From: Myxococcales bacterium | GTDB taxonomy: Bacteria > Myxococcota_A > Polyangia > Polyangiales > Houyiibacteriaceae | DNA: 64,000 bases | NCBI GenBank assembly: GCA_024640845.1 | Contig: JAHEEE010000004.1 | Span: forward strand, 14,567-78,566 | Direction of reading: 5' to 3' | Part shown: piece by piece, positions 1 through 64,000 of the stretch | How positions within the stretch are numbered: position 1 is the stretch's first letter | Layout of the letters: the number at the start of each line of letters is the position of its first letter | Notes under the pieces: model-generated | Seen by the model: the letters and a program-made list of their open reading frames with translations, nothing else | Databases searched by the model: none | What the model was told of the DNA's origin: nothing | Translations under genes and position numbers: made by a program

Positions 1-120
1 CGGGTACGCCGGGATGTGCGTTTTGGTTTCCCATTGTGGAGGCGTTTTTTGGGGATAATCACGCCCTGGTCTTGGTTACGTTCAAAATGATGCCATCCTT
101 CCACGGAGTCCGGAGCTGAC

Positions 121-1134
121 ATGCAGCAAGCGATCCAGTCACCCATCGATGATAGCCTCCTCGGCGCGCGCGAAGTTGCGGAGCGCCTCGGCGCACGCCT
201 GAGGGCCGCAGTTCGCGGACGGGATGAGGTGGTCGAGCTGGTGCTCGTCGCGTTGTTGGCTGACGGTCACGTGCTGCTCGAGGACTACCCGGGCTCGGGG
301 AAGACCACGCTTGCCCGCGCGCTCGGCAACGCTCTCGAGGAGCGAGACGGCGCCGTGGGGGTGTCGGCTTTTCGCAGAATTCAGTTCACGCCCGATCTTC
401 TGCCGAGCGACATCACCGGCACCAACATTTTCGACGTCGAGACCAGTCGGTTTTCGTTCCGCCGCGGGCCCGTGTTCGCCCACATCGTGCTGGCCGACGA
501 GATCAACCGCACCTCGCCCAAGGTCCAGGCGGCCATGCTCGAGGCGATGGCGGAGAAGCAAGTGACCGTCGACAACCAGTCGCACCTGCTCGACGATTTG
601 TTCTTCGTCATCGCCACCCAGAACCCGCTCGACTTGGCGGGCACCTATCCGTTGCCGACACCCCAGCTCGATCGCTTCCTCTTCAAGATCGAGATGAAGC
701 ACATCGACCGCGCATCCGAGCTCGAGGTGCTCGACCAGTACCCTCGTGCGAGCCTCGAGGTCGCGCGCGACTTTCCTGGCGTGACACGCGACGAGGTGAT
801 CACGGCGCGCCGCCAGACGCGTGGGGCGGTTCATGTAGCGCCGGTCGTGAAGGAAGCGCTCGTCGATTTGGCGCGGCTCCTTCGAAGCGACTCACGCGTT
901 CTGCAAGGCGCTTCGACTCGAGCGCTCGTTCTGATGCTTCCGGCGCTTCAAGCGCGCGCAGTGATCAAGGGTCGCGACTTCGTTTCGCCCGAGGACATCG
1001 AGGTCTTGGCGCCGTATGTCTTCAAGCACCGTCTCGAATGCGCCCCTGGCGTCGAGGATGTCGACGCGCTGATCGCCGAAGCGACGTCCGTCGAAATCGA
1101 AAAGCTCGCGCGCGCGAGCTTGCGCCGCGGGTGA
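121..1134 (+). CDS. MoxR-like AAA+ ATPase
   Basis: 337-aa ORF. Walker A 'GSGKTTLA' and Walker B 'IVLADEINR' are present, and the sequence is AAA_3/MoxR-type throughout. Confidence 0.9.
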   Translation: MQQAIQSPIDDSLLGAREVAERLGARLRAAVRGRDEVVELVLVALLADGHVLLEDYPGSGKTTLARALGNALEERDGAVGVSAFRRIQFTPDLLPSDITGTNIFDVETSRFSFRRGPVFAHIVLADEINRTSPKVQAAMLEAMAEKQVTVDNQSHLLDDLFFVIATQNPLDLAGTYPLPTPQLDRFLFKIEMKHIDRASELEVLDQYPRASLEVARDFPGVTRDEVITARRQTRGAVHVAPVVKEALVDLARLLRSDSRVLQGASTRALVLMLPALQARAVIKGRDFVSPEDIEVLAPYVFKHRLECAPGVEDVDALIAEATSVEIEKLARASLRRG

Positions 1135-1136
1135 CG

Positions 1137-3098
1137 ATGCGCGGTCGCTCGTCAGCTCGTTTTGCGGTCGCCCTCGGAGTGGCGTCGATCTGTGCTTCGA
1201 TCTGCGCGTCGATTGCCGGCGCCGACGAGATGATCGCCCCGATTCTCCTCGAGGGTGAAGACGCATCTGCCGAGGAGCTCGCGCTGTGGGATCTCATCGA
1301 GCGTCAACGATACGTCAAGGCGCGCGAGGAGGCTGAGGCATACCTGGAAGCGCACCCGAGCTCGTACGTCGCTCACTTGGTGCTTGGGATGGCGCAGCAT
1401 TATGGCGAGGCGAATTTTCCGAAAGCCCTTTTCCACGAGGCACGTGCGCTCGAGCTCTTCGAAGCTACGGAGGGCGCGACACCAACGCAAAGCCAGCCGT
1501 GGCGCTGGCATGCGCGCATCCTGATCGGGCTCACGCGTGCGCACGGAGATCTAGAGCACTACGACGAACAGCTTGGTTTCATGTATCGGTACAACGAGCT
1601 CTATACCCCGCAGCTCAAGGCCGAGCTCGCATGGCCGCTCCTGAAGAAGCGGGAATTCGAGAAAGCTCGGCTTGCGGCCGAGGAGGGCCTGGCGACCGGC
1701 GACCCCTACCAAGTAGAACGCGCGAAGAACGCGCTTTGCGCGATCGAGTTCGAGGCGGGCAACGACGTCAAGAGCTACGAGGTTTGCGCCGAGGCGGTGG
1801 ACTACGGTCGCGACCACTTCGGCAGCGCAACGGCGGTCGACCTCGGGAACTTTGCAGAGGCTGCGCGGTCGGTCTTTCGCTTCGATGAGGCAGAGCGGCT
1901 GCTCATGGAAGCATCGAAGACCAGCCTCTCTTGGTATGGTAATCCATGGCTCGAGCTCGCAGATCTCTACATGCGGGCAGGCCGCTTTGCCGAGGCGCTG
2001 TCCGCGCTGCGCGAAGTGCCTCGCCATCGAGCCGCGCGCCCGGCGCACGTTCGGGACTCCGATCGCAATGAAGCTCGCCGCTCCCTTGCCGCGTTCTTGC
2101 TCTTGATGGGACGGCCGGACGAGGCGTTGCGGATTACCGGCAAGGCTTCGGTCCTGCCCGATCGCCGAGCGCACAACAGCCGAGACGCTCAGCAGGACCG
2201 AAGCATCGTGGCCCTCCTCGACCGGCAAGCGCGGCTGATGCTGGCGGAAATGACGGTCGAGCGAGCTGCTGCAGAGCCATTCTACGCCCGCTGGTGGGCG
2301 CGTGCAGAGGCGCTCTGGCTGCGGTTTCAGGCGTGGATGAGCGGGCGCCAAGCGGCGCGTTTTCTCGACGATGAAGCTCGCCTCGCCGGTACGTTCGCGA
2401 TCGGCACGGCGCGAAGCGCAGTCATGCCGCCCTGGCTCCTCGGCGAGCTCATCGGGGCGCTCGGCCCAGGCGTGGTGCGGGCGGCCGTCAGCCGAGTTTC
2501 CGTCCGGGATAACCGTGAGAGCGCCCCGGCGTACTACGACGCAGTTCTTGCCGAGGTTGCGCTCGCCCAGCGAGAGTACGCCGAGGCGGTCGAGCATGCG
2601 GAGCGCTCTCTACGCGGGCTTCAGCCTGGCGATGCGCTCCTTCGGGAGCGTGTTCGGGCCGTGCTCGCTAAGTCGCTTTCCGATCCGCGACAGACCACGG
2701 CTCTTTACGAAGAAATACTGTCGACCGACCCCGGGCTCTTCAGGCGCCTCGGATGGTCGCTTCCGGTCGAGGTTCGCTCGAGCGACGCAGCGATCGACCG
2801 CGACCTGGCCGAAGCGATCCTGCGTTCCCCGCGCTTCGAATCGTCGAGCGAAGGCCTGCGCGTTCAAGTCGACGGGGCCCGGATTTGTCTCTTTGGTCGC
2901 ACCGGCACGGCATGGGGTTGCGGCGAGGTGGAGCTCGAGGAAGACGAGACTGGTCGAGCCTACGAGCAGCGCATCGTAGATGCGTTTCACGCCGAGATCT
3001 TCTCGCCGAGGGTGGACCTCAGCCGCATCGACATCAATTCGCTCGACGGGTCGAACCGCGTCACGCGCAACCCCCTCGACATGCTAGAGCTGGACTGA
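1137..3098 (+). CDS. Secreted helical-repeat (TPR-like) protein of unknown function
   Basis: The ATG at 1137 lies 2 nt after the moxR stop (GGGTGACGATG), whereas the track start at 1038 lies inside moxR. The N-terminus 'MRGRSSARFAVALGVASICASICASIAG' looks like a signal peptide. The remainder is Ala/Leu/Glu/Arg-rich helical repeat. Confidence 0.6.
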   Translation: MRGRSSARFAVALGVASICASICASIAGADEMIAPILLEGEDASAEELALWDLIERQRYVKAREEAEAYLEAHPSSYVAHLVLGMAQHYGEANFPKALFHEARALELFEATEGATPTQSQPWRWHARILIGLTRAHGDLEHYDEQLGFMYRYNELYTPQLKAELAWPLLKKREFEKARLAAEEGLATGDPYQVERAKNALCAIEFEAGNDVKSYEVCAEAVDYGRDHFGSATAVDLGNFAEAARSVFRFDEAERLLMEASKTSLSWYGNPWLELADLYMRAGRFAEALSALREVPRHRAARPAHVRDSDRNEARRSLAAFLLLMGRPDEALRITGKASVLPDRRAHNSRDAQQDRSIVALLDRQARLMLAEMTVERAAAEPFYARWWARAEALWLRFQAWMSGRQAARFLDDEARLAGTFAIGTARSAVMPPWLLGELIGALGPGVVRAAVSRVSVRDNRESAPAYYDAVLAEVALAQREYAEAVEHAERSLRGLQPGDALLRERVRAVLAKSLSDPRQTTALYEEILSTDPGLFRRLGWSLPVEVRSSDAAIDRDLAEAILRSPRFESSSEGLRVQVDGARICLFGRTGTAWGCGEVELEEDETGRAYEQRIVDAFHAEIFSPRVDLSRIDINSLDGSNRVTRNPLDMLELD

Positions 3099-3655
3099 TG
3101 AAGCCGTGGGCGCGGTTGGTCTTGCTGGCCCTATTTCTGCTCGGCGTCGTTGCGATCGGGAAGATGACCGGCTTCACCGACGGGCTCACCGTAGACGGGA
3201 TTCGCGAGTCGATGCGCGAGGCCGGTGTCGGCGGGTTCTTCGTGTTCATCGCGACATTTTGCGTCGGCCAGTTGCTCTACATACCGGGCTTCGTATTCGT
3301 GATGGTGTCCGGCCTCGCCTACGGGCCTCTTTGGGGCTCCTTCGCATCGCTGATCGCGGCGAACATTTCGGTCGCCGTTTCCTTCGTCATCGTGCGCACG
3401 ATCGGTGGACAGCCGCTTGCAGAAATCAGCATCAAGAAGCCCTTCCTTCAGAGACCCCTCGACCAACTCGAGGACCGCCCGATCCGCTCGATGATCATCA
3501 TCCGCTTGTTCCTTTGGGCGATCCCGCCGGTCAACTACACCTTGGCCATGTCCGGGGTCAGTTTCCGCGACTACATGATTGCGGCCGCCATAGGGATGAC
3601 TCCGCCCTTCGTAATCCTCTCGGTTCTCGCCGGCCTCGGCTTCGACCTTCTGTAG
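3098..3655 (+). CDS. TVP38/TMEM64 (DedA/SNARE-associated) family membrane protein
   Basis: The ATG overlaps the upstream stop (TGATG). The N-terminus 'MKPWARLVLLALFLLGVVAIG' is a TM segment and the body is multi-TM, typical of this family. The upstream part of the 2753 ORF overlaps the previous gene. Confidence 0.7.
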   Translation: MKPWARLVLLALFLLGVVAIGKMTGFTDGLTVDGIRESMREAGVGGFFVFIATFCVGQLLYIPGFVFVMVSGLAYGPLWGSFASLIAANISVAVSFVIVRTIGGQPLAEISIKKPFLQRPLDQLEDRPIRSMIIIRLFLWAIPPVNYTLAMSGVSFRDYMIAAAIGMTPPFVILSVLAGLGFDLL

Positions 3656-3658
3656 CGC

Positions 3659-4705
3659 TCACTTCTTGCGGACGAGCGGGATGCTCGGGTCCGGAATGGT
3701 CTCGTCGGCGGCGCCGGCGTTGGCCAAAGCTTCCTCGGCGGCAAAGGGTTTCGTGTCCGGCTCGCTCGGTCGCGAGCGGGCCAGCTCCGCGCGGGCCCAA
3801 CGCACGCTCTCAGCGATGATCTGAGAGTCGGTCGAGTCTTCGGTCGACCGCAGAAGAGCCGCGAGGTCGCGCGCCATCTCTCGACTCGAAGTGTAGCGTT
3901 CGATCGGGTTCCGCCGGAGGGCTCTCGCGATGATCTCTCGAAGCCGGTCCGGTAGATCAGTGCGAAACTCCGACAGGTCTGGAACCTCCGTGTCCCGAAT
4001 CATACCGACCACTTCGAGCGGGTCATTCCCTTTGAAGAGCTTCTCGCAGGCGAGCGCTTCCCAAAGGACCACCCCCACGCTGAAGACGTCGGTCTGCGCG
4101 CTCGGTTCTGCTTCGTAGGTGAGCTCTGGTGCGAGATACGAGATCTTGCCCTTCACGAAGCCTGGCTTGGTGATGGAGCTGCGATCCATCGCGCGCGCGA
4201 GACCGAAGTCGGTGAGCTTCACCACGCCGCAGCTGCTCACCATTACGTTATGCGGCGTGACGTCACGGTGGAAGATCGGCGCCGGGCTTCCATGGTGGTC
4301 TTCGTGCTCGTGCGCGGCATGCAGCGCCTTGAGGACTTCGATGCCGATTGCCGCCGTGAGGTTCCATGGAACGTGGTTGCCGCGCGCCTCGTGGGCCCGG
4401 CGCCATTCCGAGAGCGTGAGACCATCGACCCATTCGAGCACGAGGTAGTACTCGCCCGATCGATCGCGGTCGAAGTCGTGAATCTGTGCGATGTTCGGGT
4501 GGTCGAGCTCGGAGACGACGCGCGCCTCCTCGACGAACATCTTGAGGAACTCCGGGTTCTGACTCAGCGGCGCGAGGACGCGCTTGATCGCGACCGGCCG
4601 CGTGAATCCGGCGGCCCCATGCGTCTGTCCACGGTAAACCTTCGCCATCCCGCCTTCGCCGGCGAGCTCTAGCACTTCGTATTTGCCGCCAAGCAGCTCT
4701 GTCAT
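3659..4705 (-). CDS. Ser/Thr protein kinase (Hanks type)
   Basis: Contains the Gly loop 'GEGGMAKVY', the catalytic loop 'HRDVTPHNVMV', 'DFGLA' and 'SYLAPE'. Confidence 0.9.
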   Translation of the reverse strand: MTELLGGKYEVLELAGEGGMAKVYRGQTHGAAGFTRPVAIKRVLAPLSQNPEFLKMFVEEARVVSELDHPNIAQIHDFDRDRSGEYYLVLEWVDGLTLSEWRRAHEARGNHVPWNLTAAIGIEVLKALHAAHEHEDHHGSPAPIFHRDVTPHNVMVSSCGVVKLTDFGLARAMDRSSITKPGFVKGKISYLAPELTYEAEPSAQTDVFSVGVVLWEALACEKLFKGNDPLEVVGMIRDTEVPDLSEFRTDLPDRLREIIARALRRNPIERYTSSREMARDLAALLRSTEDSTDSQIIAESVRWARAELARSRPSEPDTKPFAAEEALANAGAADETIPDPSIPLVRKK

Positions 4706-4723
4706 GAGGAGGGTGAGACGTCG

Positions 4724-5044
4724 TCAGCCTTCTTGAGGCGAAAGCAGCGCGCCGAGCTCACCATTCTCGTACATCTCGCGGACGATGTCACAGCCACCGA
4801 CGAACTCGCCCCGAACGTAGAGTTGGGGGATGGTCGGCCAGTTGGCGAATTCCTTGATTCCCTGGCGAATGGCGGGATCTTCGAGCACGTTGACGTCCTG
4901 GAACTCGGACCCCGAGCGGCGGAGCACCTCGACGACCGTGGCGGAGAAACCGCATTGGGGGAAATGCTTCGTGCCTTTCATGAAGAGCACGACATCGTTG
5001 CTGTCGATGATGCCTTGAATTCGGTCGCGGAGCGTTTCTTCCAT
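4724..5044 (-). CDS. grxD: Grx4-family monothiol glutaredoxin
   Basis: 106 aa with the CGFS active site ('[10 protein letters not shown]') and 'WPTIPQLYV'. Confidence 0.9.
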
Positions 5045-5047
5045 CGT

Positions 5048-5302
5048 CTATCCCTTTTCCTCCGTCCAACTCTCGGGCGTGTACGTCTTGAGCGCAAGTG
5101 CATGGACCGGCCCGGCCATGAGCTCGCCAAGGGCCGTGTAGACCATCTGATGCTGCTGGATGCGGCTTTTCCCGGAGAACGCTCCCGACACGATGACCGC
5201 TTCCCAGTGGTCTTTCGTGCCCGTGAGGTCGGTTACCACGATGTGGGACACCTCTCCCACACCTTGGCGGATGCGTTCCTCGAGCGTTTTGGCTTCAACC
5301 AT
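5048..5302 (-). CDS. bolA: BolA family protein
   Basis: 84 aa and BolA-like ('HWEAVIVSGAFSGKSRIQQHQMVY'). It sits immediately upstream of the monothiol Grx, which is the classical BolA-Grx pairing. Confidence 0.8.
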   Translation of the reverse strand: MVEAKTLEERIRQGVGEVSHIVVTDLTGTKDHWEAVIVSGAFSGKSRIQQHQMVYTALGELMAGPVHALALKTYTPESWTEEKG

Positions 5303-5364
5303 GGTCCGCGCCTCCAGCGACCTGAGCTACGGCCGGGTGGGGCGATTGTCAATATGGCGCCGGC

Positions 5365-5829
5365 TCACCGCACCCCGAACAGCTTCTTCACGGAAGGGCG
5401 ACCGAGCACGATGATCGTGAAGATGCCGAGGATGGTGCCGAATGGAAACATCAGGCATTCGCCCCAGCCGGTGAGATAGCAAAACGTCCACCAGCGGCGC
5501 TTGCGGATCTGCACGCCCACGACCGCGAGGTGAACCGCGCTCAAGAGAGCGATGGTGAGGCCGGCCACGATGGCGGTCATCAGAAGCCTCTCCACATCCT
5601 GGATCATGGCGTCGGCGCCACCTCCGAACGGGTCCGCTGCCTGTTGACCGGTGATGTCGCCCATGGCGATCGATAAGTCGCTGCCCACCTCGTCGATGAG
5701 CTTCGCGCCGGCGACTCCCCACATCAGTGCTGGGATCCCGCTGAAAAGAGCCACGCCAGCGAGAATGAAATGCCCGATCGACAAGGCGCTCAGATGCTCT
5801 CGGTCCTCTGCGTTTGCTTCTTCTTCCAC
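5365..5829 (-). CDS. Hypothetical integral membrane protein
   Basis: 154-aa ORF with several hydrophobic segments. I recognise no family. Confidence 0.45.
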   Translation of the reverse strand: MEEEANAEDREHLSALSIGHFILAGVALFSGIPALMWGVAGAKLIDEVGSDLSIAMGDITGQQAADPFGGGADAMIQDVERLLMTAIVAGLTIALLSAVHLAVVGVQIRKRRWWTFCYLTGWGECLMFPFGTILGIFTIIVLGRPSVKKLFGVR

Positions 5830-5865
5830 GCGGCTCCCGTGGAGATCGTGCTATGTCGCCTCGCG

Positions 5866-6795
5866 ATGGGCAAGGTCGCATTCGTTTTTCCAGGGCAAGG
5901 CAGTCAGAAGGTCGGGATGGGGCGCGAGGTGTTCGATTTGTCCGCCGCTGCGCGTGCGGTCTTCGACGAAGCCGACGCTGCACTCGGTGAAGCGCTGTCG
6001 GCGCTTTGTTTCGACGGGCCAGAAGAGGACCTCAAGCTCACGGCCAATACGCAGCCCGCCGTGTTGGCAACGTCGATCGCGCTTCTACGCGCGCTAGACG
6101 AGCCGTTTGACGTGGTTGCCGGGCACAGCCTCGGAGAATACTCGGCGAACGTGGCCGCGGGAACACTGTCGTTGGCCGACGCGGTGCAGCTTGTGCGCAA
6201 GCGAGGTCAGTACATGCAGGAGGCCGTGCCGTACGGGCAAGGGGCAATGGCGGCGGTGCTCAAAGCCGACCGTACTTTGGTCGAACGGATTTGCGCCGAA
6301 GTGCCCGGGCTGGTCGAGGCGGTCAATTACAACTCGCCCCAACAGATCGTCATCGCAGGCGAGACCGACGCCGTCAGCCATGCGGGCGCCAAGCTCAAGG
6401 AGGCCGGCGCGCGTACGAGCACGTTGCCGGTGAGCGCGCCGTTTCATTCGTCGCTGATGAAACCCGCGGAGGCGCGTCTTCGCGAGGACATCCAACAGAT
6501 CGCGTTTTCGGATCCGAGCGTGCCGGTGTACGTCAATGTAGACGCCGAGCCCGTGACCGATGCCGCCGTCGTGAAGGAAGCGTTGATTCGACAGGTGAGC
6601 CGGCCAGTCTTGTGGGAACAAAGCGTTCGCCGAATGATGGACGATGGGGTGTCGCTTTTCGTCGAAGTGGGTCCCGGACGTGTGCTTAGCGGGCTTTTGG
6701 TGCGAATCGACAAGCATGCAGGAAGGGTCAGCGTGCAGGGACCGTCGGACTTCGATGCGGCGAAAGAGGCCATCGCCGAAGCCCGAGCAAGCTGA
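5866..6795 (+). CDS. fabD: Malonyl-CoA:ACP transacylase
   Basis: Starts 'MGKVAFVFPGQGSQKVGMG' and carries the active-site motif 'GHSLGEYSA'. The track start at 5770 is an N-terminal extension. Confidence 0.92.
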   Translation: MGKVAFVFPGQGSQKVGMGREVFDLSAAARAVFDEADAALGEALSALCFDGPEEDLKLTANTQPAVLATSIALLRALDEPFDVVAGHSLGEYSANVAAGTLSLADAVQLVRKRGQYMQEAVPYGQGAMAAVLKADRTLVERICAEVPGLVEAVNYNSPQQIVIAGETDAVSHAGAKLKEAGARTSTLPVSAPFHSSLMKPAEARLREDIQQIAFSDPSVPVYVNVDAEPVTDAAVVKEALIRQVSRPVLWEQSVRRMMDDGVSLFVEVGPGRVLSGLLVRIDKHAGRVSVQGPSDFDAAKEAIAEARAS

Positions 6796-6840
6796 TTTCG
6801 CTGTAATTTCAAAGCCCTGACCTGGTCCGGCCCCCTCCGT

Positions 6841-6868
6841 TTGACCTGATTTTCAATTCTTGTAGAAA
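6841..6868 (+). promoter_or_regulatory. Candidate sigma-70 promoter for hppA (TTGACC-N16-TAGAAA)
   Basis: TTGACC at 6841-6846 and TAGAAA at 6863-6868, in a relatively AT-rich spacer about 55 nt upstream of the hppA ATG. Confidence 0.35.
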
Positions 6869-6923
6869 GCGGCCGCCCGACAGCAGTTAACCGGGATCGG
6901 GCGCAAATAGAGGTTCAGCGACT

Positions 6924-9008
<2,085 letters not shown>

Positions 9009-9030
9009 GACTCGCGAGTCCTACTTCGAG

Positions 9031-9070
9031 AAGCCCTGCAGGCCTTTGGCCTCGCGGGGCTTTTCTTTGG
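9031..9070 (+). terminator. Rho-independent terminator after hppA
   Basis: The sequence aagccctgcaggcc-ttt-ggcctcgcggggctt forms an interrupted GC-rich hairpin followed by ttttctttgg. Confidence 0.6.
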
Positions 9071-9086
9071 AGCTAAGGTAGGGGTC

Positions 9087-10727
9087 ATGGGCGACCCCAC
9101 TCAGACCTCCGCCTGGAAGGCGCTTCGCACTCACTTCGAGGAAGTTGCCGAGCTTCGGATGCGCGACCTCTTCGCCGGTGATCCGGCGCGTGCCGAACGG
9201 TTTTCGCTCTCCCTCGGCGATCTGCTCTTCGATTTTTCGAAGAATCGAGTTACCGAACACACGCTTTCGTTGTTGCTCGAGCTCGCGGAGCAGTGCCGGG
9301 TCCGTGATTGGGCAGAGCGCATGTTCGGCGGCGACCTGATCAACGGGACCGAAGGGAGAGCCGTCTTGCACACCGCGCTCCGCAACCGTGGCGACCGCGA
9401 GGTGCTCGTCGATGGTGTCGACGTCATGCCGGATGTTCGACGGGTGCTCGACCAGATGCGGAGCTTCACGACGTCCGTCCGCGAGGGCACATGGCTCGGC
9501 CACACCGGGCGTGCGATCACCGACGTCGTCAACATCGGGATCGGCGGCTCCGACCTCGGCCCCGTGATGGTCACCGAGGCGCTTCGCCCGTATTGGAAAG
9601 ACGGGCTCCGCGTGCACTTCGTCTCGAACGTGGATGGGACGCATTTGAGCGAGGCGCTTCGGCGCGTCGATCCGGAGACCACCTTGTTCATCGTCGCGTC
9701 GAAGACTTTTACCACGCAGGAGACGTTGACCAATGCCCGCTCCGCCCGCGCCTGGCTAGTGGAGCGCTTGGGCGCAGAGGAGGCCGTCGCAAAACATTTC
9801 GTCGCGCTTTCGACGAACCGCGATGCGGTTGTCGAATTCGGGATCGACCCGGACAACATGTTCGAGTTTTGGGACTGGGTAGGCGGCCGCTACTCGCTCT
9901 GGTCGGCGATCGGCCTTTCGATCGCAACCGTGATCGGGATGGACCACTTCGAAGAGCTGCTCGAAGGGGCCTATGAGACGGACGAGCACTTCCGGACGGC
10001 GCCACTCGCGAAGAACCTCCCTGTGATCATGGCGCTGCTCGGTATCTGGTACGACAACTTCTTCGGCGCCCAGTCGCAAGCGGTGTTGCCCTACGACCAG
10101 TATCTCCACCGGTTTCCGGCATACCTGCAGCAAGCAGACATGGAGAGCAACGGCAAGAGCGCCTCGCGTGATGGCACAATCATCGACAACTACACCACCG
10201 GACCCATCGTCTGGGGCGAGCCCGGGACCAATGGGCAACACGCGTTCTACCAGTTGCTCCACCAGGGGACACATTTGGTCCCCTGCGATTTCATCGTAGC
10301 GGCGAAGAGTCACAATCCAATTGGCAAGCATCACGACATCCTGGTCGCAAACTGTATCGCGCAGTCCGAAGCCCTCATGCGCGGAAAGACCGCTGACGAG
10401 GCGCGGGCCGAGCTCGAAGCCGCGGGGCTGCCCGAGGATCAGGTCGCCGCTCTGGTTCCGCACAAGACCTTCGCCGGCAACAGGCCGAGCAACACCTTCA
10501 TGATGGATGAGCTCACGCCGGCTGCTCTTGGGCGTTTGATCGCCCTCTACGAGCACAAGATCTTCGTGCAGGGCGTGGTATGGAACATCAACAGCTTCGA
10601 TCAGTGGGGCGTCGAGCTTGGCAAACAGCTTGCGAAGGTCATCCTGCCCGAGCTCAGTGGAGCCGAAGGCAACCACGACGCTTCCACCGAACGACTGATC
10701 CAGTACTATCGGGACCACAAGAGGTAA
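9087..10727 (+). CDS. pgi: Glucose-6-phosphate isomerase
   Basis: 546 aa with PGI signatures ('GIGGSDLGP', '[11 protein letters not shown]', '[12 protein letters not shown]'). Confidence 0.95.
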
Positions 10728-10729
10728 GG

Positions 10730-11419
10730 ATGCCCACACTCGCAGTCGACATCGGAGGCGGTAGCATCAAGCTGGTCGCGCTGAGCCCCGACGGCGCGCT
10801 AGTGACCGAGACGCTCGCGGAGCCGACGCCGAAGCCCGCCACTCCGGACGCGGTCTTCAAGTTGATCCGGGACATGGCGAGTACACTCCCGCCGCACCGT
10901 CGAGTGTCGGTTGGATTCCCGGGTGTCGTGAAAAAGGGGGTGACGTTCAACGCGCCGAATCTCGGCGACGAGCTTTGGCGAGGCGTCGCTTTGAGCGAGA
11001 AACTGGCGGAGCTCCTTCAGCGCCCGGTACGCGCCGCGAACGACGTCGATCTCCAGGGGCTTGGCGTCGTTCGAGGGGAGGGCGTCGAGATGGTACTGAC
11101 GCTCGGCACGGGTATGGGGGCGGCGCTGTTCACAAACGGGGCGTTGGTTCCGAACCTCGAGCTCGGGCATCACCCGTTTCGCGACGGGAAGACGTACGAA
11201 GACCTGGTTCGCGACAGCGAGCTCAAGCGAGTTGGTCCGATCGAATGGACGACGCGGGTGCTCGACGCGCTGGCTCAGATCGCGCCGATCTTCAACTACG
11301 ACATGCTTCACCTCGGTGGCGGGAACGCGCAGAACATTCGAGCGGAATTGCCCGACAACGTGCGGCTGTTCACGCTGGCTGAAGCCATGCGTGGCGCGCA
11401 GCGGCTCTGGGATGCATAG
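10730..11419 (+). CDS. ROK-family glucokinase (polyphosphate/ATP glucokinase-like)
   Basis: The ATG at 10730 follows the pgi stop. Starts 'MPTLAVDIGGGSIKLV', has 'GTGMGAALF', and is about 230 aa, which matches PpgK-like ROK kinases. Confidence 0.75.
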   Translation: MPTLAVDIGGGSIKLVALSPDGALVTETLAEPTPKPATPDAVFKLIRDMASTLPPHRRVSVGFPGVVKKGVTFNAPNLGDELWRGVALSEKLAELLQRPVRAANDVDLQGLGVVRGEGVEMVLTLGTGMGAALFTNGALVPNLELGHHPFRDGKTYEDLVRDSELKRVGPIEWTTRVLDALAQIAPIFNYDMLHLGGGNAQNIRAELPDNVRLFTLAEAMRGAQRLWDA

Positions 11420-11421
11420 AC

Positions 11422-12078
11422 TCAGCGCTGGCCGACGAACGGGTTGAGCTTGCGTTCCTCGCCGATTGTCGTGTTGGGGCCGTGCCCGCAGATGACAAGC
11501 GTCTCGTCGGGGAGAGCGAAGAGCTTCTTCTGAATTGATTCGACGAGCTGCGACGTGTTGCCGCCCCACAGGTCCGTGCGGCCGACACTCCGCGCAAACA
11601 AGGTGTCGCCCGCGAGCACGACGGGCCGATCGCCTTCCAGGGTGAGGCAGATGCTGCCTGGCGAGTGCCCGGGGGTGTGAACGACATCGGCTTCGAGTCC
11701 GCCCGCCAAGACGGTGTCGCCATCCGAGAGGAAGCGATCGATCTCCGCCATCTCAGGCGCGCGGAAGGGAGCCCCAAAGCTGTCTATCTGCATCTGCACC
11801 CCTTCGTACAGGAACAGATCGGCTTCGTGGATCATCGTCGGCGCATGGGTCGCCTCTTGAACGTCTTTGGTCGCACCGATGTGATCGAAGTGGGTATGCG
11901 TATGCACGATACCCTCGCATGTGAGCCCGAGCTCCTGTAACCGCGCAATGATCCGCGGTCCTTCACCACCGGGGTCGACGACGATCGCTGTCTTTCGCTC
12001 CTCGTCGCCGAGAATGACGCAATTGCAGCCCAAAGGAGCCACGGGGAAGGACTCGATGATCATACGGAGCCATAGCAT
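11422..12078 (-). CDS. MBL-fold metallo-hydrolase (glyoxalase II-like)
   Basis: 218 aa with the 'HTHTHFDH' metal-binding motif and 'HTPGHSPGS'. Confidence 0.85.
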   Translation of the reverse strand: MLWLRMIIESFPVAPLGCNCVILGDEERKTAIVVDPGGEGPRIIARLQELGLTCEGIVHTHTHFDHIGATKDVQEATHAPTMIHEADLFLYEGVQMQIDSFGAPFRAPEMAEIDRFLSDGDTVLAGGLEADVVHTPGHSPGSICLTLEGDRPVVLAGDTLFARSVGRTDLWGGNTSQLVESIQKKLFALPDETLVICGHGPNTTIGEERKLNPFVGQR

Positions 12079-12089
12079 CCTTCGACCGT

Positions 12090-12495
12090 CACTGGCACTG
12101 GCACGCAGGACGCCCGTGCGTCGAGGTGCACACGGGTCTCGGAAAAACGCGATAGGGGTTTCACGGGACGGGGCGGCCTGCAGATGTGGCCGGAAGAACT
12201 GGGAGGGTCAGGCCACGCACGCCGCCCCTCGTTGCGGCGCGCCAATCGGGGGTGATTGCTGTCGTGCCGATTGTCACTTCGCACGCCCGCTCCAACCCCT
12301 ATCGCGTTTTTCCGAGCCCCTTATGAACGACTCTGTGCACAGAAGGGCTGCGACAGGGTCTGCACGCAAGACATGCGCGGCAGCGCGAGCCCGCAGGGCG
12401 AAGCCCGGCGCGAAGCGCCGCCAAGCCCGAGCGAAGCAAGGGGCGCGGAGGGAGGATTACGGGTGGGGGTGGGCGGGCGGATGTAAACAAACCTC
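12090..12495 (-). repeat. Intergenic repeat element, copy 1 (inverted relative to copy 2, with ~250 bp of extra internal sequence)
   Basis: 12367-12490 aligns by eye, reverse-complemented, to 32762-32875 at roughly 85% identity with small indels. One shared stretch is ggaggattacgggtgggggtggg versus cccacccccgcccgtaatcctcc. The (cactgg)n/(ccagtg)n end at 12090-12104 matches 32899-32917. Confidence 0.75.
12138..12316. repeat. 179-nt element closed by a perfect 23-bp inverted repeat (MITE-like or structured RNA)
   Basis: ctcggaaaaacgcgataggggtt (12138-12160) is the exact reverse complement of aacccctatcgcgtttttccgag (12294-12316). Nested stems are GGGGCGGC 12170-77 with GCCGCCCC 12221-28, GTGGCC 12186-91 with GGCCAC 12211-16, and CAATCGG 12243-49 with CCGATTG 12267-73. 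Confidence 0.7.
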
Positions 12496-12553
12496 CCGAC
12501 GCCAATCGCGTTCGCGGACACTGGCAACGCCGGCGCCGGCGCTAGCGCCAGCG

Positions 12554-13675
12554 TCAGTGAGACCGCAATGCGTCCAAGTATCGTTCCGCCGTTCGGTCCC
12601 ACCGGAAGGTGCGGGCGACGTACTCTGCCGTGCGCTGACTCGCGGAGTGCAGCGCTTCGGGGTCGCCGACTAAGGTCGTGATCCGCGCCACGAACGCGTC
12701 CGCATCGCCGCTCGGCGCGAACCATCCGTTGACGCCTTCTTCGACTACATCGCGGATTCCCTCGAGGTCGGCGGCCAAAGTAGGGAGACCGCATGCGCCG
12801 GCTTCGAGCATCACGATGCCGAAGCCCTCCATGTCGCCGGGAACGACGATGTTCGGCATGATGAATAGCTGGCCACGGCGGTACAGCTCGATGAGCTCCC
12901 CCTCGGAGATCCTTCCGAGACAACGGACCCGGTGTTGAAGCCCCGACCGCTGAACGGCGGCCTCGATGTTGTCTCGCTCCGGGCCGTCGCCTGCCAGCCA
13001 GAAGACCACACGCGCTGGCAGTTTCGGCATGACGTTTTCGATGAACCACGCGAAGCCCTTGCGGCGGACCTGTCGACCGACCGTGACGATTAGGAACGCG
13101 TCATCGGGCAGTGTGGGGGCCCCGGCGATGCGAATGCCGGCGCCGTCGCGGGATTCGGCAACGCCCTGGAATCGGTGCAAGTCGACCGCGTTCGGAACGA
13201 CCTCGACCTTGTTGCGCGAAAGTCCTCGGACTACGAGCTCCTCGCCCGTTGCGTGGCTCACCGGCATGGCCACGTCGATGAGTCCGCAGAGGCGTCTCAC
13301 TGCGGCTTGGTAGGCCGGGTTCGGGTCGGTCACGTCGAGGCCGTGGGCGATAGCGCCGAGGCGAATGCCCTGCTTCTTCAGCTCCGGCCCCGCGATGAGA
13401 AGCGGAAGCGCGGTGGTCATGCTGGTGAACAGGATCGTGTCTGCGCGGAAAGATGCCGCTTCCCGGCCGAGCCGGACGGCGAGTGATGCTAGGAAGGGCA
13501 CCGCTTTGACGTGGACCCACTTCCAACTCGAGCGCAGCGCGAGGGTGCGCATCGCCACGTCGTCCCGCCCTTGCAAGGCCGCATGCAGCTCGGTCGCCAC
13601 CCGCTGCATCCCCCCAATGTTGCTCATCGGCGCATCGGCAGGGGGGAAAGAGTGCGAGACGAACAGGACGCGCAT
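12554..13675 (-). CDS. Glycosyltransferase family 4 (GT-B, GT1-type)
   Basis: Starts 'MRVLFVSHSFPPADAPMSNIGGMQRV' and has the C-terminal motif 'EGFGIVMLEAGACGLPT'. Only the last 373 codons of the 801-aa track ORF are credible. Confidence 0.85.
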   Translation of the reverse strand: MRVLFVSHSFPPADAPMSNIGGMQRVATELHAALQGRDDVAMRTLALRSSWKWVHVKAVPFLASLAVRLGREAASFRADTILFTSMTTALPLLIAGPELKKQGIRLGAIAHGLDVTDPNPAYQAAVRRLCGLIDVAMPVSHATGEELVVRGLSRNKVEVVPNAVDLHRFQGVAESRDGAGIRIAGAPTLPDDAFLIVTVGRQVRRKGFAWFIENVMPKLPARVVFWLAGDGPERDNIEAAVQRSGLQHRVRCLGRISEGELIELYRRGQLFIMPNIVVPGDMEGFGIVMLEAGACGLPTLAADLEGIRDVVEEGVNGWFAPSGDADAFVARITTLVGDPEALHSASQRTAEYVARTFRWDRTAERYLDALRSH

Positions 13676-13741
13676 GAAGAAGGGTCTTAGCGCCCGGCTT
13701 GCGGATTGACTACCTGCCCGGTCAATGCTGATCTCTGCCTC

Positions 13742-14371
13742 ATGAAGCTTCGAAGCAACAGTTTCAAAGACGGTGATTTCCTTCCGGCTCAGTTCGCCTT
13801 TGGTAAGACTAGTTCCGAAGGGAAGATCGATCTGTCCGACAACAAGAGTCCGCACTTTGCTTGGGACGAGTTGCCGAAAGGGACCAAGTCGATCGCGATT
13901 CTCTGCATCGACCACGATGTGCCAACCAAGCCTGACGACGTGAATCAGGAAGGTCGGATGGTACCTTCGGACCTGCCGCGTGCGGACTTCAGCCATTGGG
14001 TTCTGGTCGACGTGCCGCCTGATGCGAGCATCGAGGAGGCAACGTTCAGCGACGGCATCACGGCCAAGGGCAAGGACGGCCCAGAAGGCCCGATGGGAAC
14101 GCGCCAGGGCATCAACGACTACACCGCTTGGTTCGCGGGTGACCCGGAGATGGCCGGCGACTACTACGGCTACGACGGCCCGTGTCCTCCGTTCAACGAC
14201 AGCATCGTCCACCACTACGAGTTCACCGCCTTTGCCCTCGACGTCGATCGAGTCGCCGTGGACGGCAAGTTCACCGCGGCGGACGTCAAAGCGGCAATCG
14301 AAGGGCACGTGCTCGGCCAGGCGAGTCTCGTGGCCAAATACAAGATCAACCAGTCTGCGGTCGAGTTGTAG
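13742..14371 (+). CDS. YbhB/YbcL (PEBP/Raf-kinase-inhibitor-like) family protein
   Basis: Contains 'DHDVP', 'HWVLVDVP' and 'YDGPCPP...HHYEFTAFALD', which are typical of bacterial PEBP proteins. Confidence 0.8.
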   Translation: MKLRSNSFKDGDFLPAQFAFGKTSSEGKIDLSDNKSPHFAWDELPKGTKSIAILCIDHDVPTKPDDVNQEGRMVPSDLPRADFSHWVLVDVPPDASIEEATFSDGITAKGKDGPEGPMGTRQGINDYTAWFAGDPEMAGDYYGYDGPCPPFNDSIVHHYEFTAFALDVDRVAVDGKFTAADVKAAIEGHVLGQASLVAKYKINQSAVEL

Positions 14372-14380
14372 TCCAAGGTC

Positions 14381-15034
14381 GTGAAGCGCAGAGACAAAGC
14401 GGAGCGGATCGGGAAGATCCTCGACGAGCTCTATCCGGAGCCGCCGATTCCGCTCGACCACCGAGACCCTTTTACGCTGCTCGTCTCGGTGATGCTCAGC
14501 GCGCAAACGACCGACAAGAAGGTCAACGAGGTGACACCGGCGCTCTTCGCTGAGGCCTCGAACCCGAAGGCGATGGCCGCGCTGCCGGTCGAGCGCATCC
14601 TCGGGCACATTCGAACCGTCGGGCTCGCTCCGACGAAAGCGAAGAACTTGAAGCGCATGGCGGAGCAGCTTCTCGAACGGCACGGAGGCAAAGTGCCTGC
14701 CGACCTCGACGCGCTCGAGCAGCTCGCGGGCGTTGGTCACAAGACCGCGTCGGTCGTGATGTGCCAAGCGTTCGGCCAACCGGCCTTCCCGGTCGATACC
14801 CACATTCATCGTCTCGCTGCCCGCTGGGGACTGAGCGATGGCAAGAGCGTCGTGAAGACGGAGGCGGATCTCAAGAAGGTGTTTCCCGAGGACACCTGGA
14901 ATCGCCGACACCTTCAGATCATCTACTTCGGCCGCGAACACTGTCCCGCCCGTGGGCACGACCTCGAGAGCTGCCCGATTTGCAGCTGGACGGCCTCGAA
15001 GAAGCGAATTGCGGAAGAATCACGGCGCGATTGA
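14381..15034 (+). CDS. nth: Endonuclease III
   Basis: 217 aa with a GTG start. Has the HhH-GPD motif ('LAGVGHKTASVV') and a C-terminal Cys cluster ('CPARGHDLESCPIC'). Confidence 0.9.
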   Translation: MKRRDKAERIGKILDELYPEPPIPLDHRDPFTLLVSVMLSAQTTDKKVNEVTPALFAEASNPKAMAALPVERILGHIRTVGLAPTKAKNLKRMAEQLLERHGGKVPADLDALEQLAGVGHKTASVVMCQAFGQPAFPVDTHIHRLAARWGLSDGKSVVKTEADLKKVFPEDTWNRRHLQIIYFGREHCPARGHDLESCPICSWTASKKRIAEESRRD

Positions 15035-15082
15035 GCCCATCCCCTGGTCCCCACCGCGCTGGCGACCCATATTCGTGATCCG

Positions 15083-16105
15083 ATGAGCGTCGAGTTCAAC
15101 GTGTTTCGCATTCCGGTCCGCATTCATTTGTGGTTTTGGCTGATGGCCTTGTGGCTTTGGACGCTCAATAGCGAACAGGGCTGGGCGGGCCTCTTGATTT
15201 GGGTTGCGGTCGTGTTCCAAGGGATTTTGATGCACGAGCTCGGCCATGCCTTGGTCGGCCGCGCGTTTGGACGGCAGCCTCGGATCGAGCTCATCGCGCT
15301 CGGCGGGCTCACGTGGTGGGAGCAGCGAGAGCCCCTCAGCCCGGTGCGAAGCCTGGGCGTCAGCGTCGCCGGACCAGCGGTGGGCATCGTGGTCGGACTC
15401 ATCGCCCTGGTCGTGAGAGACCTACTGATCGTTCCGGAGGGTTCCATCGCAGACTACGCGTTTTTCTCCGTGATCTACGTCAACCTCGGTTGGGGCCTGC
15501 TCAACCTGCTGCCCGTGCTTCCGCTCGACGGCGGAAACATCGTCGCCTCGCTGATGGAGCTTCTGTCTCCGTCCCGCGGCCGCCTGCTCGCTTGCTACGT
15601 GTCGTTCGCGGCCATTGGTGCATTGCTGGTGGTGACGGTGTTCTTCGAGCAATACCCAGCAACCATTCTCCTGTTCTTGCTCGGCTTCAGCACGTATCAA
15701 GCGTTTCGGATCGAACGGCAGCGCCTGGGGATGGCGCCGGACGATGACGCGCCCGTGCAGACCCCAGTGCAGCAGGCGTTCGAGGCGCTCGAACGCGGCG
15801 ACGGAACTGCGCTGATTCGCGTCGCGTCGGAGCTCATTACCCACGCCGATACGACGCAAGAGCTCGACGAGGCGTTTCACTTGCTCGCCTGGGGGCGACT
15901 GATCAACGGCGAGCCGAACGAGGCGTACGAGGCTCTGCGTTCGCTCTCCGGCGACCGGGCTCCGGACCCCGCGCTCGAGGGTGCTGTCTTGGTCGAGCTA
16001 GGAAAACCCGCGGACGCGGTGCCGTTCCTCGAAGAGGCCTGCGAGCGCGGTGGGGACTTTGCCCACACATATTACCAGCGGGCTCTGCGTGAAAAAAACG
16101 CATAA
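15083..16105 (+). CDS. M50 (site-2-protease-like) metallopeptidase with C-terminal helical-repeat domain
   Basis: 'HELGHALVG' lies in a TM context, and 'NLLPVLPLDGG' is the second M50 motif. Confidence 0.8.
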   Translation: MSVEFNVFRIPVRIHLWFWLMALWLWTLNSEQGWAGLLIWVAVVFQGILMHELGHALVGRAFGRQPRIELIALGGLTWWEQREPLSPVRSLGVSVAGPAVGIVVGLIALVVRDLLIVPEGSIADYAFFSVIYVNLGWGLLNLLPVLPLDGGNIVASLMELLSPSRGRLLACYVSFAAIGALLVVTVFFEQYPATILLFLLGFSTYQAFRIERQRLGMAPDDDAPVQTPVQQAFEALERGDGTALIRVASELITHADTTQELDEAFHLLAWGRLINGEPNEAYEALRSLSGDRAPDPALEGAVLVELGKPADAVPFLEEACERGGDFAHTYYQRALREKNA

Positions 16106-16166
16106 TTACAGACATTTATACGAATTCAGCCCAACATAATTTGCATCTATGCGAATGGGGGCATAT

Positions 16167-17150
16167 ATGAAGGAGATGGTTGGGGCAGCCGCTGAATCTC
16201 CGCGCTGGGAGCTTTACCGATTACTCGGAGAGCCGCGGCGCCTTCGTCTGCTCGGCCTCACCTCGGAGGACGAGCTGTCGATCGGCGAGCTTGCCGAGCT
16301 GACCCGCGAAGCTCAACCCAACGTGTCGAAGCACCTGAAGCTCTTGCGCGAGGCGGGCTTGGTCGCCGTTCGACGCCAAGGCACTCGCGCGTTCGCGCGC
16401 TTGTCACCCGAGCTCAACGGCGATCCCGTGCTGGCCGACGCGGTTCGCTCCGGCCGAGAGCTCTGCTCGCGCGACGGGAGCCTGTCGCGGGTCGCCGAGG
16501 TCATTCGCGCGCGGGACGAAGATGCGCGCGCTTTTTTCGAGCAGCCGCCGACCGAAGCTCCCGCCTCTGGCCTCGGCGAGTGGTCCGCCTATCTCACTGC
16601 GCTTCGTACACTCGTGCCGCAGCGAGGGCTCGCCGTCGATGTGGGCACCGGCGATGGCGCGCTGGTCGAGCTTCTTGCGCCGCTGTTCGACCGTGTGGTC
16701 GCGGTCGACCGCTCGGAAGAGCGGGTCAAAGCCGCAGAGCGAAGACTGGCGAGCCGCTACTACCAGCACGTGGAGCTCATTCGAGCCGAGTACGACGATG
16801 CCGCGGTCGCCTCGCGCCTAGACGAGCTTGGCCTCGCTGACGCCGTGTTCGCGGTCCGCTTACTCCACCACGCGCCGAAGCCGGAGAAGGTAGTGTCCTT
16901 GCTCGCGTCCTTCGCGAAGCCGGGCGGTCAGGTGGTCGTCATCGATTACTGCGCCCACGACGACGAGACGATGCGCGAGCACCGGGCCGATCTATGGCTC
17001 GGGTTCGAACGCGAGGAGCTTATTGGATTCGCCAAATCAGCCGGGTTGATCGACCCTGAAGTATTTACAATTCCCGCAACGCGATACGGGCCTGGCCCCG
17101 ATGCCCATTTGCAGTGGCAGGTGCTCGCAGCGCGACGCGGACACAACTAG
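16167..17150 (+). CDS. sahR: ArsR-HTH / SAM-methyltransferase-fold regulator (SahR-like)
   Basis: N-terminal ArsR HTH ('[30 protein letters not shown]') joined to a class-I MTase fold ('[10 protein letters not shown]'). It sits 14 nt upstream of ahcY, which is the described SahR arrangement. The start is uncertain, with candidates at 16149, 16155 and 16167. Confidence 0.6.
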
Positions 17151-17164
17151 GAGACCAAAGTATC

Positions 17165-18493
17165 ATGAGCCCAAATCCAGATCTGAAGCACAAAGTCGCC
17201 GACCTCTCGTTGGCAGACTGGGGTCGCAAGGAGATCGCCATCGCCGAGCACGAGATGCCGGGATTGATGGCGCTCCGACGAGAGTACGGCGCCCAGAAGC
17301 CACTCGCTGGCGCCCGCATCGCCGGATGCCTTCACATGACGATTCAAACCGCCGTCCTGATCGAGACTCTGCGTGAGCTCGGAGCGGAGGTGACATGGAC
17401 GAGCTGCAACATCTACTCGACCCAGGACCACGCTGCCGCGGCGATCGCCGTGACCGGCATACCTGTATTCGCATGGAAGGGCGAGACCGAAGAAGAATAC
17501 GATTGGTGTATCCTCCAGCAGATTCGCGCATTCGAAGGCGGCAAAGCGCCGAATCTCTTGCTCGATGACGGCGGAGATCTCACCGCGATCGTACACCAGC
17601 AATATCCCGAGCTGTTCGAGGGGCCGGACCGTATCCTCGGTCTTTCCGAGGAGACGACCACCGGCGTGCATCGCCTCTACGAGATGCAGAACGACGGCTC
17701 GCTCAAATGTCCCGCAATCAATGTGAACGACTCGGTGACGAAGTCGAAGTTCGATAACCTCTATGGCTGCCGAGAGTCCTTGGTCGACGGCATCAAGCGC
17801 GCGACGGACGTCATGATTGCTGGCAAGGTGGCCGTCGTTGCCGGCTACGGTGACGTTGGCAAGGGCTGCGTGCAGGCGCTGGCCCGTGCCGGTGCGCGGG
17901 TCCTGGTGACCGAAATCGACCCGATCTGCGCCCTCCAGGCGTCGATGGAAGGCTATCAGGTCGTCACGATGGAGGAGGCCGCTCCGATTGCCGACCTTTT
18001 CGTCACCGCGACTGGTTGCTGTGACGTCATCACCGGCGAGCACATGAAGGTGATGAAGAACGAGGCGATCCTCTGCAACATCGGTCACTTCGACTCGGAG
18101 ATCCAGATGGCCTGGCTCACCGACTCGGCCAACAACATCGTCGAAGAGCCGATCAAACCGCAGGTCGATCACTTCATCTTCCCCGACGGAAAGCGCATCA
18201 CCGTGCTGGCGCGCGGTCGCCTGGTGAACCTCGGTTGTGCCACCGGCCACCCGAGCTTCGTCATGAGCAACTCGTTCAGCAATCAGGTCCTCGCGCAGCT
18301 TTCGCTCTGGACCGAGCGGGAGCGATACGAGGACGGCAAAGTGTACGTGCTGTCGAAGGAGCTCGACGAGAAGGTGGCGCAGCTGCATCTCGGTCAGCTC
18401 GGGGTCAAGCTCACGAAGCTCACCGATGCGCAAGCCGAATACCTGGGCATTCCCGCCGAGGGACCGTTCAAGCCGAGCTACTATCGCTACTGA
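17165..18493 (+). CDS. ahcY: Adenosylhomocysteinase
   Basis: Starts '[35 protein letters not shown]' and has the NAD site 'GYGDVGKG'. The sequence is highly canonical. Confidence 0.95.
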
Positions 18494-18499
18494 CGGCCC

Positions 18500-19402
18500 A
18501 TGGTCTCGCTTCTGATCGAGACTTGGCGGTACTTCACGTCGCATGACGGGCGATTGCTCTCCGGAGCAATCGCCTTCTATGCGTCCTTGGCGATTGCACC
18601 GTTGGGTGTGGTCGCCTTGCTGATCGCGTCGCTCGTAATGCCCGAAGACGCGGCGCGCGAGCAGCTCGTGGGACAGCTCGAGTCCTTTCTCGGCTCGGAG
18701 ATGGCCATGTTCCTCGTGAACGCCATGGTCAAGCTCGGTGACGAGGCGACGAGCTATGCAGCGCCGATTCTCGGCGCGCTCTTCATGCTCTACATCTCCA
18801 CGCGTTTGTTCTCGATGCTCCGGCGCGCTCTCAATCACATGTGGGGCATCCGCCCGAAGCTGTTCGTGCAATCGAGCCGCTCCGAGAAGCGCCTACTCCT
18901 CGAGCGAAGGCTGCTCGCCTTCGCCATCGTCTTGGTATTCGGAAGCTCGCTCATCGTACTGGTGGTGCTTCACTCGGCAGCCAGTGCGGCGGCCCACCTC
19001 TTCGGCGACAATACCTACGCGCTGACGCTGGCGGAGTTCGGAAGCGCCTTTGCGGTTCTGGCCCCGTTGATCGCGCTCGTCTACCGATGGTTGCCGGATG
19101 CCCTGATCGCGTGGCGAGACGTGTGGGTGGGCGCCGCGGCGACCTGCCTGTTCGTCCTTGGAGGCTCGTTTTTGATAGGCCTCTATCTCGGTCAGGTGAG
19201 TCCAGGGTCCATCTACGGGATCGCTGGCTCGCTCATCGTGTTGCTCTTGTGGATCTACTACACCACCCAGATCTTTCTGATCGGGGCCGTGTTCACACGC
19301 GCCTGGGCGAACCACCGGGGCAGGGCGATCGAACCTCTGCCCTATGCCCGCCTTGTCGAGATGCGCGACTACTCGGCGAAGGTTTCTGCAAGTGACATGT
19401 AG
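18500..19402 (+). CDS. YihY/BrkB (virulence factor BrkB / former RNase BN) family membrane protein
   Basis: 300 aa and multi-TM, with the characteristic C-terminal 'LLLWIYYTTQIFLIGA'. Confidence 0.8.
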   Translation: MVSLLIETWRYFTSHDGRLLSGAIAFYASLAIAPLGVVALLIASLVMPEDAAREQLVGQLESFLGSEMAMFLVNAMVKLGDEATSYAAPILGALFMLYISTRLFSMLRRALNHMWGIRPKLFVQSSRSEKRLLLERRLLAFAIVLVFGSSLIVLVVLHSAASAAAHLFGDNTYALTLAEFGSAFAVLAPLIALVYRWLPDALIAWRDVWVGAAATCLFVLGGSFLIGLYLGQVSPGSIYGIAGSLIVLLLWIYYTTQIFLIGAVFTRAWANHRGRAIEPLPYARLVEMRDYSAKVSASDM

Positions 19403-20412
19403 TGGGGCGCCTCCGCGGGAGCCTCTGGGCTCGTGCCGTGCATGTGAGTCTCGAGAAAACCAAACAGCGCACCCCACTGCTCCCGTGCGGCCGCGCGCCA
19501 CAGCATCACGTTGAACGCGTGTATCTCCCCGCTGAAGACGTGAAGGTCGCATTCGGTGCCTCGCTTGTGGAGCGCATCGCGCAGTCGAATGGTGTCCGAG
19601 AGCAGCGGGTCGGCTGTCCCAACGGTGCTGAAGAACGGCGGGAGCGCTCTGCTTCCGGCGATGGGCGCCTGCTCGAAGAGACGAAGCGGGCTCGCGAGGG
19701 GGAACTGAAGGGTCCGGCTCACGCGTCGGCCGAGGTACGAATAGGCCGTCCCTCGGATCTCGCCCTTGATCCATCCGGCCATGCGCTTGTTCTTCTTTGG
19801 GTCCCGCCAAAAGCGCTCGACGTCGTGAAGATCGAGCAGCCCATAGAGTGGCGCGACGCAAGATAGTTGGGCGTCGCGCTCGAAGACGCGCTGCGCGAAC
19901 GGCTCCGGCCGCGGGTGCGTGATGCAATACGCGAGCGCGGCCGTGAGATTTGCACCCGCGGATTCACCGATGATCGCAATACGATTGGTGTCGGCACCGT
20001 ACTTCGCGCCGTTGTCGAGCACCCATTCGAACGCGGCCATCGCGTCCTTCAGCGGGCGCGGGTACGTATGCACGGGTCCGAGCCGATAGTTGATGTTGAA
20101 AACCTGGTAGCCCTGAGCCGCCAGCACGTAGGCCATGATCCGATGCGTGTCCTTCGACATCATCGAGAAGGCGCCACCATGGATGTAGAGGACGCAGGGG
20201 AGCTGCCCAATCGCGTCCTTGCGCCGATAGACGTCGAGAAGATGAGAGCGCCTGCGCGGGTTTCGGTAAGGCACGTTGTGCTCGACGTGCACATCCCGCC
20301 AACTCTGCACGACCCATGGCAGAAACCCGTAGCCGAGTCGCGAGACGCGGTTCGCGGCCTTATCCACCCCGTTTCGAACGAACGGCATGATCGAATCACG
20401 GGCTCGGGCCAT
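19369..20412 (-). CDS. Alpha/beta hydrolase (HSL-type esterase/lipase)
   Basis: Has the oxyanion motif 'HGGAF' and the nucleophile elbow 'GESAG'. Its 3' end overlaps the convergent yihY-like gene by 34 nt. Confidence 0.85.
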   Translation of the reverse strand: MARARDSIMPFVRNGVDKAANRVSRLGYGFLPWVVQSWRDVHVEHNVPYRNPRRRSHLLDVYRRKDAIGQLPCVLYIHGGAFSMMSKDTHRIMAYVLAAQGYQVFNINYRLGPVHTYPRPLKDAMAAFEWVLDNGAKYGADTNRIAIIGESAGANLTAALAYCITHPRPEPFAQRVFERDAQLSCVAPLYGLLDLHDVERFWRDPKKNKRMAGWIKGEIRGTAYSYLGRRVSRTLQFPLASPLRLFEQAPIAGSRALPPFFSTVGTADPLLSDTIRLRDALHKRGTECDLHVFSGEIHAFNVMLWRAAAREQWGALFGFLETHMHGTSPEAPAEAPHYMSLAETFAE

Positions 20413-20600
20413 CGGCTTTCACTATAGGCGATCGGCTCCGGCTCGGAAAACGAAGCGGAGTGGCAGTGGTGTAATATTGCGTCTTAAGTTCATTTGAACG
20501 GCTCGTCGCGCGCGTCCCGTTGTCAGGGGTCTCGATTCCGGGGGATTGCTCAAGCACGGCGACTGGCGATATACGGTTGAGTCCGGTGCTTCGTACCTCG

Positions 20601-21110
20601 ATGGTTCCGCCGGGCAACCGGCTGTTGATTCGGCAGGGCGGCGCGGCCGACCTTGGTGCGGTCCTGCGGGTCTGCGAAATGCATGCCGAATACTGGGACG
20701 GACGACTTCGGAGCGAGATTGGCTTGTCCGCGTTTTTCGAGCGCGCGCTCAATGAGCAGGACGAGGTGTTCCAGTTCTGGGTCGCCGAGAACGGGCAGGG
20801 CTCCGTCGTCGGCTGGGAGATGCTTTCGGCGTTCACCGGAGATCCGGCGAGCCGACGGCTGACCGGCGAAACGACCACGGCTCTTGGCCGTCCAAGCGCG
20901 AGCCTTGGTCGCACGTTGGCTACGCACGCGGTCCGCCACGCCGCGCGCACTCCACTACAGTACCTGTTCGCCCGTGTTCCAACGCGGGATTTTCTCATGG
21001 TCAGCGTGCTCGAATCGGTGGGATACCATGAAGTCGGCGTCATTCCGCCATCGAGCAAGAGCCCGGCGCGTCCGGAACAGCTCGAATTCGTCTACGTCGT
21101 CGAAGGCTGA
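20601..21110 (+). CDS. GNAT-family N-acetyltransferase
   Basis: An acetyltransferase-like core follows 'LLIRQGGAADLGAVLRV'. The start is uncertain (GTG at 20520 or ATG at 20601). Confidence 0.6.
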   Translation: MVPPGNRLLIRQGGAADLGAVLRVCEMHAEYWDGRLRSEIGLSAFFERALNEQDEVFQFWVAENGQGSVVGWEMLSAFTGDPASRRLTGETTTALGRPSASLGRTLATHAVRHAARTPLQYLFARVPTRDFLMVSVLESVGYHEVGVIPPSSKSPARPEQLEFVYVVEG

Positions 21111-21171
21111 CGCCCACGTCGAGGTTGCCAGCCTGAACGATTCGGATAAGGTGACCGCTTCGGGAGACGCC

Positions 21172-21648
21172 ATGGCGACGAAGCAACCGACAAAGAAGCG
21201 GGCTAGCAAGGCTCCTGCAAAGAAGCGGGCTAGCAAGGCACCCGCAAAGAAACGAGCGAGCAAAGCGCCCGCGAAGAAGCGCGCAAGAAAGGCATCCGCG
21301 AAGAAGCGAGCGAGCAAAGCGCCTGCGAAGAAGCGCGCAAGCAGAGCCCCCGCGACGGCGAATCGACCGACCACGCCTGCACGCCCCCGGGCCAAGAAGG
21401 CAGCGCCAACGCCCGTATCAGCGCCAGCACCCGCGCCAGCGCCAGTGTCGCCGGTCGTTCCCCCACCTCCCTCGTCGTTCCCGCCGCCTCCCCGCGCCGC
21501 GTCGTATCTCGAGTCCGTCCCACAGGACCGTACGGAGCTCGTCGCTGGGCTCTTTCAGGTTGCCCGAGGCGCCGCCAAAGACTTGCGGACGCTGTTCACG
21601 CAGGCTCTTACGATGAGCCACAAGAAGAACGACCACGACGATCGATGA
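21172..21648 (+). CDS. Histone-H1-like Lys/Ala/Pro repeat protein
   Basis: Starts 'MATKQPT', followed by six KKRAS(K/R)APA units, a Pro/Ala linker and a short helical C-terminus. Its stop overlaps the next start (ATGA). Confidence 0.65.
   Translation: MATKQPTKKRASKAPAKKRASKAPAKKRASKAPAKKRARKASAKKRASKAPAKKRASRAPATANRPTTPARPRAKKAAPTPVSAPAPAPAPVSPVVPPPPSSFPPPPRAASYLESVPQDRTELVAGLFQVARGAAKDLRTLFTQALTMSHKKNDHDDR
21193..21354 (+). repeat. Six tandem 27-bp coding repeats (KKRASKAPA)
   Basis: aagaagcgggctagcaaggctcctgca is repeated head-to-tail six times with a few substitutions. Confidence 0.9.
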
Positions 21649-22847
21649 GCCGGTTTCGGAAGATCGCCGTCGTCGGCGCATCTCTCGCCGGCTTGCGTGC
21701 CGTCGAGTTCATTCGGCGAGCCGACTTTGATGGGCAGCTCATCCTGATCGGCGACGAGCCGCACCTTCCGTACGACCGGCCGCCGCTGTCAAAGGAGGTC
21801 CTTCGCGGGGAGTGGACGCCGGAACGCATTGCGCTCCGCCCAAAGAGCTACGACGACTTGAATGCGGAGCTCGTGCTCGGCAGGCGCGCCGTCGGGCTAC
21901 GAACCGACACTCGCGAGGTTGTCCTCGAGGGCGGCGAGACGGTTCCCTATGAAGGGTTGGTCATTGCGACCGGAGGAAGAGCACGGAGACTCCCGAACCA
22001 GCCGGCGCTCGATGGGGTGTTCACATTGCGGACCCTCGACGACTCGTTGGCGATCCGCGCCGCGCTCGGCGCCAAGCCGCGCGTGGCGGTGATTGGAGCA
22101 GGTTTCATCGGTGCCGAGGTGGCCGCGTCGGCGCGTCAGCTCGGCCTCGATGTCACGATGATCGAGGCGTTGGAGACGCCGCTCGCACGCACGCTCGGCC
22201 CCGAGCTCGGGCGACTATTACAGCAGGTGCATGAACGCAGGGGCGTGCGGGTCCTCTGCGGCAGAACGGTCGAACGTTTCGAGGGCACTCGCACTGTCAC
22301 GGGATTGACGCTCGACGATGGGACGACTGTCGAGTGTGAGCTCGTCGTCGTCGGCATCGGCATGGCCCCTTCGGTTTCTTGGCTCGAGGACTCTGCGGTG
22401 GAGTTGGACGACGGCGTGCGTTGCGACGAGACTCTGGCCGCGAGCGTACCGGGTATCGTGGCCGCGGGCGACGTTGCGAACTGGGAAAACCCGCTCTTCG
22501 AGGAGCGGATGCGCGTCGAGCACTGGACCAACGCCGTCGAACAGGCGCGGCATGCGGTTGGCACATTGCTCGGGGCCTCAGACGAGGCCAAGCCCTTCTC
22601 GTCAGCGCCCATGTTCTGGTCCGATCAATTCGATCTGAGGATTCAGGGCGCGGGCCGCCCTCGACCCACCGACGACCTGACCTTGATCGGACCCACGGAG
22701 GACGACAAGCTCGTGGCCCTCTACGCCCGCGCAGGGAGGCTGGTGGCTGTCGTTGCGTTCAATCGGCCGCCGAAGCTCATCCAGCTCCGAATGCTGATCG
22801 CCAAGCGCGGAAGTTTCGATGAAGCGCTGAAGATCGCAGAGTCTTAG
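21645..22847 (+). CDS. FAD-dependent pyridine-nucleotide-disulfide oxidoreductase (ferredoxin/rubredoxin reductase-like)
   Basis: 400 aa with 'IAVVGASLAG' and 'VAVIGAGFIGAE' dinucleotide folds and a Reductase_C-like tail. Confidence 0.85.
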   Translation: MSRFRKIAVVGASLAGLRAVEFIRRADFDGQLILIGDEPHLPYDRPPLSKEVLRGEWTPERIALRPKSYDDLNAELVLGRRAVGLRTDTREVVLEGGETVPYEGLVIATGGRARRLPNQPALDGVFTLRTLDDSLAIRAALGAKPRVAVIGAGFIGAEVAASARQLGLDVTMIEALETPLARTLGPELGRLLQQVHERRGVRVLCGRTVERFEGTRTVTGLTLDDGTTVECELVVVGIGMAPSVSWLEDSAVELDDGVRCDETLAASVPGIVAAGDVANWENPLFEERMRVEHWTNAVEQARHAVGTLLGASDEAKPFSSAPMFWSDQFDLRIQGAGRPRPTDDLTLIGPTEDDKLVALYARAGRLVAVVAFNRPPKLIQLRMLIAKRGSFDEALKIAES

Positions 22848-23043
22848 CGCTTGTCGATTCGTGAGACCGACGTCGAGCTACCGAGCGGCAATGATCTTTG
22901 CCGGGCCTGGCTCTTCGTCCCGGCGTGCGAAGCGGTGCATGAGCGCCATGATTACGGAGCTCTCGTGCGAGCACATGGAGATCACGGTGGAACCGCATCG
23001 CAGTCGCATCATCGCGTCGACCCTAGAGTTCTTGCAAGTGCAT

Positions 23044-23781
23044 CTAGCGCTGCGAGAGGTCGAGTAGCCACATTGGCTCGACCTCGCTTCGGTGCCGCTC
23101 GACGGCGATGCGGGCGAGGTTCAACCAGCGGCTGCAGTCGTCCAAGATCGCGCTGTCTGCGGTCGCGGCGACGCCATGAGAGCGCTTGAGTGTCTCGTCG
23201 ACGCTATCAGCGGTCTCGGCGCAGAGCCTCGAATTGACCGCTGCGGCGGCCTTCCTTACGATTTCGGCGAGGCGTCCCGAGTTGGAGACCGGGCGGTCGA
23301 TGTAGACGACCGCCTCCGACGGTTGCAGCGAGTCGACGACGGCGACAAGGATTTGCACGGCGCGTTCGGTCTCATGGACGAGACGATAGCTCCCGTGGAA
23401 GCTCGCCATGTCGCGCAAGCATTGATCCCGTCCGAGTAGCAGCACGCCCCCCGCGAGCGCTACTTCGATCGTCGTGATCACATTGAGGCCATCGACGAAC
23501 AAGGGTTTGCCCGCGAGCTCGCCGGTCCGGAGGGCGCGCCTTGCACGTGAGGCCCGCTTGGTGTCCGCACACGCGCACCGTCCGACGGCGACGCGCTGGC
23601 GCTGACGCAACTGATGCCGATCGCCCACGAGCTTGATCGCGGATGGCTCTGCGTAGCCGCGCGTTCGAAGCCAGCTCAAGTCGTCAACCGCCTGTTTCAG
23701 CCGGGGCAGTGCATCGCTCGAAAACAACAGGGTGTCCTCGGGATGCGGACCGCGGTGACGGCGGGAATCCCCCATGCCCAC
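23044..23781 (-). CDS. DUF434-like protein with C-terminal NYN/PIN-like region (function unknown)
   Basis: 'LRTRGYAEPSAIKLVGDRHQLRQRQR' resembles the DUF434 signature as I remember it. 'LFVDGLNVITT' begins a YacP/NYN-like segment. The start is GTG at 23781 or ATG at 23775. Confidence 0.5.
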   Translation of the reverse strand: MGMGDSRRHRGPHPEDTLLFSSDALPRLKQAVDDLSWLRTRGYAEPSAIKLVGDRHQLRQRQRVAVGRCACADTKRASRARRALRTGELAGKPLFVDGLNVITTIEVALAGGVLLLGRDQCLRDMASFHGSYRLVHETERAVQILVAVVDSLQPSEAVVYIDRPVSNSGRLAEIVRKAAAAVNSRLCAETADSVDETLKRSHGVAATADSAILDDCSRWLNLARIAVERHRSEVEPMWLLDLSQR

Positions 23782-23868
23782 GAGCTTAGCCGCTTCAAAA
23801 AGGGGTCTGACCCTTTTTTCTGGCGCGTTGCTCGAGTACGGGGAGGGCGACGTGGCGCCACGTTTGGA

Positions 23869-23881
23869 CGCAAAAAATGCG
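23869..23881. promoter_or_regulatory. Candidate enhancer (UAS) palindrome CGCA-N5-TGCG
   Basis: gaCGCAaaaaaTGCGcat, centred 82 bp upstream of the GG of the 23956 promoter. A degenerate partner CGCAagcatTTCC lies at 23898-23910. Confidence 0.55.
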
Positions 23882-23955
23882 CATAACTTCGTTTATCCGC
23901 AAGCATTTCCTGCCCCTCGGCGAGCGAGTCGAACGTTTCACGGGCTTTCTCGTTG

Positions 23956-23971
23956 TGGCACGCACTTTGCT
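23956..23971 (+). promoter_or_regulatory. Sigma-54 (-24/-12) promoter
   Basis: TGGCACGCACTTTGCT is a full match to TGGCACG-N4-TTGCW. It lies 22 nt upstream of the USP ATG at 23993. Confidence 0.7.
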
Positions 23972-23992
23972 CCAAGAGCTGTTCAGGTTTCG

Positions 23993-24472
23993 ATGAATCT
24001 CATGGGGTCTACCGTTCTTGCAGTCACGGATCTGACATCTGCGAGCTACAAGCTCGTGGGGTTCGCGGCCTTCATTGCGGGGCCGACCGACGGCGAGGTC
24101 GTGCTGGTGTCGACCTATGGCGGGGCTGGTGGGGGGCGACGTTCCGAGCCTCCGCCCAGTGAGCGCCGGAATCCAGATCGCTGGAGGGAAAAGGTCGAGG
24201 CGAGGCTCCGGCAGGAAGGCCAGCTCCTCGAGCGTCAGCGCCAGTGGTGCGCCGACCGCGGTGTGCGGTGCCGTGCCGAGCTCTACGAGGAAGGGCGGTG
24301 GCCCGATTTCGTGCTTCAGAGCGCCGAGCGCTCTCGTGTCGACCTGATTTTGGTGGGTATCCAACTGATGGCGTCCGCCGACCAGATCAGCGCCGCGGAT
24401 CTCAAGCGCCTCGTCGAGGACGCCCCGTGCCCGGTCAGCGTGGTGCGGCTTCCCGGCCTTTTTGCCTTCTGA
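23993..24472 (+). CDS. Universal stress protein (single, divergent USP domain)
   Basis: Starts 'MNLMGSTVLAVTD' and ends with 'VDLILVGIQ...APCPVSVVR', the USP hallmarks. The track ORF start at 23774 is an extension. Confidence 0.6.
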   Translation: MNLMGSTVLAVTDLTSASYKLVGFAAFIAGPTDGEVVLVSTYGGAGGGRRSEPPPSERRNPDRWREKVEARLRQEGQLLERQRQWCADRGVRCRAELYEEGRWPDFVLQSAERSRVDLILVGIQLMASADQISAADLKRLVEDAPCPVSVVRLPGLFAF

Positions 24473-24529
24473 GCGCCGGGGTCGCTTTGCGTGCTTGACA
24501 CCAAGGGCGCAATTTGTGAGCCACACCTC

Positions 24530-25708
24530 ATGGCCGACCCCAGCCTGCTCCCCACACTCCGCCAGTATGTGGGGTTTGACGATGCATCCGCTCAGCGCTT
24601 GCAGAGGCTCGCGCCGCGGATGCGTCGCTTCTACCAGGGCGTCGTGGACCAGTTCTACCAGGCGATTCTCGAAGACCCCGGCGCACGCGCGGTCCTGAAG
24701 AACGAAGCGCAGGTGAGCCGGCTCCAGGTCTCGTTGCGGGACTGGCTCGAAGGCCTGTTGTCTGGGCCCTACGATGAGCAGTACTTCGAGAAGCGCGCGC
24801 GAATCGGCCGCATGCACGTGAAGGTGGGGCTCGAGCAGCGGTACATGCTTTCCGCCATGAATGTGATTCGCGTGGGGTTGCACCGTGGTTTGTCGGAGAT
24901 CTCCACCCCCGGGCCGGCCCAAGTCCTCGATCACCGAGCCATCGACCAGATTTGTGACATCGAGCTCGCGATCATGCTCGAGACCTATCGAGAGGACTAT
25001 GTTCTCAAAAAGACGGCCGAGGCCGAGTCTCTCGCAGTGATGGGCCGGCTCACGGCAGGTTTGGCGCACGAGGTGAGGAATCCTCTCAACGCTGCCAAGC
25101 TTCAACTCGACGTGCTGCGACGCAATGCTGCGGCCGTGCAGGAGGAATCGACTCGACGCAAGATCGAGCGTCGCACCAATCTCGTACAGGACGAGCTTCG
25201 CAGGCTGTCACTCTTGCTAGACGACTTCCTCAACCTCGCGCGCGCGCGCAGACTCGACCCAGTGCGATGTGAAGCTGGTGCGCTACTCACCGAGGTCATC
25301 GAGCTTCGGCGTCCTGAGATCGAGTCGCAGGGTATCGAGTTCATCGACGACATCGACTGCGCCCCCTGTGAGCTCGATGCCGAGCGCGATCGCTTGAAGC
25401 AGGTGGTCAACAACCTGATCACGAACGCGGTCGAAGCCGTGGCCGAAAGCGGCCAACCGCGCATTCAAATCACCAGCCGCGCGGGCGGCGAGCGATGGGA
25501 GGTGGCGGTCATCGACAACGGGCCTGGCATCTCCCCCGAGGTCGGCGCTCGCGCGTTCGAGTCGTTCGTCACCACCAAGGACGCGGGCACGGGTCTCGGC
25601 TTGGCGATCGTCAAGCGAATCATCGATCTGCACGGCGGACGGGCCGCCCTGGCCCCGGAGCCGAGTGGCGGGACCCGCGCATCCTTCTGGATCCCATCCC
25701 GGGGCTAG
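24530..25708 (+). CDS. Globin-coupled sensor histidine kinase
   Basis: The N-terminal protoglobin/GCS domain ('RIGRMHVKVGLEQRYML') holds a candidate proximal His. It is followed by the HisKA H-box 'GLAHEVRNPLN' and HATPase_c motifs 'DNGPGI' and 'GTGLGLAIV'. Confidence 0.85.
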   Translation: MADPSLLPTLRQYVGFDDASAQRLQRLAPRMRRFYQGVVDQFYQAILEDPGARAVLKNEAQVSRLQVSLRDWLEGLLSGPYDEQYFEKRARIGRMHVKVGLEQRYMLSAMNVIRVGLHRGLSEISTPGPAQVLDHRAIDQICDIELAIMLETYREDYVLKKTAEAESLAVMGRLTAGLAHEVRNPLNAAKLQLDVLRRNAAAVQEESTRRKIERRTNLVQDELRRLSLLLDDFLNLARARRLDPVRCEAGALLTEVIELRRPEIESQGIEFIDDIDCAPCELDAERDRLKQVVNNLITNAVEAVAESGQPRIQITSRAGGERWEVAVIDNGPGISPEVGARAFESFVTTKDAGTGLGLAIVKRIIDLHGGRAALAPEPSGGTRASFWIPSRG

Positions 25709-25715
25709 AAGACAA

Positions 25716-27164
25716 CTAGTCGAGAGCGGGCGCTTGGTAACCCCACTCTTTGACGCGGTACTGGATCTTTCGTTGACTGATCCCGAGAATCTCGGCGGCT
25801 CGTGCCGTGGAGCCGTCGACTGCGTCGAGCGTGCGCAGGATCGCGATTCGTTCGAGCTCCGACATCGTGATGCCTGGAATCAGGGCCAAGATCGAACCAT
25901 CCTGCATGTCGCCGTGCGCAGAGGTTGGTAGGTCATCGCGTCGGATCAGATCGCCCTCGCACATGACCACAGCGCGCTCGATCGCATTCTCGAGCTCGCG
26001 CACGTTGCCGGGCCATGGGTAGATCATCAGGTGCTGCAGAGCCTCATCAGTGAGGCCCTTCACCGGCCGATCGTTCTCCTTGGCGTACTTGCGGAGGAAC
26101 CCTTGAGCCAGAAGCGGAATGTCGCTCCGCCGGACGCGGAGCGGTGGAACGTCTAGCTGGACGACCTTGAGCCGGTAGTAGAGGTCCTCTCGAAATCGAC
26201 CCTCATCCACGCGCTGCTTCAGGTTGCGGTTCGTCGCCGCGACTACGCGGACATCTACCTTGAGCGTTTCGTTGCCGCCAACGCGCTCGAACTCTCGCTC
26301 TTGGAGGAAGCGCAGAAGCTTGATCTGCACGCTCGGTGGGATTTCGCTGACTTCGTCCAGGAACAACGTGCCGCCATCGGCCTGTTTGAAGCGACCTTCA
26401 CGTCTACCCGCCGCGCCGGTGAAGGAGCCGCGCTCGTGACCGAACAGCTCCGACTCGAGGAGCGTCTCGCTCAGTGAGGCACAATTGAGCCGAATGAACG
26501 GTTTGTCTTTTCGCTTGGAATTCTGGTGGATCGCGGCCGCGATGAGCTCTTTGCCCGTCCCGGTTTCGCCGTGAATGAGCACCGTTGCGCGGCTCCCAGC
26601 CACCTGGGCGACGTTCTTCATCAGCCGTTGCATCGACGGGTGCTCGCCGATGATATTGCCGAACTGAAAGCGCTCGTCGACGCGCTGGCGAAGCTGGGCG
26701 GCTTCACGGCTAAGTCTCGTTCGCTCGAGCGCGCGGTCGACGATGGCGATGACAGCATCGAGCTCGAGTGGCTTGGTCAGATAGCTTTCCGCTCCGAGCT
26801 TGATCGCTTTGACCGCGGTATCGATCGTCGCGAATGCAGTCATCACGATGAAAGTCGCGTGCGGCGCGATCGGACGCCCCCGCTCGATGAGGGACAGCCC
26901 ATCCATTCCGGGCATCTTGAGATCAGTCAGTACGACGTCGGGGTCGGCTTGCTCCACCTGCAGCAGCGCAGTCCTCCCGTCGGCGGCGGTGCTCACCGAG
27001 TACCCAGCATCGTCGAGTAGCTCCGCGAGCGCGTTCCGCGCATTCGCCTCGTCGTCGACGACGAGGATCTTCCCTTTTCGTCCATCGGAACGCAGCGGGA
27101 GGGTTGTGGTCAGGTCGGATGCTGAGGCTGAGGTTACGCTTGTCATGGTATTTCTGTTCGGCAT
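25716..27164 (-). CDS. Sigma-54-dependent response regulator (NtrC-family bEBP)
   Basis: Has a REC domain ('KILVVDDE...VLTDLKMPGMDG'), an AAA+ domain with 'GETGTGKE' and 'GSFTGA' (a GAFTGA variant), and a C-terminal Fis-type HTH ('AAEILGISQRKIQYRVKEWG'). Confidence 0.93.
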   Translation of the reverse strand: MPNRNTMTSVTSASASDLTTTLPLRSDGRKGKILVVDDEANARNALAELLDDAGYSVSTAADGRTALLQVEQADPDVVLTDLKMPGMDGLSLIERGRPIAPHATFIVMTAFATIDTAVKAIKLGAESYLTKPLELDAVIAIVDRALERTRLSREAAQLRQRVDERFQFGNIIGEHPSMQRLMKNVAQVAGSRATVLIHGETGTGKELIAAAIHQNSKRKDKPFIRLNCASLSETLLESELFGHERGSFTGAAGRREGRFKQADGGTLFLDEVSEIPPSVQIKLLRFLQEREFERVGGNETLKVDVRVVAATNRNLKQRVDEGRFREDLYYRLKVVQLDVPPLRVRRSDIPLLAQGFLRKYAKENDRPVKGLTDEALQHLMIYPWPGNVRELENAIERAVVMCEGDLIRRDDLPTSAHGDMQDGSILALIPGITMSELERIAILRTLDAVDGSTARAAEILGISQRKIQYRVKEWGYQAPALD

Positions 27165-27175
27165 CTAGTTGGTGT

Positions 27176-28603
27176 CTAAGTCGGTGCGGAGGCTCCCTTG
27201 CCCCCCGAAATCTCAGGAGCTCTAGCGGCGGCGAGCTCCATGTACTCGGCGAACGCGTTCTCGAGGTCTTCGACGAATTCGTGGACGTCCGGGAACGATT
27301 CCCAATCCGCGTTGAACCCCCAGTGCAGGCCACCGTTATAGCTGAATAGCGCGATGCCGAGATTCTGGTTCCGCATCAGTGGCACCATCGGAAAAATGGC
27401 TTTCATCGGTGCGCCCAGGAGGTACAGCGGAAGCGGCGGTCCGGGCACGTTGGTGATGACGAGGTTGTAGGTGCGGAGCTGCATCGCAGCCTTGTAGAGC
27501 TCAGAGACGATGCGCTTGGTAGTGAGGTCCGCGATTTCTTCGATGAGCTCGGCGCCACCTGTCTGGTTGGACTCTTTCTTGAGCTTCGTCGTGATCGCGA
27601 TCACCTTCTTCAGCCGCTCGATCGGGTTGGGCTCGGAGATCGGCAAATCAGCGAGCAACATGGCGACGTGGTTGCCGCCGGACGCGCCGCCTACCTTGCG
27701 CGTGTTCACCGGCAGCATCGTTCGGAAGCCTTCGATCGCGTCGACGTCTTCATTGCGACGAATGAGGAAACGGCGGACCGCGCCGGTCGTGGTAGCGACC
27801 ACGACATCATTGATGGTGCCGCCAAGCGTGTTCTTGACCGCTTTGACGTCATCGAGCCGAAGTGACGTCCAGTCGAACCGCCGGTAGGGGCTGATGTCGC
27901 GCTCCGTGAACATGGTCTTGGGGGCCGGAATCATCCCTGACATGAGGAGACGGCGAACGCCTTGGAAGTTGTCGCGAACTCGAGGCATGAAGTGTGTAAG
28001 CTCGCGGATACCTTCCACCCGGTGCTTGAGCTCGGACCGGACGAGCTCGAGACGCCCTGGCGCAGGGCGAGGCTTCCATTCCTTGGGTACTCGCTCCTCT
28101 GCGTTCGGCATGATCTGCAAGAGAGCCTGGAGAAGCTCCACACCCGCGACGCCGTCGACCATGCAGTGGTGCACCTTGACCACGAGCGCAAACCTGTCGT
28201 TCTCGACGCCTTCGACGACCCAAAACTCCCAGAGTGGACGGCTGCGATCGAGATGCTGAGAAAACAGTCTTCCAACCAGCCGCTTCAGCGAACGCTCGTC
28301 GCCTGGCATCGGCAAACGGGTGTGTCGCAAGTGGAAGTGCATGTTGAACCGTTCGTCGTCGACCCACACCGGGTGTTTCAGGCCAGGCACGTACTCCACC
28401 CGCTGCCGGTAACGCGGGATCGAGTCGAGAGCGGCCTCGGTGTACCGCGTGAGTCGCTCGATATCGAGACCGCCATGATCCAACATCAGGGGTTTGGCAT
28501 CGAAGAGGAGGGCAGCGCCAACATGCATCGGCGCCGTCTTCGCTTCGACGTCCAGGAAGGTGGCGTCCAGGGCGCTCAAACGCTCGTGGAATGTATCCGG
28601 CAT
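27176..28603 (-). CDS. Wax ester synthase/diacylglycerol acyltransferase (WS/DGAT)
   Basis: Has the active-site motif 'HHCMVDGVAG' (HHxxxDG) and the N-terminus 'MPDTFHERLSALDATFLDVE'. Its stop is 11 nt upstream of the bEBP start. The track start at 28624 is a TTG lying inside the promoter. Confidence 0.9.
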   Translation of the reverse strand: MPDTFHERLSALDATFLDVEAKTAPMHVGAALLFDAKPLMLDHGGLDIERLTRYTEAALDSIPRYRQRVEYVPGLKHPVWVDDERFNMHFHLRHTRLPMPGDERSLKRLVGRLFSQHLDRSRPLWEFWVVEGVENDRFALVVKVHHCMVDGVAGVELLQALLQIMPNAEERVPKEWKPRPAPGRLELVRSELKHRVEGIRELTHFMPRVRDNFQGVRRLLMSGMIPAPKTMFTERDISPYRRFDWTSLRLDDVKAVKNTLGGTINDVVVATTTGAVRRFLIRRNEDVDAIEGFRTMLPVNTRKVGGASGGNHVAMLLADLPISEPNPIERLKKVIAITTKLKKESNQTGGAELIEEIADLTTKRIVSELYKAAMQLRTYNLVITNVPGPPLPLYLLGAPMKAIFPMVPLMRNQNLGIALFSYNGGLHWGFNADWESFPDVHEFVEDLENAFAEYMELAAARAPEISGGKGASAPT

Positions 28604-28619
28604 GGCAGCGGTCCTATCT

Positions 28620-28635
28620 AGCAAGATGCGAGCCC
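28620..28635 (-). promoter_or_regulatory. Sigma-54 (-24/-12) promoter candidate
   Basis: The minus strand reads GGGCTCGCATCTTGCT. GG-N10-GC spacing is correct, the -12 TTGCT is perfect, and the -24 reads GGGCTCG versus TGGCACG. Confidence 0.55.
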
Positions 28636-28689
28636 ATACGTGTTTCCAACAATATTGCGATTGACAGGTGTTCTCAGGCCCGCGGAGGG

Positions 28690-28732
28690 TGCAAACGATG
28701 CGTATGGCGTTTTAGGAGACGCATAATATGCG
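28690..28732. promoter_or_regulatory. Tandem UAS candidates (TGCA-N5-TGCG and CGCA-N5-TGCG)
   Basis: TGCAaacgaTGCG (28690-28702) and gaCGCAtaataTGCGcc (28720-28732) have centres 30 bp apart. They lie 62 and 92 bp upstream of the minus-strand -24 element. Confidence 0.55.
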
Positions 28733-28786
28733 CCACCCCTCCTCAACACCAGCCCTGTCGCTGAAGATCGGATAAATAGGAGGACG

Positions 28787-29221
28787 ATGTCTCAGCTTCT
28801 GACGCGAGAGTTGATGACCCAGCCGGTGATTACGGTCGGGCCAATGAGCCCTCTTCGTGAAGTGATCAACCTCATGGAGACCCACCGAGTTCGCCACGTA
28901 GCGGTGGTCGAGCCTGATACGGAACGCCTGCTCGGTTTGATTTCGCACCGCGATGTCTTGCGAAGCCAGGAGGGGAGCCTCTCTGGCTCGCCGTCAGAAG
29001 AACAAGTTCACATGAACCGGTGGATCGAAGCACGTTGGGTGATGACGAAAGAAGTGCGCACGGTCTATCCCGAAACACCCGCGCTCGAGGCAGCCCTCAT
29101 GTTGCGGTCACAGGGATATGGATGCGCACCTGTCGTCGAGCATGGTCGCTTGGTTGGCATCTTAACCGAGGCGGATTTCGTGGATTACGCAATTCGAATC
29201 TTGTCTGATCCAGGGGTCTGA
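28787..29221 (+). CDS. CBS-pair domain protein
   Basis: 144 aa with two CBS motifs ('HRVRHVAVV', 'GCAPVVEHGRLVGILTEADF'). An AGGAGG ribosome-binding site lies 5 nt upstream. Confidence 0.85.
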   Translation: MSQLLTRELMTQPVITVGPMSPLREVINLMETHRVRHVAVVEPDTERLLGLISHRDVLRSQEGSLSGSPSEEQVHMNRWIEARWVMTKEVRTVYPETPALEAALMLRSQGYGCAPVVEHGRLVGILTEADFVDYAIRILSDPGV

Positions 29222-29261
29222 TCGCCCGCACTCCTCTCCCGGCAGACCCGAGCTCCAAACC

Positions 29262-29277
29262 TGGCACGGTGCTTGCT
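29262..29277 (+). promoter_or_regulatory. Sigma-54 (-24/-12) promoter
   Basis: TGGCACGGTGCTTGCT is a full consensus match. The ATG of the tandem USP lies only 14 nt after the -12 C. Confidence 0.7.
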
Positions 29278-29289
29278 GCAGTATGGTGC

Positions 29290-30180
29290 ATGACCATCAA
29301 GACGATTGTCGTCGGCACCGATCTCGGCGAGTCCGGGCGGCGAGCGATGCAACTGGCGGTTCAAACTGCCCGAGCGACGAACGCAACGCTCTGGCTGGTG
29401 CATGCAAGCGAGGTCGGCTTGGAGCACGGACTGCGCGAGTCGCCGCTCGGCGTTGCCGCCCACGCGCTGCGCCAGCGGATCAAGGGACGCTTCGAGAGCT
29501 CGCTGCAGAAGCTCGAGAGCGAGCGCAGGGAATGCGAGACCGCGGGCTTGAGTTGCCAGACTTCGTGCGAAGAGGGTCAGCCGTGGGAGACGATCCTCCG
29601 AACGGCCGTTTCGGTCAACGCCGACCTGATCGCCGTTGGCGATCCGGCGGGCTCAATTGGCTTGCCCGAGCGGTTGCTCGGCTCGACCGCCGAACGGGTC
29701 GTGCGACAGGCGCCCTGCTCGGTCTTGGTGGTTTGCGGGCGGACTCGAGAGGACTACCAAGGAGCTCGCATCGCGGTCGGGGTCGACTTCTCGCCTCACG
29801 GCATCGAAGCGGTTCGCTGGGCCCGTGACGTGGCGAGCGCCGTCAACGGGGAGGTCGCCCTGTTTCACGTGGTCCCTCATCCGATCACCGAAACCATGCT
29901 GCCCACTGAATGGCCGAGCGTGCTGAGGGGGCTCGCTTCGGCTGCACATGCACGGCTCACCCAACTCGTCGTCAGTGAGGGGCTCGCACCCAATACCTCG
30001 ATTCGCGTGCTCGATGGCGCGGTTGGCAAGATGCTCTGCAATGCGGTCGCCGAAGCCGAGGCCGACTTGCTCTTCGTAGGCAGCAGGGGGCATGGGCGGC
30101 TGCGTGGCATCATGCTCGGAGACACCCCGCAGTACTGCCTGCGCTACTCTCCGGTGCCTGTGCTTGCCGTGCGTCCCTGA
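29290..30180 (+). CDS. Universal stress protein, tandem USP domains
   Basis: Starts 'MTIKTIVVGTDLGESG'. Contains 'ADLIAVG...APCSVLVV' and a second domain 'ARIAVGVDFS...ADLLFVGSRGHGRL...SPVPVLAV'. Confidence 0.9.
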   Translation: MTIKTIVVGTDLGESGRRAMQLAVQTARATNATLWLVHASEVGLEHGLRESPLGVAAHALRQRIKGRFESSLQKLESERRECETAGLSCQTSCEEGQPWETILRTAVSVNADLIAVGDPAGSIGLPERLLGSTAERVVRQAPCSVLVVCGRTREDYQGARIAVGVDFSPHGIEAVRWARDVASAVNGEVALFHVVPHPITETMLPTEWPSVLRGLASAAHARLTQLVVSEGLAPNTSIRVLDGAVGKMLCNAVAEAEADLLFVGSRGHGRLRGIMLGDTPQYCLRYSPVPVLAVRP

Positions 30181-30184
30181 TTCG

Positions 30185-31726
30185 TCAGGTCTCGAAGAGC
30201 GCCTCGAGTCGACGCCGATTCTCCTCGGCCGGCGCCGAGGTGTCGAGACGGACGTGCTCGGATTGCGGTAGCTCGTCGATGGGCTCGAAGCGTGCCTCGA
30301 ACTCGTCGAGCAGGTCGGTTCGCGCGTCGCTTTCATGGGTGCCGCGCGCCTCGCGCTTTGCCAAGCGTTCGAGCAGCAGATCGCGCGGGGCGACACATTC
30401 GACCATCGTGAAAGGCACTCCTTGCCGCGCCGCAAGCGCGCGCGCGGCCGCGCGCGTCGCCGCGCTCCGAAATGACGCATCGATCACCACAGGACGTCCC
30501 GAAGCGAGGACTGTGCTTGCCGCCAACCAGAGCTCGCGGTACACGGCGTCGCTTGCGCTTGGCGAATAAGCTCCGGACCACGCGCCACCCGGCAACGATG
30601 CCTCGGGCGCGACGCCCATGAGATGCTTGCGGGTGCGGTCCGAGCTCACCACTGGCGCGGCGAGCAGCTCCCCGAGGAAACCCGCTGTCCGGCTCTTCCC
30701 GCTCGCGATCATCCCGCCCACGGCGACGAGTCTGGGCGAGAGCAGCGGCGGACGCTCGTACGCCAGCGACAGCATGAAGTAGCGCCGCGCTTCGCGCTTT
30801 GCGCGATCTCGCGTCGCGGCGGACGTCTCCGGATCGGCTGCCAGGAAAGAGGCGATCTTTCCCCGAACGAAAGCGCGGTAGCTCTCGTAGAAGTCGACGA
30901 CCGAGTACAGTCCGTAGTCGTGCGTAGCTCGCGCGTAACGGGCGAGGAATCTCTCCGCGAGGTCGACACGTCCGTGCCATGCAAGATCCATCGACAGGAA
31001 CGCGATGTCGGCGCACACGTCGCCAAATCGAAAACGGTCGTTGAACTCGATGCAATCGATGATGGCGATCGAGCCATCAGGCTCGAAGTAGACGTGCTCT
31101 AGGCGTAGATCCCCGTGCCCGTCGCGCACGCGTTTCGACTTGATCCGTGCGTTGAAACGGGGCGCGTCGGCAAGTATGCCAAGTTGCCAAGCTTCGATTT
31201 CTCGCGCTTGCTCCGGCGTCAGGTACTCGCCAATCGCATCGCGTGTTTGCGCGAAGTTCTCTACTACGTTTTGGCGGATCGTGCTGACCTCGCCGTGCTT
31301 GGCCGTTTCGGCGTCGCACTTTGCGTGCGCGTGAAACTCCGCCACGTGGTCAGCAAGGTCGTCGATGCGCTCGGGCGAGAGGGACCCTTTGGTCAACAGA
31401 GTGTCGCCTCGGTCCTCGTCGGACAAACGGCGCATGTGAACCGCCCAGTCGACGATACGGCCCTCTCCATCGACTGCGTGCATGCCATCTTCATCGACTG
31501 TCACCGGTACTACCCCGAGATACACGTCGGGTGCGAGCCGCCGGTTGAGTCGCACCTCCGACTCGCAGGCTTGTCTTCTCGCGTCGATCGTCGTGAAATC
31601 GAGGAAGCCGAAATTCACCGGCCGCTTGACCTTGAACACCTCGGACTCCGCCAGAAAGACCCACGAGATGTGGGTCTCGATCAGCTCAAAGCCGCTTGCC
31701 TGAAGGTCTGTTTTCACTTGGCTCAT
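30185..31726 (-). CDS. Bifunctional phosphotransferase-fold (APH-like) / P-loop kinase (AAA_33-like) protein
   Basis: The N-terminal half is kinase-like ('HGDLRLEHVYF', 'IIDCIEFND'). The C-terminal half carries the P-loop 'VGGMIASGKS'. This is the same architecture that I recall for mycobacterial Rv2004c-type proteins. Confidence 0.7.
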   Translation of the reverse strand: MSQVKTDLQASGFELIETHISWVFLAESEVFKVKRPVNFGFLDFTTIDARRQACESEVRLNRRLAPDVYLGVVPVTVDEDGMHAVDGEGRIVDWAVHMRRLSDEDRGDTLLTKGSLSPERIDDLADHVAEFHAHAKCDAETAKHGEVSTIRQNVVENFAQTRDAIGEYLTPEQAREIEAWQLGILADAPRFNARIKSKRVRDGHGDLRLEHVYFEPDGSIAIIDCIEFNDRFRFGDVCADIAFLSMDLAWHGRVDLAERFLARYARATHDYGLYSVVDFYESYRAFVRGKIASFLAADPETSAATRDRAKREARRYFMLSLAYERPPLLSPRLVAVGGMIASGKSRTAGFLGELLAAPVVSSDRTRKHLMGVAPEASLPGGAWSGAYSPSASDAVYRELWLAASTVLASGRPVVIDASFRSAATRAAARALAARQGVPFTMVECVAPRDLLLERLAKREARGTHESDARTDLLDEFEARFEPIDELPQSEHVRLDTSAPAEENRRRLEALFET

Positions 31727-31963
31727 GTTTTTGCCGGGTGCTCTGCCAGTATACCAAGTGCAGGTCGCCCGCCCACGTTGCCGGCTCTTCGACTTGCGCT
31801 ACTTAGATCAGGCGATGGCCAAAACATGGATAGTGGTGGCCCATCAGGCGGGCGCGCCCGACGGCGAGATCGATATCGACCGTCCCGGACGATCGTTTCG
31901 AAAGGTCATGGCCGTTTGAGGCGTGCTCTGGCAGCGACCGAAGCAAGCGAAGAGGTAAAAGAG

Positions 31964-32728
31964 ATGGCGAATTTTGAGATGCCCGTGACTGACTACATGA
32001 GCACGCCTGTCGAGACCGTTCGCATCGGCGAGAGCCTGATCACTGCCAACGAGCTGTTTGTCGGACAGGGGGTTTCTGCGTTAGGCGTCGTCGACGACAA
32101 CGGGGCGCTCAAAGGCGTGATCTCCAGAACGGACGTTCTGCACGCGGCGGTCTACGCCCATGGCGAGACCTTTCGCGTGCCCGACCGTCCGGTCGAGGAG
32201 CTGATGCAATCGCCGGCCGTCGCAGTCAGTCCGGATGCTAGCCTCGCGGACGCCGCCAAGTTGATGCTCAAGAATCGCGTGCACCGGGTTTTCGTCACCA
32301 GGGGTGAGCAGCCCGAGGGCGTGCTTTCGACTCGCGACCTCATGCGAGCAGTTCGTGAGAAGCGCCTGAAGGCGCCCATCGCCGAGATCGCGTCTCGCTC
32401 GGTCGTGAAGGTGAAGGCTGAGGACCCGATTGCGCTGGCGGTCGATAGGCTCGACCTCTCGAACAAGCACGGTTTGGTGGTCGTCGAGGGTGGCTTCCCC
32501 GTTGGCGTCTTCGATCAGGCCTGCGCCTTGGAGTCCCGTCGCCTTCCACCGAGCACCGCGGTCGAGCACGCCATGGACGTGCGCATCTTGATCCTGCCGG
32601 GCGAAATCGGAATGGGCCGCGCCGCGGAACAAGCCCTGAGCATGAACGTGCGCCGGATCCTGATCGAAGATGATCTCGGGGTATCGGGAATCGTCGGTGG
32701 TTTGGACTTCGCGAGGGTGATGGGGTGA
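31964..32728 (+). CDS. CBS-domain protein (two CBS pairs)
   Basis: Starts 'MANFEMPVTDYMSTPVETV' and has four CBS-like repeats. The track ORF from 31115 is an antisense-overlapping extension. Confidence 0.8.
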   Translation: MANFEMPVTDYMSTPVETVRIGESLITANELFVGQGVSALGVVDDNGALKGVISRTDVLHAAVYAHGETFRVPDRPVEELMQSPAVAVSPDASLADAAKLMLKNRVHRVFVTRGEQPEGVLSTRDLMRAVREKRLKAPIAEIASRSVVKVKAEDPIALAVDRLDLSNKHGLVVVEGGFPVGVFDQACALESRRLPPSTAVEHAMDVRILILPGEIGMGRAAEQALSMNVRRILIEDDLGVSGIVGGLDFARVMG

Positions 32729-32761
32729 GGGCCCCTTGTCAGCGTCAGCGTCTCACTTACA

Positions 32762-32917
32762 CCACCCACCCACCCCCGCCCGTAATCCTCCCTGCGCGCC
32801 CCAGCGCTTCGCTCGGGGCTTGCCGGCGCGCTTGCGCCGGGCTTCGCCGTTCCGGCTCGCGACCCGGCATGTCTTTGGGGCTGCCAATGCCAGCCTTGAG
32901 TGCCAGTGCCAGTGCCG
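32762..32917 (+). repeat. Intergenic repeat element, copy 2
   Basis: See copy 1. Contains two adjacent short GC hairpins (CCGGCGC-gctt-GCGCCGG at 32823-32840) and a (ccagtg)n tail. It lies between two convergent stops. Confidence 0.75.
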
Positions 32918-32918
32918 C

Positions 32919-35900
32919 CTACAACCACTTCTGAATATGCATTCCGAGCGCCGCTGGCCTCATCGGCGCTCGGTTCCTTGGGAGTACCCGGAAGCGAAGC
33001 TCGTGGCCGCCGCTTGCTCTCACGGCGAAGGCGCCTCGCCAGGTGCTGCGGTTTTCGGCGCCCTCCGATTCAAAGGAGACGACGATCCGGGATGACGGCT
33101 CGTTCTTTTTTCGGCCGAACGAGACGACCGCTTCGACCTCGAGGTCTCGGGCGTCGAGCCCGGGATGGTGGAGCGTCAACTCGGCCGAGACGTGCGTCCC
33201 GACGACGATCTCGTTGCTGCTCAGACCTCCAAAGCGCACGCTCTCCATCGTGATGTCGTTCCAGTGCGTGCGGACTTCTTCGGCAACGTCGGCGAGGGCG
33301 AAGAGTGGACGATAGTTCGACTCGCGAAGCGCGATCGCATCTTGCATGGCGGGCTCATAGAACATGTCCGCATAGTTCGTGAGCATTCGACGGGACGAGA
33401 AACGCGGAATGATGCTCGCCATGCTCGCCTTCATGCGTTCGACCCACGCGACCGGCACGCCCTCCGCATTGCGATCGTGGTACTCGGGCAGAATTTCGCC
33501 CTCGAGCAGCGCCATCGTGATCGCACGGTCGTACGCGCTCGGATCGTGAATCGAAGACGAGGGCAGGTCGATTACCCAGCCATTATCCCCTTGGTAGCCC
33601 TCGAGCCACCAACCGTCATCGACGCTGAGGTTCACACAGCCGTTCATGGCGGCTTTCATACCCGAGGTGCCGCTCGCTTCGAGCGGGCGCGTTGGCGTGT
33701 TTAGCCAGACGTCGCACCCGGCAACCATCCGGCGCGCCTCGTCGATCGAGTAGTCCTCCATGACGATGACGCGGCCCGCAAGCGAGGGGTGCTTCGAAGC
33801 CTGGTAGACTCGCTGGAGGAGCGCCTGGCCATGCCCATCGGCCGGGTGGGCCTTGCCGGCATAGATCATCGTGGCGCCCAGGGTGCCTTCGAGGAGCTTG
33901 GCAAGGCGCTCGGGATCGGCCAGCAACAAGTCGGCGCGCTTGTACGGGGCAAAGCGCCGCGCAAAGCCGATCAGCAGACGGTCCTCGTCGAGGTGGTCGA
34001 GGATGTCCCGCAGCAGCGACAGGTCTTCGCGACGCCTCGTCCAACTCTGGGTCAGGTGCTCTTTCAGCCAGTCGATGTAGTCGGCGCGCAGCTCGCGATG
34101 AATCGACCAAATCTCAGCCGGGTCGTGTTTGCGGAGCCACTTCCACTGGAACCGATCTTCGATCCTGTTGCGCCAATCGTGCCCCATCTCGCGCTCGAAG
34201 AGGCGTTGCCATCGCGGCGCCACCCAGGTCGAGACGTGGACGCCGTTGGTGATGCTGGTGCAAGGGACGTCGTCTGCGTCGTCGAGCTCGGGATAGAACT
34301 GGAGAAACATGTTGCGGGCGACTTCACCGTGCTTCGCGCTCACGCCGTTGATCCGCTCGCAGTTTCTCACGGCGAGCGCGGTCGTGCCGAACTCGTTCGG
34401 AGCGCCGTTTGGTGTATTGCCGATCGCCATCAGGCGCGGCCAATCCATACGAAGCACGTGCTCGAAGCGCGTCAGATACGGGCGCACCATCTCTTCGGGG
34501 AAGTGGTCGTGCCCTGCTGGCACCGGAGTGTGTGTCGTAAAGACAGTCGTGTTGCGGATGTACTCGAATGCTTCTCGTGACCTGAGACCGTGGCGCTGAA
34601 TCAAGTGAGCCGCGCGCGCGATGATCAAGAACGCGCTGTGCCCCTCGTTCATGTGGAACACGTCTGGCTCGATATCGAGCTCGGTCAGCATTTGGTATCC
34701 GCCGAGGCCCAGGATCATCTCTTGACGCAGACGATGCGCAGAGTCGCCGCCGTAAAGACGGTTGGTAATCGCTCGGTCCTCCGGACGGTTCTCGGGCAGG
34801 TTGGTATCGAGCAAGAACAGCGGCACCCGTCCGACCTCGAGTCGCCAAGCGCTCACTTGCACGGGCCCAGTCGGCAGTGGAACCGTCACCCTGAGCGGCG
34901 CGTACTGACCAGCCATCACCTGCTTGAACGGCGGGCTCCCGAAGTCGTTGGTGTCGCTGAGGTGCTCTTGGTGTCCGTCCCGGTCGATCATTTGGCGGAA
35001 GTAGCCATCATGGTAGGCCAGGCCAACGGCGCACAAAGGCAAGTCCAAGTCGCTGGCGGCCTTCAGATGGTCGCCGGCGAGAATGCCGAGGCCGCCCGAA
35101 TAGAGCTTCAGAAACCCAGCGATGCCGAACTCCATGCAGAAGTACGCAATTCTAGGGTCCTTGGCCTGCGTCGCCTCGGACATCTCGCGAGCGGACCGTG
35201 CAACGTCGGCGACGTAGCCTTCGTCCAACGCGAGGTTCATCAAACGCTCGGGCTTGACCTGATCGAGAAGAGCGTGCGGGTTCTCTTCGAGTTTGAACCA
35301 CAGCTCGGGATCGATCTTCTTGAACAAGGAGGCGACTTCGGGGTGCCAGCGCCACCAGAGATTGGCGGCGATGTCTTGAAGCGGTCGCAGCTCGCTCGGG
35401 AGCGCGTTGGTCACCGAGAAGGTGCGAGTGTAGGGGGCGGCCTCCTCGCCCTCCTTGGCGGGAGGGATCACGAATGCACCGAAGACGCCGGAATCTCCCG
35501 AGATCGTTGGCGTCGACGGGACGCTCAGCCGCTCCATGGGCAGTTCCTTGCGTCGGGCTGCGCCGGCCTCCAGCGCGAGCTGGTGTGCCCGCTCATAGTG
35601 CTCCATGAAGTTCGACCAGTCGGTCAGCGCCGCGGTTTCGAGCGAAGCTTGCCCGAGAGCTTCGCGATCCTCGGGTGGCAGATCGATGAACTCGAGCATG
35701 GCCTTCTTGAGGACGTCGCTCACCTCGTCGAAGGACACTCCCTCGCGCTTGAGCACGCGAACACCGGTGCGCTTGCCTTCGCCAAGTGAGGCGGCCCAGC
35801 GCCCGAATCCGGCGCGGTCGGTCGTGATCGCGGGGACCCCGAAGGCCACGGCCTCGAGCGGCGTGTAGCCCCACGGTTCGTAGAAGGAGGGGAATACGCC

Positions 35901-37172
35901 GAGGTCCGCCCCGGGAAGGAGGTCCCAGTACTTCTGGCGAATCAATAGGTCGGTGCCGTCGAGGTAGATCGGGACATGCACGACGTGCACGGGTGCGCCG
36001 TGCGTGTTCTCGACGCCCAACGCGTTGAGCTGATTGGTGATCGGATCGTTCGCCTCGTCGACCAGGTCGTGCGTGCAGCGCAGTGGCGACCCCGCCGCGG
36101 AGCCATGCGCGCGATCCCACAGCGCGCGCTTCGGCTCTGCGTGACCGGCCGGAAGCATGGCATATACGATCACCCGTTTGCCGTCGCGAGACGCAAGCTC
36201 TTCCGGTAGGCCGAAGGCTGCCTCGAAGTAGACGTCCACGCCCTTGTTGACGTACTCGTATCGGCCGGCGAGCGCGAAGATGAGCGTCTTTTCGCGGTCG
36301 TATCGGTCGCCGGTCGTGAGCTCTGCGAGCTTGAAAAGCTCCTCTCTCGCCTGCTGGCGTTGCTCGTGAGCGACTGGTTTGGCGCCAAACCCGTTGGGCA
36401 GAATCACGTCTGGCGTTCGGCCTAACAGATACCGGCATTCGAGCGCGGTGATCTCGCTAACGGTCGTGAAGACGTCTGCCTCGCGCGCCGCGACGGATTC
36501 CATCGAATGCTTCGACGAGACGTTGAGCTCTTTCGCGGCCACTTCCGGGTCGACGTTCGGCAGCGATTGGTAGAAGTTCGGGTCTGCGCGGCGTCCTGCC
36601 AGCGAGCGTCCGAGCATCGTTGCATGGGTCGTGAACACCGTGCCGATCTCAGGCGCCGCCGTCTGGAGGTGTAGAATCGCGGCGGCGGACATCCACTCGT
36701 GGGCCTGCACGAGGGCTTTCTGCCGTCCGGGCAGCAGGAAACGGTCACGAATGTGTTCGATGATCATGCCTGCCGCGTGTGCAAACAAGACCGGGTCGTA
36801 GTAGTCCCAGGCGCCGAACAACGAATCGAGCCCGTACTTCTCCCAGTAGCGGCCGAGAATCTCGTCCTTGCGCGGGTAGAGGCTCGAGTGATTGATCAGC
36901 AGGCACCGAGGCTCCCCTGGCACGAGCCAACGGCCCATCTCGATCCCGATCTCGTGGTCTCGAAGCGATTCGGCAAGCGCGCTATCCCAAATATCGGGGC
37001 GAAACTCGGGGGCGACCCCCTCGGCGCGTGGGACGTCGGGGCCGATCGTGATGTATCGGTCTTCGCCGTGGCGCTGCTGAACCTCCGGGACGCGGCTCGC
37101 CAACACGGTGTGGATACCGCCCACCATGTTGCAGACTTCCCAGGAGATTTCGAAGAACACCGCTCTGCTCAT
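32919..37172 (-). CDS. Fusion protein: GT3 (eukaryote-type) glycogen synthase + GT35 alpha-glucan phosphorylase
   Basis: 1417 aa. The N-terminus 'FFEISWEVCNMVGGIHTVL' resembles the GT3 glycogen synthase N-terminus. The C-terminal half has 'YFCMEFGI', 'GGLGILAGDHLKAASDL' and the PLP-Lys motif 'EASGTSGMKAAMNG' of alpha-glucan phosphorylases. Confidence 0.85.
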   Translation of the reverse strand: MSRAVFFEISWEVCNMVGGIHTVLASRVPEVQQRHGEDRYITIGPDVPRAEGVAPEFRPDIWDSALAESLRDHEIGIEMGRWLVPGEPRCLLINHSSLYPRKDEILGRYWEKYGLDSLFGAWDYYDPVLFAHAAGMIIEHIRDRFLLPGRQKALVQAHEWMSAAAILHLQTAAPEIGTVFTTHATMLGRSLAGRRADPNFYQSLPNVDPEVAAKELNVSSKHSMESVAAREADVFTTVSEITALECRYLLGRTPDVILPNGFGAKPVAHEQRQQAREELFKLAELTTGDRYDREKTLIFALAGRYEYVNKGVDVYFEAAFGLPEELASRDGKRVIVYAMLPAGHAEPKRALWDRAHGSAAGSPLRCTHDLVDEANDPITNQLNALGVENTHGAPVHVVHVPIYLDGTDLLIRQKYWDLLPGADLGVFPSFYEPWGYTPLEAVAFGVPAITTDRAGFGRWAASLGEGKRTGVRVLKREGVSFDEVSDVLKKAMLEFIDLPPEDREALGQASLETAALTDWSNFMEHYERAHQLALEAGAARRKELPMERLSVPSTPTISGDSGVFGAFVIPPAKEGEEAAPYTRTFSVTNALPSELRPLQDIAANLWWRWHPEVASLFKKIDPELWFKLEENPHALLDQVKPERLMNLALDEGYVADVARSAREMSEATQAKDPRIAYFCMEFGIAGFLKLYSGGLGILAGDHLKAASDLDLPLCAVGLAYHDGYFRQMIDRDGHQEHLSDTNDFGSPPFKQVMAGQYAPLRVTVPLPTGPVQVSAWRLEVGRVPLFLLDTNLPENRPEDRAITNRLYGGDSAHRLRQEMILGLGGYQMLTELDIEPDVFHMNEGHSAFLIIARAAHLIQRHGLRSREAFEYIRNTTVFTTHTPVPAGHDHFPEEMVRPYLTRFEHVLRMDWPRLMAIGNTPNGAPNEFGTTALAVRNCERINGVSAKHGEVARNMFLQFYPELDDADDVPCTSITNGVHVSTWVAPRWQRLFEREMGHDWRNRIEDRFQWKWLRKHDPAEIWSIHRELRADYIDWLKEHLTQSWTRRREDLSLLRDILDHLDEDRLLIGFARRFAPYKRADLLLADPERLAKLLEGTLGATMIYAGKAHPADGHGQALLQRVYQASKHPSLAGRVIVMEDYSIDEARRMVAGCDVWLNTPTRPLEASGTSGMKAAMNGCVNLSVDDGWWLEGYQGDNGWVIDLPSSSIHDPSAYDRAITMALLEGEILPEYHDRNAEGVPVAWVERMKASMASIIPRFSSRRMLTNYADMFYEPAMQDAIALRESNYRPLFALADVAEEVRTHWNDITMESVRFGGLSSNEIVVGTHVSAELTLHHPGLDARDLEVEAVVSFGRKKNEPSSRIVVSFESEGAENRSTWRGAFAVRASGGHELRFRVLPRNRAPMRPAALGMHIQKWL

Positions 37173-38371
37173 GGTCGAGTTCGCTTTTCCGCGGGCGCCA
37201 ACACAGAGAGCTTCAAGTCTTTCATGACGTTCATATAGTGGATAAACGCGTCGTAGGGTCCCTCATAAGGGCTGAAGTAGTCGTGCACCTCGCCGTCTGA
37301 GGCCAATTTGGTCGCCATGTAGTAGAAATGGTCCGATGTCTGCAAGCGTCTCCATAGGGCGAGAAGATGAGAATTGTTGCGACGGCGGACCGCCGGGCCG
37401 ATCGAGTAAACTTCGTTCAGCGCCCGCTGCTGCATGGCGTTACCGCGCCAGGCGCTGATGTCGCGAGCCGCATCGGCCCAGGATACCGTTCGATGGAAGG
37501 GGAGCTCGCCTAGGGCGGGGTAGCGGTCGACCACCTGGCTGGGCGTCTGGATGTCCCAATGGGGGTGGGTGAACAGGAGGTCGGGTAGGTGCTCGAGGAA
37601 ATCGAAAATACCCGTCTCCTTCCACTGGTGCTCACCGAACGTTTCGTAGTCCATGAACAGATTGATGACGTCCCCGACACCGCTATGGCCGTGAACCCAG
37701 CCGGCGAACTTCTCAGCCGTCAATGGATACTCCGCCCAGGCTCGGTTCGAGAAACGAAACGCGATGTCGTCGGAGAGCTTGTAGTTCTTGGCGAGAAGGC
37801 GCATTTCGCGCCCGGCGACCTTGTAGACGAAATTGGGGCTTCGCCAATCCAGGATGTCGTCGGCGCCTTCACAGAGCATCGCGTCAAACCCGAGGTCCGC
37901 GATGAATTGCCCGATTTCGTCGTTGTAGATGAGCTCCGTGTTCCGGAAGATGCGGGGGGTTTGGCCGAACTCCTTCTTCATGAGCTCGATCTGCATGTCG
38001 ATCTGGGCTCTAAATTCGTCCTTGTCGTAGAGCGCGGCAAGGCTGTGATAATACGTCTCGGCGACGAACTCGACAGCCCCGGTTTCGGCGAGACGCACGA
38101 AGCTGTCCATCACCTCGGGCGCGTATTTCTTCATCTGCTCGATGGCGACGCCAGTAAGCGCGTACGAGATGCGAAAGCGACCGTCGGTACGCTCGATCAG
38201 ACGCAGCATCGAGTTGTTCGCTGGTAGGTAGCACTTGTCAGCCACCTTCCGAAGGACTTCGGCGTTGAGCTTGTCGTCGAAATACTCGTGGTCGCGACCG
38301 ACCTGGAGCGCACCGTACGGCCGTAGTCGATACGGCTGGTGCACCTCGAAATAAAAACAAACCGACGGCAT
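37169..38371 (-). CDS. Glycoside hydrolase family 57 (alpha-amylase/branching-enzyme family)
   Basis: Starts 'MPSVCFYFEVHQPYRLRPY' (GH57 region I) and contains 'DYETFGEH'. Its stop overlaps the downstream start by 4 nt. Confidence 0.85.
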   Translation of the reverse strand: MPSVCFYFEVHQPYRLRPYGALQVGRDHEYFDDKLNAEVLRKVADKCYLPANNSMLRLIERTDGRFRISYALTGVAIEQMKKYAPEVMDSFVRLAETGAVEFVAETYYHSLAALYDKDEFRAQIDMQIELMKKEFGQTPRIFRNTELIYNDEIGQFIADLGFDAMLCEGADDILDWRSPNFVYKVAGREMRLLAKNYKLSDDIAFRFSNRAWAEYPLTAEKFAGWVHGHSGVGDVINLFMDYETFGEHQWKETGIFDFLEHLPDLLFTHPHWDIQTPSQVVDRYPALGELPFHRTVSWADAARDISAWRGNAMQQRALNEVYSIGPAVRRRNNSHLLALWRRLQTSDHFYYMATKLASDGEVHDYFSPYEGPYDAFIHYMNVMKDLKLSVLAPAEKRTRP

Positions 38372-38379
38372 GATTCACC

Positions 38380-39864
38380 TCAACCCCGCACGACCGATTC
38401 GTATACCGGCACGAGCTTCTCTGCGGCAGCATCCCAGTGGATGTGCCGAATCTCTTCGCGCGCGCGCTCGACGAGTGTGCGCCGGAGCTCGGGCAGCTCC
38501 AATATCGCCACGATCTGGCTCGCCATCTTGTCGACGTCCCAGAAGTCGACCTTGAGCGCGTTTCGCAGCACCTCGGAAACCCCGGACTGCTTCGACACGA
38601 CGACGGGTCGGTCGTAGCTCATCGCCTCGAGCGGCGCGATGCCGAATGGCTCTGACACCGAGGGCATCACGTACACGTCCGCGGTCGAAAAAGCACGCTC
38701 GATCTCGGCGCCCCGCAGCCACCCAGGGAAGCGAAACGACTCGGTGATTCCGAGGTCTTCGACGAGCGCCTCCATTCGCGGAAGCATGTCGCCAGCCCCC
38801 GCCATGATGAACACCGCGTCGGGCACGTGCTGCAACACGCGTGCGGCAGCTTGGACGAAGTACTCGGGCCCCTTCTGAAACGTCACCCGGCCGAGGAACA
38901 GGACGACCGGACCGGTCGTTCTGCGCTGCTCCTTGTAGGCTTGAACCGTCTCGCGGGCGTAGACGCCATTGTGAACGACCGAGATCTTGCGGAGTGGGGT
39001 CCCGTGTACCTGGTTGATCAGGCTACGCGTGTAGTAGCTGACTGCGATGACCCGAGTCGCATGCTCCAGTCCCAAGCGCTCAATCGACACGATGTCACGA
39101 TCGGCGCCGTGACCTGCGCGGTCGTACTCGAGGCTATGCACATGGACCAATAGAGGCGCGCCGATGCGGTGCGCGATCTCGACGCCCGCCGGGAAGGTCA
39201 TCCAGTCGTGCGCATGCACGAGGTCGTACTTGTTGCCCGCGACGCGCCGTGTAGCCGCCATGGCATACCGACCGACCTCGGCGAAGAGGTTCTCGCCGTA
39301 GTGGGCATCGCTCGGCGCTTCATCTGTGAGGGGCAGATCGCCTCCTGGGACGTGCACGTGCTCGAGGCGAGTGATCGCTGCTGGGGGCCCAGGAAGTGGT
39401 CGGTGCTGCCCTCGGGCCATCATTCTTTCGACGGCCGTGGGGGCGAGCTTGTGGGTCGCTATGAGCTCTTGATACGTCGCTTCGTCGAGGTAGGGCTTGA
39501 GCATCGCCGGGACTCGGATCGTCCGCACTCGGGTCGCCGTGCCTTCGCGGGCTTCGGCTTGGGTGGCCTCGACCGCGGCAATGAAGTTTGGATCCGTCGC
39601 GAGCGCCGGCTCGGCGGCGAGCAGCGCAGCGAAGCGCGCGGGGATATGGGCCGGCGTCTCCACCCGAGTCTCGGGTGCCGGGTCCGCCGAGTCCGCTCCG
39701 AGCAGGTGCATGTGAGGCGCGTCTTCCTCGCCGTAGAGCTTGGGCACGAGAAAGTCGATTTCGATGCCGCGCTTCGCCAACGCAGTGGTCAGGCCTTCGC
39801 ATGCCGTGCCAAGACCGCCGCTGATGTGAGGAGGGTATTCCCAGCCGATCATCAAGATCTTCAT
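38380..39864 (-). CDS. Glycosyltransferase (GT4/GT5-like, glycogen-synthase-like) with internal insertion
   Basis: Starts 'MKILMIGWEYPPHISGGLGTAC' and has the C-terminal motif 'EPFGIAPLEAM'. The start overlaps the upstream stop (ATGA). Confidence 0.8.
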   Translation of the reverse strand: MKILMIGWEYPPHISGGLGTACEGLTTALAKRGIEIDFLVPKLYGEEDAPHMHLLGADSADPAPETRVETPAHIPARFAALLAAEPALATDPNFIAAVEATQAEAREGTATRVRTIRVPAMLKPYLDEATYQELIATHKLAPTAVERMMARGQHRPLPGPPAAITRLEHVHVPGGDLPLTDEAPSDAHYGENLFAEVGRYAMAATRRVAGNKYDLVHAHDWMTFPAGVEIAHRIGAPLLVHVHSLEYDRAGHGADRDIVSIERLGLEHATRVIAVSYYTRSLINQVHGTPLRKISVVHNGVYARETVQAYKEQRRTTGPVVLFLGRVTFQKGPEYFVQAAARVLQHVPDAVFIMAGAGDMLPRMEALVEDLGITESFRFPGWLRGAEIERAFSTADVYVMPSVSEPFGIAPLEAMSYDRPVVVSKQSGVSEVLRNALKVDFWDVDKMASQIVAILELPELRRTLVERAREEIRHIHWDAAAEKLVPVYESVVRG

Positions 39865-41861
39865 GGGCCTGCCATCTTGGCGACGCGGAGCACCTCGGAC
39901 ACGCTCCATGCCTGTGCGGGGGTGCCACCCGGACGGTGAGGTGCGTCTCCATCGAACACCTCGCCGATCTGTCCGATGCAGCCTTCGGTCCGGAGATGTG
40001 CGCTGAGCGCCGCCAATGCGGGCATCATTTCTTCTTTCGCAGCCTCAGAACCTTCGACCGCGGCGACCGCGTCGGCGTACAGCCCCAGCAGCCACGGCCA
40101 GACCGTACCCTGATGGTATGCACGGTCCCGCTCGGTTTGCGCGCCTCGGTAAAACGGTCGGTAATCCGGGTCGTCGGGCGAAAGCGTACGCATCCCTACG
40201 GGGGTCAGGAGCTTGTCGCGCACCGCACGCAGCGCCCGTTGCTTTCGCTCCTTTTGAATCGGAACGCCGGGCAACACCAAAGCCCAAAGCTGGTTCGGTC
40301 GCAGCTTGCCGTCGCCATGATGTCCGTTGTGTGTGTCCGTCAAGAAGCCCTGATCATGAAGCCAGAACTTTTCCTCGAAGTGATCGGAGAGTTTCTTCGC
40401 CGTTTCGCTCCACGTTTCGATGAATTCCGGGCGGAGCTTTTTGGCCCAGCGGAGAGCGGAAAGAAGGCCCGAGAGCCACAGCGCGTTGAGGTCGACGGCG
40501 TACCCTTGCCGGGGCGTGACCGCGTGGCCGTCGACGAGCGCATCCATCCAAGTGAGCGCCCACGGCCCCTGCTCGACGAACAAGAACCCCTGTGCGTCGA
40601 TCCGGACGCGTGAATCAGCGCCCGCCGCGATGCTCTCGATCAGATCGAGGCATGCCTCCTGAAGCGGGGCGATTCGCTGGCTTCGTGTACGTTTCGAGAC
40701 CAGCGAAGTCGCGCGAATGAACAGAAGCGACGCGTCGATGGCCTCGCCGTTGGAGGGCACGTCGCCGCTTTGCGGGATGTTGGGGACGAGGCCGTTTTCG
40801 AGACGGCTCGCCAGGGATTCGAGGATATCGAGAGCCTTGCCGACCTCGTCGCGGGCCAAGCAAAGGCCAGGTAGGGCGATCAAGGTGTCGCGCGACCACT
40901 CTCCGAACCAGGGGTAGCCCGCGATGACGCCCGTGCGGCCTCCGTCGAGCTCGACGAGATAAGCATCCGCGGCATCTTCGAGCTCGCGCACGAAGGAACG
41001 ATGAGGTGCGAGGACCGAGCTCAGCACTTGGGGCTCGTGGGAGGTCGCCCGCGTGGTGCCGAGTCGGATGCAAAATGCCCCGTCGTGTTCGAGTCGCAGC
41101 CGGAACTCACCCGGTGTGAACAGGTCCTCGGCGTCGTCGTAGCCGCGCGCGCGCTCCCACTCGTAGTGGACGCCCTCGTACCAATGCCCGTCAGCGTGGA
41201 ATCGACTCGAAGCGCCGTGCATGCTCGCGATCAACGGAGGGACGTTCTTGTACGGATGCATGACGACCCGGAGCGAATCGCCCTGCTCGACCTCGATTTC
41301 GCCGTTCATGAACGAGTTCGCGAAAGTGAGCTTGTGAATCGGGCGACACCGAATCAGTGGGCGGAGCCGAAGGTCGACTGGCTTCTGGAGACCCTCGATC
41401 GAATACCGAATCCAGACCGCATCAGCGTCGTCCTCGAGCCAGAGCTCCCGGGTCACCGTCAGACCGGCGAACTGGTAGGTCCAGCGGGGCAGCGGCTCGA
41501 ATCGGGTGAGGTAGTCGACGCCCGTCGGCTCGACGGTGCTGCCCCAGTCGTAGCTGTGCAACGCGATCTCCTCGTCGGCTCCGACGTCGAACCACTCCTC
41601 GACTTCCGCGACCATGTTGAGTGGCTCACCGACGCCCGGCTCTCGAACTGTCAGAAGGCTGTGATACTTGCGGCGCGGGCAGCGATCGATCGTTCCCATC
41701 GCGAACGAGCCGCCCCGATTCACGCTCAACCACTCCGCGTCCGGGGTCGTCGCTGCGGCGGTGACTTCGGTGGAGTCCTCGGAGCTCCCCGGCTCCCTCG
41801 AAAGAAGACGCAGCCCTGGCGCGCCATCAGAGCGAGCAGGAAACCAACTGGGCAGAATCAC
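39861..41861 (-). CDS. Glycogen debranching enzyme (amylo-alpha-1,6-glucosidase, GDE_N + GDE_C/GH133-like)
   Basis: 666 aa. 'RKYHSLL' marks the N-terminal domain. The C-terminal (alpha/alpha)6 region has 'YPWFGEWSRDT' and 'YHQGTVWPWLLG'. GTG start. Confidence 0.85.
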   Translation of the reverse strand: MILPSWFPARSDGAPGLRLLSREPGSSEDSTEVTAAATTPDAEWLSVNRGGSFAMGTIDRCPRRKYHSLLTVREPGVGEPLNMVAEVEEWFDVGADEEIALHSYDWGSTVEPTGVDYLTRFEPLPRWTYQFAGLTVTRELWLEDDADAVWIRYSIEGLQKPVDLRLRPLIRCRPIHKLTFANSFMNGEIEVEQGDSLRVVMHPYKNVPPLIASMHGASSRFHADGHWYEGVHYEWERARGYDDAEDLFTPGEFRLRLEHDGAFCIRLGTTRATSHEPQVLSSVLAPHRSFVRELEDAADAYLVELDGGRTGVIAGYPWFGEWSRDTLIALPGLCLARDEVGKALDILESLASRLENGLVPNIPQSGDVPSNGEAIDASLLFIRATSLVSKRTRSQRIAPLQEACLDLIESIAAGADSRVRIDAQGFLFVEQGPWALTWMDALVDGHAVTPRQGYAVDLNALWLSGLLSALRWAKKLRPEFIETWSETAKKLSDHFEEKFWLHDQGFLTDTHNGHHGDGKLRPNQLWALVLPGVPIQKERKQRALRAVRDKLLTPVGMRTLSPDDPDYRPFYRGAQTERDRAYHQGTVWPWLLGLYADAVAAVEGSEAAKEEMMPALAALSAHLRTEGCIGQIGEVFDGDAPHRPGGTPAQAWSVSEVLRVAKMAGP

Positions 41862-41921
41862 GACACATACCCCCTGAGAAAAAGGTCCGGCCGGAAGAGC
41901 CGGATCAGAAGCATCCTCCTA

Positions 41922-41937
41922 AGCAGGAGGCGTGCCA
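41922..41937 (-). promoter_or_regulatory. Sigma-54 (-24/-12) promoter for the glycogen operon
   Basis: The minus strand reads TGGCACGCCTCCTGCT (perfect -24, -12 CTGCT). It lies about 60 nt upstream of the GTG at 41861. Confidence 0.65.
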
Positions 41938-41999
41938 AAGCCTGGCCTGAAGACCCGGGCCGTTCCGTCACAAACAGACAACATTAACGGTCCCTACGG

Positions 42000-42043
42000 C
42001 GCAATGAATGCGGGTTCAAGCAGTCATCGCGCAACCGGTGCGC
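42000..42043. promoter_or_regulatory. Tandem UAS candidates (CGCA-N5-TGCG x2)
   Basis: CGCAatgaaTGCG (42000-42012) and GCGCAaccggTGCGC (42029-42043) have centres 30 bp apart. They lie 70 and 100 bp upstream of the -24 GG. Confidence 0.6.
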
Positions 42044-42047
42044 CTTT

Positions 42048-43316
42048 CTAGCCACGCGCCTCGTACCACGCTTTCTCCAAGGCCTCCTGGTCATTGGGGT
42101 GCGCGATGGAAATCAGCAATTGCGCTCGCTCGTTGAGTGTCTTGCCGTAAAGGTCCACCGCGCCGTTCTCGGTGATGATGAATTGGACGTGGGCCCGCGT
42201 CGTGACGACCCCGGCACCCGCTCGGAGCGTTGGCACGATTCGGGGGATTCCTTTCGCGGTACGGCTGGTCAGCGCGATGATCGGCTTTCCACCTTCGGAG
42301 GTCATCGCGCCGCGGATGAAATCCATTTGACCGCCGACACCGGAGATCACCCGGTGTCCGATCGAATCGGCACACACCTGACCCGTGAGATCGATCTCTA
42401 TGGCAGAGTTGATCGCTGTCACCTTGGGGTTCCGGTTGATGACGTTGACCCGGTTCACGTAACCGATGTCGTATTGCGCGACCGACGGGTTGTCGTCGAT
42501 GAAGTCGTAGAGGCGCCTCGTGCCGACGACGAAGCCGGATATCGTGCGACCTGGATGGACCTTCTTGAGACTATTGTCGACAGCGCCGCACTCGAGGAGC
42601 GGCAGAAGCCCGTCCGACCACATTTCCGTATGGACGCCGAGATGACGATGGCTCTTCAGCGCCGCCAGCACGGCGTCCGGCACTGCGCCGATCCCCATTT
42701 GGAGAGTCGCCCCGTCCTCGATGAGCTGGGCTGCGTGGTGCCCGATGGCCTTCTCCTCCTCAGTCGGCGGAGCGGGAGATGATTCGGGCAGAGGCTCGTC
42801 GTGCTCGATCAGCCAATCGAGCTCGTCGATGTGAACGAAGCCGTCGCCGTGCACACGGGGCATGTGCGCGTTCACCTGTGCGATGACCACCTTCGCCGAG
42901 TCGACTGCGGCTCGCGCGACGTCGACCGAAACGCCGAGGCTGCAGTAGCCGCGCTTGTCCGGGGGAGAGACCTGCACCAACGCGATATCGAGCGCGCGCC
43001 TCCCGGAGCGGAAAAGAGCCGGGATCTCCGACAGGAAGCAGGGGAGGTAATCGATCCGGTCGCCGTCGAGTTGCCGACGCATGTTGTCCCCCACGAACAG
43101 GTTCGCGACCCGAAACGAGCGCTCGTACTCGGGTCTTGCGTACTCCGCGTCGCCCGACGTGTGGAGGTGGATCAACTCGACGTTTCGGAGCCTGCTTGCT
43201 TCGCCGAGCAGCGCCTGGATCAACGCCAGAGGCGTGGCGGCGCCGCCGTGAACGAACACGCGCTGATTCGAGTTGATGTGATTGACCGCTTCGTCTGCGG
43301 TGCAGAGCTTCGACAT
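42048..43316 (-). CDS. Acetyl-CoA hydrolase/transferase family protein (4-hydroxybutyrate CoA-transferase-like)
   Basis: 422 aa. 'VFVHGGAATP', 'TEMWSDG' and 'GVGGQMDF' are typical of this family. Confidence 0.85.
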   Translation of the reverse strand: MSKLCTADEAVNHINSNQRVFVHGGAATPLALIQALLGEASRLRNVELIHLHTSGDAEYARPEYERSFRVANLFVGDNMRRQLDGDRIDYLPCFLSEIPALFRSGRRALDIALVQVSPPDKRGYCSLGVSVDVARAAVDSAKVVIAQVNAHMPRVHGDGFVHIDELDWLIEHDEPLPESSPAPPTEEEKAIGHHAAQLIEDGATLQMGIGAVPDAVLAALKSHRHLGVHTEMWSDGLLPLLECGAVDNSLKKVHPGRTISGFVVGTRRLYDFIDDNPSVAQYDIGYVNRVNVINRNPKVTAINSAIEIDLTGQVCADSIGHRVISGVGGQMDFIRGAMTSEGGKPIIALTSRTAKGIPRIVPTLRAGAGVVTTRAHVQFIITENGAVDLYGKTLNERAQLLISIAHPNDQEALEKAWYEARG

Positions 43317-43325
43317 GGAAAAAGG

Positions 43326-43619
43326 CTAGTCCTTCGTGCGAGGGGGTTGCGGCTCGGGCTCCGGCTCGAGCTCTCCGGGCGGCGGCTTCGGGCGTCGCTC
43401 CAGGTCGACCTCGAGCACGGGGGGTGGGTTCGGTAGGTTCAGCGGTCCGGAGGTTCGCAGAACGTTGCCTTCCGGCGGGTCGACCTTTCTCTCAGGCTCG
43501 TATTCTTCGGCCTGACCCATCTCCGTGCCCTGGGCGCCTCGAACACGGCCGCTCGCGCAGCCCGCGAGAATGCAGGCGAGGCAGACGCCCTGAACGAATG
43601 TGCGGATGAGCTTGGTCAT
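43326..43619 (-). CDS. Small lipoprotein, Pro/Glu-rich
   Basis: 'MTKLIRTFVQGVCLACILAGCASG' contains a lipobox (LAGC). The start overlaps the upstream stop (ATGA). Confidence 0.55.
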   Translation of the reverse strand: MTKLIRTFVQGVCLACILAGCASGRVRGAQGTEMGQAEEYEPERKVDPPEGNVLRTSGPLNLPNPPPVLEVDLERRPKPPPGELEPEPEPQPPRTKD

Positions 43620-44452
43620 TGGTTGGCCTTTCGCCGCTCGTCGGGCGTTAGCGCGGGCTTGACCTCGAGCATGGTGTGGCACTGGTCGCACGTCGAGAGG
43701 AGTCTGCCGAAGATCTCTGCCTGACCCCAACTCGTCGGATCGTCTTCGAGGAGCTCACCTGGCTTGGGGACGTACTCGTCCTCGTGTGCTTTGCCTTCGA
43801 CCGCGGCGGCAAAGGCCAAGTCGTGCACCTCATAGGCGAGGCGTGTCACACCCGTGTGGCTTTCGTGGTCGGGGTCGTGCCGACCATGAAGGGGCGCCTC
43901 GGCCAGAAGCTCTGCTGCGTTCTGAAACTCGGCTGTGGAGTCTGCCAGGAGGGCTTCCCACATGCGCTCGACGGCCCAGTAGTGGCGGCGCATGTGCATC
44001 TTCAGGTCTTCTCCGTGGGGAGCGGGCTCGAGCTTGATGGGAGGTCCGCGGTCGAGTGCATGGTGACATTGGCCGCAGGCATAAGAGAGCCGGGCAAAGC
44101 CCATGCACGCCTCCTCGAGGTCGCTTGCCTCGCGCACCTGCTCCACGAGCTCTCGGGTGATGCGCGCGTACTCCTTGCCCTGTTCAGGCGTAGGGACGTG
44201 TTCCATGAAGAAAGCGAGCTTGCGCATCGCCTGCTGGGCGACCTCGAGCTCATCCCGGATCAAGGCGTTTCGCGCAACCACTGAGAGGCCGGCATGCTCT
44301 TGCATCACCTTGTCGAAGTTTTCGGGCATGCCCCCGTCGTCCGGCGCCTGCTTCGAGCCGCACTCGCAGCCGCTCGATAACGCCATCGCAAACCCCAAGA
44401 CAATGACCCGCCCGAGCATCTCGGCCCTATCATGCGCCCTCCGCGGGTTCAT
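43616..44452 (-). CDS. Putative dihaem c-type cytochrome lipoprotein
   Basis: Has two CxxCH motifs ('CGQCHH', 'CDQCHT') and an N-terminal signal/lipobox ('LGFAMALSSGC'). The start may be the internal Met at 44419. Confidence 0.55.
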   Translation of the reverse strand: MNPRRAHDRAEMLGRVIVLGFAMALSSGCECGSKQAPDDGGMPENFDKVMQEHAGLSVVARNALIRDELEVAQQAMRKLAFFMEHVPTPEQGKEYARITRELVEQVREASDLEEACMGFARLSYACGQCHHALDRGPPIKLEPAPHGEDLKMHMRRHYWAVERMWEALLADSTAEFQNAAELLAEAPLHGRHDPDHESHTGVTRLAYEVHDLAFAAAVEGKAHEDEYVPKPGELLEDDPTSWGQAEIFGRLLSTCDQCHTMLEVKPALTPDERRKANQ

Positions 44453-44497
44453 TCAAGGAGCCGTGTAGGGGTCTGCGGGTCGTGCGTGGCGCTAGGC

Positions 44498-45394
44498 CTA
44501 CCGGCCTTCGTGCGTGAGCAACAGCGGCACCTGGCTCTCGTGGAGGAGGCGTCGAGCGACGCTTCCGATGAGGAGGCGTTCTATGCCGCTCTTCCCCGTC
44601 GTGCCCGCACAAATGAGCGTTGCGTCGACGTCCTCCGCAATTTGGAGGATCCCCCCGGCGGGGTCGCCGGTCACGAGGTGGGTTTGGGCGTTCTGCGGGT
44701 CCGTCGAGAAGATCTCTTTGGAGTCCGCCTCGAGCATCTCCTGAAGACCGAGGCGAAGGGCCTCCCGACGCTTCTCCGCGGCTTCCCCAACGACGGCGCC
44801 GCGGTCGGTGTACTCGCCCCACACGTCGAGGTAGCTGTGCACCAAGTGAAGGGATCCGCCGAACACGCCATGAATCGCCCGCGCGACTTCGGCTGCTCGC
44901 TTGGCCGGGCCGGAAAAATCGTACGCGATGACGATGGAGGTCGGCGGCTTTTCATGTCCTCCCGGAGGAACTACGAGGATTGGCGTGTGCACGGTCTTGA
45001 TGACGCGCTCGGTGACGCTTCCGTACATGAGCTTCGAAACGCCCGTGCGGCCGTGGGTTCCGACGACGACTAAGTCGACGTCGTGTTCCTTGGCATAGTC
45101 TCGAATGACCTCGTGCACCGTGCCCTCGCGGATCGCCGTAAAAAGCTCGACGCCCGTGTCAGCGATGGTCTTGGCCTGCGCGTCCAGCGCTTCCTGCGAA
45201 TCGTTGAGAATCCGAGTGACGGCTTCCGGGCCTGGGCTGTAGCTCAAGTCCATCAAGAGATACGTCGGAACCACGGGCGTATGCAGGAGGTGTAGCTTTG
45301 CCGACCATCGCTTGGCCAGGTCGACGGCATAATCGACCGCGTGCTGGGCGTTGTCCGAGAAGTCGGTGGGCACGAGGATTTGATTGATCTGCAT
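44498..45394 (-). CDS. Universal stress protein, tandem USP domains
   Basis: Starts 'MQINQILVPTDFSDNAQHAV' and contains 'VDLVVVGTHGRTGV...VHTPILVV'. The second domain has 'TLICAGTTGKSGI...SQVPLLL'. Confidence 0.9.
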   Translation of the reverse strand: MQINQILVPTDFSDNAQHAVDYAVDLAKRWSAKLHLLHTPVVPTYLLMDLSYSPGPEAVTRILNDSQEALDAQAKTIADTGVELFTAIREGTVHEVIRDYAKEHDVDLVVVGTHGRTGVSKLMYGSVTERVIKTVHTPILVVPPGGHEKPPTSIVIAYDFSGPAKRAAEVARAIHGVFGGSLHLVHSYLDVWGEYTDRGAVVGEAAEKRREALRLGLQEMLEADSKEIFSTDPQNAQTHLVTGDPAGGILQIAEDVDATLICAGTTGKSGIERLLIGSVARRLLHESQVPLLLTHEGR

Positions 45395-45429
45395 GTGGCC
45401 TCTCTTGTCTCGTGAAGTCGCTGGCCTCG

Positions 45430-45891
45430 CTAGCCGCCGAAGGTATCATTCGGCATGATGTGATCGTGGAGGAGCTTCTCGTTCACGTATTCCCGCTCCT
45501 CCTCTTCGATGTCCTTGCGCAACATCTGCGCCAGCTTCACCACGCTGGCTTTCAAATCGTCCGATGAGCTCGCCTCGCGAATCTGATCGACCAAGCGGTC
45601 TAGCTCCTGGCGTTGATCGGCGTGCTCTGCGTGAAGGTGGCGGACCCGTTCTGGACCGAAGCCGTCCGCCTCGTTGATGGCGGGTACCATGTGGGCTTCC
45701 TCGAAGTTCATGTGCAGCTCCAAAATCCCGCGGAGCGCATAGGCGGCCCGCTTGACCTGGTCGGCGCCCACCGTGCCATCGCCTAGGTGCGTCACACCGG
45801 TCTCGAGCTCGGACAGCATCTGTTCGATCTCACGGTGCTGACTGAGTACCTTCCGCCGCACTTCGGAGGGCATCAACGGTTCGTCGCTCAT
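45430..45891 (-). CDS. Hemerythrin-like (HHE cation-binding) domain protein
   Basis: His/Glu spacing 'HREIEQ...HMNFEEAHMVP...HAEHADQRQE' is present. GGGAGGA lies 6 nt upstream of the ATG at 45891. The track start at 46014 is an extension. Confidence 0.6.
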   Translation of the reverse strand: MSDEPLMPSEVRRKVLSQHREIEQMLSELETGVTHLGDGTVGADQVKRAAYALRGILELHMNFEEAHMVPAINEADGFGPERVRHLHAEHADQRQELDRLVDQIREASSSDDLKASVVKLAQMLRKDIEEEEREYVNEKLLHDHIMPNDTFGG

Positions 45892-45928
45892 GGGTTCCTC
45901 CCGTTCCTCATCTTCCGCTCGGATGTGA

Positions 45929-45944
45929 TGCAAAGAATGCGCCA
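45929..45944 (-). promoter_or_regulatory. Sigma-54 (-24/-12) promoter for the hemerythrin operon
   Basis: The minus strand reads TGGCGCATTCTTTGCA, with correct spacing and a perfect -12 TTGCA. Confidence 0.65.
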
Positions 45945-45975
45945 AACGTTTAGCAGGATTTCGCTTCGCAGGACA

Positions 45976-46017
45976 CGCAAGTTCTGCGCCGGACTGGAAT
46001 GTTTCGCAGAACATGCG
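45976..46017. promoter_or_regulatory. Tandem UAS candidates between divergent promoters
   Basis: caCGCAagttcTGCGcc (45976-45988) and CGCAgaacaTGCGtg (46005-46017) have centres 29 bp apart. Together they form a larger inverted repeat, ACACGCAAGTTCTGCG-N16-CGCAGAACATGCGTGT. Confidence 0.6.
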
Positions 46018-46059
46018 TGTTTCTCGCTATGCTTTGCAGCCAATACCTGCAACCCAGGT

Positions 46060-46075
46060 TGGCACGAAGCTTGAT
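46060..46075 (+). promoter_or_regulatory. Sigma-54-like promoter candidate (non-canonical -12)
   Basis: TGGCACGAAGCTTGAT has a perfect -24 TGGCACG, but the -12 reads TTGA instead of TTGC. It lies 17 nt upstream of the USP ATG at 46091. Confidence 0.4.
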
Positions 46076-46090
46076 AGCGGAAGGGTAAAC

Positions 46091-46570
46091 ATGGACCAGC
46101 CTCGAACGATTCTCGTCGGTACCGACTTCTCCGACATCTCGGACGAAGCGTTGCGAGCGGCGTCTCTCTACGCCAGGACCTTCAACTCCCGCGTGCTCGT
46201 TACCCATATTTTCGACCCGACTCCCAACGTTCCGCCAGTGGTCTGGTCCCGTCCGGACCTTCTGGAGCGCAGCATCCGCATCGAAATCGAGGATGCCATC
46301 CGCGAAACTCTGACCGGCAAGACCGCGGAGTTGTTGAAGGGGGTCTCCGAGGTCGAGCTCAGCGTGGTTCAGCATCCTTCCCCAGGCCGGGCGCTCGTCG
46401 AGATCGCCGAAGACGAAGAAGTGGATCTCGTCATCCTGGGCTCGCACGGTCGGAGTGGCCTATCGCGGGCCTTCCTCGGCAGCGTCGCCGAGCGAGTCGT
46501 TCGACATGCGCCGTGCCCCGTATTGGTGGTGCGGGGTCGTTGTGACCACGAGCCGAAGCACGGAGAATAG
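46091..46570 (+). CDS. Universal stress protein
   Basis: Starts 'MDQPRTILVGTDFSDISDEAL' and contains 'VDLVILGSHGRSGL...APCPVLVV'. Confidence 0.9.
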   Translation: MDQPRTILVGTDFSDISDEALRAASLYARTFNSRVLVTHIFDPTPNVPPVVWSRPDLLERSIRIEIEDAIRETLTGKTAELLKGVSEVELSVVQHPSPGRALVEIAEDEEVDLVILGSHGRSGLSRAFLGSVAERVVRHAPCPVLVVRGRCDHEPKHGE

Positions 46571-46573
46571 CTA

Positions 46574-46984
46574 GTGTCATTGATCCCACGTTTGGTCGTT
46601 GCGTATGATTTCTCGGACCCGGCGAGGCGGGCCTTCGAGCTCGCGGTATTCATGGGTCGGCAGCTCGGCGCGGATGTCCACGTCGTCACGGTCCTCGACT
46701 CGAAGGAATCGAAGCCAGGCGCGGCCGGCGATGAGCTGGACGACCTCCGGAAGCTCCTCGAGATGCGGACCGCCGGTACAGTCAAGTCGGACGACGTGAA
46801 GCTTCAGTGCCACGCGCTCGCTGGCGAGCCTGCGGATGCGATCGTGGCGATCGCCAAGGAGATCGATGCGCCACTCATCATCTGCGGGACGACCGGCAAG
46901 GGTGCCGTGGCGCGGACACTGCTTGGCAGCGTGTCTCACGAGCTCGTTCACAAGAGCGGCGCAATCGTGATGTCGGTGCCGTAG
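46574..46984 (+). CDS. Universal stress protein
   Basis: GTG start 4 nt after the previous stop. Contains 'LVVAYDFSDPARRAF' and 'APLIICGTTGKGAV...SGAIVMSV'. Confidence 0.85.
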   Translation: MSLIPRLVVAYDFSDPARRAFELAVFMGRQLGADVHVVTVLDSKESKPGAAGDELDDLRKLLEMRTAGTVKSDDVKLQCHALAGEPADAIVAIAKEIDAPLIICGTTGKGAVARTLLGSVSHELVHKSGAIVMSVP

Positions 46985-46993
46985 CCTCGAGCG

Positions 46994-48382
46994 CTACGAC
47001 CCAGGACCGACGAACGGCGCTTCGACGAGGCGGGTACCCTTGCGGCCCTCGTTCCCTTCCATCGAGATCGAGAGCCGAATCTTGATGCCGCGCTTCATTT
47101 GCTCGGCGGGCAACTGGGCGAGTATTGGAAGATATGTGCTGCCTAGCGAGTCGAGCTCGATGCGCGTCTGCGGAATGATGTACTCGATGCCGCTTTCGGT
47201 CTCGGGTGTGACGACGAACGTCTGCCGTTCCGAGGTCTTGTTGATCAGGTGTACGCGCACGGCGTTCCGCACCTGTCCATCGATGACGGAGAACGGGGCC
47301 CCTTCGAGGCGTAAAACGTTGGTCTCGAACTGCGAGCTTTGTGCGAACGCAAACGCGGCGCCGATGAGCCACAATGTCGCGATACCGCCGTAGAAGAACA
47401 AGCGCGGGCGTCCCAAGTGCTTCGCCTTGCCCTCGAGTCCGTTGAGCGAGTCGTAGCGGACGAGACCCTTGTCCCGCCCGACTTTCTCCATGATCTCGTC
47501 GCAGGCGTCGACACATGCGGCACAGCCAATGCACTCCATTTGCAGGCCGTTTCGAATGTCGATGCCTGTCGGGCACACGACCACGCAGCGTTTGCAGTCG
47601 ATGCAGTCGCCGTTGCTAGGGTCACTTGCTTTGCCGCGGGGCTCGCCGCGGTTGAAGTCGTAGCCGATCACCATGGTGTCGCGGTCGGTCATCGCTGACT
47701 GAAGGCGGCCGTAGGGGCAGATGATCAGGCAGAGCTGCTCACGGAACCACGCGAAGTTGAACCAGAGGATACCGGACATCACGATCACCCAGGTGAACGC
47801 GGTCGGGTGCTCGGCGGGGCTTCGCTGCACCATGTCGACGACCGAGGGCAGGGAAACGAAGTAGCTGATGAATACGTGCGAGAGGAGAAGCGCGAGCACG
47901 ATGTAGATCGCGTGCTTGAGGGTCTTGCGCCAAACCTTGTCGAAAGTGACTCCTGCGGCATTCCTGCGAAGACGCTGCGCGCGCGGGCCCTCGATCCAGC
48001 GTTCGACGCGACGAAACACCCCTTCGAGGAAGACGGTTTGGGGGCATGCATAACCGCACCAAAGGCGGCCTTTGATGGCGGTGACGATCAAGAGCGAGAG
48101 GCCGACACCGCTCAAGAGGAAGAACATGAGCCAAAAGTCCTGCGCGTTGAACACGCTGCCGAACAAGTAGAAACGGCGGTTCACGATGTCCATGAACACC
48201 GCGGGATGGCCTCCGATCTTCACGAAGGGCAGCACGACGTAGATTGCGATCAGTGCGGCGAAGAAGATGTAACGGAGTCGCGTGAAGCGGCCATGCACAT
48301 CTGCGGGATGGACGTAGTTACGGCTGCCATCGGACCGAAGAGAGCTAGCGTGTTCCCCGACGACTGGCAGTTTCGAGCTCAT
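46994..48382 (-). CDS. ccoG: cbb3 oxidase accessory protein CcoG/FixG (polyferredoxin)
   Basis: Contains the motifs 'CGYACPQTVF', 'CIDCKRCVVVCPTGIDIRNG' and 'ECIGCAACVDAC'. Confidence 0.9.
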   Translation of the reverse strand: MSSKLPVVGEHASSLRSDGSRNYVHPADVHGRFTRLRYIFFAALIAIYVVLPFVKIGGHPAVFMDIVNRRFYLFGSVFNAQDFWLMFFLLSGVGLSLLIVTAIKGRLWCGYACPQTVFLEGVFRRVERWIEGPRAQRLRRNAAGVTFDKVWRKTLKHAIYIVLALLLSHVFISYFVSLPSVVDMVQRSPAEHPTAFTWVIVMSGILWFNFAWFREQLCLIICPYGRLQSAMTDRDTMVIGYDFNRGEPRGKASDPSNGDCIDCKRCVVVCPTGIDIRNGLQMECIGCAACVDACDEIMEKVGRDKGLVRYDSLNGLEGKAKHLGRPRLFFYGGIATLWLIGAAFAFAQSSQFETNVLRLEGAPFSVIDGQVRNAVRVHLINKTSERQTFVVTPETESGIEYIIPQTRIELDSLGSTYLPILAQLPAEQMKRGIKIRLSISMEGNEGRKGTRLVEAPFVGPGS

Positions 48383-48406
48383 AGTGCCCCCTTTAGGGCC
48401 AAGGGC

Positions 48407-48994
48407 CTATTCGGCAACCTGGCCGTCGGGCTTCCAAACCACTGCGTTCTCCTCGACGGGCTTGCCCCCTTCGAGGTTGGTGTTTCGCAGCGTCAGAACA
48501 TACGCAGTCACTTGGCTCACACCCTCTTCACCGAGAATGGGTCCCCAGGGAGTCATGCCTTTCTCCGGCACGCCATTCGTAACCGTCGCGTAAATGTCGC
48601 TCGGTGCGCCGCCGTGGATCCAGTATTCATCGGTGAGGTTCGAGCCGAGGCCCACCCGGCCCTGGCCTTGGTCATGGCACGCATAGCATTGCGTCGTGAA
48701 GATCTTCTTGCCCGCCTCGACGGCAGCTTCGTCATCCATCAAAGCGATGAGGGACTCGTCGGTGACGACGCTGCGTTCGGAGGCGGCGGCGGCCATCTGT
48801 TCGGCATACACCTCCGGCTGGAGCTTCCCGATCCCATATTCGTGGTAATAGAACCAATATACCAGCCCGAAGGCGATCGCTCCGTAGAACGTGAGCAGCC
48901 ACCAAGTCGGAAGGTTGTTGTCGGCTTCCTCGATATCGTCATAGACGTGGAGGATTTCGCCTTGGATTTCATCGGTTCGCTTGCCCTCACTCAT
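48407..48994 (-). CDS. ccoP: cbb3 oxidase subunit III CcoP, short monohaem form
   Basis: Has a FixP_N-like N-terminus ('NLPTWWLLTFYGAIAFGLVYW') and a single CxxCH ('CYACHD'). At 195 aa it is shorter than the usual dihaem ~300 aa. Confidence 0.8.
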   Translation of the reverse strand: MSEGKRTDEIQGEILHVYDDIEEADNNLPTWWLLTFYGAIAFGLVYWFYYHEYGIGKLQPEVYAEQMAAAASERSVVTDESLIALMDDEAAVEAGKKIFTTQCYACHDQGQGRVGLGSNLTDEYWIHGGAPSDIYATVTNGVPEKGMTPWGPILGEEGVSQVTAYVLTLRNTNLEGGKPVEENAVVWKPDGQVAE

Positions 48995-49172
48995 GGGGTA
49001 CCTCCAACTCCTCTTCGAGGGGAATGCGTGCGTTGTGATCCGCCTCGGCTGCGCTCATCCGCATCACGCGAACGACTACGACTAGAAACACGGTGAAAAA
49101 CAGAAGCAGCGCGATGACTGGGTAGAGCAACGCGGGGCTCTGCGCGAAGAACTCTGAAGCAAACCGGCTCAT
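48987..49172 (-). CDS. ccoQ: CcoQ/FixQ-like small membrane subunit
   Basis: 61 aa with a single TM segment ('[20 protein letters not shown]'). It lies between ccoNO and ccoP, with ATGA overlap to the ccoNO stop. Confidence 0.55.
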
Positions 49173-51511
49173 TGCCCTGCCTCCTCTCCTGCCGCAGCGA
49201 GCGCCTCGCCTTCGGGCACTTTGCCCAAACGTTGCAGGTACGCGATCAGCGCGACCAGGCGGCTGTTGACGACCAACTCGCAGCCTTCGATTTCCGCCTC
49301 GCACACTTTCACGCCCGCTTGCTCGGCTAAGCCTGCCGCGATTCCGGCGGCGGCAGTCTGAGCGTCCTGTTCGGACGTTTGAATCTGCTCGGGCTTATAC
49401 GGGACACCGACGTTTCTCAGGGCCCGCATCTTCGCGGCGGTGCCCGAAAAGTCGACGGTCCACGTCGCGAGGTGCGGGTAGGGCGGCATGTTGGAACCAG
49501 GCGAGATCTCGCGAGGGTCGATCATGTGTTTGTAGTGCCAGACATCGGCGTACTTGCCGCCGACACGCGCCAAGTCCGGACCGATGCGGCGAGAGCCCCA
49601 CTGGAACGGATGGTCGAAGATCGAGTCGTCGATCGTAGAAACGGCGCCATAGCGCGCGGTCTCCCAGGTGAACGGTCGAATCATCTGCGAGTGGCAGGTG
49701 TAGCAACCTTCGCTGATGAAGACGTCCCTGCCTTCGAGCTCGAGCGGGGTGTAGGGCACGTTCTTGGTAGTTCGAATCGACTCGGGCACCGAGATGACCA
49801 TCGGGATGATCTCTGCAACGCCGCCGACCAGGATGCCGATCGTTACGAGTACCGTGAAGACGCCTGCACGACCTTCGAGCACGCTGTGCCATGGGATTTT
49901 CTCACTGCCTCGGTCACGAATCATGATGGCGATCGCTGCGACGGCCCACATGATGGCGAAGAGCGCGAGGACCGTGCTGATCAAGCCGTCGAAGAGCACC
50001 ATGCCAAACAGAAGCGCCATCACGATGATGGACGCCATCACCGGTTGGCCGAAGAGGAGCTTCGGCCACGGCACCTCGCGGGTGCGTGGCTCGGTGACGA
50101 CAGCAACCTCGATCTCGCCGTCGACCGCCGCGCCGCTGCGGGCGGTCGCGATGAGGTTCCAGGCCATCAGGATGATCCCCGCGAAGTAGAGGAGCCCGGA
50201 GATGAGACGGGCCCAGTACATCGGTCGAATCGCGAGATAGGTCTCGACGAAGTTCGGGTAGAGCAACCCGCCGGTCTCGCTGACCGCGCGCCACATCAAG
50301 CCTTGCGTGATGCCCGCGACCCACATCGAGATCGCGTAGATAAGAATTCCAACTGTCGCGATCCAGAAGTGGAAGTTAGCGGCCCCACGCGAGTGAAGCT
50401 TCGTTCCGTACAGCCTCGGCACCAGCCAGTAGAACATGCCGGCGGCCATCAGACCGTTCCAGCCCAAGGCGCCGCTGTGCACGTGACCGATGATCCAGTC
50501 CGTGTAGTGTGCGAGGCCACTGACGCTCTTGATTGAAAGCAGCGGGCCCTCGAAGGTGCTCATGCCATAGAAGGTGACGCCTGCCGCGAAGAACTTCAGG
50601 ACTGGGTCGGCGCGGAGCTTGTCCCACGCGCCGCGCAGCGTGAGTAGGCCGTTCAGCATGCCGCCCCAGCTCGGGGCCCACAGCATCAAGCTGAAGACCA
50701 TGCCGAGGCTCTGCGCCCAGTCGGGCAGTGCTGTGTAGAGCAAGTGGTGAGGGCCGGCCCAGATGTAGATGAAGACCAAGCCCCAGAAGTGAACGATCGA
50801 GAGGCGGTACGAGAAGACGGGGCGTTCGGCCGCCTTCGGAAGGAAGTAGTACATGATGCCGAGGATTGGCGTAGTGAGGAAGAAGGCGACGGCATTGTGG
50901 CCGTACCACCATTGGACGAGTGCATCCTGGACGCCGGCGAAGACCGAGTAGCTCTTCAGCATCGTCACCGGGATCTCGAAGCTGTTCACGATGTGGAGGA
51001 CGGCCACCGTGATGATCGTCGCGATGTAGAACCAGATCGCGACGTAAAGGTGCTTCTCGCGCCGTTTCGCGAGGGTCCAGAAAAAGTTCACCGCGAAGAC
51101 GACCCATATCAGGGCGATCGCAATGTCGATCGGCCACTCGAGCTCGGCGTATTCCTTCGAGGTCGTGATGCCGAGCGGAAGAGTGATCGCCGCGGATACG
51201 ATGATGAGCTGCCAACCCCAGAAGTGGATCGAGGACAAGATGTCGGAAGCTAAACGTGCTTTCACCAATCTCTGCGTCGAGTAGTAGACACCCGCAAACA
51301 ACATGTTGCCGACGAACGCGAAGATGACCGCATTGGTGTGCAACGGCCTCAGGCGACCGAACGACAAGAACGGCGGCAAGTTCGCCGGCCAGAACGCCAA
51401 CTGCAGGGCGATGATGATGCCCACCAGCATGCCGACGATGCCGAACAGCACCGACGCCCAAATGAACTGGCGGACGACTTTGTCGTTATAAACGATCCGC
51501 TGAGTTTCCAT
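49169..51511 (-). CDS. ccoNO: Fused cbb3 oxidase subunits I+II (CcoN-CcoO)
   Basis: 780 aa. The N-terminal ~480 aa is a haem-copper oxidase subunit I of cbb3 type. The C-terminal part carries the CcoO haem-c site '[12 protein letters not shown]' after a TM segment. Confidence 0.9.
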
Positions 51512-51686
51512 ACTCGTCCTCTTCCCTCTCCGTCGTTGGGGTCACCGGCTTTTCATCGTCAAGCGGCAGCAAAGCAAGGCGATCGGCCTGATCGAACGTG
51601 CCTTGCCGTACGGTCCACGCGAAGAACGCCACGGCGACGCCAACCAATACTACGCAAACGAAAATCAGTAAGATCAAGATCTCCAT
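51486..51686 (-). CDS. ccoS: cbb3 oxidase maturation protein CcoS/FixS
   Basis: '[33 protein letters not shown]' gives the typical CcoS size and sequence. Confidence 0.75.
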
Positions 51687-54082
51687 GGGCGCCCTCGTCG
51701 CGACAGCATCATCACCGTATACGCGAGCGTGATGAGTGAGCTGAGCGGCATTAGCACAGCTGCGACCCATGGTTTCATCAAACCCGCCATGGCGATCGAT
51801 ACAGCGACCAGATTGTATGCGATTGCAAACGCGAGTATGCGACGCACCACGTGCGCCAGCGAATCCGAGGCGCGCAAGACTTGCGCCACTGGGTGCAAGC
51901 CTGGGGACACGAAGTAGAAGTCACATCGCGAGGCCATGAACGGTCGATCGACTGCAGGAGTACCCGAACAAGCCGCCTCTCTCATCGCGACTTGGTCGTT
52001 CAAGCCATCGCCCACCAGCAAAGTCCGTGCCGGATCGTGCTCACGCACATACGCGGCCTTTTGTTCAGGGCTCTTCCCGCCGATACACCTGCTCTCGGGC
52101 ATGCCGAGGCTGGCGCCGAGGGTCGTCACACGCTGCTGCCCATCCCCACTGAGGATCGCGAGCTCGTACCCCCGCTGCTCGAGCTTGTCGATTTCGTCGC
52201 GAGCGCCGGGTCGAAGCTGCTCATCGGTGGTGATGCTCGCGAGCACTTTCCCATTCGCAGAGAAGACGACGTCGCCGTCGCTCCTTGCGGGGCCCGCCGC
52301 CCACTCCGGCGCGCCGAGCCGGTAGTCGATGTCGGCCCGCCGGGCCGAGATCCCATAGCCGGTGTGCTCTTCGGCCTCGATCTCGGCGAAGCGCGCGGCG
52401 GGATGCCCTTCGAGCGCGCGCCGAACGGCGACGCTCTTCGGGTGCGCGCTGCGGGCCGCCATGTTGTAGACGACGGCAATCTCCGCGTCCGCGAGGCGTC
52501 TCAACGGGGCCGGATCGACCACCTCGAGGACCCCGGTCGTCAACGTTCCCGTCTTGTCGAACACGATCCGGGTCATCGAGCGGACCCGGTCGAGAAAATC
52601 GCCTACGCGCACGAAGATGCCAAGGCGTCGGAGCTGGGTGAGGACCAGCTCGTACGCGAGCGGAGCGGCGATGCCGAATGCGCAGGGGCAGGTCACCACG
52701 AGGACCGCGGTGCCGACCTCGATTGCGCGGAGCGGCTCGCCGCTTCGCCACCACCAGAAGCCGATCGCGGCGCTCGCCAGCGTAATGACGCCGACGACGT
52801 AATAGCGTGAGAGCCGCGACCACCACTCGGACGCCAAGGGTCCGTCTCCTTTGTTCGCCGGGTCACTCCCGAGGAGGCCCACCAATGACGAAGCCGCAAA
52901 GTCGCTCAATGCAACCCCGGAGAACGCGCGTTCGCCGACGTTGAAAGCGCCGGCTGGGATGGTGTCGCCCCCCTCGAATCTTCGCGGTCGGCTCTCTCCG
53001 TCGATCCAGTCGAGCGAGCAGCGCACCGTGTCGTCGACGACCCGAAGATCGACGGGCACGAGATCCCCGGGTGCGATCAGCAAGCGATCCCCATTGCGGA
53101 TTCCGATGCAATGCACGATGCGAACGACGCCGTCCTTCACCTCGCGCGTGAGCAGGCTTTCGGTGCCGTCATCCGCGAGCAGCTGGGCGCGGTTGCGTTC
53201 GAGCATGCGCTGCTGGAGCCAACGGCCGACCAACATCAGCGCGACGAACACGGTCAGCGTGTCGATGTAGGCCGCTTCTCCCGAAGCGAAGAAGAACGAC
53301 CACGTCGAGCCGATGAAGGCGAGAACGATGCCGAGCGCGATGGGCACGTCGAGGTGCAGGATGCCCCGCCGAACTGCACGCGCGGCCGAGCCGATGAAGA
53401 CCGACCCGCCCACCAGCACCGCGAGCACGCCGGCGGCATAGCTCAAGTCGTTGAGGATCTCGTAGACGGGCCCCTCGCGAAGGCCGAGATAGATTGCGGC
53501 GGCGAACAGCATGACGTTCATGGCGAGCGCGGCGCAGATGCCGACGCGCAACAGAAGGTCGTCAGAAGGGCGCGCGCCTGTCGAACGGGCGGGGCCGAGC
53601 AGGTAGCCAAGGCCCTCGACCGAATCGACCCAATCGGAGAGCGGGAACTCTGGCGGGATGCGGAGCTCGATGCGGCCGAGCGCCGGGTTGATGGTCATGA
53701 GCCCGGCCTGCGCCCCCCCTTGGCGGCGAAACAGCTCCTCGACGAGCCAAACGCAGGCTGCGCAGTGGATCCCCTGGATGTCCAGCTCGACGCGAGAGAG
53801 ACCTCGTTCGTGGGCCCGCGCCTCCTCGATCAGCTCGAGCCACTTGTGATCGATGTGACGCGCATCGAGATCGGCAGGCGGAAGACCGGGGCCACTTCGC
53901 AGGTCGTAGTAGCGCGTCAGCCCGGCTTTGTTGAGGATGGCGTGCACCGCCCGGCACCCGCGGCAGCAGTACGGGGCGAATGCGTCGCTGACCAGCGGTT
54001 GCGCGCAGTGCACACAACGCGAGCCGGCGTGGAGTGGTTCCCCGAGCGTGGTCTCACAGACAGCGGGTTGAGGAGCGGTCAC
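51674..54082 (-). CDS. ccoI: Copper-translocating P1B-type ATPase (CcoI/FixI-like)
   Basis: Contains 'DKTGTLT', a 'CPC' TM motif, an N-terminal Cys-rich region, and an HMA-like motif 'HCAACV'. It sits within the cco cluster. Confidence 0.9.
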   Translation of the reverse strand: MTAPQPAVCETTLGEPLHAGSRCVHCAQPLVSDAFAPYCCRGCRAVHAILNKAGLTRYYDLRSGPGLPPADLDARHIDHKWLELIEEARAHERGLSRVELDIQGIHCAACVWLVEELFRRQGGAQAGLMTINPALGRIELRIPPEFPLSDWVDSVEGLGYLLGPARSTGARPSDDLLLRVGICAALAMNVMLFAAAIYLGLREGPVYEILNDLSYAAGVLAVLVGGSVFIGSAARAVRRGILHLDVPIALGIVLAFIGSTWSFFFASGEAAYIDTLTVFVALMLVGRWLQQRMLERNRAQLLADDGTESLLTREVKDGVVRIVHCIGIRNGDRLLIAPGDLVPVDLRVVDDTVRCSLDWIDGESRPRRFEGGDTIPAGAFNVGERAFSGVALSDFAASSLVGLLGSDPANKGDGPLASEWWSRLSRYYVVGVITLASAAIGFWWWRSGEPLRAIEVGTAVLVVTCPCAFGIAAPLAYELVLTQLRRLGIFVRVGDFLDRVRSMTRIVFDKTGTLTTGVLEVVDPAPLRRLADAEIAVVYNMAARSAHPKSVAVRRALEGHPAARFAEIEAEEHTGYGISARRADIDYRLGAPEWAAGPARSDGDVVFSANGKVLASITTDEQLRPGARDEIDKLEQRGYELAILSGDGQQRVTTLGASLGMPESRCIGGKSPEQKAAYVREHDPARTLLVGDGLNDQVAMREAACSGTPAVDRPFMASRCDFYFVSPGLHPVAQVLRASDSLAHVVRRILAFAIAYNLVAVSIAMAGLMKPWVAAVLMPLSSLITLAYTVMMLSRRGRPWRS

Positions 54083-54816
54083 GGTGTATGCTGATGGTGT
54101 TCGTGTGCGGCCCCGGCATCGGACGCAGAGCCCTCCTCAGAAGGACCGTGGCATGCTGCCGTGTCGCCGTGGCGCAGCGCGTGAACCGGTCGAATGACGA
54201 ACATGACGGCGCCGAGCGCGAGCACGACTGCGAGAATGCGGGAGGTCGTAGGTCGCGGGCGGCGCGAGAAGCGCTCGAACAGCCACGCCGCCCCGACCAA
54301 GCCGACGCCGCTCACCATGGCGAATGCCAACATGCTCAGAGCGCCGGCCGTGGCGGCCCCAGTCGATGCGGCGATGAGAACCGCGGCTGCGAGCGCCCCG
54401 CAGGGGAGCAGCGCCGTGCCGAGCCCCACGAAGAACGGATGGCGTCCGAGCGCGCGAACCACGTTGGACCCGGTCGACTTCGAAGCCGCTTCCTCTTTGG
54501 TACGCAGCGAGACCAAGGCTTGGTCGGGGCGTCGCCACAAGCGAAACGCGGCCAGACCCAAACCGAGCGCAAGCGACCAGCTCAGAAGCGCGCTGCCCCA
54601 TGCGCCTGGCAAGCTCACCGCTGTCGCGCCGCCCACCGCGCCCGCGGTCCCACCGAGGACGGAGTAACTGATGAAGCGTCCGAGCTGATAGCGGCCTTGA
54701 CCCAGTGCTCCTGGGCTTCCGCTGCATGCATAGGCCGCCAAAGGGCCGCACATCGCAGTGCAATGCGGAACCGATGCGAGGCCTGCGGCAGCCCCGGCAA
54801 TTACAGCCGTCCACAT
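54079..54816 (-). CDS. DsbD_2 / TauE-SafE-like membrane protein (HCxxMCGP motif)
   Basis: 245 aa and multi-TM, with 'VPHCTAMCGPLAAYAC'. Its stop overlaps the ccoI start. Proteins of this kind commonly accompany ccoI/ccoS. Confidence 0.65.
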   Translation of the reverse strand: MWTAVIAGAAAGLASVPHCTAMCGPLAAYACSGSPGALGQGRYQLGRFISYSVLGGTAGAVGGATAVSLPGAWGSALLSWSLALGLGLAAFRLWRRPDQALVSLRTKEEAASKSTGSNVVRALGRHPFFVGLGTALLPCGALAAAVLIAASTGAATAGALSMLAFAMVSGVGLVGAAWLFERFSRRPRPTTSRILAVVLALGAVMFVIRPVHALRHGDTAACHGPSEEGSASDAGAAHEHHQHTP

Positions 54817-54853
54817 ACGGCCTCGTTAGGGTCAGTCATCCAGCCTGTCACCA

Positions 54854-54869
54854 CGCAACCCATATGCCA
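54854..54869 (-). promoter_or_regulatory. Sigma-54 (-24/-12) promoter for the cco operon
   Basis: The minus strand reads TGGCATATGGGTTGCG (TGGCAT-N5-TTGC). It lies 38 nt upstream of the ATG at 54816. Confidence 0.65.
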
Positions 54870-54900
54870 CGGGTTCTTGGGTCTCCCTTATACTCGAAGA

Positions 54901-54913
54901 CGCATATTTTGCG
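54901..54913. promoter_or_regulatory. UAS candidate CGCA-N5-TGCG
   Basis: gaCGCAtatttTGCGcg, centred 39 bp upstream of the minus-strand -24 GG, in a divergent intergenic region. Confidence 0.55.
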
Positions 54914-54981
54914 CGACACTCCCCGAAGCACCGCGAAAATGCCGTGGATCGCGGCCCGGCGGGTGCTATCCCCAGGGGGCG

Positions 54982-55830
54982 ATGGCAACCGAACGCCGCA
55001 TGATCCCGCGCGAACACGGCGCCTACGCGGAGCTTCTCTTCCCGATCGTCACGGTTTTCTTGGGTGGCTTGCCAACGATCTCAACCTGCTTGCTCGCGCT
55101 TGGCGCCATCGCTGCATTCCTCGCGAACGAGCCGCTGCTCGTGCTGGTCGGGCAACGTGGCACCCGGATAAAGCGCGACGAGGGCGACCGCGCCAATCGC
55201 GCGCTGCTGATTTTCGCAATCGTCGCGCTTGCATCCGGGCTTTCGGGCCTCGCCCTCGCCCCGCGGGCTGCGCAGGTTGCCGTGGTGCTGCCGCTATTGC
55301 TCGGTGGGACCCTGATCTTATTGGCGATTCAGGGGCTCGAGCGGAGCGTGTTCGGCGAAGCCCTGGCGGCCGCGGCATTATCTTCGGTGGCGGTGCCGCT
55401 AGGGCTTTCTGCCCACTTGGAGCTGACCGCTGTGCTTGCCGTCGCGTTGATTTGGGCGGTCAATGCGCTCCTCGGGACGTCAGTCGTTCGGCTGACGCTC
55501 GCGCGCACGAAGGCCAAGACCGCGGAGGAGACTGCGGCCGTGCACCTGAAGCGCACAGGCCTCATCCTGTTGTGCCTGGGGGTGATCGCGGTCGGCGTGG
55601 CCGCGCCGTTTGGCACCCGAGTCGGGCTCTGGGTGTTGGCGGCCGCTGTGCCCGCCGCCGTTGCTGTGCTCGTGATGGCCGCCCTTCGGCCAACGGCCCG
55701 CCGGCTCCGCCTGATGGGATGGAGCCTCGTTGGCGCCAACCTTCTTTCGCTGATTGCAGTGGTCACGACGCTAAGGATCATTCAGGATTTCAACGCGGTG
55801 GAACCGACCCTACCGTTTCCCATGTTCTAG
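54982..55830 (+). CDS. YwiC-like family membrane protein
   Basis: Starts 'MATERRMIPREHGAYAELLFP' (the family-typical P-x-EHGA-W/Y start) and has about 8 TM segments. The track ORF from 54034 is an antisense extension. Confidence 0.65.
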   Translation: MATERRMIPREHGAYAELLFPIVTVFLGGLPTISTCLLALGAIAAFLANEPLLVLVGQRGTRIKRDEGDRANRALLIFAIVALASGLSGLALAPRAAQVAVVLPLLLGGTLILLAIQGLERSVFGEALAAAALSSVAVPLGLSAHLELTAVLAVALIWAVNALLGTSVVRLTLARTKAKTAEETAAVHLKRTGLILLCLGVIAVGVAAPFGTRVGLWVLAAAVPAAVAVLVMAALRPTARRLRLMGWSLVGANLLSLIAVVTTLRIIQDFNAVEPTLPFPMF

Positions 55831-55841
55831 AGGAGAAGCTT

Positions 55842-56255
55842 GTGCTGGTAAAAGACATCATGACCGAAAACCCCGTGACCGCGACGGAGCTCATGACCGT
55901 AGCTGAGGCCCTCGGGTTGTTGTACGAGCTCGATGTTCGCCACCTCCCGGTGGTCCGCGGAAGCGAGCTCGCTGGAATCGTGAGCGACCGTGACCTTCGT
56001 GGCTTCACCGCGCCGAGCGAAGACGAGGCGATCGAAGCCATCGAGAGGGCACGAAGCTCGAACGTCGGCAACTTCATGAACACCGATCCCATTCGCGTCG
56101 ATCCGGAGACCAACGTTCGGGAGATCGTAGAGCTCATGCTCGTGCATCGCGTTGGCGCGATTCCCGTGTGCGACCTCGACACGGGCGACCTGCTCGGCAT
56201 CGTGAGCTATATCGACGTGTTGCGAGCGCTGCAGGAGACACTGGGACAGGCGTGA
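55842..56255 (+). CDS. CBS-pair domain protein
   Basis: GTG start preceded by AGGAG (55831-55835). Contains 'DVRHLPVV' and 'HRVGAIPVCD'. Confidence 0.8.
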   Translation: MLVKDIMTENPVTATELMTVAEALGLLYELDVRHLPVVRGSELAGIVSDRDLRGFTAPSEDEAIEAIERARSSNVGNFMNTDPIRVDPETNVREIVELMLVHRVGAIPVCDLDTGDLLGIVSYIDVLRALQETLGQA

Positions 56256-57565
56256 AGCTCGTCACCTCACACGAGAACACCGACTTCGATGGGCTGGCCT
56301 CGTGTGTAGCGCTTCAGAAGCTCCTGCCAGGGGCCGTGATTGGCCTCAGCGGCGGGTTCGCCTCGAACGTCCACCAGTACCTGACGCTCCACAGGGATCG
56401 GTTTCGCGTCGAGCGTTGTGAGGATCTCGATTTGTCCGAGGTCGATCTCCTCGCCGTGACCGACGTTCGAAAGCGCCATCGCCTCGCGCATGTCGAGCCG
56501 GTGTTCCAGCGAGCCGTCGACAACCCGCGAAGCGTGCGCGTCATCGTGTGGGATCACCATCCGGCGTCGCCCGACGATCTTCATGCTGACGAAGAGCACG
56601 TGCAGCCGGTCGGCTCGGTCACCACGTTGCTCGTCGAGGAGCTCCGAGCGCGCGGGATCGAGATCGACCGGAAAGAGGCGACCCTGTTTTCGCTCGGCAT
56701 TCACGAGGACACCGGATCGCTCTCGTACGCCCGTTCGAGCTCGCGGGATGCCACGGCTCTGGCTTGGCTCCTCGGACACGGCGCACAACCGGCTCTCCTG
56801 CAGCGATTCCTTCGACCCGCGCTCAACGGAATGGAACGCGACTTGCTGGTTCGACTGATCGACGGTGTGAAGGAACTGCCGCGATTCGGGGTCTCGATCG
56901 GGGTCTCGGCGTTGGAAACCGAAGAAGTCCCCGCGAGTCTCGCGCTCGTCTCGACCGAGGCGTTTCGCATTCTGTCTCACGACGCGCTCTTTTGCATCTA
57001 TCGCTTGCCCAACGGCAAGTCGCACATCGTCGGCCGTGCTCAAGCCAACGCGGTGCCCATTGGTGCGATCCTCGAAAGGCTCGGTGGGGGAGGGCACGCC
57101 GGCGCCGGCTCGGCGTCGGTTCACGGTCTCTCGCTCGACGAGATCGTGAGTCGCCTCGAGGAAGGCGTCGACCGTTGCTGCCTCCAGCCGCAGTTCGTAC
57201 GCGACCTCATGTCGAGCCCTGTTCGCACGGTCGGCCCCGGCACACCACTTTCCGAGCTCGCGAGCTCGTTGCGCGAGTGGGGGCATACCGGTGCCCCGGT
57301 CGTCGTCGATGGGCAACTCGTCGGGGTCGTTTCACGCCGCGACGTCGAGCGCGCGCAACGCGAAGGCCGAGGCCATCTCGCTGTGAAGAGCTGCATGGCG
57401 CACCATGTCTCGAGCATCGGTCCCGACGCGCCGCTCCAAGAAGCCCTCGAGCAGATGCAGACGCACAACATCGGCCGGCTCCCGGTGCTCGATGGGACGC
57501 GGGTGATCGGCATCCTTTCCCGCGAGGACGTTCTCGGATATCTCTACGAGCAGTCGCCCTGCTGA
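56252..57565 (+). CDS. DHH/DHHA1 phosphoesterase fused to a C-terminal CBS pair
   Basis: GTG start overlaps the previous stop (GTGA). Contains 'HENTDFDGLAS', 'WDHH' and 'GGGGHAGAG', followed by two CBS motifs. Confidence 0.8.
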   Translation: MKLVTSHENTDFDGLASCVALQKLLPGAVIGLSGGFASNVHQYLTLHRDRFRVERCEDLDLSEVDLLAVTDVRKRHRLAHVEPVFQRAVDNPRSVRVIVWDHHPASPDDLHADEEHVQPVGSVTTLLVEELRARGIEIDRKEATLFSLGIHEDTGSLSYARSSSRDATALAWLLGHGAQPALLQRFLRPALNGMERDLLVRLIDGVKELPRFGVSIGVSALETEEVPASLALVSTEAFRILSHDALFCIYRLPNGKSHIVGRAQANAVPIGAILERLGGGGHAGAGSASVHGLSLDEIVSRLEEGVDRCCLQPQFVRDLMSSPVRTVGPGTPLSELASSLREWGHTGAPVVVDGQLVGVVSRRDVERAQREGRGHLAVKSCMAHHVSSIGPDAPLQEALEQMQTHNIGRLPVLDGTRVIGILSREDVLGYLYEQSPC

Positions 57566-57599
57566 TGTGAGGTCCCAGCGGCCGCGGGTGGGGAGTCGG

Positions 57600-59030
57600 T
57601 CAGGCCCGCGCTCTGAGAGTCGCGACCTCACTCACGAAGCCGGCGCCGATGTCCTCCAGGTCCGGGACCAGATCGGCGCAGGCCAAGGCGCCGAAACACA
57701 AGCGGTCGATTGCGCTCATGACGGTGATGTTGAGCCCGGAGCCTTGTTGCACCGGTCCAAGCGGGAAGAGGTGCGTGAGCCTCGCGCCCGTCGTGTAGAG
57801 AGGCTCGGGCGGACCCGCGATGTTCGAGATGACGAGGTTCCAAAGGGGGGGGAGTCGATCCGCCAGGTGCTGTGAGGAGAAGAGGCTCATTGCGTGGGTG
57901 AGCATCCAAGGGACCGTGATGTTCGTTACGACGTCGGCGAAGTTCTTGAGGATATCCCCGCCACCGCCGCTTTGATGCCGCATCTTCATGCGGTTGGTTT
58001 CCTCGTGAATTCGCAGCAGTCGCTCGAGTGGGTCTGCGACCTGGATAGGCAAGTGCGCGCGAATGACCGAGACTCGATTGGCTGCTTGATCTCCCTCGTG
58101 GCGAACCGAGACCGGAACCGTCGCCACCAAAGGGCGGTCGGGGAGCCCTCCATGAAGAGCGAGCCAATCGCGCAGGCTCGCCGTGCACGCCGCCAGTATT
58201 ACGTCATTCACCGTGGTCCCAAACGCTTGCTTGATGGCCTTCACGTCTTCGAACGGAACGTCGACGAGCGCCACGGAGCGATTTCGGGTCAGCGCGCCGT
58301 TGAACGGCGTGGCGGGCGACTCGAAGAGCGGTCCTTTGGACGCGTGGTTCTCATCCGTTGAAGCGTGCGACTCGGAAGGTACACGGGCCCTCACGGCCGA
58401 GGTGACTTTCGCGGCGGCCTCGATCGCGCGCCGCGGTTTGCCAAGCAGCGTGCGAAGCGTGTCCGCAGCAAGCCAGGGAACACTCGGCTCGCGGTCCGGG
58501 ATCCACGGTTCTTCTGGAGGTGGGAACGCCCGGCCCTCGGGGGTCGTGTCGAGCAGCTCGCCCGCAATCGCCGCCGCGCGGCCGCCATCCATGGCGGCAT
58601 GGTGGATCTTCATGATCAGCGCGAGCTTGTCGCCCTCGAGCCCCTCGACGAGCATCACCTTCCACAGCGGCCGATCGCGATCGAGGCAACTCGCTGCAAA
58701 GGTGCCGACGAGGTCACAAAGCTCGCGCATGCCGCCAGGTGCGGGAAGCGAGGTGCGGACGAGATGATGATCGAGGTCGAAGGCCGGGTCCTCAATCCAG
58801 TGGGGATCGCCGATCTTCAAGGGCCCTTGGACGATCCGGCGGCGAAAGGCGGGAATCAGATGAATCCGCTCGGAGAAGACGCGTCGAGTGACGTCGAATC
58901 GTGACAGCTCGCCGTTCGTAGCGGGCGGAAGCTCATCGGTCTCGAAGAGCAAGACGCCCATCGTGTGCATCGGCATCTCGGGCGTTTCGGCGTACAGCAT
59001 TGCCGCGTCGAGGTTGGAAACGGGGATCAT
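57600..59030 (-). CDS. Wax ester synthase/diacylglycerol acyltransferase (WS/DGAT), second copy
   Basis: Starts 'MIPVSNLDAAMLYAETPEMPMH' and has the active-site motif 'HHAAMDGGRAA'. The start overlaps the upstream stop (ATGA). The 696-aa track ORF is 5'-extended into the upstream gene. Confidence 0.88.
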   Translation of the reverse strand: MIPVSNLDAAMLYAETPEMPMHTMGVLLFETDELPPATNGELSRFDVTRRVFSERIHLIPAFRRRIVQGPLKIGDPHWIEDPAFDLDHHLVRTSLPAPGGMRELCDLVGTFAASCLDRDRPLWKVMLVEGLEGDKLALIMKIHHAAMDGGRAAAIAGELLDTTPEGRAFPPPEEPWIPDREPSVPWLAADTLRTLLGKPRRAIEAAAKVTSAVRARVPSESHASTDENHASKGPLFESPATPFNGALTRNRSVALVDVPFEDVKAIKQAFGTTVNDVILAACTASLRDWLALHGGLPDRPLVATVPVSVRHEGDQAANRVSVIRAHLPIQVADPLERLLRIHEETNRMKMRHQSGGGGDILKNFADVVTNITVPWMLTHAMSLFSSQHLADRLPPLWNLVISNIAGPPEPLYTTGARLTHLFPLGPVQQGSGLNITVMSAIDRLCFGALACADLVPDLEDIGAGFVSEVATLRARA

Positions 59031-60268
59031 GATGCGGCTCCAGGCGTCAAGAACCCGAGCCCCACCATGAATCTGGCCATCTCGGTCAGATACTCGCCGC
59101 GATCGAGGTGTATGCTGTGGCTCCCCGGGAACCAATGAATCCGGCACCGGTTCCAGTGGTCCCAGAGGATCCTCGAATGCTTCGGCGGCGCGAGGCGATC
59201 TCCGGCTCCACCGACGATCATCAAGCGCTCGGGTGGGAGCACCGGTGGGTATGTGAGCGGGCAGCTCACAGCCACGAGGCGACGCGCATCCGCGGGGCTG
59301 AGCCCGGACGCGGCGAGCGCCGCACGCATCAGCGCGCCGATGGGCTGCCACTCCAATACCAGATCGGCCACCGTGATGATCGGCACGTTGGGCAATGCGA
59401 AGGCGAGCTTGTCTTCCACGCTTGCGAGCATCGCCGAGATGAATCCACCCAAGCTGAGGCCGGTCACGCCCACCTGCTCGACTCCTTGTTGGCGCTGGAG
59501 CCAATCGAGCAGAATCCGAAAATCGAACACCGACTGCGCGACGGCTTCGTTGAATCGAGACGAGCCGCCGGCGAAGAAGCCGTGCCCTGAAAACGGAGAG
59601 AACCGAGTTTGGCGCGGCCCATGAAAGGGAAGCGTGAAGAGCGCGATGTCGCAGCCCATTCGGTAGAACCAAGGGAGCGCGAAGAACCACTCGTTGATGA
59701 GGTAGCCCTCTGCAGTGAAGCCATGGATTGCCACGATCGTGGGTCGTGGGCCTTTGCGGTGGCGCACGAGGCGTGCGTACGCGACGCGGTTTTCGTCGTG
59801 GCGGAGATACGGCTTGTGCTGGTCGGGATGGACGGGTTGAAAAGGGCTATCGAAACGCAGCACCTCGCAGATGCCATCCTCCGGTTCGAAACGAGGAAAC
59901 CAGCGCCCTCGTTTCGTTCGCACGCGCACGCCCGAAGGCGGCTCTCGAAAGAACCGAGTCGGATCGCGGGACTCGGCCATGTCCGCGTAGAGCCCAACGC
60001 TCCGCATCGACCTCCGGAGCTCGATCGGATTGAACCCGAAAGGAATGGCGGTTGCGCCCACCATCGTGCCGAAAATTGCCCTGACGATGTGGTCGAACCC
60101 CGCTGCGGCGGCGATCTGCAGCCGATCGGCGCGAGCCAAGTCGAAGGCTTCGGGCCGCCGAGAGAAATCTCGGTCGAGCTGCTCCCACCACCGGCCTGTG
60201 GGCATTAATGGCGCCGAGCGTTCATAGGATTCGTGAACGATGCGCGACACAACCGACGAGTCGACCAT
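59027..60268 (-). CDS. Alpha/beta hydrolase (putative lipase/esterase) co-transcribed with WS/DGAT
   Basis: 413 aa with the nucleophile elbow 'GLSLGG' and an alpha/beta-fold layout. Confidence 0.7.
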   Translation of the reverse strand: MVDSSVVSRIVHESYERSAPLMPTGRWWEQLDRDFSRRPEAFDLARADRLQIAAAAGFDHIVRAIFGTMVGATAIPFGFNPIELRRSMRSVGLYADMAESRDPTRFFREPPSGVRVRTKRGRWFPRFEPEDGICEVLRFDSPFQPVHPDQHKPYLRHDENRVAYARLVRHRKGPRPTIVAIHGFTAEGYLINEWFFALPWFYRMGCDIALFTLPFHGPRQTRFSPFSGHGFFAGGSSRFNEAVAQSVFDFRILLDWLQRQQGVEQVGVTGLSLGGFISAMLASVEDKLAFALPNVPIITVADLVLEWQPIGALMRAALAASGLSPADARRLVAVSCPLTYPPVLPPERLMIVGGAGDRLAPPKHSRILWDHWNRCRIHWFPGSHSIHLDRGEYLTEMARFMVGLGFLTPGAAS

Positions 60269-60342
60269 CGAGAGAGCTTACACGAAACCGGCGCTTCTGG
60301 GTTGGCCCTCCGCACTCGGATTGGTAGTCTCCGGCTTCTGCA

Positions 60343-61692
60343 ATGCACGTCCGTGTTCGAAAAGGGTTGAACATCCCGATCGCGGGCGAGCCGGAGCAGC
60401 GGATCTACGATGCCGAGCCCGCTGGCTGGGTCGGGCTTGCGGTTCGGGACTTCCGAGGGCTTCGCCCGCGACTGCTTGCTGAAGTCGGAGGGCGCGTCGT
60501 TCTCGGCCAGCCGCTGCTCGTCGACAAGAACAATCCCGAGGTGATGTTTAGCTCGCCCGGATGCGGCGAAGTCGTGGCGATACACCGCGGCGACCGTCGG
60601 GCATTACAGTCGATCGTGATTCGCCTCGAGGGCGACGAAGAGGAGACCTTCGGCGCCCACGAGTCCGAGGCCCTGGCCACTCTCGATCGCGACATCGTTC
60701 GACAGAAGCTGCTCAGCTCTGGGGCATGGACGTCGTTCCGCACTCGTCCGTTTGGCAAGGTGCCGCAGGCCGACGCCTCCCCTCATTCGATTTTCGTGAC
60801 CGCGATCGACACCAACCCGCTTGCGGCCGATCCCGCGGTCGTTCTCGCCGAACGCGCTCGAGAGTTTCGCGACGGCCTCGCCGTGGTCAGCCGCCTCACC
60901 GACGGGTTGGTCCACGTCTGCCAAGCACCAGGTCCGAGTCTTCTGCTCCCAGCAATCGAACGCGTGAAACACGCCGTGTTCGAGGGGCCGCACCCCGCCG
61001 GCCTGGTTGGCACCCACATCCATTTTCTCGACCCGGTGAGCCAAAACAAGTCGGTGTGGTACATCCACTACCAAGACGTGGTCGCGATTGGCGCCCTCTT
61101 CACGACCGGTAGGGTCCACACCGAACGGGTCGTCGCGCTTGGAGGCCCGCTCGCGCGGCGCCCGCGTTTGATTCGCACGCGGGTTGGTGCCAGCACCCAG
61201 GAGCTGCTCGAGGGCGAAGTCGAGCCTGTCCCTTGTCGCGTGGTCTCCGGATCGATCCTCGGCGGCCGGCGCGCCGCTGGTAAAGCGCGATACCTAGGCC
61301 CCTACGACCTCCAACTCAGCGTTCTTCACGAGGACAACTCTCGCCATTTTCTCGACTGGCTGGCACCGGGCTTCGGCAAGTATTCGGCCATTCGAGCGTT
61401 CGCCGCGACGCTCCGTCCGCAAAGCCATCGTTTCGCGCTCAGCACTTCCCAGCAAGGCAGCCCTCGCGCAATGGTGCCCATCGGGAACTTCGAACGCGTC
61501 ATGCCGCTCGACATCTTGCCTGTGCCGTTGCTCAAGGCGCTCATCGTGGAGGACACCGAGTCCGCCAAAGCCCTCGGTTGCCTCGAGCTCGAAGAGGAAG
61601 ACCTCGCCCTCTGCTCTTTCGTCTGCTGCAGTAAGTACGAGTACGGCACCTTCCTGAGGCGATGCCTGAACCTGATCGAGAAGAACGGCTGA
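60343..61692 (+). CDS. nqrA: Na+-translocating NADH:quinone oxidoreductase subunit A
   Basis: 449 aa, starts 'MHVRVRKGLNIPIAGEP', and is followed by nqrBCD. Confidence 0.92.
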   Translation: MHVRVRKGLNIPIAGEPEQRIYDAEPAGWVGLAVRDFRGLRPRLLAEVGGRVVLGQPLLVDKNNPEVMFSSPGCGEVVAIHRGDRRALQSIVIRLEGDEEETFGAHESEALATLDRDIVRQKLLSSGAWTSFRTRPFGKVPQADASPHSIFVTAIDTNPLAADPAVVLAERAREFRDGLAVVSRLTDGLVHVCQAPGPSLLLPAIERVKHAVFEGPHPAGLVGTHIHFLDPVSQNKSVWYIHYQDVVAIGALFTTGRVHTERVVALGGPLARRPRLIRTRVGASTQELLEGEVEPVPCRVVSGSILGGRRAAGKARYLGPYDLQLSVLHEDNSRHFLDWLAPGFGKYSAIRAFAATLRPQSHRFALSTSQQGSPRAMVPIGNFERVMPLDILPVPLLKALIVEDTESAKALGCLELEEEDLALCSFVCCSKYEYGTFLRRCLNLIEKNG

Positions 61693-62906
61693 TGGATCCA
61701 CTTCGAAATCTCTTGGACAAGCTCGAGCCCCAGTTTCGCAGGGGCGGTCGTCTCGAGAGTTATCAGGCGGTCTTCGAGATGCTCGACACGCTCTTGTACT
61801 CGCCGTCGGACGTCTCCCGCCGCGCCCCGCACGTTCGCGACGCCATCAACCTCAAGCGGGTGATGGGGCTGGTCGTGGTTGGCGTGCTGCCATGCGCGCT
61901 CGTCGGCATGTGGAACACCGGATATCAGGCGAACCTCGCGATTGCGAACCTCGCGCTCGATGGCCCGAGTGGTTGGCGCGGCGCTGTGATGACGGCCCTC
62001 GGTATCGGACACGACCCGAGCAAGATCGGCGAGGCGATGTTTCATGGGCTCCTCTACTTCCTGCCGATCTACCTGGTCACGCTCATGGCCGGCGGCTTTT
62101 GGGAAGTCCTCTTCGCGGGCATTCGCAACCACGAGGTCAACGAAGGCTTCTTCGTCACCTCGATCCTCTATGCGCTGACGCTTCCGGCGACGACACCGCT
62201 CTGGCAAGTCGCGCTCGGCATTTCGTTCGGTGTGGTCATTGCCAAAGAGGTATTCGGCGGGACCGGTAAGAATTTCATGAATCCGGCGCTCGCCGGGCGC
62301 GCGTTCCTCTACTTTGCATACCCCATCGAAATGTCCGGCGAGTCCGTGTGGGTGCCTCCGGTCGACGTCATCACCGGGGCAACGCCCCTCGCAATAGCTG
62401 CCGAAAGTGGTGTCGCCGGGATCATCGACAGCGGTGTCACGTGGATGGATGCGTTCCTGGGACCGATTCAGGGCTCGCTCGGAGAGACATCGGCCGTCGC
62501 TTGCCTGCTTGGCGGGATCTTCATCGTCTACACGGGGGTGGCGTCATGGCGCATCATCGCCGGCGTGTTGCTCGGGACGGTCGCCACGGCTCTGCTCTTC
62601 AACGCAGCCGGATCCGATACCAACCCCATGTTCGCAATGAGCTGGGAGTGGCATTTCGTGCTCGGCGGCTTTGCGTTCGGCGCTGTCTTCATGGCCACCG
62701 ATCCGGTCACCGCGTGCGTCACCAATCCGGGGCGTTGGTTGTTTGGGGTTCTCGTCGGCGCACTCACCGTCGTCATCCGAGTCGTCAACCTGGCCTTTCC
62801 AGAGGGCATCATGCTGGCGATATTGTTCGCCAACATCTTCGCGCCGACGATCGACCATTTCGTCATGCGTGCCAACATCAACCGAAGGGTGAAGCGAAGT
62901 GCTTGA
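61692..62906 (+). CDS. nqrB: Na+-NQR subunit B
   Basis: The ATG overlaps the nqrA stop (TGATG). Multi-TM, with 'SFGVVIAKEVFGGTGKNFMNPAL' and 'ATDPVT'. Confidence 0.92.
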   Translation: MDPLRNLLDKLEPQFRRGGRLESYQAVFEMLDTLLYSPSDVSRRAPHVRDAINLKRVMGLVVVGVLPCALVGMWNTGYQANLAIANLALDGPSGWRGAVMTALGIGHDPSKIGEAMFHGLLYFLPIYLVTLMAGGFWEVLFAGIRNHEVNEGFFVTSILYALTLPATTPLWQVALGISFGVVIAKEVFGGTGKNFMNPALAGRAFLYFAYPIEMSGESVWVPPVDVITGATPLAIAAESGVAGIIDSGVTWMDAFLGPIQGSLGETSAVACLLGGIFIVYTGVASWRIIAGVLLGTVATALLFNAAGSDTNPMFAMSWEWHFVLGGFAFGAVFMATDPVTACVTNPGRWLFGVLVGALTVVIRVVNLAFPEGIMLAILFANIFAPTIDHFVMRANINRRVKRSA

Positions 62907-63696
62907 GGTCCACAAAGAGCAGAACATCAAGCGCGAGAGCGTCGCACGTACCTTGCTGGTCGCGTTCTTCGTCAGCCTCGTGTGTTCTTCTCTGGTGGCG
63001 TCCGCGGCCGTCGTGCTCAAGCCGCGGCAGGTCGCAAACGCGTTGCTCGACGTTCGGCGAAACATCCTCGAAGTCGCTGGTCTCATGGAGCCGGGGGGTG
63101 ACGTGAACGAGCTGTTCGGCAGTATCGAGCCGCGCATCGTTGATCTCGAGACCGGCGCCTACGACGACGACATCGATCCCGAGGAGTTCGATTCGGTTCG
63201 AGCAGCCAAGGATCCTAAGCAGAGCGTTGCGATTCCCCCGGACCTCGACCTGGCCCGTATCGGCCGCCGCGCGAAGCACGCGCGGATCTACCTCGTGCGA
63301 GAGGGCGACGAGGTGAGCCGCATCATCTTGCCGGTGTCAGGGTACGGCCTCTGGTCCACGTTGTACGGCTTCCTCGCCCTCGAGCCCGACGGAAACACCG
63401 TCGCTGACATCGTGTTCTACGAGCACGGGGAGACCGCCGGAATAGGCGATTTCGTGACCAAAGATGCCTGGCGCGCAGACTGGCCTGGCAAGCTGGTGTA
63501 CGACGAAGAGGGTAGGGTTCGCCTGGAGGTTCGCAAAGGCCGCGCAGCGGCCGACGACCCGCTGTCTGGCTACCGCGTCGACGGTGTTTCGGGTGCGACC
63601 CTCACCGGAAACGGCGTCACGAACCTGATTCGCTACTGGCTCGGCGACCACGGTTACGGTCCGTTCCTGCGCAAGGTTCAAAGGGAGGGCCCATGA
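62899..63696 (+). CDS. nqrC: Na+-NQR subunit C
   Basis: 265 aa with a GTG start. Has the FMN-attachment region '[14 protein letters not shown]'. Confidence 0.9.
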
Positions 63697-64000
63697 GCTC
63701 CCCAGCCAAGCGCGCACTGCTCGACCCTATCGTGGACGACAATCCCGTCACGTTGCAGGTGCTCGGCATCTGCTCTGCCCTGGCGGTCACCACGTCGCTT
63801 CTACCGTCGTTGTACATGTGCGTCGCGCTCACCGTGGTCGCATCGCTCGCAAACGCCTCGGTGAGCGCGATCCGAAAGGTTCTCCCCAACAGCATCCGCA
63901 TCATCGTGCAAATGACCATCATCGCCTCACTCGTGATCGTCGTCGACGAATCCCTCAAAGCCTTTGCGTTCGAGACGAGTCGCGAGCTTTCAGTCTTCGT
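63693..64000 (+). CDS. nqrD: Na+-NQR subunit D (5' part, truncated by window end)
   Basis: My own translation from the ATG at 63693 (ATGA overlap with nqrC) gives '[35 protein letters not shown]...', which is canonical NqrD/RnfE. It is absent from the ORF track because no stop lies within the window. Confidence 0.88.

Follow-up and report, generated by a model that had tools for sequence, protein, structure and literature searches.

Sigma-54 promoter elements next to the start codons of universal stress protein and wax ester synthase genes in Myxococcota, and their predicted leaderless transcripts

Two genes of an uncultured Myxococcales bacterium, one for a tandem universal stress protein (USP) and one for a wax ester synthase/diacylglycerol acyltransferase (WS/DGAT), carry a sigma-54 promoter element directly before the start codon. 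Judged from position and conservation, these are probably genuine enhancer-dependent promoters, at which RNA polymerase would start at the AUG or about 0–6 nt from it. Both lie in the window, by which we mean the whole stretch of 64,000 nt of DNA analysed. A sequence-only reading of the window had proposed this start-adjacent layout; it was found conserved in 41–45 other genomes, with spacers that hold no conserved Shine–Dalgarno (SD) sequence. The term leaderless stands here for a prediction, drawn from the -24/-12 rule and from comparative inference.

Promoter elements and start codons

The features under discussion are the following.

29262–29277, + strand: sigma-54 promoter of the tandem USP gene, exact consensus, present in 45/45 orthologous loci
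29277–29289, + strand: 13-nt spacer from the -12 GC to the ATG, without SD, predicted transcription start site (TSS) inside
29290–30180, + strand: tandem USP, 296 aa, Pfam Usp found twice (E=8.6e-50)
28620–28635, - strand: sigma-54 promoter of the operon of WS/DGAT and an enhancer-binding protein (EBP); tGGGCTCACATyTTGCTAG is kept upstream of WS/DGAT in 41 loci
28604–28620, - strand: 17-nt spacer to the ATG at 28603, predicted leader about 6 nt
27176–28603, - strand: WS/DGAT, 475 aa, Pfam WS_DGAT_cat (E=7e-69), domain from residue 9
25716–27164, - strand: NtrC-type response regulator/sigma-54 EBP, Pfam Response_reg, Sigma54_activat (E=7.4e-75) and HTH_8, directly downstream of WS/DGAT
24491–25708, + strand: globin-coupled sensor histidine kinase, Pfam Protoglobin, HisKA and HATPase_c, syntenic in 27 loci
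28720–28732, no strand assigned: palindrome CGCATAATATGCG, candidate upstream activator site (UAS), some 85 nt before the -24 element of WS/DGAT
28787–29221, + strand: CBS-pair protein gene, Pfam CBS, SD AGGAGG at 28778–28783
23956–23971, + strand: sigma-54 promoter of a USP gene (23993–24472) and the kinase gene, exact consensus, predicted leader about 11 nt
46060–46075, + strand: sigma-54-like element with -12 GA before a third USP gene (46091–46570), kept together with its GA in 33 metagenome loci
45929–45944, - strand: sigma-54 promoter of a hemerythrin gene, leadered control, gap 38 nt, GGGAGG

The TSS was predicted 12 nt past the C of the -12 GC, the same rule as in the E. coli survey of sigma-54 sites (PMC4591121). 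The tandem USP promoter reads TGGCACGGTGCTTGCT (29262–29277, GG at 29263–29264, GC at 29275–29276) and stands 13 nt from the ATG at 29290. The WS/DGAT promoter on the opposite strand, GGGCTCGCATCTTGCT (28635–28620, GG at 28634–28633, GC at 28622–28621), is separated by 17 nt from its ATG, TGGCACGCACTTTGCT at 23956–23971 by 22 nt from the ATG at 23993, and TGGCACGAAGCTTGAT at 46060–46075 by 16 nt from the ATG at 46091. The resulting leaders are 2, 6, 11 and 5 nt; motifs, distances and leaders as given by the sequence-only reading were thus reproduced from the sequence. Within TGGCACG-N4-TTGCW, with the GG and GC doublets 10 nt apart, the 29262 and 23956 elements match exactly, the 28620 promoter has two mismatches to the sigma-54 consensus with both doublets intact, and the 46060 element has GA in place of GC. 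Eight matches to TGGCACN5TTGCW with at most one mismatch occur in the window versus 1.26 ± 1.07 in shuffles, and none of 100 shuffles reached eight; with at most two mismatches the counts are 38 and 23.4. At orthologous positions the elements are conserved in 45 (29262), 41 (28620), about 28 (23956) and 33 (46060) loci. The scan of 28560–29330 revealed no sigma-70-type promoter, no terminator and no Rfam RNA, and neither intergenic region held a TANNNT -10 box about 6–8 nt before a start or another sigma-70-type site.

The tandem USP gene was compared over 45 orthologous loci from other Polyangiales and Myxococcota metagenome-assembled genomes (46 including the window), which share 66–85 % protein identity. 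The 16-mer promoter has a mean pairwise identity of 0.90 versus 0.35 in the 30 nt upstream and 12 nt downstream, while the first 30 coding nucleotides reach 0.77 (45 genomes). The distance from GC to ATG is 13 nt in 29 loci, 14 nt in 13 and 15 nt in four, and below 13 nt in 0 of 46. The sequence of this spacer is unconserved across the orthologs, apart from a C or T directly before the ATG in 43 of 45 unique sequences, and SD 4-mers were present in 1 of 30 unique sequences. By the -12 rule the TSS would fall at about 29288, possibly on the A at 29290.

In the WS/DGAT gene, ATGCCGGAnAC is kept as the start in relatives. About 30 loci here show a gap of 16 nt; in four (the window included) it is 17 nt, in six 13–15 nt and in one 24 nt, so that the 12-nt rule predicts a leader of 5 nt in most relatives; SD 4-mers were seen in 5 of 36 spacers. 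An AGGA 8 nt before the ATG at 28603 was considered as an SD of the window and rejected as unconserved in relatives. The statement of the sequence-only reading that none of the four genes has a visible SD needs correction at two of them: before 28603 there is this unconserved AGGA, and a GGAAGGG is placed 5 nt before the ATG at 46091.

An error in the called start codons, which would leave the promoters within the true coding start or a long way before it, is extremely improbable. Mechanically called ORFs do reach upstream to a GTG at 29269 and a TTG at 28624, and a few database entries adopt such extended starts, their N-termini (MVLA...) taking in part of the promoter, which shows an effect on gene callers. 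The extra residues result from translating the -12 element (V-L-A), and were rejected as true N-termini for frame shifts, in-frame stops and non-conservation. The spacer length of 13, 14 or 15 nt changes the frame among relatives, and in 26 of 43 USP orthologs the ATG is immediately preceded by a stop in the same frame. The start codon is ATG in 45 of 46 USP loci, and the N-terminus reads M-x-IKTIVVGTD, in which M never changes and x varies; at least 120 homologs, among those listed, start with M-x-IKTIVVG. A later start is not possible either, as the Pfam domains begin at residues ~4 and 9. On these grounds wrong starts are excluded for USP and WS/DGAT; the sequence-only reading had seen little room for a later one. 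At position -6 before the USP ATG, 22 stops were counted versus three TGG; selection for a stop at this position was not accepted as explanation, since the ratio also fits a plain T-R-R nucleotide preference.

Spacing and Shine–Dalgarno sites across genes

The same spacing recurs in other genes of the relatives. The gap from GC to ATG is 13–15 nt in 46 of 46 USP, 13–17 nt in 40 of 41 WS/DGAT, 13–15 nt in 23 CBS and 13–17 nt in about 13 activator loci, and in these four groups no gap is shorter than 13 nt. Such a floor of 13 nt is expected if the AUG must stay within the transcript. SD 4-mers accompany 10 of 94 promoter–gene pairs at a gap of up to 18 nt versus 34 of 36 at 25 nt or more, counts in which the orthologs are akin and the loci thus not independent events. 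A pyrimidine at -1 before the ATG is found in ~94 % of the start-proximal versus ~47 % of the leadered genes, a pattern consistent with transcription that begins at the AUG on a Y(-1)/R(+1) step. Purines 10–11 nt after the GC are common to the leadered and the leaderless-type promoters; if they mark the start, the USP leader would be 3–4 nt long. The base composition after the GC is ambiguous, and was discarded as a guide to the TSS.

The CBS gene presents the two arrangements side by side. In 23 relatives TGGCAyGGAACATGC stands 13–15 nt before the ATG, and GGAGG is found in one of these; in the four relatives with the promoter 34–57 nt away GGAGG is present in all. SD 4-mers occur in 2 of 15 start-proximal CBS relatives. 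In the window the sigma-54 promoter of the CBS gene is destroyed and AGGAGG is present. In one relative (L045) an SD fits physically within a 15-nt spacer, therefore the absence of SD sites is not forced by the promoter. The CBS gene can be seen as a natural series of constructs, near promoter without SD and far promoter with SD.

Leadered promoters in the window served as controls. The sequence-only reading had contrasted the start-adjacent elements with hemerythrin, glycogen and cco promoters, said to have leaders with SD sites, and this was confirmed: the gap is 38 nt for hemerythrin, 61 nt with AGGGGG for the glycogen debranching enzyme and 38 nt with GAGG for DsbD_2 of the cco cluster. 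In relatives the hemerythrin gap is 36–39 nt, with an SD 4-mer in 23 of 24.

Two of the four elements did not keep the status first given to them. The 23956 promoter has a gap of 19–22 nt in about 28 loci and a candidate UAS at 23869–23881; its predicted leader of about 8–11 nt is short, yet not leaderless. The 46060 element had been taken for an SD-less leaderless case, which is not supported: it has a non-canonical -12 GA and a conserved SD-like purine run. At a gap of 16–20 nt, GGGG or GAGG stands 6–10 nt before the ATG, with an SD 4-mer in 16 of 23. This element may work differently. A 100 % identical version of this third USP is found in the JGI sample Ga0316576. A canonical sigma-54 start would exclude the SD-like run from the mRNA, an observation that counts against the start-adjacent reading.

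Activator, transcript ends and competing readings

Myxococcota are known to encode sigma-54. The activator gene product contains a GSFTGA loop (GAFTGA-type), and in about 13 relatives the gene has its own sigma-54 promoter 13–17 nt before the ATG, with SD 4-mers in 2 of 13. The globin-coupled kinase is the likely partner of this EBP. The window has 13 copies of the palindrome CGCA-N5-TGCG versus 3.99 expected. Seven copies are placed upstream of sigma-54 promoters, five of the promoters having the palindrome upstream, and in relatives the palindromes are kept, usually paired 30 bp apart. The copies closest to the 29262 promoter lie 540 nt upstream of it or within the USP gene; the latter (+175/+240) were rejected as a downstream enhancer, being inseparable from a coding constraint on R-K-x-C-E.

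In the proposed mechanism the kinase (24491–25708), presumably reporting oxygen, would phosphorylate the activator (25716–27164), which would bind CGCA-N5-TGCG and remodel a sigma-54 holoenzyme pre-seated at -24/-12. The mRNA of the tandem USP would then begin about 0–2 nt, and that of the WS/DGAT–activator operon about 3–6 nt, before the AUG. Because these mRNAs would have no room for a ribosome-binding site, both would be translated by an SD-independent, 5'-AUG-dependent (leaderless) route. The exact TSS, the dependence on the kinase/activator pair and on oxygen, and the mechanism of translation are points that we infer. The canonical 12-nt rule, which gives 2–6 nt, speaks against a leader of zero. 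In E. coli, Krishnan et al. (2010) reportedly saw leaderless translation weakened by even a small number of additional 5' nucleotides.

The intergenic scan found no terminator between CBS and USP, so that longer read-through mRNAs may also exist. It is conceivable, though unlikely, that the sigma-54 sites are promoters while the protein comes mainly from such longer transcripts, by CBS–USP read-through or from another upstream promoter, with ribosomes initiating independently of an SD where the start region is unstructured, and that the short transcripts are poorly translated or have another role. The absence of a terminator-like site fits this reading, only longer transcripts could use the SD-like purine run before 46091, and the ahpC gene of Myxococcus xanthus has dual sigmaA and sigma-54 promoters (PMC12754779). 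Against it, neither intergenic region has a sigma-70-type promoter, and the 13-nt floor and tight spacing would be left unexplained. Moreover, an SD could evolve in a free spacer, as in L045 and the window CBS gene, yet it is absent from 84 of 94 start-proximal pairs.

Far less probable is that the elements bind sigma-54 holoenzyme as a roadblock, a repressive closed complex over the start codon, and are no promoters. Closed complexes of this holoenzyme are stable, and for many of the sites in E. coli no productive initiation is known (PMC4591121). The elements, however, always point towards the gene, have activator-type palindromes upstream and the cognate activator encoded within the operon, and in some relatives the same element 34–57 nt away pairs with an SD, as a promoter would.

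Productive start-adjacent promoters thus remain the preferred reading. A wider and rather doubtful extension, for which we would claim a possibility only, is that in a marine and soil clade of Myxococcota sigma-54 promoters fire onto the AUG and form a leaderless low-oxygen/dormancy regulon of USPs, WS/DGAT, CBS protein and activator. Transcription (by the ATP-driven activator) and translation (SD-independent) would be switched as one, and genes would toggle in evolution with the SD-led form. If true, this would be the first leaderless regulon described for sigma-54, and the most tightly gated bacterial transcription would be linked to SD-independent translation in a stress or dormancy programme.

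Comparison with known systems

The E. coli sigma-54 regulon shares with the present case GG-N10-GC promoters, upstream activator sites and an NtrC-family activator with a sensor kinase. Predicted TSS in E. coli are at least 18 nt from protein-coding genes, usually 25–90 nt (PMC4591121), whereas the same rule gives 2–6 nt here, without SD. With 18 nt as the shortest distance to a protein gene in E. coli, the layout is unusual, as the sequence-only reading had maintained, and our literature search, of incomplete coverage, returned no described case of leaderless transcripts in connection with sigma-54, RpoN or EBPs. The arrangement is a combination of two known things, the leaderless layout and sigma-54 promoters. 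Predictors of sigma-54 regulons that expect 5' untranslated regions could miss promoters next to the start.

Leaderless genes are usually recognised by a -10 box at the ATG, and a -24/-12 box at this place is a different signature. The -10-adjacent leaderless genes of Actinobacteria, Deinococcus-Thermus (PMC12340547) and Bradyrhizobium (PMC4842269) are alike in the fixed minimal distance between element and ATG, the missing SD, the AUG start and a conserved layout. An extended -10 (TGnTA) was found upstream of leaderless mRNAs in Bradyrhizobium, and the authors of the B. japonicum study stated that promoters specific to leaderless genes were as yet undescribed (PMC4842269). The elements considered here differ by a -24/-12 sigma-54 structure that needs an ATP-driven activator, and by the lack of TANNNT.

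The PexR system of Myxococcus xanthus is also a myxobacterial stress regulon with a bacterial EBP, sigma-54 and palindromic UAS repeats, and for myxobacteria leaderless mRNAs (up to 5 nt) have been proposed in the same work (PMC12754779). There, it is a sigmaA-type promoter that drives the proposed leaderless pexR, and ahpC and katB, with their sigma-54 promoters, are not described as leaderless (PMC12754779).

Similar in gene content is a dormancy regulon studied in another phylum, in organisms whose mRNAs are widely leaderless: the DosR regulon of mycobacteria includes USPs of both the tandem and the single kind, a tgs1-like WS/DGAT, an hrp1-like protein with a CBS pair and a sensor kinase that detects oxygen through haem. 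DosR, a response regulator of the LuxR type, works at promoters of the sigma-70 family; the similar set of genes in the window is accompanied by a globin-coupled kinase, an NtrC-type activator and sigma-54.

Sigma-54 promoters close to start codons

The sigma-54 motif was enriched in the window: eight sites with at most one mismatch were found versus 1.26 expected, more than in any of 100 shuffles. The gap was counted from the C of the -12 GC to the start codon, and for leader prediction the transcription start site (TSS, +1) was set 12 nt after this C, the rule applied to E. coli sigma-54 sites (PMC4591121). At all four start-proximal promoters the sequence agreed with the motifs, distances and leader lengths of the sequence-only reading.

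Start-proximal promoters in the window
23956-23971 (+): sigma-54 promoter, first USP and kinase; TGGCACGCACTTTGCT; ATG 23993; gap 22 nt; predicted leader 11 nt
28635-28620 (-): sigma-54 promoter, WS/DGAT; GGGCTCGCATCTTGCT; ATG 28603; gap 17 nt; predicted leader 6 nt
29262-29277 (+): sigma-54 promoter, tandem universal stress protein (USP); TGGCACGGTGCTTGCT; ATG 29290; gap 13 nt; predicted leader 2 nt
46060-46075 (+): sigma-54-like element, USP3; TGGCACGAAGCTTGAT; ATG 46091; gap 16 nt; predicted leader 5 nt

Associated genes (Pfam)
24491-25708: globin-coupled histidine kinase
25716-27164: NtrC-type sigma-54 activator with Response_reg, Sigma54_activat (E=7e-75) and HTH_8 domains and a GSFTGA loop; directly downstream of WS/DGAT, same strand
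27176-28603: WS/DGAT
28787-29221: CBS-pair protein
29290-30180: tandem USP

Sigma-54-like sites with one mismatch each also lie within coding regions at 52017-52032 (-), 56832-56847 (+) and 62942-62957 (+), one of them in the GDGxND motif region of a FixI-type ATPase. Such matches could have arisen by chance or could reflect intragenic binding as known from E. coli.

Conservation of promoters, gaps and start codons

The comparative scan, with one genome per species, covered 45 orthologous tandem-USP loci (USP identity 66-85%), all from uncultured Myxococcota/Polyangiales; the homologs carry names of Myxococcales or Polyangiales MAG proteins. Synteny was kept for WS/DGAT in 41 loci, CBS in 39, the activator in 36, the first USP in 32 and the kinase in 27. 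Every locus had the tandem-USP 16-mer TGGCAyGNNGCTTGCT, with a mean pairwise identity of 0.90; identity was 0.35 in the flanks (30 nt on the upstream side, 12 nt on the side of the ATG) and 0.77 in the first 30 coding nucleotides. Gaps of 13, 14 and 15 nt were counted in 29, 13 and 4 loci, respectively. The WS/DGAT promoter tGGGCTCACATyTTGCTAG was likewise conserved; about 30 loci had a gap of 16 nt, four including the window had 17, six had 13-15 and one had 24. About 13 relatives possess an own activator promoter, TGGCACrnCAACTGC, 13-17 nt before the ATG. It sits in or just past the WS/DGAT 3' end (e.g., L006, L012, L016, L024), and the start downstream of it reads ATG ACT AGT. The window lacks an own sigma-54 promoter of the activator (TTAGACACCAACTAG at the corresponding position); the true start of its activator may be the second ATG (27146).

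Among about 120 start-proximal promoter-gene instances the gap was never below 13 nt, as would be expected under selection for short leaders that is limited by the need to keep the AUG in the transcript. This suggests that transcription begins at position 14 after the GC at the latest; with a 13-nt gap, that position is the A of the ATG.

The start codons are fixed by conserved N-termini, as had been argued before. In the 120 tandem-USP homologs listed the N-terminus was M-x-IKTIVVGTD with an invariant M and a free residue 2; 26 of 43 orthologs have an in-frame stop upstream of the ATG, with no start codon between the two, and the spacer varies by 1-2 nt among relatives, which changes the reading frame. 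The WS/DGAT catalytic domain begins at residue 9 (Pfam), and relatives share the conserved start ATGCCGGAnAC. A few longer database versions of the tandem USP begin with (M)VLA, four residues and M; these N-termini were rejected, (M)VLA being the codon reading GTG-CTT-GCx of the -12 element. At -6 to -4 relative to the USP ATG (29284-29286 in the window, equivalents in L001-L045) lies a T-R-R triplet, which is an in-frame stop (TGA, TAA, TAG) in at least 22 of 43 orthologs and TGG in three including the window; its position is tied to the ATG, not to the promoter.

Shine-Dalgarno sequences and predicted leaders

Shine-Dalgarno (SD) 4-mers (GGAG, GAGG or AGGA at -20 to -4) preceded 10 of 94 start-proximal genes (USP 1/30, CBS 2/15, WS/DGAT 5/36, activator 2/13) and 34 of 36 genes with leaders (hemerythrin 23/24, 111-aa protein 8/8, activator 3/4). 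About 94% of start-proximal genes had C or T at -1, versus about 47% of those with leaders, and a pyrimidine before ATG fits initiation at the A; these SD and -1 counts come from related sequences and are non-independent events. The AGGA before the WS/DGAT ATG of the window is not conserved in relatives.

The CBS gene allows a natural comparison of promoter distance with SD presence. In 23 relatives the promoter TGGCAyGGAACATGC lies 13-15 nt before the ATG, and GGAGG occurs in one of them, L045, whose promoter is degenerate; with the promoter 34-57 nt away, GGAGG was present in 4/4. As L045 accommodates an SD in a 15-nt spacer, the promoter does not force the lack of an SD in other loci. The CBS promoter of the window is destroyed (CTGTCGCTGAAGATCGG), and the ATG there follows AGGAGG (28778-28783). 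Across relatives and the window the upstream region (28750-28786; L014, L027, L039, L045 and others) occurs in three states: near promoter without SD, far promoter with GGAGG, and no promoter with AGGAGG (window). In L001 the CBS ATG instead follows TAATAT at a distance of 7 nt, an arrangement reminiscent of leaderless genes with an adjacent -10 element.

Promoters of both kinds, with or without a leader, have purines at positions 10-11 downstream of the GC. If these mark the TSS, the USP leader would be 3-4 nt, and because of this ambiguity the predicted leader is given as 0-6 nt, not zero. A predicted leader of this length with SD-independent translation is a well-motivated putative mechanism. 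Conserved short gaps and the absence of a conserved SD support the leaderless reading at 29262 and 28620-28635, and the interpretation may be extended with support to CBS and the activator in relatives, but the reading was weakened for 23956 and 46060. At the conserved 23956 promoter the gap is 19-22 nt; the implied leader of about 8-11 nt lacks a clear SD and is short rather than absent. In some relatives the gene start could be the Met at codon 4. The 46060 element, including the unusual -12 GA (TTGATA, not GC), is conserved in 33 metagenome loci (L051-L085), most of which have a purine run GGGG/GAGG 6-10 nt before the ATG, contrary to the claimed lack of a visible SD. A canonical sigma-54 start would exclude this run from the transcript; thus either a longer transcript may serve the gene as well, or the purines may belong to the promoter. 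In L051 (Ga0316576_10040086) the USP3 protein is 100% identical to that of the window, hence the same organism was present in that sample.

The intergenic regions contained no Rfam family and no sigma-70-type promoter giving an alternative reading. Between CBS and USP no terminator was found, so read-through transcripts are possible.

Gene context and known systems

The segments 23956-31726 and 32919-54816 together hold five USP genes, the kinase, the activator, WS/DGAT, the CBS-pair protein, hemerythrin, genes for glycogen synthesis and debranching, and a cbb3 oxidase cluster with FixG/FixI/DsbD_2. A 1417-aa ORF at 32919-37172 (-) combines DUF3417 and a phosphorylase domain with an N-terminal part that resembles glycogen synthase. 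Judged by gene content, the window reads as a low-oxygen/dormancy island. This content presumably resembles that of the mycobacterial DosR regulon, but the island is wired through sigma-54. The palindrome CGCA-N5-TGCG occurs 13 times versus 3.99 expected; seven of the 13-nt copies (23869, 28720, 42000, 42030, 45976, 46005, 54901) precede sigma-54 -24 elements at distances of 30-110 nt. Between WS/DGAT and CBS, relatives have two copies spaced by 30 bp. The palindrome is a plausible candidate enhancer for binding of the activator.

Published leaderless genes are tied to -10-type elements (PMC12340547; PMC4842269), and in myxobacteria pexR, with a sigmaA-type promoter, was proposed to be leaderless (PMC12754779). 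In the literature covered, incompletely, on leaderless genes together with sigma-54, RpoN or enhancer-binding proteins, no sigma-54 leaderless promoter was found described. Among 42 intergenic sense sigma-54 sites of E. coli, the predicted distance from TSS to gene is at least 18 nt for every protein-coding gene, the shortest being rutA (18), hypA (20) and zraS (21); solely the sRNA glmY has a distance of 1 nt (PMC4591121). These comparisons back the view of the sequence-only reading that such a layout is unusual.

What the first reader, a model, noticed from the sequence alone, without database searches (positions are those of the whole stretch)
32919..37172. 1417-aa single polypeptide joining a eukaryote-type (GT3) glycogen synthase to a GT35 alpha-glucan phosphorylase
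The N-terminal ~600 aa begins 'FFEISWEVCNMVGGIHTVL', which closely resembles the N-terminus of animal/fungal GT3 glycogen synthases as I remember them (FEVAWEVANKVGGIYTV). It does not resemble bacterial GT5 GlgA. The C-terminal ~800 aa is an alpha-glucan phosphorylase with 'GGLGILAGDHLKAASDL' and the pyridoxal-phosphate Lys motif 'EASGTSGMKAAMNG'. Chain elongation and phosphorolysis are opposing reactions on the same polymer, so fusing them implies built-in reciprocal control or a glucan-remodelling machine. I believe similar fusions are annotated in some Bacteroidota, but I know of no biochemical characterisation. No glgC is present in the window, which is consistent with a UDP-glucose-using GT3 enzyme.
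Basis: partly seen in the sequence, partly recalled or inferred. Interest (0 to 1): 0.65.

Follow-up and report, generated by a model that had tools for sequence, protein, structure and literature searches.

The report
Fused glycogen synthase–phosphorylase gene
One real 1417-residue bacterial gene joins a glycogen-building enzyme to a glycogen-degrading enzyme; this fusion type is already catalogued and widespread, but I found no biochemical test of the fused protein.

Summary
ORF 32919-37172 (-) encodes 1417 aa. The N-terminal part is a GT3 glycogen synthase (Pfam PF05693, E 4e-85). The C-terminal part is a complete GT35 alpha-glucan phosphorylase (TIGR02094, 718 bits). A roughly 35-40 residue unconserved tether, predicted disordered, joins them.

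It is not an assembly artefact. At least 120 database proteins, and 78 of the 80 retrieved genome loci from about 600 relatives, carry the same uninterrupted fusion. These come from Bacteroidota, Planctomycetota, Bdellovibrionota and Myxococcota. Catalytic residues of both halves are essentially invariant.

The gene ends a conserved four-gene cassette: GH133-like debrancher, GT4, GH57, then the fusion.

The synthase half lacks the eukaryotic glucose-6-phosphate and arginine-cluster control elements. The phosphorylase half is a "clade 2" enzyme like Segatella copri GP, which is pentameric, binds glycogen particles and is inhibited by AMP.

The architecture is already catalogued (KEGG K16153; JGI "phosphorylase/glycogen(starch) synthase"). 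I found no biochemical study of the fused protein. A natural split version also exists.

Built-in reciprocal control is not supported by anything I could test. The most likely role is co-delivery of both chain-end enzymes to the glycogen particle, with direction set by metabolites. Verdict: already known, moderate interest.

The parts
32919..37172 (-). Whole ORF: 1417-aa GT3::GT35 fusion (glycogen phosphorylase/synthase, KEGG K16153 type), stop codon included
35538..37172 (-). GT3 glycogen synthase module (aa 1-545), a GT-B fold
   Evidence: PF05693 E 4e-85. Human GYS1 and yeast Gsy2p E about 1e-72. Foldseek TM (target-normalised) 0.75-0.77 to GYS1.
35853..35879 (-). E-X7-E catalytic motif EPWGYTPLE (E432...E440), equivalent to human GYS1 E510/E518
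   Evidence: Alignment. E432 is in 79/79 and E440 in 78/79 fused sequences. Coordinates.
37125..37127 (-). Met16 at the K-x-G-G position (GYS1 Lys39). It is Met in the Myxococcota/Bdellovibrionota/Planctomycetota fusions and Lys in Bacteroidota fusions and most stand-alone GT3 enzymes.
35409..35537 (-). Inter-module tether (aa 546-588): unconserved in sequence, constrained in length, predicted disordered
   Evidence: Column identity 0.14-0.17. Length 39-59, median 42, measured from aa 533 to aa 592. pLDDT below 50 for aa 550-584.
35118..35408 (-). N-terminal alpha-helical domain of the phosphorylase (DUF3417, aa ~589-685). In ScGP this domain builds the pentamer.
   Evidence: PF11897 E 1e-26. 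Aligns to ScGP residues 10-111. PMC12912991.
33351..35117 (-). GT35 phosphorylase catalytic core (aa ~686-1274)
   Evidence: TIGR02094 718 bits. 9L6I E 1.6e-178. Foldseek rmsd 2.6 A over 634 columns.
33654..33656 (-). Lys1173, the pyridoxal-phosphate Schiff-base lysine (equivalent to ScGP Lys609)
   Evidence: (79/79)
33732..33734 (-). Arg1147, equivalent to ScGP Arg583 of the distal AMP site that drives decamer formation
   Evidence: Arg or Lys in 71/79 fused sequences.
32922..33350 (-). C-terminal beta-sheet domain (GlgP_C, PF28476), the hallmark of clade-2 phosphorylases (aa 1275-1417)
   Evidence: Aligns to ScGP up to residue 836 of 852. PF28476:GlgP_C is precomputed on the orthologue. PMC12912991.
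37169..38371 (-). GH57 gene (400 aa) directly upstream. Its TGA stop overlaps the fusion's ATG (ATGA), consistent with translational coupling.
   Evidence: PF03065 E 3e-80. Sequence. Found beside the fusion in 62 of 80 loci.
38380..39909 (-). GT4 glycosyltransferase gene of unknown specificity (509 aa as an ORF; about 500 aa in the orthologue's gene call)
   Evidence: Conserved in 53 of 80 loci. Orthologue gene call.
39861..41861 (-). First gene of the cassette: GDE_N/GDE_C amylo-alpha-1,6-glucosidase, an archaeal-type debranching enzyme (GH133-like)
   Evidence: PF06202 E 7e-93, PF12439 E 2e-50. TIGR01561. Conserved in 52 of 80 loci.

Best explanation
The ORF is a genuine single gene for a two-enzyme alpha-glucan protein of an already catalogued type (KEGG K16153, 'glycogen phosphorylase/synthase'). 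It is the last gene of a four-gene operon: GH133-like debranching enzyme, GT4, GH57, then GT3::GT35.

Shown:
- The N-terminal module (aa 1-545) is a catalytically intact GT3 retaining glycosyltransferase core.
- The C-terminal module (aa ~589-1417) is a complete clade-2 pyridoxal-phosphate alpha-glucan phosphorylase. It has the helical N-domain, the catalytic core and the GlgP_C beta domain.
- The two modules are joined by a tether that is unconserved, predicted disordered, and restricted in length.
- The synthase module lacks the eukaryotic glucose-6-phosphate site, the arginine cluster and the phosphorylated tails.
- The fusion has one main evolutionary origin and has been split again in some Bacteroidaceae.

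Inferred:
- The GT3 module extends alpha-1,4 chains from a nucleotide-glucose. UDP-glucose is the probable donor, by analogy with the GT3 enzyme of Prevotella bryantii.
- The GT35 module removes glucose from the same non-reducing ends as glucose-1-phosphate.
- The phosphorylase part, like its Segatella copri homologue, oligomerises and grips the glycogen particle. The fusion therefore delivers synthase and phosphorylase in 1:1 amounts to the same chain ends.
- Net direction is set by metabolites: nucleotide-glucose supply against phosphate, and AMP acting on the phosphorylase part. It is not set by eukaryote-like covalent or glucose-6-phosphate control, nor by a rigid inter-domain switch.
- The operon partners supply debranching (GH133-like) and possibly branching, transfer or priming (GH57, GT4).
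For: Domain identity.

Fusion is real and conserved: at least 120 full-length proteins at 98-39% identity; about 598 relatives in species genomes; 78 of the 80 retrieved loci uninterrupted; independent gene calls.

Both active sites are under selection across 79 fused sequences. GT3: E8, E12, G18, G19, H183, R304, K310, E432 in 79/79 and E440 in 78/79. GT35: K1173, R1073, K1078, Y1077, H881, E843 and EASGTSG in 79/79.

Eukaryotic control elements are absent. GYS1 R579/R580/R582/R586/R588/R591 align to P500/E501/R503/G507/A509/E512. GYS1 H501 aligns to D423, which is Asp in 77/79.

Tether.

The cassette is conserved in the same order in four phyla. ATGA start/stop overlap with GH57.

Clade-2 GP properties (pentamer wraps a glycogen particle; AMP at the distal site with R583 gives a decamer that excludes glycogen): PMC12912991. 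Window R1147 is equivalent to R583.

UDP-glucose use by a bacterial GT3 enzyme: Lou et al. 1997, as cited in PMC7935935 and PMC4432691.

One main origin: in a neighbour-joining tree of GT3 domains, all 91 fused sequences fall in a clade that also holds 17 stand-alone and 6 sequences of uncertain architecture; 66 stand-alone lie outside it.
Against: No enzymology exists for any fused member, so the donor nucleotide, both activities, the oligomeric state and the AMP response are extrapolated from stand-alone homologues. Those are 38% identical (ScGP) and 27-28% identical (GYS1/Gsy2p).

The usual Lys/Arg of the K-x-G-G motif is Met16 in this lineage. This might alter donor binding.

The tether length is tightly constrained (39-59 residues), and AlphaFold2 pTM is 0.72 for a 1200-residue two-module construct. 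A preferred inter-module geometry is therefore not excluded.

No nucleotide-sugar pyrophosphorylase gene is linked to the cassette in the window or in the 80 loci.
Confidence: 0.8

Rival explanations
1. Built-in reciprocal switch or remodelling machine. The two modules pack in a defined geometry on a common glucan-binding surface, so that activity of one allosterically silences or feeds the other.
For: The tether length is narrowly constrained (39-59, median 42) although its sequence is free. pTM of 0.72 is higher than expected for two fully independent bodies. The fusion has been retained across four phyla.
Against: The tether is unconserved and predicted disordered. A natural split into two adjacent genes exists. 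S. copri has a functional stand-alone phosphorylase (PMC12912991). No inter-domain contact could be assessed, because the tools give no PAE or coordinates and full length exceeds the 1200-residue limit.
Confidence: 0.12
2. Self-priming synthase. The phosphorylase module works mainly in the synthetic direction, using glucose-1-phosphate to make or extend short primers for the primer-dependent GT3 module. This would substitute for the missing glycogenin.
For: Eukaryotic GT3 synthases need a glycogenin-made primer, and no glycogenin homologue is known in prokaryotes with GT3 (PMC11046441). ScGP catalyses the reverse reaction with a favourable Km for glucose-1-phosphate.
Against: ScGP's kcat in the reverse direction is small. 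A phosphorylase itself needs a primer. The conserved GT4 in the same operon is an equally good candidate initiator. By established knowledge of phosphorylases, cellular phosphate to glucose-1-phosphate ratios normally favour phosphorolysis.
Confidence: 0.1
3. One module is a catalytically dead scaffold (pseudoenzyme) kept only for glucan binding or oligomerisation.
For: Met16 replaces the conserved basic residue of the K-x-G-G motif in this lineage.
Against: All other catalytic and substrate-binding residues of both modules are invariant in 79 sequences at 35-85% identity. Met16 is itself conserved within a clade that keeps E-X7-E, R304 and K310.
Confidence: 0.04
4. Sequencing or assembly artefact: a lost stop codon or frameshift has merged two adjacent genes.
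For: Adjacent unfused GT3 and GT35 genes do exist in one Bacteroidaceae genome.
Against: 78 of the 80 retrieved loci, and at least 120 database proteins from many independent assemblies, show the same continuous frame. The closest relatives at 83-98% identity are 1417-1420 aa. GC3 is uniform across the ORF.
Confidence: 0.01

Closest known systems
KEGG K16153 'glycogen phosphorylase/synthase [EC 2.4.1.1 2.4.1.11]'; JGI product 'phosphorylase/glycogen(starch) synthase'; NCBI 'alpha-glucan family phosphorylase' of about 1400 aa
   Same: Identical architecture (GT3, tether, DUF3417, GT35, GlgP_C) and length. Hits cover 98-100% of the query at 39-98% identity. The same four-gene cassette surrounds them.
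   Different: Nothing architectural. This copy belongs to the Myxococcota (Polyangiales-like) branch, which has Met instead of Lys at the K-x-G-G position. The family is known only from annotation. I found no biochemical study.
Segatella copri glycogen phosphorylase ScGP (PDB 9L6I; clade-2 GP; PMC12912991)
   Same: Homologous over its whole length (ScGP residues 10-836, E 1.6e-178, 38% identity). The predicted fold superposes at rmsd 2.6 A. The PLP lysine, R507/R508/K513/H316/E278/Y512 and the distal-AMP-site R583 are all matched.
   Different: ScGP is a stand-alone 852-aa protein. Here its N-terminal loop is continuous with a 545-aa synthase. The pentamer/decamer behaviour is untested for the fusion.
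Eukaryotic GT3 glycogen synthases (human GYS1, yeast Gsy2p, C. elegans GSY-1)
   Same: Same family and fold (E about 1e-72, target-normalised TM 0.75-0.77). Same E-X7-E, GRYE-x-NKG, HEW and TTHAT motifs.
   Different: Five of the six residues of the regulatory arginine cluster are absent. The G6P-site His is an invariant Asp. There are no phosphorylatable N- or C-terminal tails. The region between aa 342 and 362 is about 50 residues shorter than GYS1 370-440. By my own recollection that GYS1 stretch is the tetramerisation insertion; I did not test this. No glycogenin partner is known.
Stand-alone prokaryotic GT3 synthases (Bacteroides/Prevotella, PVC group, archaea), including the UDP-glucose-dependent glycogen synthase activity of Prevotella bryantii B14
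   Same: Closest sequence relatives of the N-half, about 35-48% identical and 520-620 aa. One Bacteroidaceae genome has GT3 and GT35 as adjacent genes in the same order.
   Different: Not fused. 66 of 83 stand-alone representatives lie outside the fused clade.
Other fused glucan-pathway enzymes: GlgA-GlgB of Waddlia, TreS-Mak/Pep2, MalQ-GlgB of Neisseria
   Same: Two consecutive or related alpha-glucan enzymes sit in one polypeptide (PMC7935935, PMC11046441).
   Different: Those fusions join steps that run in the same metabolic direction. This one joins formally opposing reactions.

Membership tests
CAZy GT3 / Pfam PF05693 glycogen synthase | Profile match above the curated threshold | tested here: met
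   PF05693 scores 287 bits against a cutoff of 27, E 4.3e-85. GT5 GlgA models score far below their cutoffs.
CAZy GT3 / Pfam PF05693 glycogen synthase | GT-B fold superposable on solved GT3 synthases | tested here: met
   AlphaFold2 pLDDT is about 90 over aa 1-545. Foldseek to GYS1/Gsy2p gives E about 1e-41 and target-normalised TM 0.70-0.77.
CAZy GT3 / Pfam PF05693 glycogen synthase | Catalytic E-X7-E motif and donor-binding Arg/Lys (GYS1 E510/E518 and R331/K337 by the alignment) | tested here: met
   E432/E440 and R304/K310. They are present in 78-79 of 79 fused sequences.
CAZy GT3 / Pfam PF05693 glycogen synthase | Basic residue in the N-terminal K/R-x-G-G motif | tested here: not met
   Met16 aligns to GYS1 Lys39. 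This position is M in 15/79 loci sequences and 51/91 fused representatives, against K in 71/83 stand-alone enzymes. It is a motif variant, not a family-defining failure.
CAZy GT3 / Pfam PF05693 glycogen synthase | UDP-glucose:glycogen 4-alpha-glucosyltransferase activity | not testable with these tools
   There is only analogy with P. bryantii. No linked pyrophosphorylase gene was found.
Eukaryote-style regulated glycogen synthase (G6P-activated, phosphorylation-inhibited) | Arginine cluster (GYS1 R579-R591) and G6P-site His501 | tested here: not met
   The aligned residues are P500, E501, R503, G507, A509, E512 and D423. D423 is Asp in 77/79, and R503 is Arg in only 20/79.
CAZy GT35 / TIGR02094 alpha-glucan family phosphorylase (clade 2 of Shobu et al. 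2026) | Profile match above the curated threshold | tested here: met
   TIGR02094 scores 718 bits against a cutoff of 191.7 over model positions 1-600.
CAZy GT35 / TIGR02094 alpha-glucan family phosphorylase (clade 2 of Shobu et al. 2026) | PLP-binding lysine and phosphate/substrate residues (ScGP K609, R507, R508, K513, H316) | tested here: met
   K1173, R1072, R1073, K1078 and H881. They are present in 77-79 of 79 sequences.
CAZy GT35 / TIGR02094 alpha-glucan family phosphorylase (clade 2 of Shobu et al. 2026) | Extra C-terminal beta-sheet domain and N-terminal helical domain | tested here: met
   The alignment to ScGP runs from residue 10 to 836 of 852. DUF3417 E 1e-26. PF28476 GlgP_C is recorded on the orthologue.
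CAZy GT35 / TIGR02094 alpha-glucan family phosphorylase (clade 2 of Shobu et al. 2026) | Distal AMP site arginine (ScGP R583) | tested here: met
   R1147 in the window. The position is K or R in 71/79 of the family. AMP binding itself was not tested.
CAZy GT35 / TIGR02094 alpha-glucan family phosphorylase (clade 2 of Shobu et al. 2026) | Pentamer and AMP-induced decamer | not testable with these tools
   The paper reports that AlphaFold does not reproduce the asymmetric pentamer even for ScGP.
K16153-type GT3::GT35 fusion | Both modules in one uninterrupted reading frame, in the order GT3 then GT35, with full-length orthologues | tested here: met

The most novel reading that the evidence does not exclude
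The phosphorylase halves assemble, like S. copri GP, into a ring that clamps a glycogen beta-particle. Each protomer would carry a synthase head on a leash of fixed length (about 40 residues). The fusion would then be a particle-bound, AMP-switched build-or-burn machine. Together with the co-transferred GT4, GH57 and GH133-like genes, it would form a self-contained, glycogenin-independent and GlgC-independent glycogen pathway that has moved between four bacterial phyla. It could also be the enzymatic basis of the simultaneous glycogen synthesis and degradation ('glycogen cycling') reported in some gut and rumen bacteria.
Probability: 0.18. Interest if true: 0.7.

Novelty: already known. Interest (0 to 1): 0.35.

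Why it matters
Synthesis and phosphorolysis of glycogen act on the same chain ends and are normally kept apart by elaborate regulation. A protein that covalently links them raises the question of how futile cycling is avoided or exploited. This protein lacks the eukaryotic controls and is conserved in several hundred species, including abundant gut Bacteroidales such as Alistipes, Rikenellaceae and Muribaculaceae.

The 2026 structure of the stand-alone S. copri phosphorylase makes the question experimentally approachable.

For this window specifically, the finding adds little. It is a well-conserved Myxococcota copy of a catalogued gene family in its usual operon.

Tried and rejected
- Seven literature searches for a described or characterised GT3-GT35 fusion found only annotation-level uses of K16153 and reviews that do not mention the fusion (papers read).
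- An exact look-up of the window protein in the assembly index found nothing. The 83% orthologue was used instead.
- I looked for a conserved nucleotide-sugar pyrophosphorylase (galU or glgC) next to the cassette, to infer the donor. There is none in the window ORFs scanned or among recurrent neighbours in 80 loci. A GH13/CBM48 branching-type enzyme recurs in 21 loci; the rest are housekeeping genes.
- The sigma-70 promoter scan found no site. Terminator-like sites were fewer than in shuffles, so they are uninformative.
- The GH57 neighbour has no PDB relative by phmmer. The GT4 neighbour has only generic GT4 hits. Neither role could be assigned.
- Some loci showed matches about 5.8 kb long, which looked like possible insertions or split forms. 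They turned out to be tblastn joining the upstream GT4 gene.
- The full-length protein exceeds the 1200-residue structure limit, and the tool returns no PAE or coordinates. Whether the two active sites face a common surface could therefore not be answered. Only aa 1-1200 were modelled.
- I judged a residue-coevolution analysis between the halves infeasible, because only about 200 sequences were accessible.

Full report
**1. Observation**

The ORF listing and translate confirm an ATG-initiated ORF of 1417 codons at 32919..37172 on the minus strand. GC3 is 0.80, as in the other real genes of this 63% GC window.

**2. Domain assignment**

Pfam gives PF05693 Glycogen_syn (GT3) at E 4.3e-85, DUF3417 at aa 591-685, and PF00343 Phosphorylase. 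NCBIfam gives TIGR02094 'alpha-glucan family phosphorylase' at 718 bits (cutoff 191.7) over aa 675-1274. The GT5 GlgA models fall far below their cutoffs.

Against PDB sequences, the N-half matches human GYS1 and yeast Gsy2p at E about 1e-72. The C-half matches 9L6I at E 1.6e-178 over chain residues 10-836 of 852, with 38% identity.

An AlphaFold2 model of aa 1-1200, built from an 86-sequence alignment, has mean pLDDT 89.6. Foldseek places its two bodies on ScGP (rmsd 2.6 A over 634 columns) and on GYS1/Gsy2p (target-normalised TM 0.70-0.77). No solved chain covers both bodies.

**3. The fusion is real**

A search of 5.8 billion proteins returned at least 120 proteins of 1390-1455 aa. They have the same Pfam set and 98-100% query coverage at 98% down to 39% identity. 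JGI names them 'phosphorylase/glycogen(starch) synthase' or 'glycogen phosphorylase/synthase'. NCBI names them 'alpha-glucan family phosphorylase', in Polyangiales, Myxococcota, Bdellovibrionota, Oligoflexia and Planctomycetes.

The 80 retrieved loci are mostly Bacteroidales (Alistipes, Rikenellaceae, Muribaculaceae, Dysgonomonas, Paludibacter, Butyricimonas, Prevotellaceae), plus Planctomycetota, Bdellovibrionota and 'Deltaproteobacteria'.

In 78 of those 80 loci one frame runs without a stop from the GT3 hit to the GT35 hit. One locus is cut by a contig end. One (L048, a Bacteroidaceae MAG) is a natural split: the GT3 gene ends ...KARMVK-TAA-TAA, and five codons later the GT35 gene starts MKIRVSNSNTPDW.

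An 83%-identical orthologue in a Polyangiales MAG (GCA_049666605.1) is called as one 1418-aa gene in two independent records, with the same gene order around it. The window therefore most likely comes from a Polyangiales-like myxobacterium.

**4. Anatomy and conservation**

I aligned 79 fused sequences from the window and the loci.

- GT3 catalytic signature: E8, E12, G18, G19, H183, R304, K310 and E432 in 79/79; E440 in 78/79. E432/E440 align to GYS1 E510/E518, the E-X7-E motif.
- GT35 signature: G693, G694, G696, D701, K704, E843, H881, R1073, Y1077, K1078, R1079, K1107, E1165 and G1168-G1171, K1173 and N1177 within the EASGTSGMKAAMNG segment, all 79/79.
- These map onto the ScGP residues described in the structure paper: PLP-Lys609, R507, R508, K513, H316, E278 and Y512.

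Both modules are thus under purifying selection for catalysis.

One exception is the K-x-G-G position (GYS1 Lys39). It is Met16 here. It is Met in the non-Bacteroidota fusions, and Lys in Bacteroidota fusions and in 71 of 83 stand-alone GT3 representatives.

The eukaryotic control apparatus is missing:
- The six arginines of the GYS1 cluster (R579, R580, R582, R586, R588, R591) align to P500, E501, R503, G507, A509 and E512.
- GYS1 His501 aligns to D423, which is Asp in 77/79.
- The N-terminus starts only 5 residues before the first strand.
- The stretch equivalent to GYS1 370-440 is about 50 residues shorter.

**5. The junction**

Column identity drops to 0.14-0.17 for aa 541-580. AlphaFold2 gives pLDDT below 50 for aa 550-584, and pTM is 0.72. 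The sequence is free, but the length between the last GT3 helix and the invariant P592 is 39-59 residues, median 42.

The last part of this stretch corresponds to ScGP's own N-terminal loop, residues 1-23. This describes a flexible leash of restricted length rather than a packed interface. A preferred geometry cannot be excluded with these tools.

**6. Context**

The fusion's ATG overlaps the TGA of the upstream gene (ATGA at 37169-37172). Upstream on the same strand lie:
- a 400-aa GH57 protein (PF03065, E 3e-80);
- a roughly 500-aa GT4 glycosyltransferase with only generic GT4 similarity (best PDB hits sucrose-phosphate-synthase-like, MshA and GlgM at about 1e-17);
- a GDE_N/GDE_C amylo-alpha-1,6-glucosidase of the archaeal type.

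The same order (GDE, GT4, GH57, fusion) is found in Myxococcota, Bdellovibrionota, Planctomycetota and most Bacteroidales loci. In Alistipes the three genes lie about 4 kb downstream instead. Unbiased clustering of all flanking ORFs recovers exactly these three as the recurrent neighbours, in 62, 53 and 52 of 80 loci. Next comes a GH13/CBM48 branching-type enzyme in 21 loci. No nucleotidyltransferase recurs.

A recent review notes a GT4-GH133-GH57 cluster in the archaeon Picrophilus and calls the GT4 role unresolved (PMC11046441).

Among the window ORFs scanned there is no glgC, but also no galU.

**7. Evolution**

A search of 1.84 billion representatives with the GT3 half found 428 clusters at E <= 1e-30. 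Fused forms (about 1400 aa) and stand-alone forms (520-620 aa) are interleaved in the ranking.

In a neighbour-joining tree of 181 GT3 domains, all 91 fused sequences fall in one clade. That clade also holds 17 stand-alone sequences and 6 of uncertain architecture. 66 stand-alone sequences lie outside it. This indicates one main fusion event followed by occasional fission, as in L048, and spread of the whole cassette across phyla.

**8. How it most likely works**

Shown: there are two intact active sites on one chain joined by a flexible tether; the eukaryotic regulation is absent; the phosphorylase is of the clade-2 type with the distal AMP-site arginine retained (R1147 equivalent to ScGP R583; K or R in 71/79); and the gene belongs to a glucan operon.

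From the literature: ScGP forms an asymmetric pentamer whose wide face wraps a glycogen particle. AMP at the distal site drives decamer formation, which excludes glycogen but not maltopentaose (PMC12912991). P. bryantii, which lacks glgC, makes glycogen from UDP-glucose with a eukaryote-type synthase (Lou et al. 1997, cited in PMC7935935 and PMC4432691).

Inference: the GT3 module elongates alpha-1,4 chains from UDP-glucose. The GT35 module phosphorolyses the same ends. The fusion guarantees equimolar co-localisation of both on the particle, probably through oligomerisation of the phosphorylase part. Direction is set by substrate and effector levels. If both run at once, the net reaction is UDP-Glc + Pi giving UDP + G1P. 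That is glycogen cycling, an energy-spilling behaviour described for some rumen bacteria. Whether any of those organisms carries the fusion was not tested.

**9. Rivals**

- Artefact: essentially excluded.
- Dead-scaffold module: unlikely given the invariant catalytic residues; only Met16 speaks for it.
- Primer-making role for the phosphorylase half: possible but unsupported, because the GT4 gene is an alternative initiator.

**10. Comparison and novelty**

The architecture has its own KEGG orthologue number (K16153, used as an alpha-glucan synthesis marker in PMC11093988) and standard product names. Near-identical proteins (98%) are already in public collections. It is therefore already known as a kind.

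What is missing is any enzymology or structure of a fused member. The library searches and a 2024 comprehensive review that discusses prokaryotic GT3 enzymes gave none.

Interest is moderate to low for this window. It is higher for the family as a whole, now that a structure of the stand-alone clade-2 phosphorylase exists.

Noticed in passing
window 38380-39909 (-) and 37169-38371 (-): The GT4 glycosyltransferase and the short (400 aa) GH57 protein travel with the fusion and the GH133-like debrancher in four phyla, but neither has an assignable specificity. GT4 has only generic PDB hits at about 1e-17. GH57 has no PDB hit by phmmer despite a Pfam E of 3e-80. GT4 is a candidate glycogenin-like initiator. 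GH57 is a candidate branching or transfer enzyme.
   Followed up: partly
L048:2232-2320 (Bacteroidaceae MAG DAIUBN010000059.1): This is a natural fission of the fusion. The GT3 gene ends with TAA TAA, and the GT35 gene starts five codons later, in the same frame and order.
   Followed up: yes
window 37125-37127 (-), codon 16: The conserved Lys/Arg of the K-x-G-G donor-binding motif is Met in the Myxococcota/Bdellovibrionota/Planctomycetota fusions. It is M in 51 of 91 fused representatives, against K in 71 of 83 stand-alone GT3 enzymes. The consequence for the donor nucleotide is unknown.
   Followed up: partly
window 27176-28624 (-): A WS/DGAT wax-ester synthase/diacylglycerol acyltransferase (PF03007, E 7e-69) lies about 4 kb from the glycogen cassette, so two storage-compound systems are neighbours. 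The arrangement is the same in the 83% Polyangiales relative.
   Followed up: partly
window 24491-32728 and 43616-48382: The cassette sits among stress, low-oxygen and signalling genes. These include Usp genes at 29269-30180 (+) and 44498-45394 (-), a CBS-domain ORF at 31115-32728 (+), an AAA_33 kinase-like gene, a sigma-54 activator next to a histidine kinase (protoglobin-type in the relative), and ccoG. The relative's locus adds further Usp and CBS genes and a hemerythrin gene. This suggests a starvation or hypoxia regulon. It was not tested.
   Followed up: no
window 49169-51511 (-): A single 780-aa ORF fuses cbb3-type cytochrome oxidase subunits I and II (CcoN-CcoO; NF011053, 1169 bits).
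   Followed up: no
window 6924-10727 (+): A membrane H+-pyrophosphatase (PF03030, 900 bits) is directly followed by phosphoglucose isomerase. Both are relevant to hexose-phosphate and PPi balance, but they lie 22-28 kb from the cassette.
   Followed up: no
L006:12247-14250 (-) and 20 other Bacteroidales loci: A GH13 enzyme with CBM48 and an alpha-amylase C-terminal domain (branching-enzyme or isoamylase type) sits directly next to the fusion in 21 of 80 loci. It is absent from the window's cassette.
   Followed up: partly
window 30185-31726 (-) versus 31115-32728 (+): These two long ORFs overlap by about 600 nt. The relative's annotation shows the CBS gene is only 254 aa, so the plus-strand ORF listed from 31115 overextends its true start.
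   Followed up: partly

Follow-up and report, generated by a model that had tools for sequence, protein, structure and literature searches.

Likely NmpR-type sigma-54 control of a four-gene operon for alpha-glucan turnover in an uncultured myxobacterium of the Polyangiales

A conserved operon of four glycogen-turnover genes in an uncultured soil/sediment Polyangiales myxobacterium is likely under NmpR-type, oxygen-responsive sigma-54 control. All four genes are located on the minus strand of the 64,000-nt stretch of DNA analyzed in this study (the window), and the cluster is preceded by a predicted sigma-54 promoter and two NmpR boxes, from which it follows that carbon storage appears to be part of the oxygen regulon of this lineage. 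The individual components were known already, namely this type of promoter, the fusion enzyme and the cluster of GH133, GT4 and GH57 genes; new is the placement of a glycogen operon in an NmpR regulon. NmpR (MXAN_4240) is an NtrC-like activator of Myxococcus xanthus with the box GCGCA-N5-TGCGC (PMC11841059), belonging to the NmpRSTU oxygen-utilisation regulon (Bretl et al., 2018, PMC6211767; McAllister et al., 2025, PMC11841059). The features discussed are listed in Table 1.

Table 1. Coordinates of the genes and predicted regulatory elements in the window.
Feature	Coordinates	Strand	Characteristics
NmpU-like globin-coupled histidine kinase	24491-25708	plus	Protoglobin, HisKA, HATPase_c
NmpR-like sigma-54 activator, inferred box binder	25716-27164	minus	REC, AAA+, HTH_8
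NmpR box pair upstream of WS/DGAT-activator operon	28689-28733	minus	sigma-54-like site at 28620-28635
Gene 4: GT3 glycogen synthase (N-terminal), DUF3417, GT35 alpha-glucan phosphorylase (C-terminal)	32919-37172	minus	1417 aa
Gene 3: GH57 enzyme	37169-38371	minus	400 aa; Glyco_hydro_57
Gene 2: GT4 glycosyltransferase	38380-39864 (or 39909)	minus	Glycos_transf_1/Glyco_transf_4
Gene 1: GH133 amylo-1,6-glucosidase-type debrancher	39861-41861	minus	666 aa; GTG start at 41861; GDE_N and GDE_C
Shine-Dalgarno-like AGGGGG	41870-41875	minus	8 nt ahead of GTG start
5' leader hairpin, with a T-run after it in this window	41886-41904	minus	
Predicted sigma-54 -24/-12 promoter element, TGGCACGCCTCCTGCT	41922-41937	minus	motif match and conservation
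Conserved element ATGTTG-N5-TTGTGACGGAA	41963-41984	minus	between S2 and promoter; alignment A1
Predicted NmpR box S2, proximal enhancer site	41999-42013	minus	plus strand GCGCAATGAATGCGG; one deviation from consensus
Predicted NmpR box S1, distal enhancer site	42029-42043	minus	plus strand GCGCAACCGGTGCGC; perfect GCGCA-N5-TGCGC match
Common NmpR box pair (45975-46018) between divergent sigma-54 elements	45929-46075	both directions	
Sigma-54 element serving hemerythrin-USP-ORF-CoA-transferase genes	45929-45944	minus	
Sigma-54 element serving USP-USP genes	46060-46075	plus	

Gene content and organization of the operon

The genes follow the order GH133 debrancher, GT4, GH57 and a GT3 synthase::GT35 phosphorylase fusion, and domain searches confirm this content (GDE, GT4-like, GH57, GT3::GT35) as claimed in an earlier note on this DNA. 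The 4-nt overlaps and the 8-nt gap mentioned there agree with the open reading frames and with a direct reading of the junctions. Genes 1 and 2 overlap in an ATGA (39864-39861), as do genes 3 and 4 (37172-37169), while 8 nt (38372-38379) separate genes 2 and 3. The gene order is retained in about 45 related loci, with a range extending to the Bdellovibrionota, and promoter prediction gives no sigma-70-like promoter within the four-gene cluster. Because of these junctions, the conserved order and the lack of a predicted internal promoter, the earlier proposal of a single transcript is plausible, and the four genes would share one mRNA.

The N-terminal half of the GT4 protein contains a long insertion. 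The GH57 protein has an alpha-amylase-type fingerprint (EVHQP, RNTELI, FMDYETFGEH, ...HFYY) according to published fingerprint rules (PMC6037648). Gene 4 encodes Glycogen_syn, DUF3417 and alpha-glucan phosphorylase domains (TIGR02094, 718 bits), with both the E-X7-E motif and the EASGTSGMK PLP-lysine motif. Since the operon encodes synthesis as well as degradation, a rise or fall in glycogen is not readable from transcription alone.

To call the operon ‘unconventional’ was an overstatement, as both the cluster and the fusion have been described or annotated in other organisms. Archaeal-type GH133-GT4-GH57 glycogen clusters are found in, e.g., Picrophilus torridus (reviewed in PMC11046441), where an amylo-1,6-glucosidase-type debrancher, a GT4 and a GH57 amylase also adjoin and the classical glgC/glgA(GT5)/glgB/glgX genes are likewise absent from the cluster. 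The present operon differs in its bacterial host (Myxococcota), the attached GT3::GT35 fusion and its presumed sigma-54/NmpR control. Gene 4 has the architecture (PF05693, DUF3417 and PF00343/TIGR02094) and the length of the ~1400-aa ‘glycogen phosphorylase/synthase’ fusions (‘phosphorylase/glycogen(starch) synthase’ in JGI), of which homologues occur in Polyangiales, Bdellovibrionota, Oligoflexia and Planctomycetes, and it is structurally non-distinctive among them. A literature search retrieved no biochemical study of a GT3::GT35 fusion.

The upstream region and its conservation

The predicted -24/-12 element lies 60 nt before the start codon of gene 1, in agreement with the distance of about 60 nt given earlier. 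It deviates by one mismatch from TGGCAC-N5-TTGCW and keeps GG-N10-GC intact; its -12 element is CTGCT instead of TTGCT, which counts against it. The window contains eight sigma-54-like sites versus 1.26 expected, a number reached in none of 100 shuffles. The two CGCA-N5-TGCG palindromes that had been noticed beside the CoA-transferase stop codon are indeed present, with cores at 42000-42012 and 42030-42042, 69 and 99 nt upstream of the -24/-12 element; the distal one begins 4 nt after the stop codon (42048-42050). As NmpR boxes, S1 and S2 are 15 nt apart, which is the gap that NmpR prefers, and S2 is 61 nt away from the -24 element. Exact palindromes are found 13 times in the window (3.99 expected; 0/100 shuffles) and tandem box pairs at 28-31 nt four times (0.015 expected; a maximum of 1 in 200 random sequences). 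A chance origin of the tandem box pairs and the sigma-54-like sites is excluded.

We defined a strict architecture as two boxes separated by 14-16 nt and a sigma-54 element downstream of S2. This arrangement is kept in 35 out of 52 related Polyangiales loci, of which 34 have the sigma-54 element 59-64 nt past S2 and one has it at 82 nt, and it is absent in all six loci with a GDE of at most 45% identity. Among 40 aligned orthologous upstream regions, the TGGCA and GCT of the promoter are invariant and the box half-sites are invariant or at least 90% conserved, whereas the box spacers (4-5 nt) vary freely; S1, too, is conserved in the related loci with a variable spacer. This phylogenetic footprinting and the identity of the boxes to the validated NmpR box support the prediction, made in the earlier note, that the glycogen operon has its own sigma-54 promoter with tandem enhancer sites.

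Conservation of the palindromes and TGGCAC for a reason other than activation, such as RNA structure or a signal at the 3' end of the upstream gene, is extremely improbable. The boxes do abut the CoA-transferase stop codon and short palindromes can form hairpins, but the stems would comprise only 5 bp and lack a T-run, it is the half-sites that are conserved, the spacers changing with no compensatory pattern, and no family reaches the threshold in an Rfam search, which also argues against RNA structure. In addition, such boxes recur with the same 29-30 nt periodicity at three further positions of the window, two of them intergenic and one in ccoI, and the same boxes are found upstream of activator genes in unrelated metagenomes.

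It is also unlikely that most transcription of the operon is read-through from the hemerythrin-USP-CoA-transferase operon, with a minor contribution or none from the elements in the 186-nt gap. Both gene sets are on the same strand, their synteny is conserved in most loci and a separate sigma-54 element with a box pair belongs to the upstream operon. Some read-through may contribute, since no intrinsic terminator was found from the CoA-transferase stop codon to the boxes. However, strong purifying selection acts on the -24/-12 element, on both boxes and on their spacing, in contrast to the variable remainder of the spacer, and two loci (L022 and L025) without a CoA-transferase gene directly upstream still keep the full architecture. 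Read-through and an own promoter are compatible with each other, and one activator would control both.

The ATGTTG-N5 element between S2 and the promoter occurs once in the window and, in related loci, only at the orthologous position; it is possibly the site of a second regulator or an architectural site. The leader hairpin shows compensatory changes across the loci, with 81% of the cells paired and six out of seven pairs altered on both sides. An AAGGGG is kept in alignments A1 and A2 of the upstream regions.

The candidate activator and its regulon

The same boxes precede the WS/DGAT-activator, USP-kinase, hemerythrin-USP-CoA-transferase, divergent USP and P-type ATPase/cbb3 genes, so glycogen turnover would be one output of an oxygen-responsive regulon. 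The P-type ATPase/cbb3 cluster is preceded by a single box, with another tandem pair inside ccoI, and the pair at 45975-46018 is conserved in related loci. Together with an NmpR-like activator and a protoglobin kinase in the window, the boxes before the WS/DGAT, USP and cbb3 genes support the common O2-responsive activator that had been postulated. The activator gene is located downstream of the WS/DGAT gene, and the box pair before this operon suggests autoregulation. The kinase gene (start likely M14, at 24530) and the activator gene are convergent, 7 nt apart.

Among metagenomic loci, an exact box is present upstream of 14 out of 33 activators at least 53% identical to that of the window versus one out of 39 more distant paralogues, and a protoglobin gene is found near 15 out of 38 versus none out of 42, respectively. 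The orthogroup has the HTH signature GST..AA..LGIS.R(K/T)IQY(R/K) in common, which the paralogues lack. The orthogroup of the 25716-27164 activator is associated with the box and with protoglobin kinases, and this protein is most likely the activator that binds the glycogen boxes. Binding of the boxes at this sigma-54 promoter by a paralogue encoded elsewhere is very unlikely. Myxobacteria have dozens of paralogous NtrC-like activators (PMC11841059) and no more than 64 kb of the genome lie within the window, but boxes stand ahead of the activator's own operon and of the adjacent kinase operon, and it is only this orthogroup that is enriched for upstream boxes, neighboring protoglobin kinases and a distinct recognition-helix signature.

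In the model we propose, the NmpR-type NtrC-like activator would bind S1 and S2 as oligomers and open the sigma-54 promoter, and the protoglobin (heme) kinase would set its phosphorylation state. We infer both the binding of these sites and the induction under low oxygen by carrying over the properties of NmpR from M. xanthus, for which the box, the 14-15 nt gap between S1 and S2, the need for sigma-54 and hypoxia induction were established by EMSA and lacZ reporters (PMC11841059).

Comparison with known systems and the direction of the oxygen response

The 23-gene NmpR regulon of M. xanthus includes a CBS protein and nmpR, nmpU, USP, P-type ATPase and cbb3, and hemerythrin genes (PMC11841059), and the box-preceded genes in the window mirror it (CBS protein, USPs, hemerythrin, P-type ATPase and cbb3 oxidase). 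The promoters are organized in the same way, with an identical box, two intergenic sites 14-15 nt apart and the proximal site less than 100 bp from the -24/-12 element. In both organisms, boxes at the activator and kinase operons suggest autoregulation, and the proximal histidine of the partner protoglobin kinase occupies the same position (His96 with M14 as the start). In contrast to M. xanthus, the targets here also include the glycogen operon, the WS/DGAT storage-lipid synthase and the CoA-transferase, no pilR link is visible, the kinase gene is tail-to-tail with the activator gene, and the window encodes neither the hybrid kinase NmpS nor the double receiver NmpT.

The DosR regulon is likewise a low-oxygen programme with USPs, a CBS-domain protein, a triacylglycerol/wax-ester synthase (tgs1 type) and heme-based sensor kinases. 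DosR itself is a LuxR-type regulator working with sigma-70 and unrelated to the NtrC-type activator with sigma-54 described here, and its sensors have a GAF-heme instead of a protoglobin fold. To our knowledge, the canonical targets of DosR do not include a glycogen operon. This dormancy regulon of Mycobacterium tuberculosis (DosR/DevR) has been cited as a parallel to the NmpR system (PMC11841059).

In M. xanthus, the NmpS/NmpT relay inverts the kinase signal (PMC11841059). The window does not encode this relay, which makes it uncertain in which direction the system responds to oxygen. Of the hypoxia programme of the earlier note, regulon membership is supported, while its direction derives from M. 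xanthus and from gene content. A regulon, including the glycogen operon, that is switched on when oxygen is present, with the kinase phosphorylating the activator directly and without an inverting NmpS step, is the less probable reading. Kinase and activator are convergent neighbors, and neither the window nor the closest relatives contain an NmpS-like hybrid kinase or an extra receiver domain, in contrast to L067, L070, L079 and L099, where NmpS-like genes adjoin the homologues. Moreover, AfGcHK and NmpU are active with heme or oxygen bound, and if the kinase acted directly on the activator, with the same oxygen-on polarity as AfGcHK, oxygen rather than hypoxia would be expected to induce the regulon. 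On the other hand, the regulon contains what low-oxygen responses typically do, i.e., a high-affinity cbb3 oxidase, a hemerythrin, USPs and a storage-lipid synthase, and in this it agrees with the regulon that hypoxia induces in M. xanthus; NmpS/NmpT could be encoded elsewhere in the genome, or the kinase could act as a phosphatase when oxygenated. AfGcHK (Anaeromyxobacter sp. Fw109-5, PMC8697598) and the window kinase are both soluble, share the order Protoglobin, HisKA, HATPase_c and are each encoded near an NmpR-type system. AfGcHK is part of a full NmpRSTU-like set, whereas the window kinase is located in a regulon island whose targets can be identified.

Enzymes of the glycogen operon

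Four long open reading frames on the minus strand occupy 32919-41861. The earlier note described their junctions as short overlaps or an 8-nt gap, and direct reading bears this out: genes 1 and 2 share an ATGA stop/start overlap (39864-39861), genes 2 and 3 are separated by 8 nt (38372-38379), and genes 3 and 4 again share an ATGA overlap (37172-37169). The first gene product resembles archaeal-type debranching enzymes, with Pfam/NCBIfam matches to GDE_N (312 bits) and GDE_C (172 bits). The second is a GT4-type transferase (Glycos_transf_1 and Glyco_transf_4), of which the nearest named family is ‘glgA_Coryne’ with a score far under the family cut-off.

The third protein (37169-38371, 400 aa) matches Glyco_hydro_57 with 270 bits, and its translation contains all five GH57 conserved regions and both catalytic residues (motifs EVHQP, RNTELI, FMDYETFGEH and LQTSDHFYY). 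GH57 α-amylases carry Glu/Gln at logo position 1, Arg/Glu at position 12, the nucleophile Glu15, the donor Asp20 and Tyr-Tyr at 35-36, whereas branching enzymes have an aromatic residue at position 12 and Phe at position 35 (Martinovicova and Janecek, PMC6037648). With the fingerprint motifs placed by eye against these rules, without a curated alignment, the protein (Glu at 1, Arg at 12, Tyr-Tyr at 35-36) fits the α-amylase group and not the branching enzymes. A sequence search of solved structures returned no GH57 entry at E < 0.01 despite the strong Pfam match, and this α-amylase-type clade, linked to GT4 and GH133 genes, is without a closely related solved structure.

The fourth gene encodes a fusion of 1417 aa, consisting of a Glycogen_syn (GT3) domain (residues 8-342 and beyond; PF05693, 287 bits), DUF3417 and an α-glucan phosphorylase (residues 675-1274; TIGR02094, 718 bits). 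The synthase half carries its E-X7-E motif (YEPWGYTPLE), and the phosphorylase half carries its pyridoxal-phosphate lysine motif (EASGTSGMK). The protein thus has the two domains, the length of about 1400 aa and the intact catalytic motifs of a GT3::GT35 ‘glycogen phosphorylase/synthase’. Given the domain and motif content of its four genes, the operon is predicted to encode one, possibly two, chain-building and three chain-degrading activities. No branching enzyme is recognizable among the four genes. None of the four proteins matches the classical glgC, GT5 glgA or GH13 glgB/glgX families at curated thresholds, in agreement with the earlier note, and the adjacent GDE_C-type debrancher, GT4 and GH57 amylase genes correspond to an archaeal-type cluster.

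The enzymes themselves are not new. The GH133-GT4-GH57 trio has been described from archaea, e.g., Picrophilus torridus; the function of its GT4 member has been called unclear (PMC11046441). Archaea, the PVC group and Bacteroidetes are known to possess GT3 synthases. Full-length relatives of the GT3::GT35 fusion number more than 100 and come from Polyangiales, Bdellovibrionota, Oligoflexia and Planctomycetes, and JGI annotates the fusion as ‘phosphorylase/glycogen(starch) synthase’. The operon is ordinary in its parts, and it is the wiring that is moderately interesting.

The upstream region and its conservation

The spacer between the stop codon of the CoA-transferase gene (42048-42050) and the GTG start codon of the operon (41861) is 186 nt long and contains two palindromic boxes and a -24/-12 element, the coordinates and distances of which proved correct on re-reading. 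In the literature, globin-coupled sensors and NtrC-type regulators come together in Myxococcus xanthus, in its NmpRSTU system. The NtrC-like activator NmpR of this system recognizes the consensus GCGCA-N5-TGCGC (McAllister et al., 2025, PMC11841059). Promoters with two such sites were bound by NmpR in EMSA, the gap between the sites was 14-15 nt in five of seven bound promoters, and the proximal site S2 and the sigma-54 site were essential in vivo (PMC11841059). We searched for at least two boxes with at most two deviations each and a perfect GCA-N5-TGC core (PMC11841059), and for sigma-54 sites with GG at -24 and GC at -12, 10 nt apart, within TGGCAC-N5-TTGCW. Both boxes upstream of the glycogen operon match the M. 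xanthus sites; their gap is 15 nt, within the preferred range, and the sigma-54 site lies 61 nt past S2 and 60 nt ahead of the GTG. All sequence elements of an M. xanthus NmpR promoter (two boxes, gap, sigma-54 site) are thus found here. All features are listed in the table.

Features of the glycogen operon upstream region, of other box-bearing loci and of the putative regulators (window coordinates)
Feature	Position	Strand	Description
NmpR box S1 (distal)	42029-42043	minus	reads GGCGCACCGGTTGCGCG; no deviation, perfect core
NmpR box S2 (proximal)	41999-42013	minus	reads CCGCATTCATTGCGCC; one deviation, perfect core
22-nt element	41963-41984	minus	ATGTTG-N5-TTGTGACGGAA; strongly conserved, between S2 and the -24 element
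Sigma-54 -24/-12 element	41922-41937	minus	reads TGGCACGCCTCCTGCT; 15 of 16 specified positions match
5' leader hairpin	41886-41904	minus	compensatory base changes across about 35 loci
Shine-Dalgarno-like AGGGGG		minus	8 nt ahead of the start codon
USP-kinase operon	box 23868; sigma-54 23956-23971		perfect sigma-54 site
WS/DGAT-activator operon	boxes 28689 and 28719; sigma-54-like 28620-28635		divergent CBS gene beside it
Hemerythrin-USP-ORF-CoA-transferase operon	boxes 45975 and 46004; sigma-54 45929-45944	minus	boxes in common with the USP-USP pair
Divergent USP-USP pair	boxes 45975 and 46004; sigma-54 46060-46075	plus	boxes in common with the hemerythrin operon
Box pair in the 3' end of ccoI (P-type ATPase)	51842-51886		one perfect and one single-deviation box, 15 nt apart; upstream of ccoS-ccoNO
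Membrane-protein/P-type ATPase/cbb3 cluster	box 54900; sigma-54-like 54854-54869		
Kinase	24491-25708	plus	Protoglobin-HisKA-HATPase_c (Protoglobin 103 bits); convergent with the activator gene, 7 nt away
Activator	25716-27164	minus	REC-AAA+-HTH_8; downstream of the WS/DGAT gene

The abundance of these elements in the window exceeds chance. Exact CGCA-N5-TGCG palindromes occur 13 times against 3.99 expected, sigma-54-like sites with at most one mismatch to TGGCAC-N5-TTGCW eight times against 1.26, and tandem box pairs with a spacing of 28-31 nt four times against 0.015 in 200 random sequences of equal dinucleotide make-up. We used the general sigma-54 consensus because a promoter model built from the orthologous glycogen promoters was too specific, matching only itself, and was dropped. 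No sigma-70-like promoter was predicted within 32400-42400. As no terminator was found between the CoA-transferase gene and the boxes, transcription of the operon may also include read-through from the promoter upstream, which is likewise under box control. The window does not encode rpoN.

A scan of one genome per species for relatives of the debrancher (GDE) gene yielded 57 loci, nearly all from uncultured Polyangiales, Sandaracinaceae-like or ‘Myxococcales’ MAGs, the best being 90% identical. About 45 of them retain the gene order hemerythrin-USP-ORF-CoA-transferase-GDE-GT4-GH57-fusion, and the four-gene core by itself also occurs in one Bdellovibrionota genome. Under rules modelled on those of M. 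xanthus (at most two deviations per box, a perfect GCA-N5-TGC core, starts 28-32 nt apart), the full architecture of two boxes and a sigma-54 element is present in 35 of the 52 loci with enough upstream sequence; several more loci have one good and one weaker box. The gap between S1 and S2 is 14-16 nt across these 35 loci, and the sigma-54 element follows S2 at 59-64 nt in 34 of them and at 82 nt in the remaining one. In an alignment of 40 orthologous upstream regions, conservation of the box half-sites is complete or at least 90%, TGGCA and GCT of the sigma-54 element are invariant, and the box spacers vary freely. Conserved half-sites, free spacers and a fixed distance are the pattern expected of selected protein-binding sites in a fixed helical phase to the promoter. 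Six loci with a debrancher at most 45% identical (L052-L057) and one with 59% identity (L040) lack NmpR boxes and a sigma-54 element upstream and retain the same gene order, or at least the first genes. They are natural controls, and the regulatory link is specific to one lineage.

The proposal of a sigma-54- and enhancer-driven operon is thus supported, and it can be sharpened since the putative activator family, NmpR, can be named and its binding code has been established experimentally. Judged by its sequence, the operon promoter is a further instance of the described NmpR/sigma-54 class, and we consider it quite likely to depend on sigma-54 and an NmpR-type activator.

Other box-preceded genes in the window

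The M. xanthus regulon consists of the nmpR operon, which starts with a CBS-domain gene, the nmpU-T-S operon, a USP, hemN-hemerythrin, pilR and a P-type ATPase with the cbb3 oxidase genes behind it; the nmpR operon itself is induced 6.5-fold under hypoxia in an NmpR-dependent manner (PMC11841059). The box-preceded genes of the window overlap closely with this set and add to it the glycogen operon and the genes for WS/DGAT and CoA-transferase. The box pairs in the hemerythrin and cbb3 regions are also conserved across related loci. We found no literature tying NmpR, or sigma-54 in myxobacteria, to glycogen or storage-lipid genes; the only papers found for NmpR are the two on M. xanthus, and searches on globin-coupled kinases with sigma-54 and on glycogen with sigma-54 in myxobacteria gave nothing on such a link. 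We regard the finding as a lineage-specific extension of a regulon already described.

Between 45929 and 46075, two divergent sigma-54 promoters seem to share a single box pair. The nearer box is merely about 30-45 nt from either promoter, and the minus-strand ‘promoter’ TGGCGCATTCTTTGCA (45929-45944) itself deviates at two positions from the 15-nt NmpR box and at one from the CGCA-N5-TGCG core. Related loci share the box pair inside ccoI, and no convincing -24/-12 element was found downstream of it in the window or in seven related loci; a sigma-54-like site (52017-52032, minus) lies about 130 nt upstream of the pair. The end of ccoI overlaps with a small ccoS-like open reading frame. A single open reading frame of 780 aa (49169-51511, minus) with COX1 and FixO domains encodes CcoN and CcoO as a fusion, and CcoP and CcoG come next.

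Of the two storage-lipid synthases, apparently just one belongs to the regulon, because the second WS/DGAT gene (57600-59690, minus) has no NmpR boxes upstream. The product of this second gene (696 aa) is extended at the N-terminus by about 220 aa. At 29262-29277 (plus), 14 nt ahead of a tandem-USP gene whose ATG is at 29291, TGGCACGGTGCTTGCT matches the sigma-54 consensus perfectly. It has no box pair near it, the nearest being about 540 nt upstream, across a CBS gene, and the USP gene holds single one-deviation boxes at 29422 and 29523. Further single boxes are found inside the hemerythrin gene (45517-45531, perfect) and the GT3::GT35 gene (34725-34739, one deviation). In M. xanthus most intragenic box predictions were not bound. 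Two long predicted open reading frames, an AAA_33 kinase-like one (30185-31726, minus) and a CBS-domain one (31115-32728, plus), overlap by about 600 nt; related loci carry NmpR boxes and a sigma-54-like site in this divergent region, which are not evident in the window.

Activator, kinase and possible signal inputs

The association of the activator with the boxes was examined in 80 activator-bearing loci from a metagenome scan. An exact box occurs within about 400 nt upstream in 14 of 33 loci with an activator at least 53% identical to that of the window, against 1 of 39 with more distant paralogues, and a protoglobin gene is present in 15 of 38 versus 0 of 42 loci, respectively. The HTH of the closer group reads GST..AA..LGIS.R(K/T)IQY(R/K), while the paralogues have the usual R.TL..K motifs. 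Because these box, neighbor and HTH associations hold for its group, we treat the window activator as a putative member of the NmpR family. The neighboring kinase agrees with the description of NmpU, being a predicted soluble protoglobin-HisKA-HATPase kinase with a proximal heme histidine; in its motif IGRMHVKVGL this residue falls at position 96, as in NmpU, if translation starts at Met14.

In M. xanthus, NmpU activated by oxygen keeps NmpS silent, and NmpR is phosphorylated by NmpS only as oxygen falls. Neither an NmpS-like gene nor an NmpT with its two receiver domains was found in the 64-kb window or its closest metagenomic relatives; the only receiver in the window is that of the activator. 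A tblastn search with an NmpS-like protein from a related locus (L070) matched only the core of the protoglobin kinase and the activator receiver in the window. Full-length NmpS-like matches were obtained in four loci (L067, L070, L079 and L099), where an NmpS-like REC-PAS-HisKA-HATPase hybrid kinase adjoins the protoglobin kinase as in M. xanthus. An nmpS gene could be located elsewhere in the genome, or the kinase-activator pair may be a shortened circuit.

This bears on the sign of the response. If the kinase fed the activator directly with the polarity of M. xanthus, the regulon would be switched on by oxygen; a two-protein circuit without NmpS and NmpT would need a kinase whose oxygen logic is reversed, unless the regulon is switched on by oxygen. 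The cbb3 oxidase, hemerythrin, USPs and storage enzymes argue for a low-oxygen response. We infer induction by low oxygen as the somewhat better-favored sign and regard a regulon switched on by oxygen as rather improbable.

In this Polyangiales clade the NmpR regulon may have expanded into a programme of dormancy or storage similar to the DosR regulon. Such a programme would comprise glycogen turnover, wax-ester/triacylglycerol synthesis and the CoA-transferase along with the cbb3 oxidase, hemerythrin, USPs and a CBS protein. Its circuit may be one in which the protoglobin kinase acts on NmpR directly, the NmpS/NmpT inverter being absent. Taken jointly, such a programme, the two-protein circuit and a second input at 41963-41984 form a speculative picture that we advance with reserve. 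The result overturns nothing established. It extends the NmpR box and sigma-54 code from M. xanthus to a large uncultured Polyangiales group of soils and sediments, in which regulon membership differs and a complete operon for glycogen synthesis and degradation and a storage-lipid synthase would be wired to a heme-based oxygen sensor. This provides a testable hypothesis on carbon management in these supposedly aerobic predators when oxygen fluctuates and a natural comparison for regulon growth, and it flags a simplified kinase-activator circuit, the signal polarity of which is of interest.

The 22-nt element may represent a second, operon-specific input. It is unique in the window and occurs in related loci solely at the orthologous position. 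It resembles a direct repeat of TTGT(T)GACG. An IHF site was considered and rejected, given that neither strand of the element fits WATCAANNNNTTR and that the other box-bearing promoters lack the element.

In the 5' leader, no Rfam riboswitch or sRNA family reached its threshold (best 20 bits, gathering score 49.5), RNAalifold gave no consensus structure for its own alignment, and the single-sequence fold is not unusual (z = -1.3). The sole structure showing covariation is a 7-bp hairpin that we specified by hand: 81% of its cells are paired, six of the seven pairs are altered on both sides, and its covariation exceeds that of all slid and almost all shuffled controls. The hairpin is followed by a T-run only in the window and its two closest relatives, which makes it terminator-like in these three.
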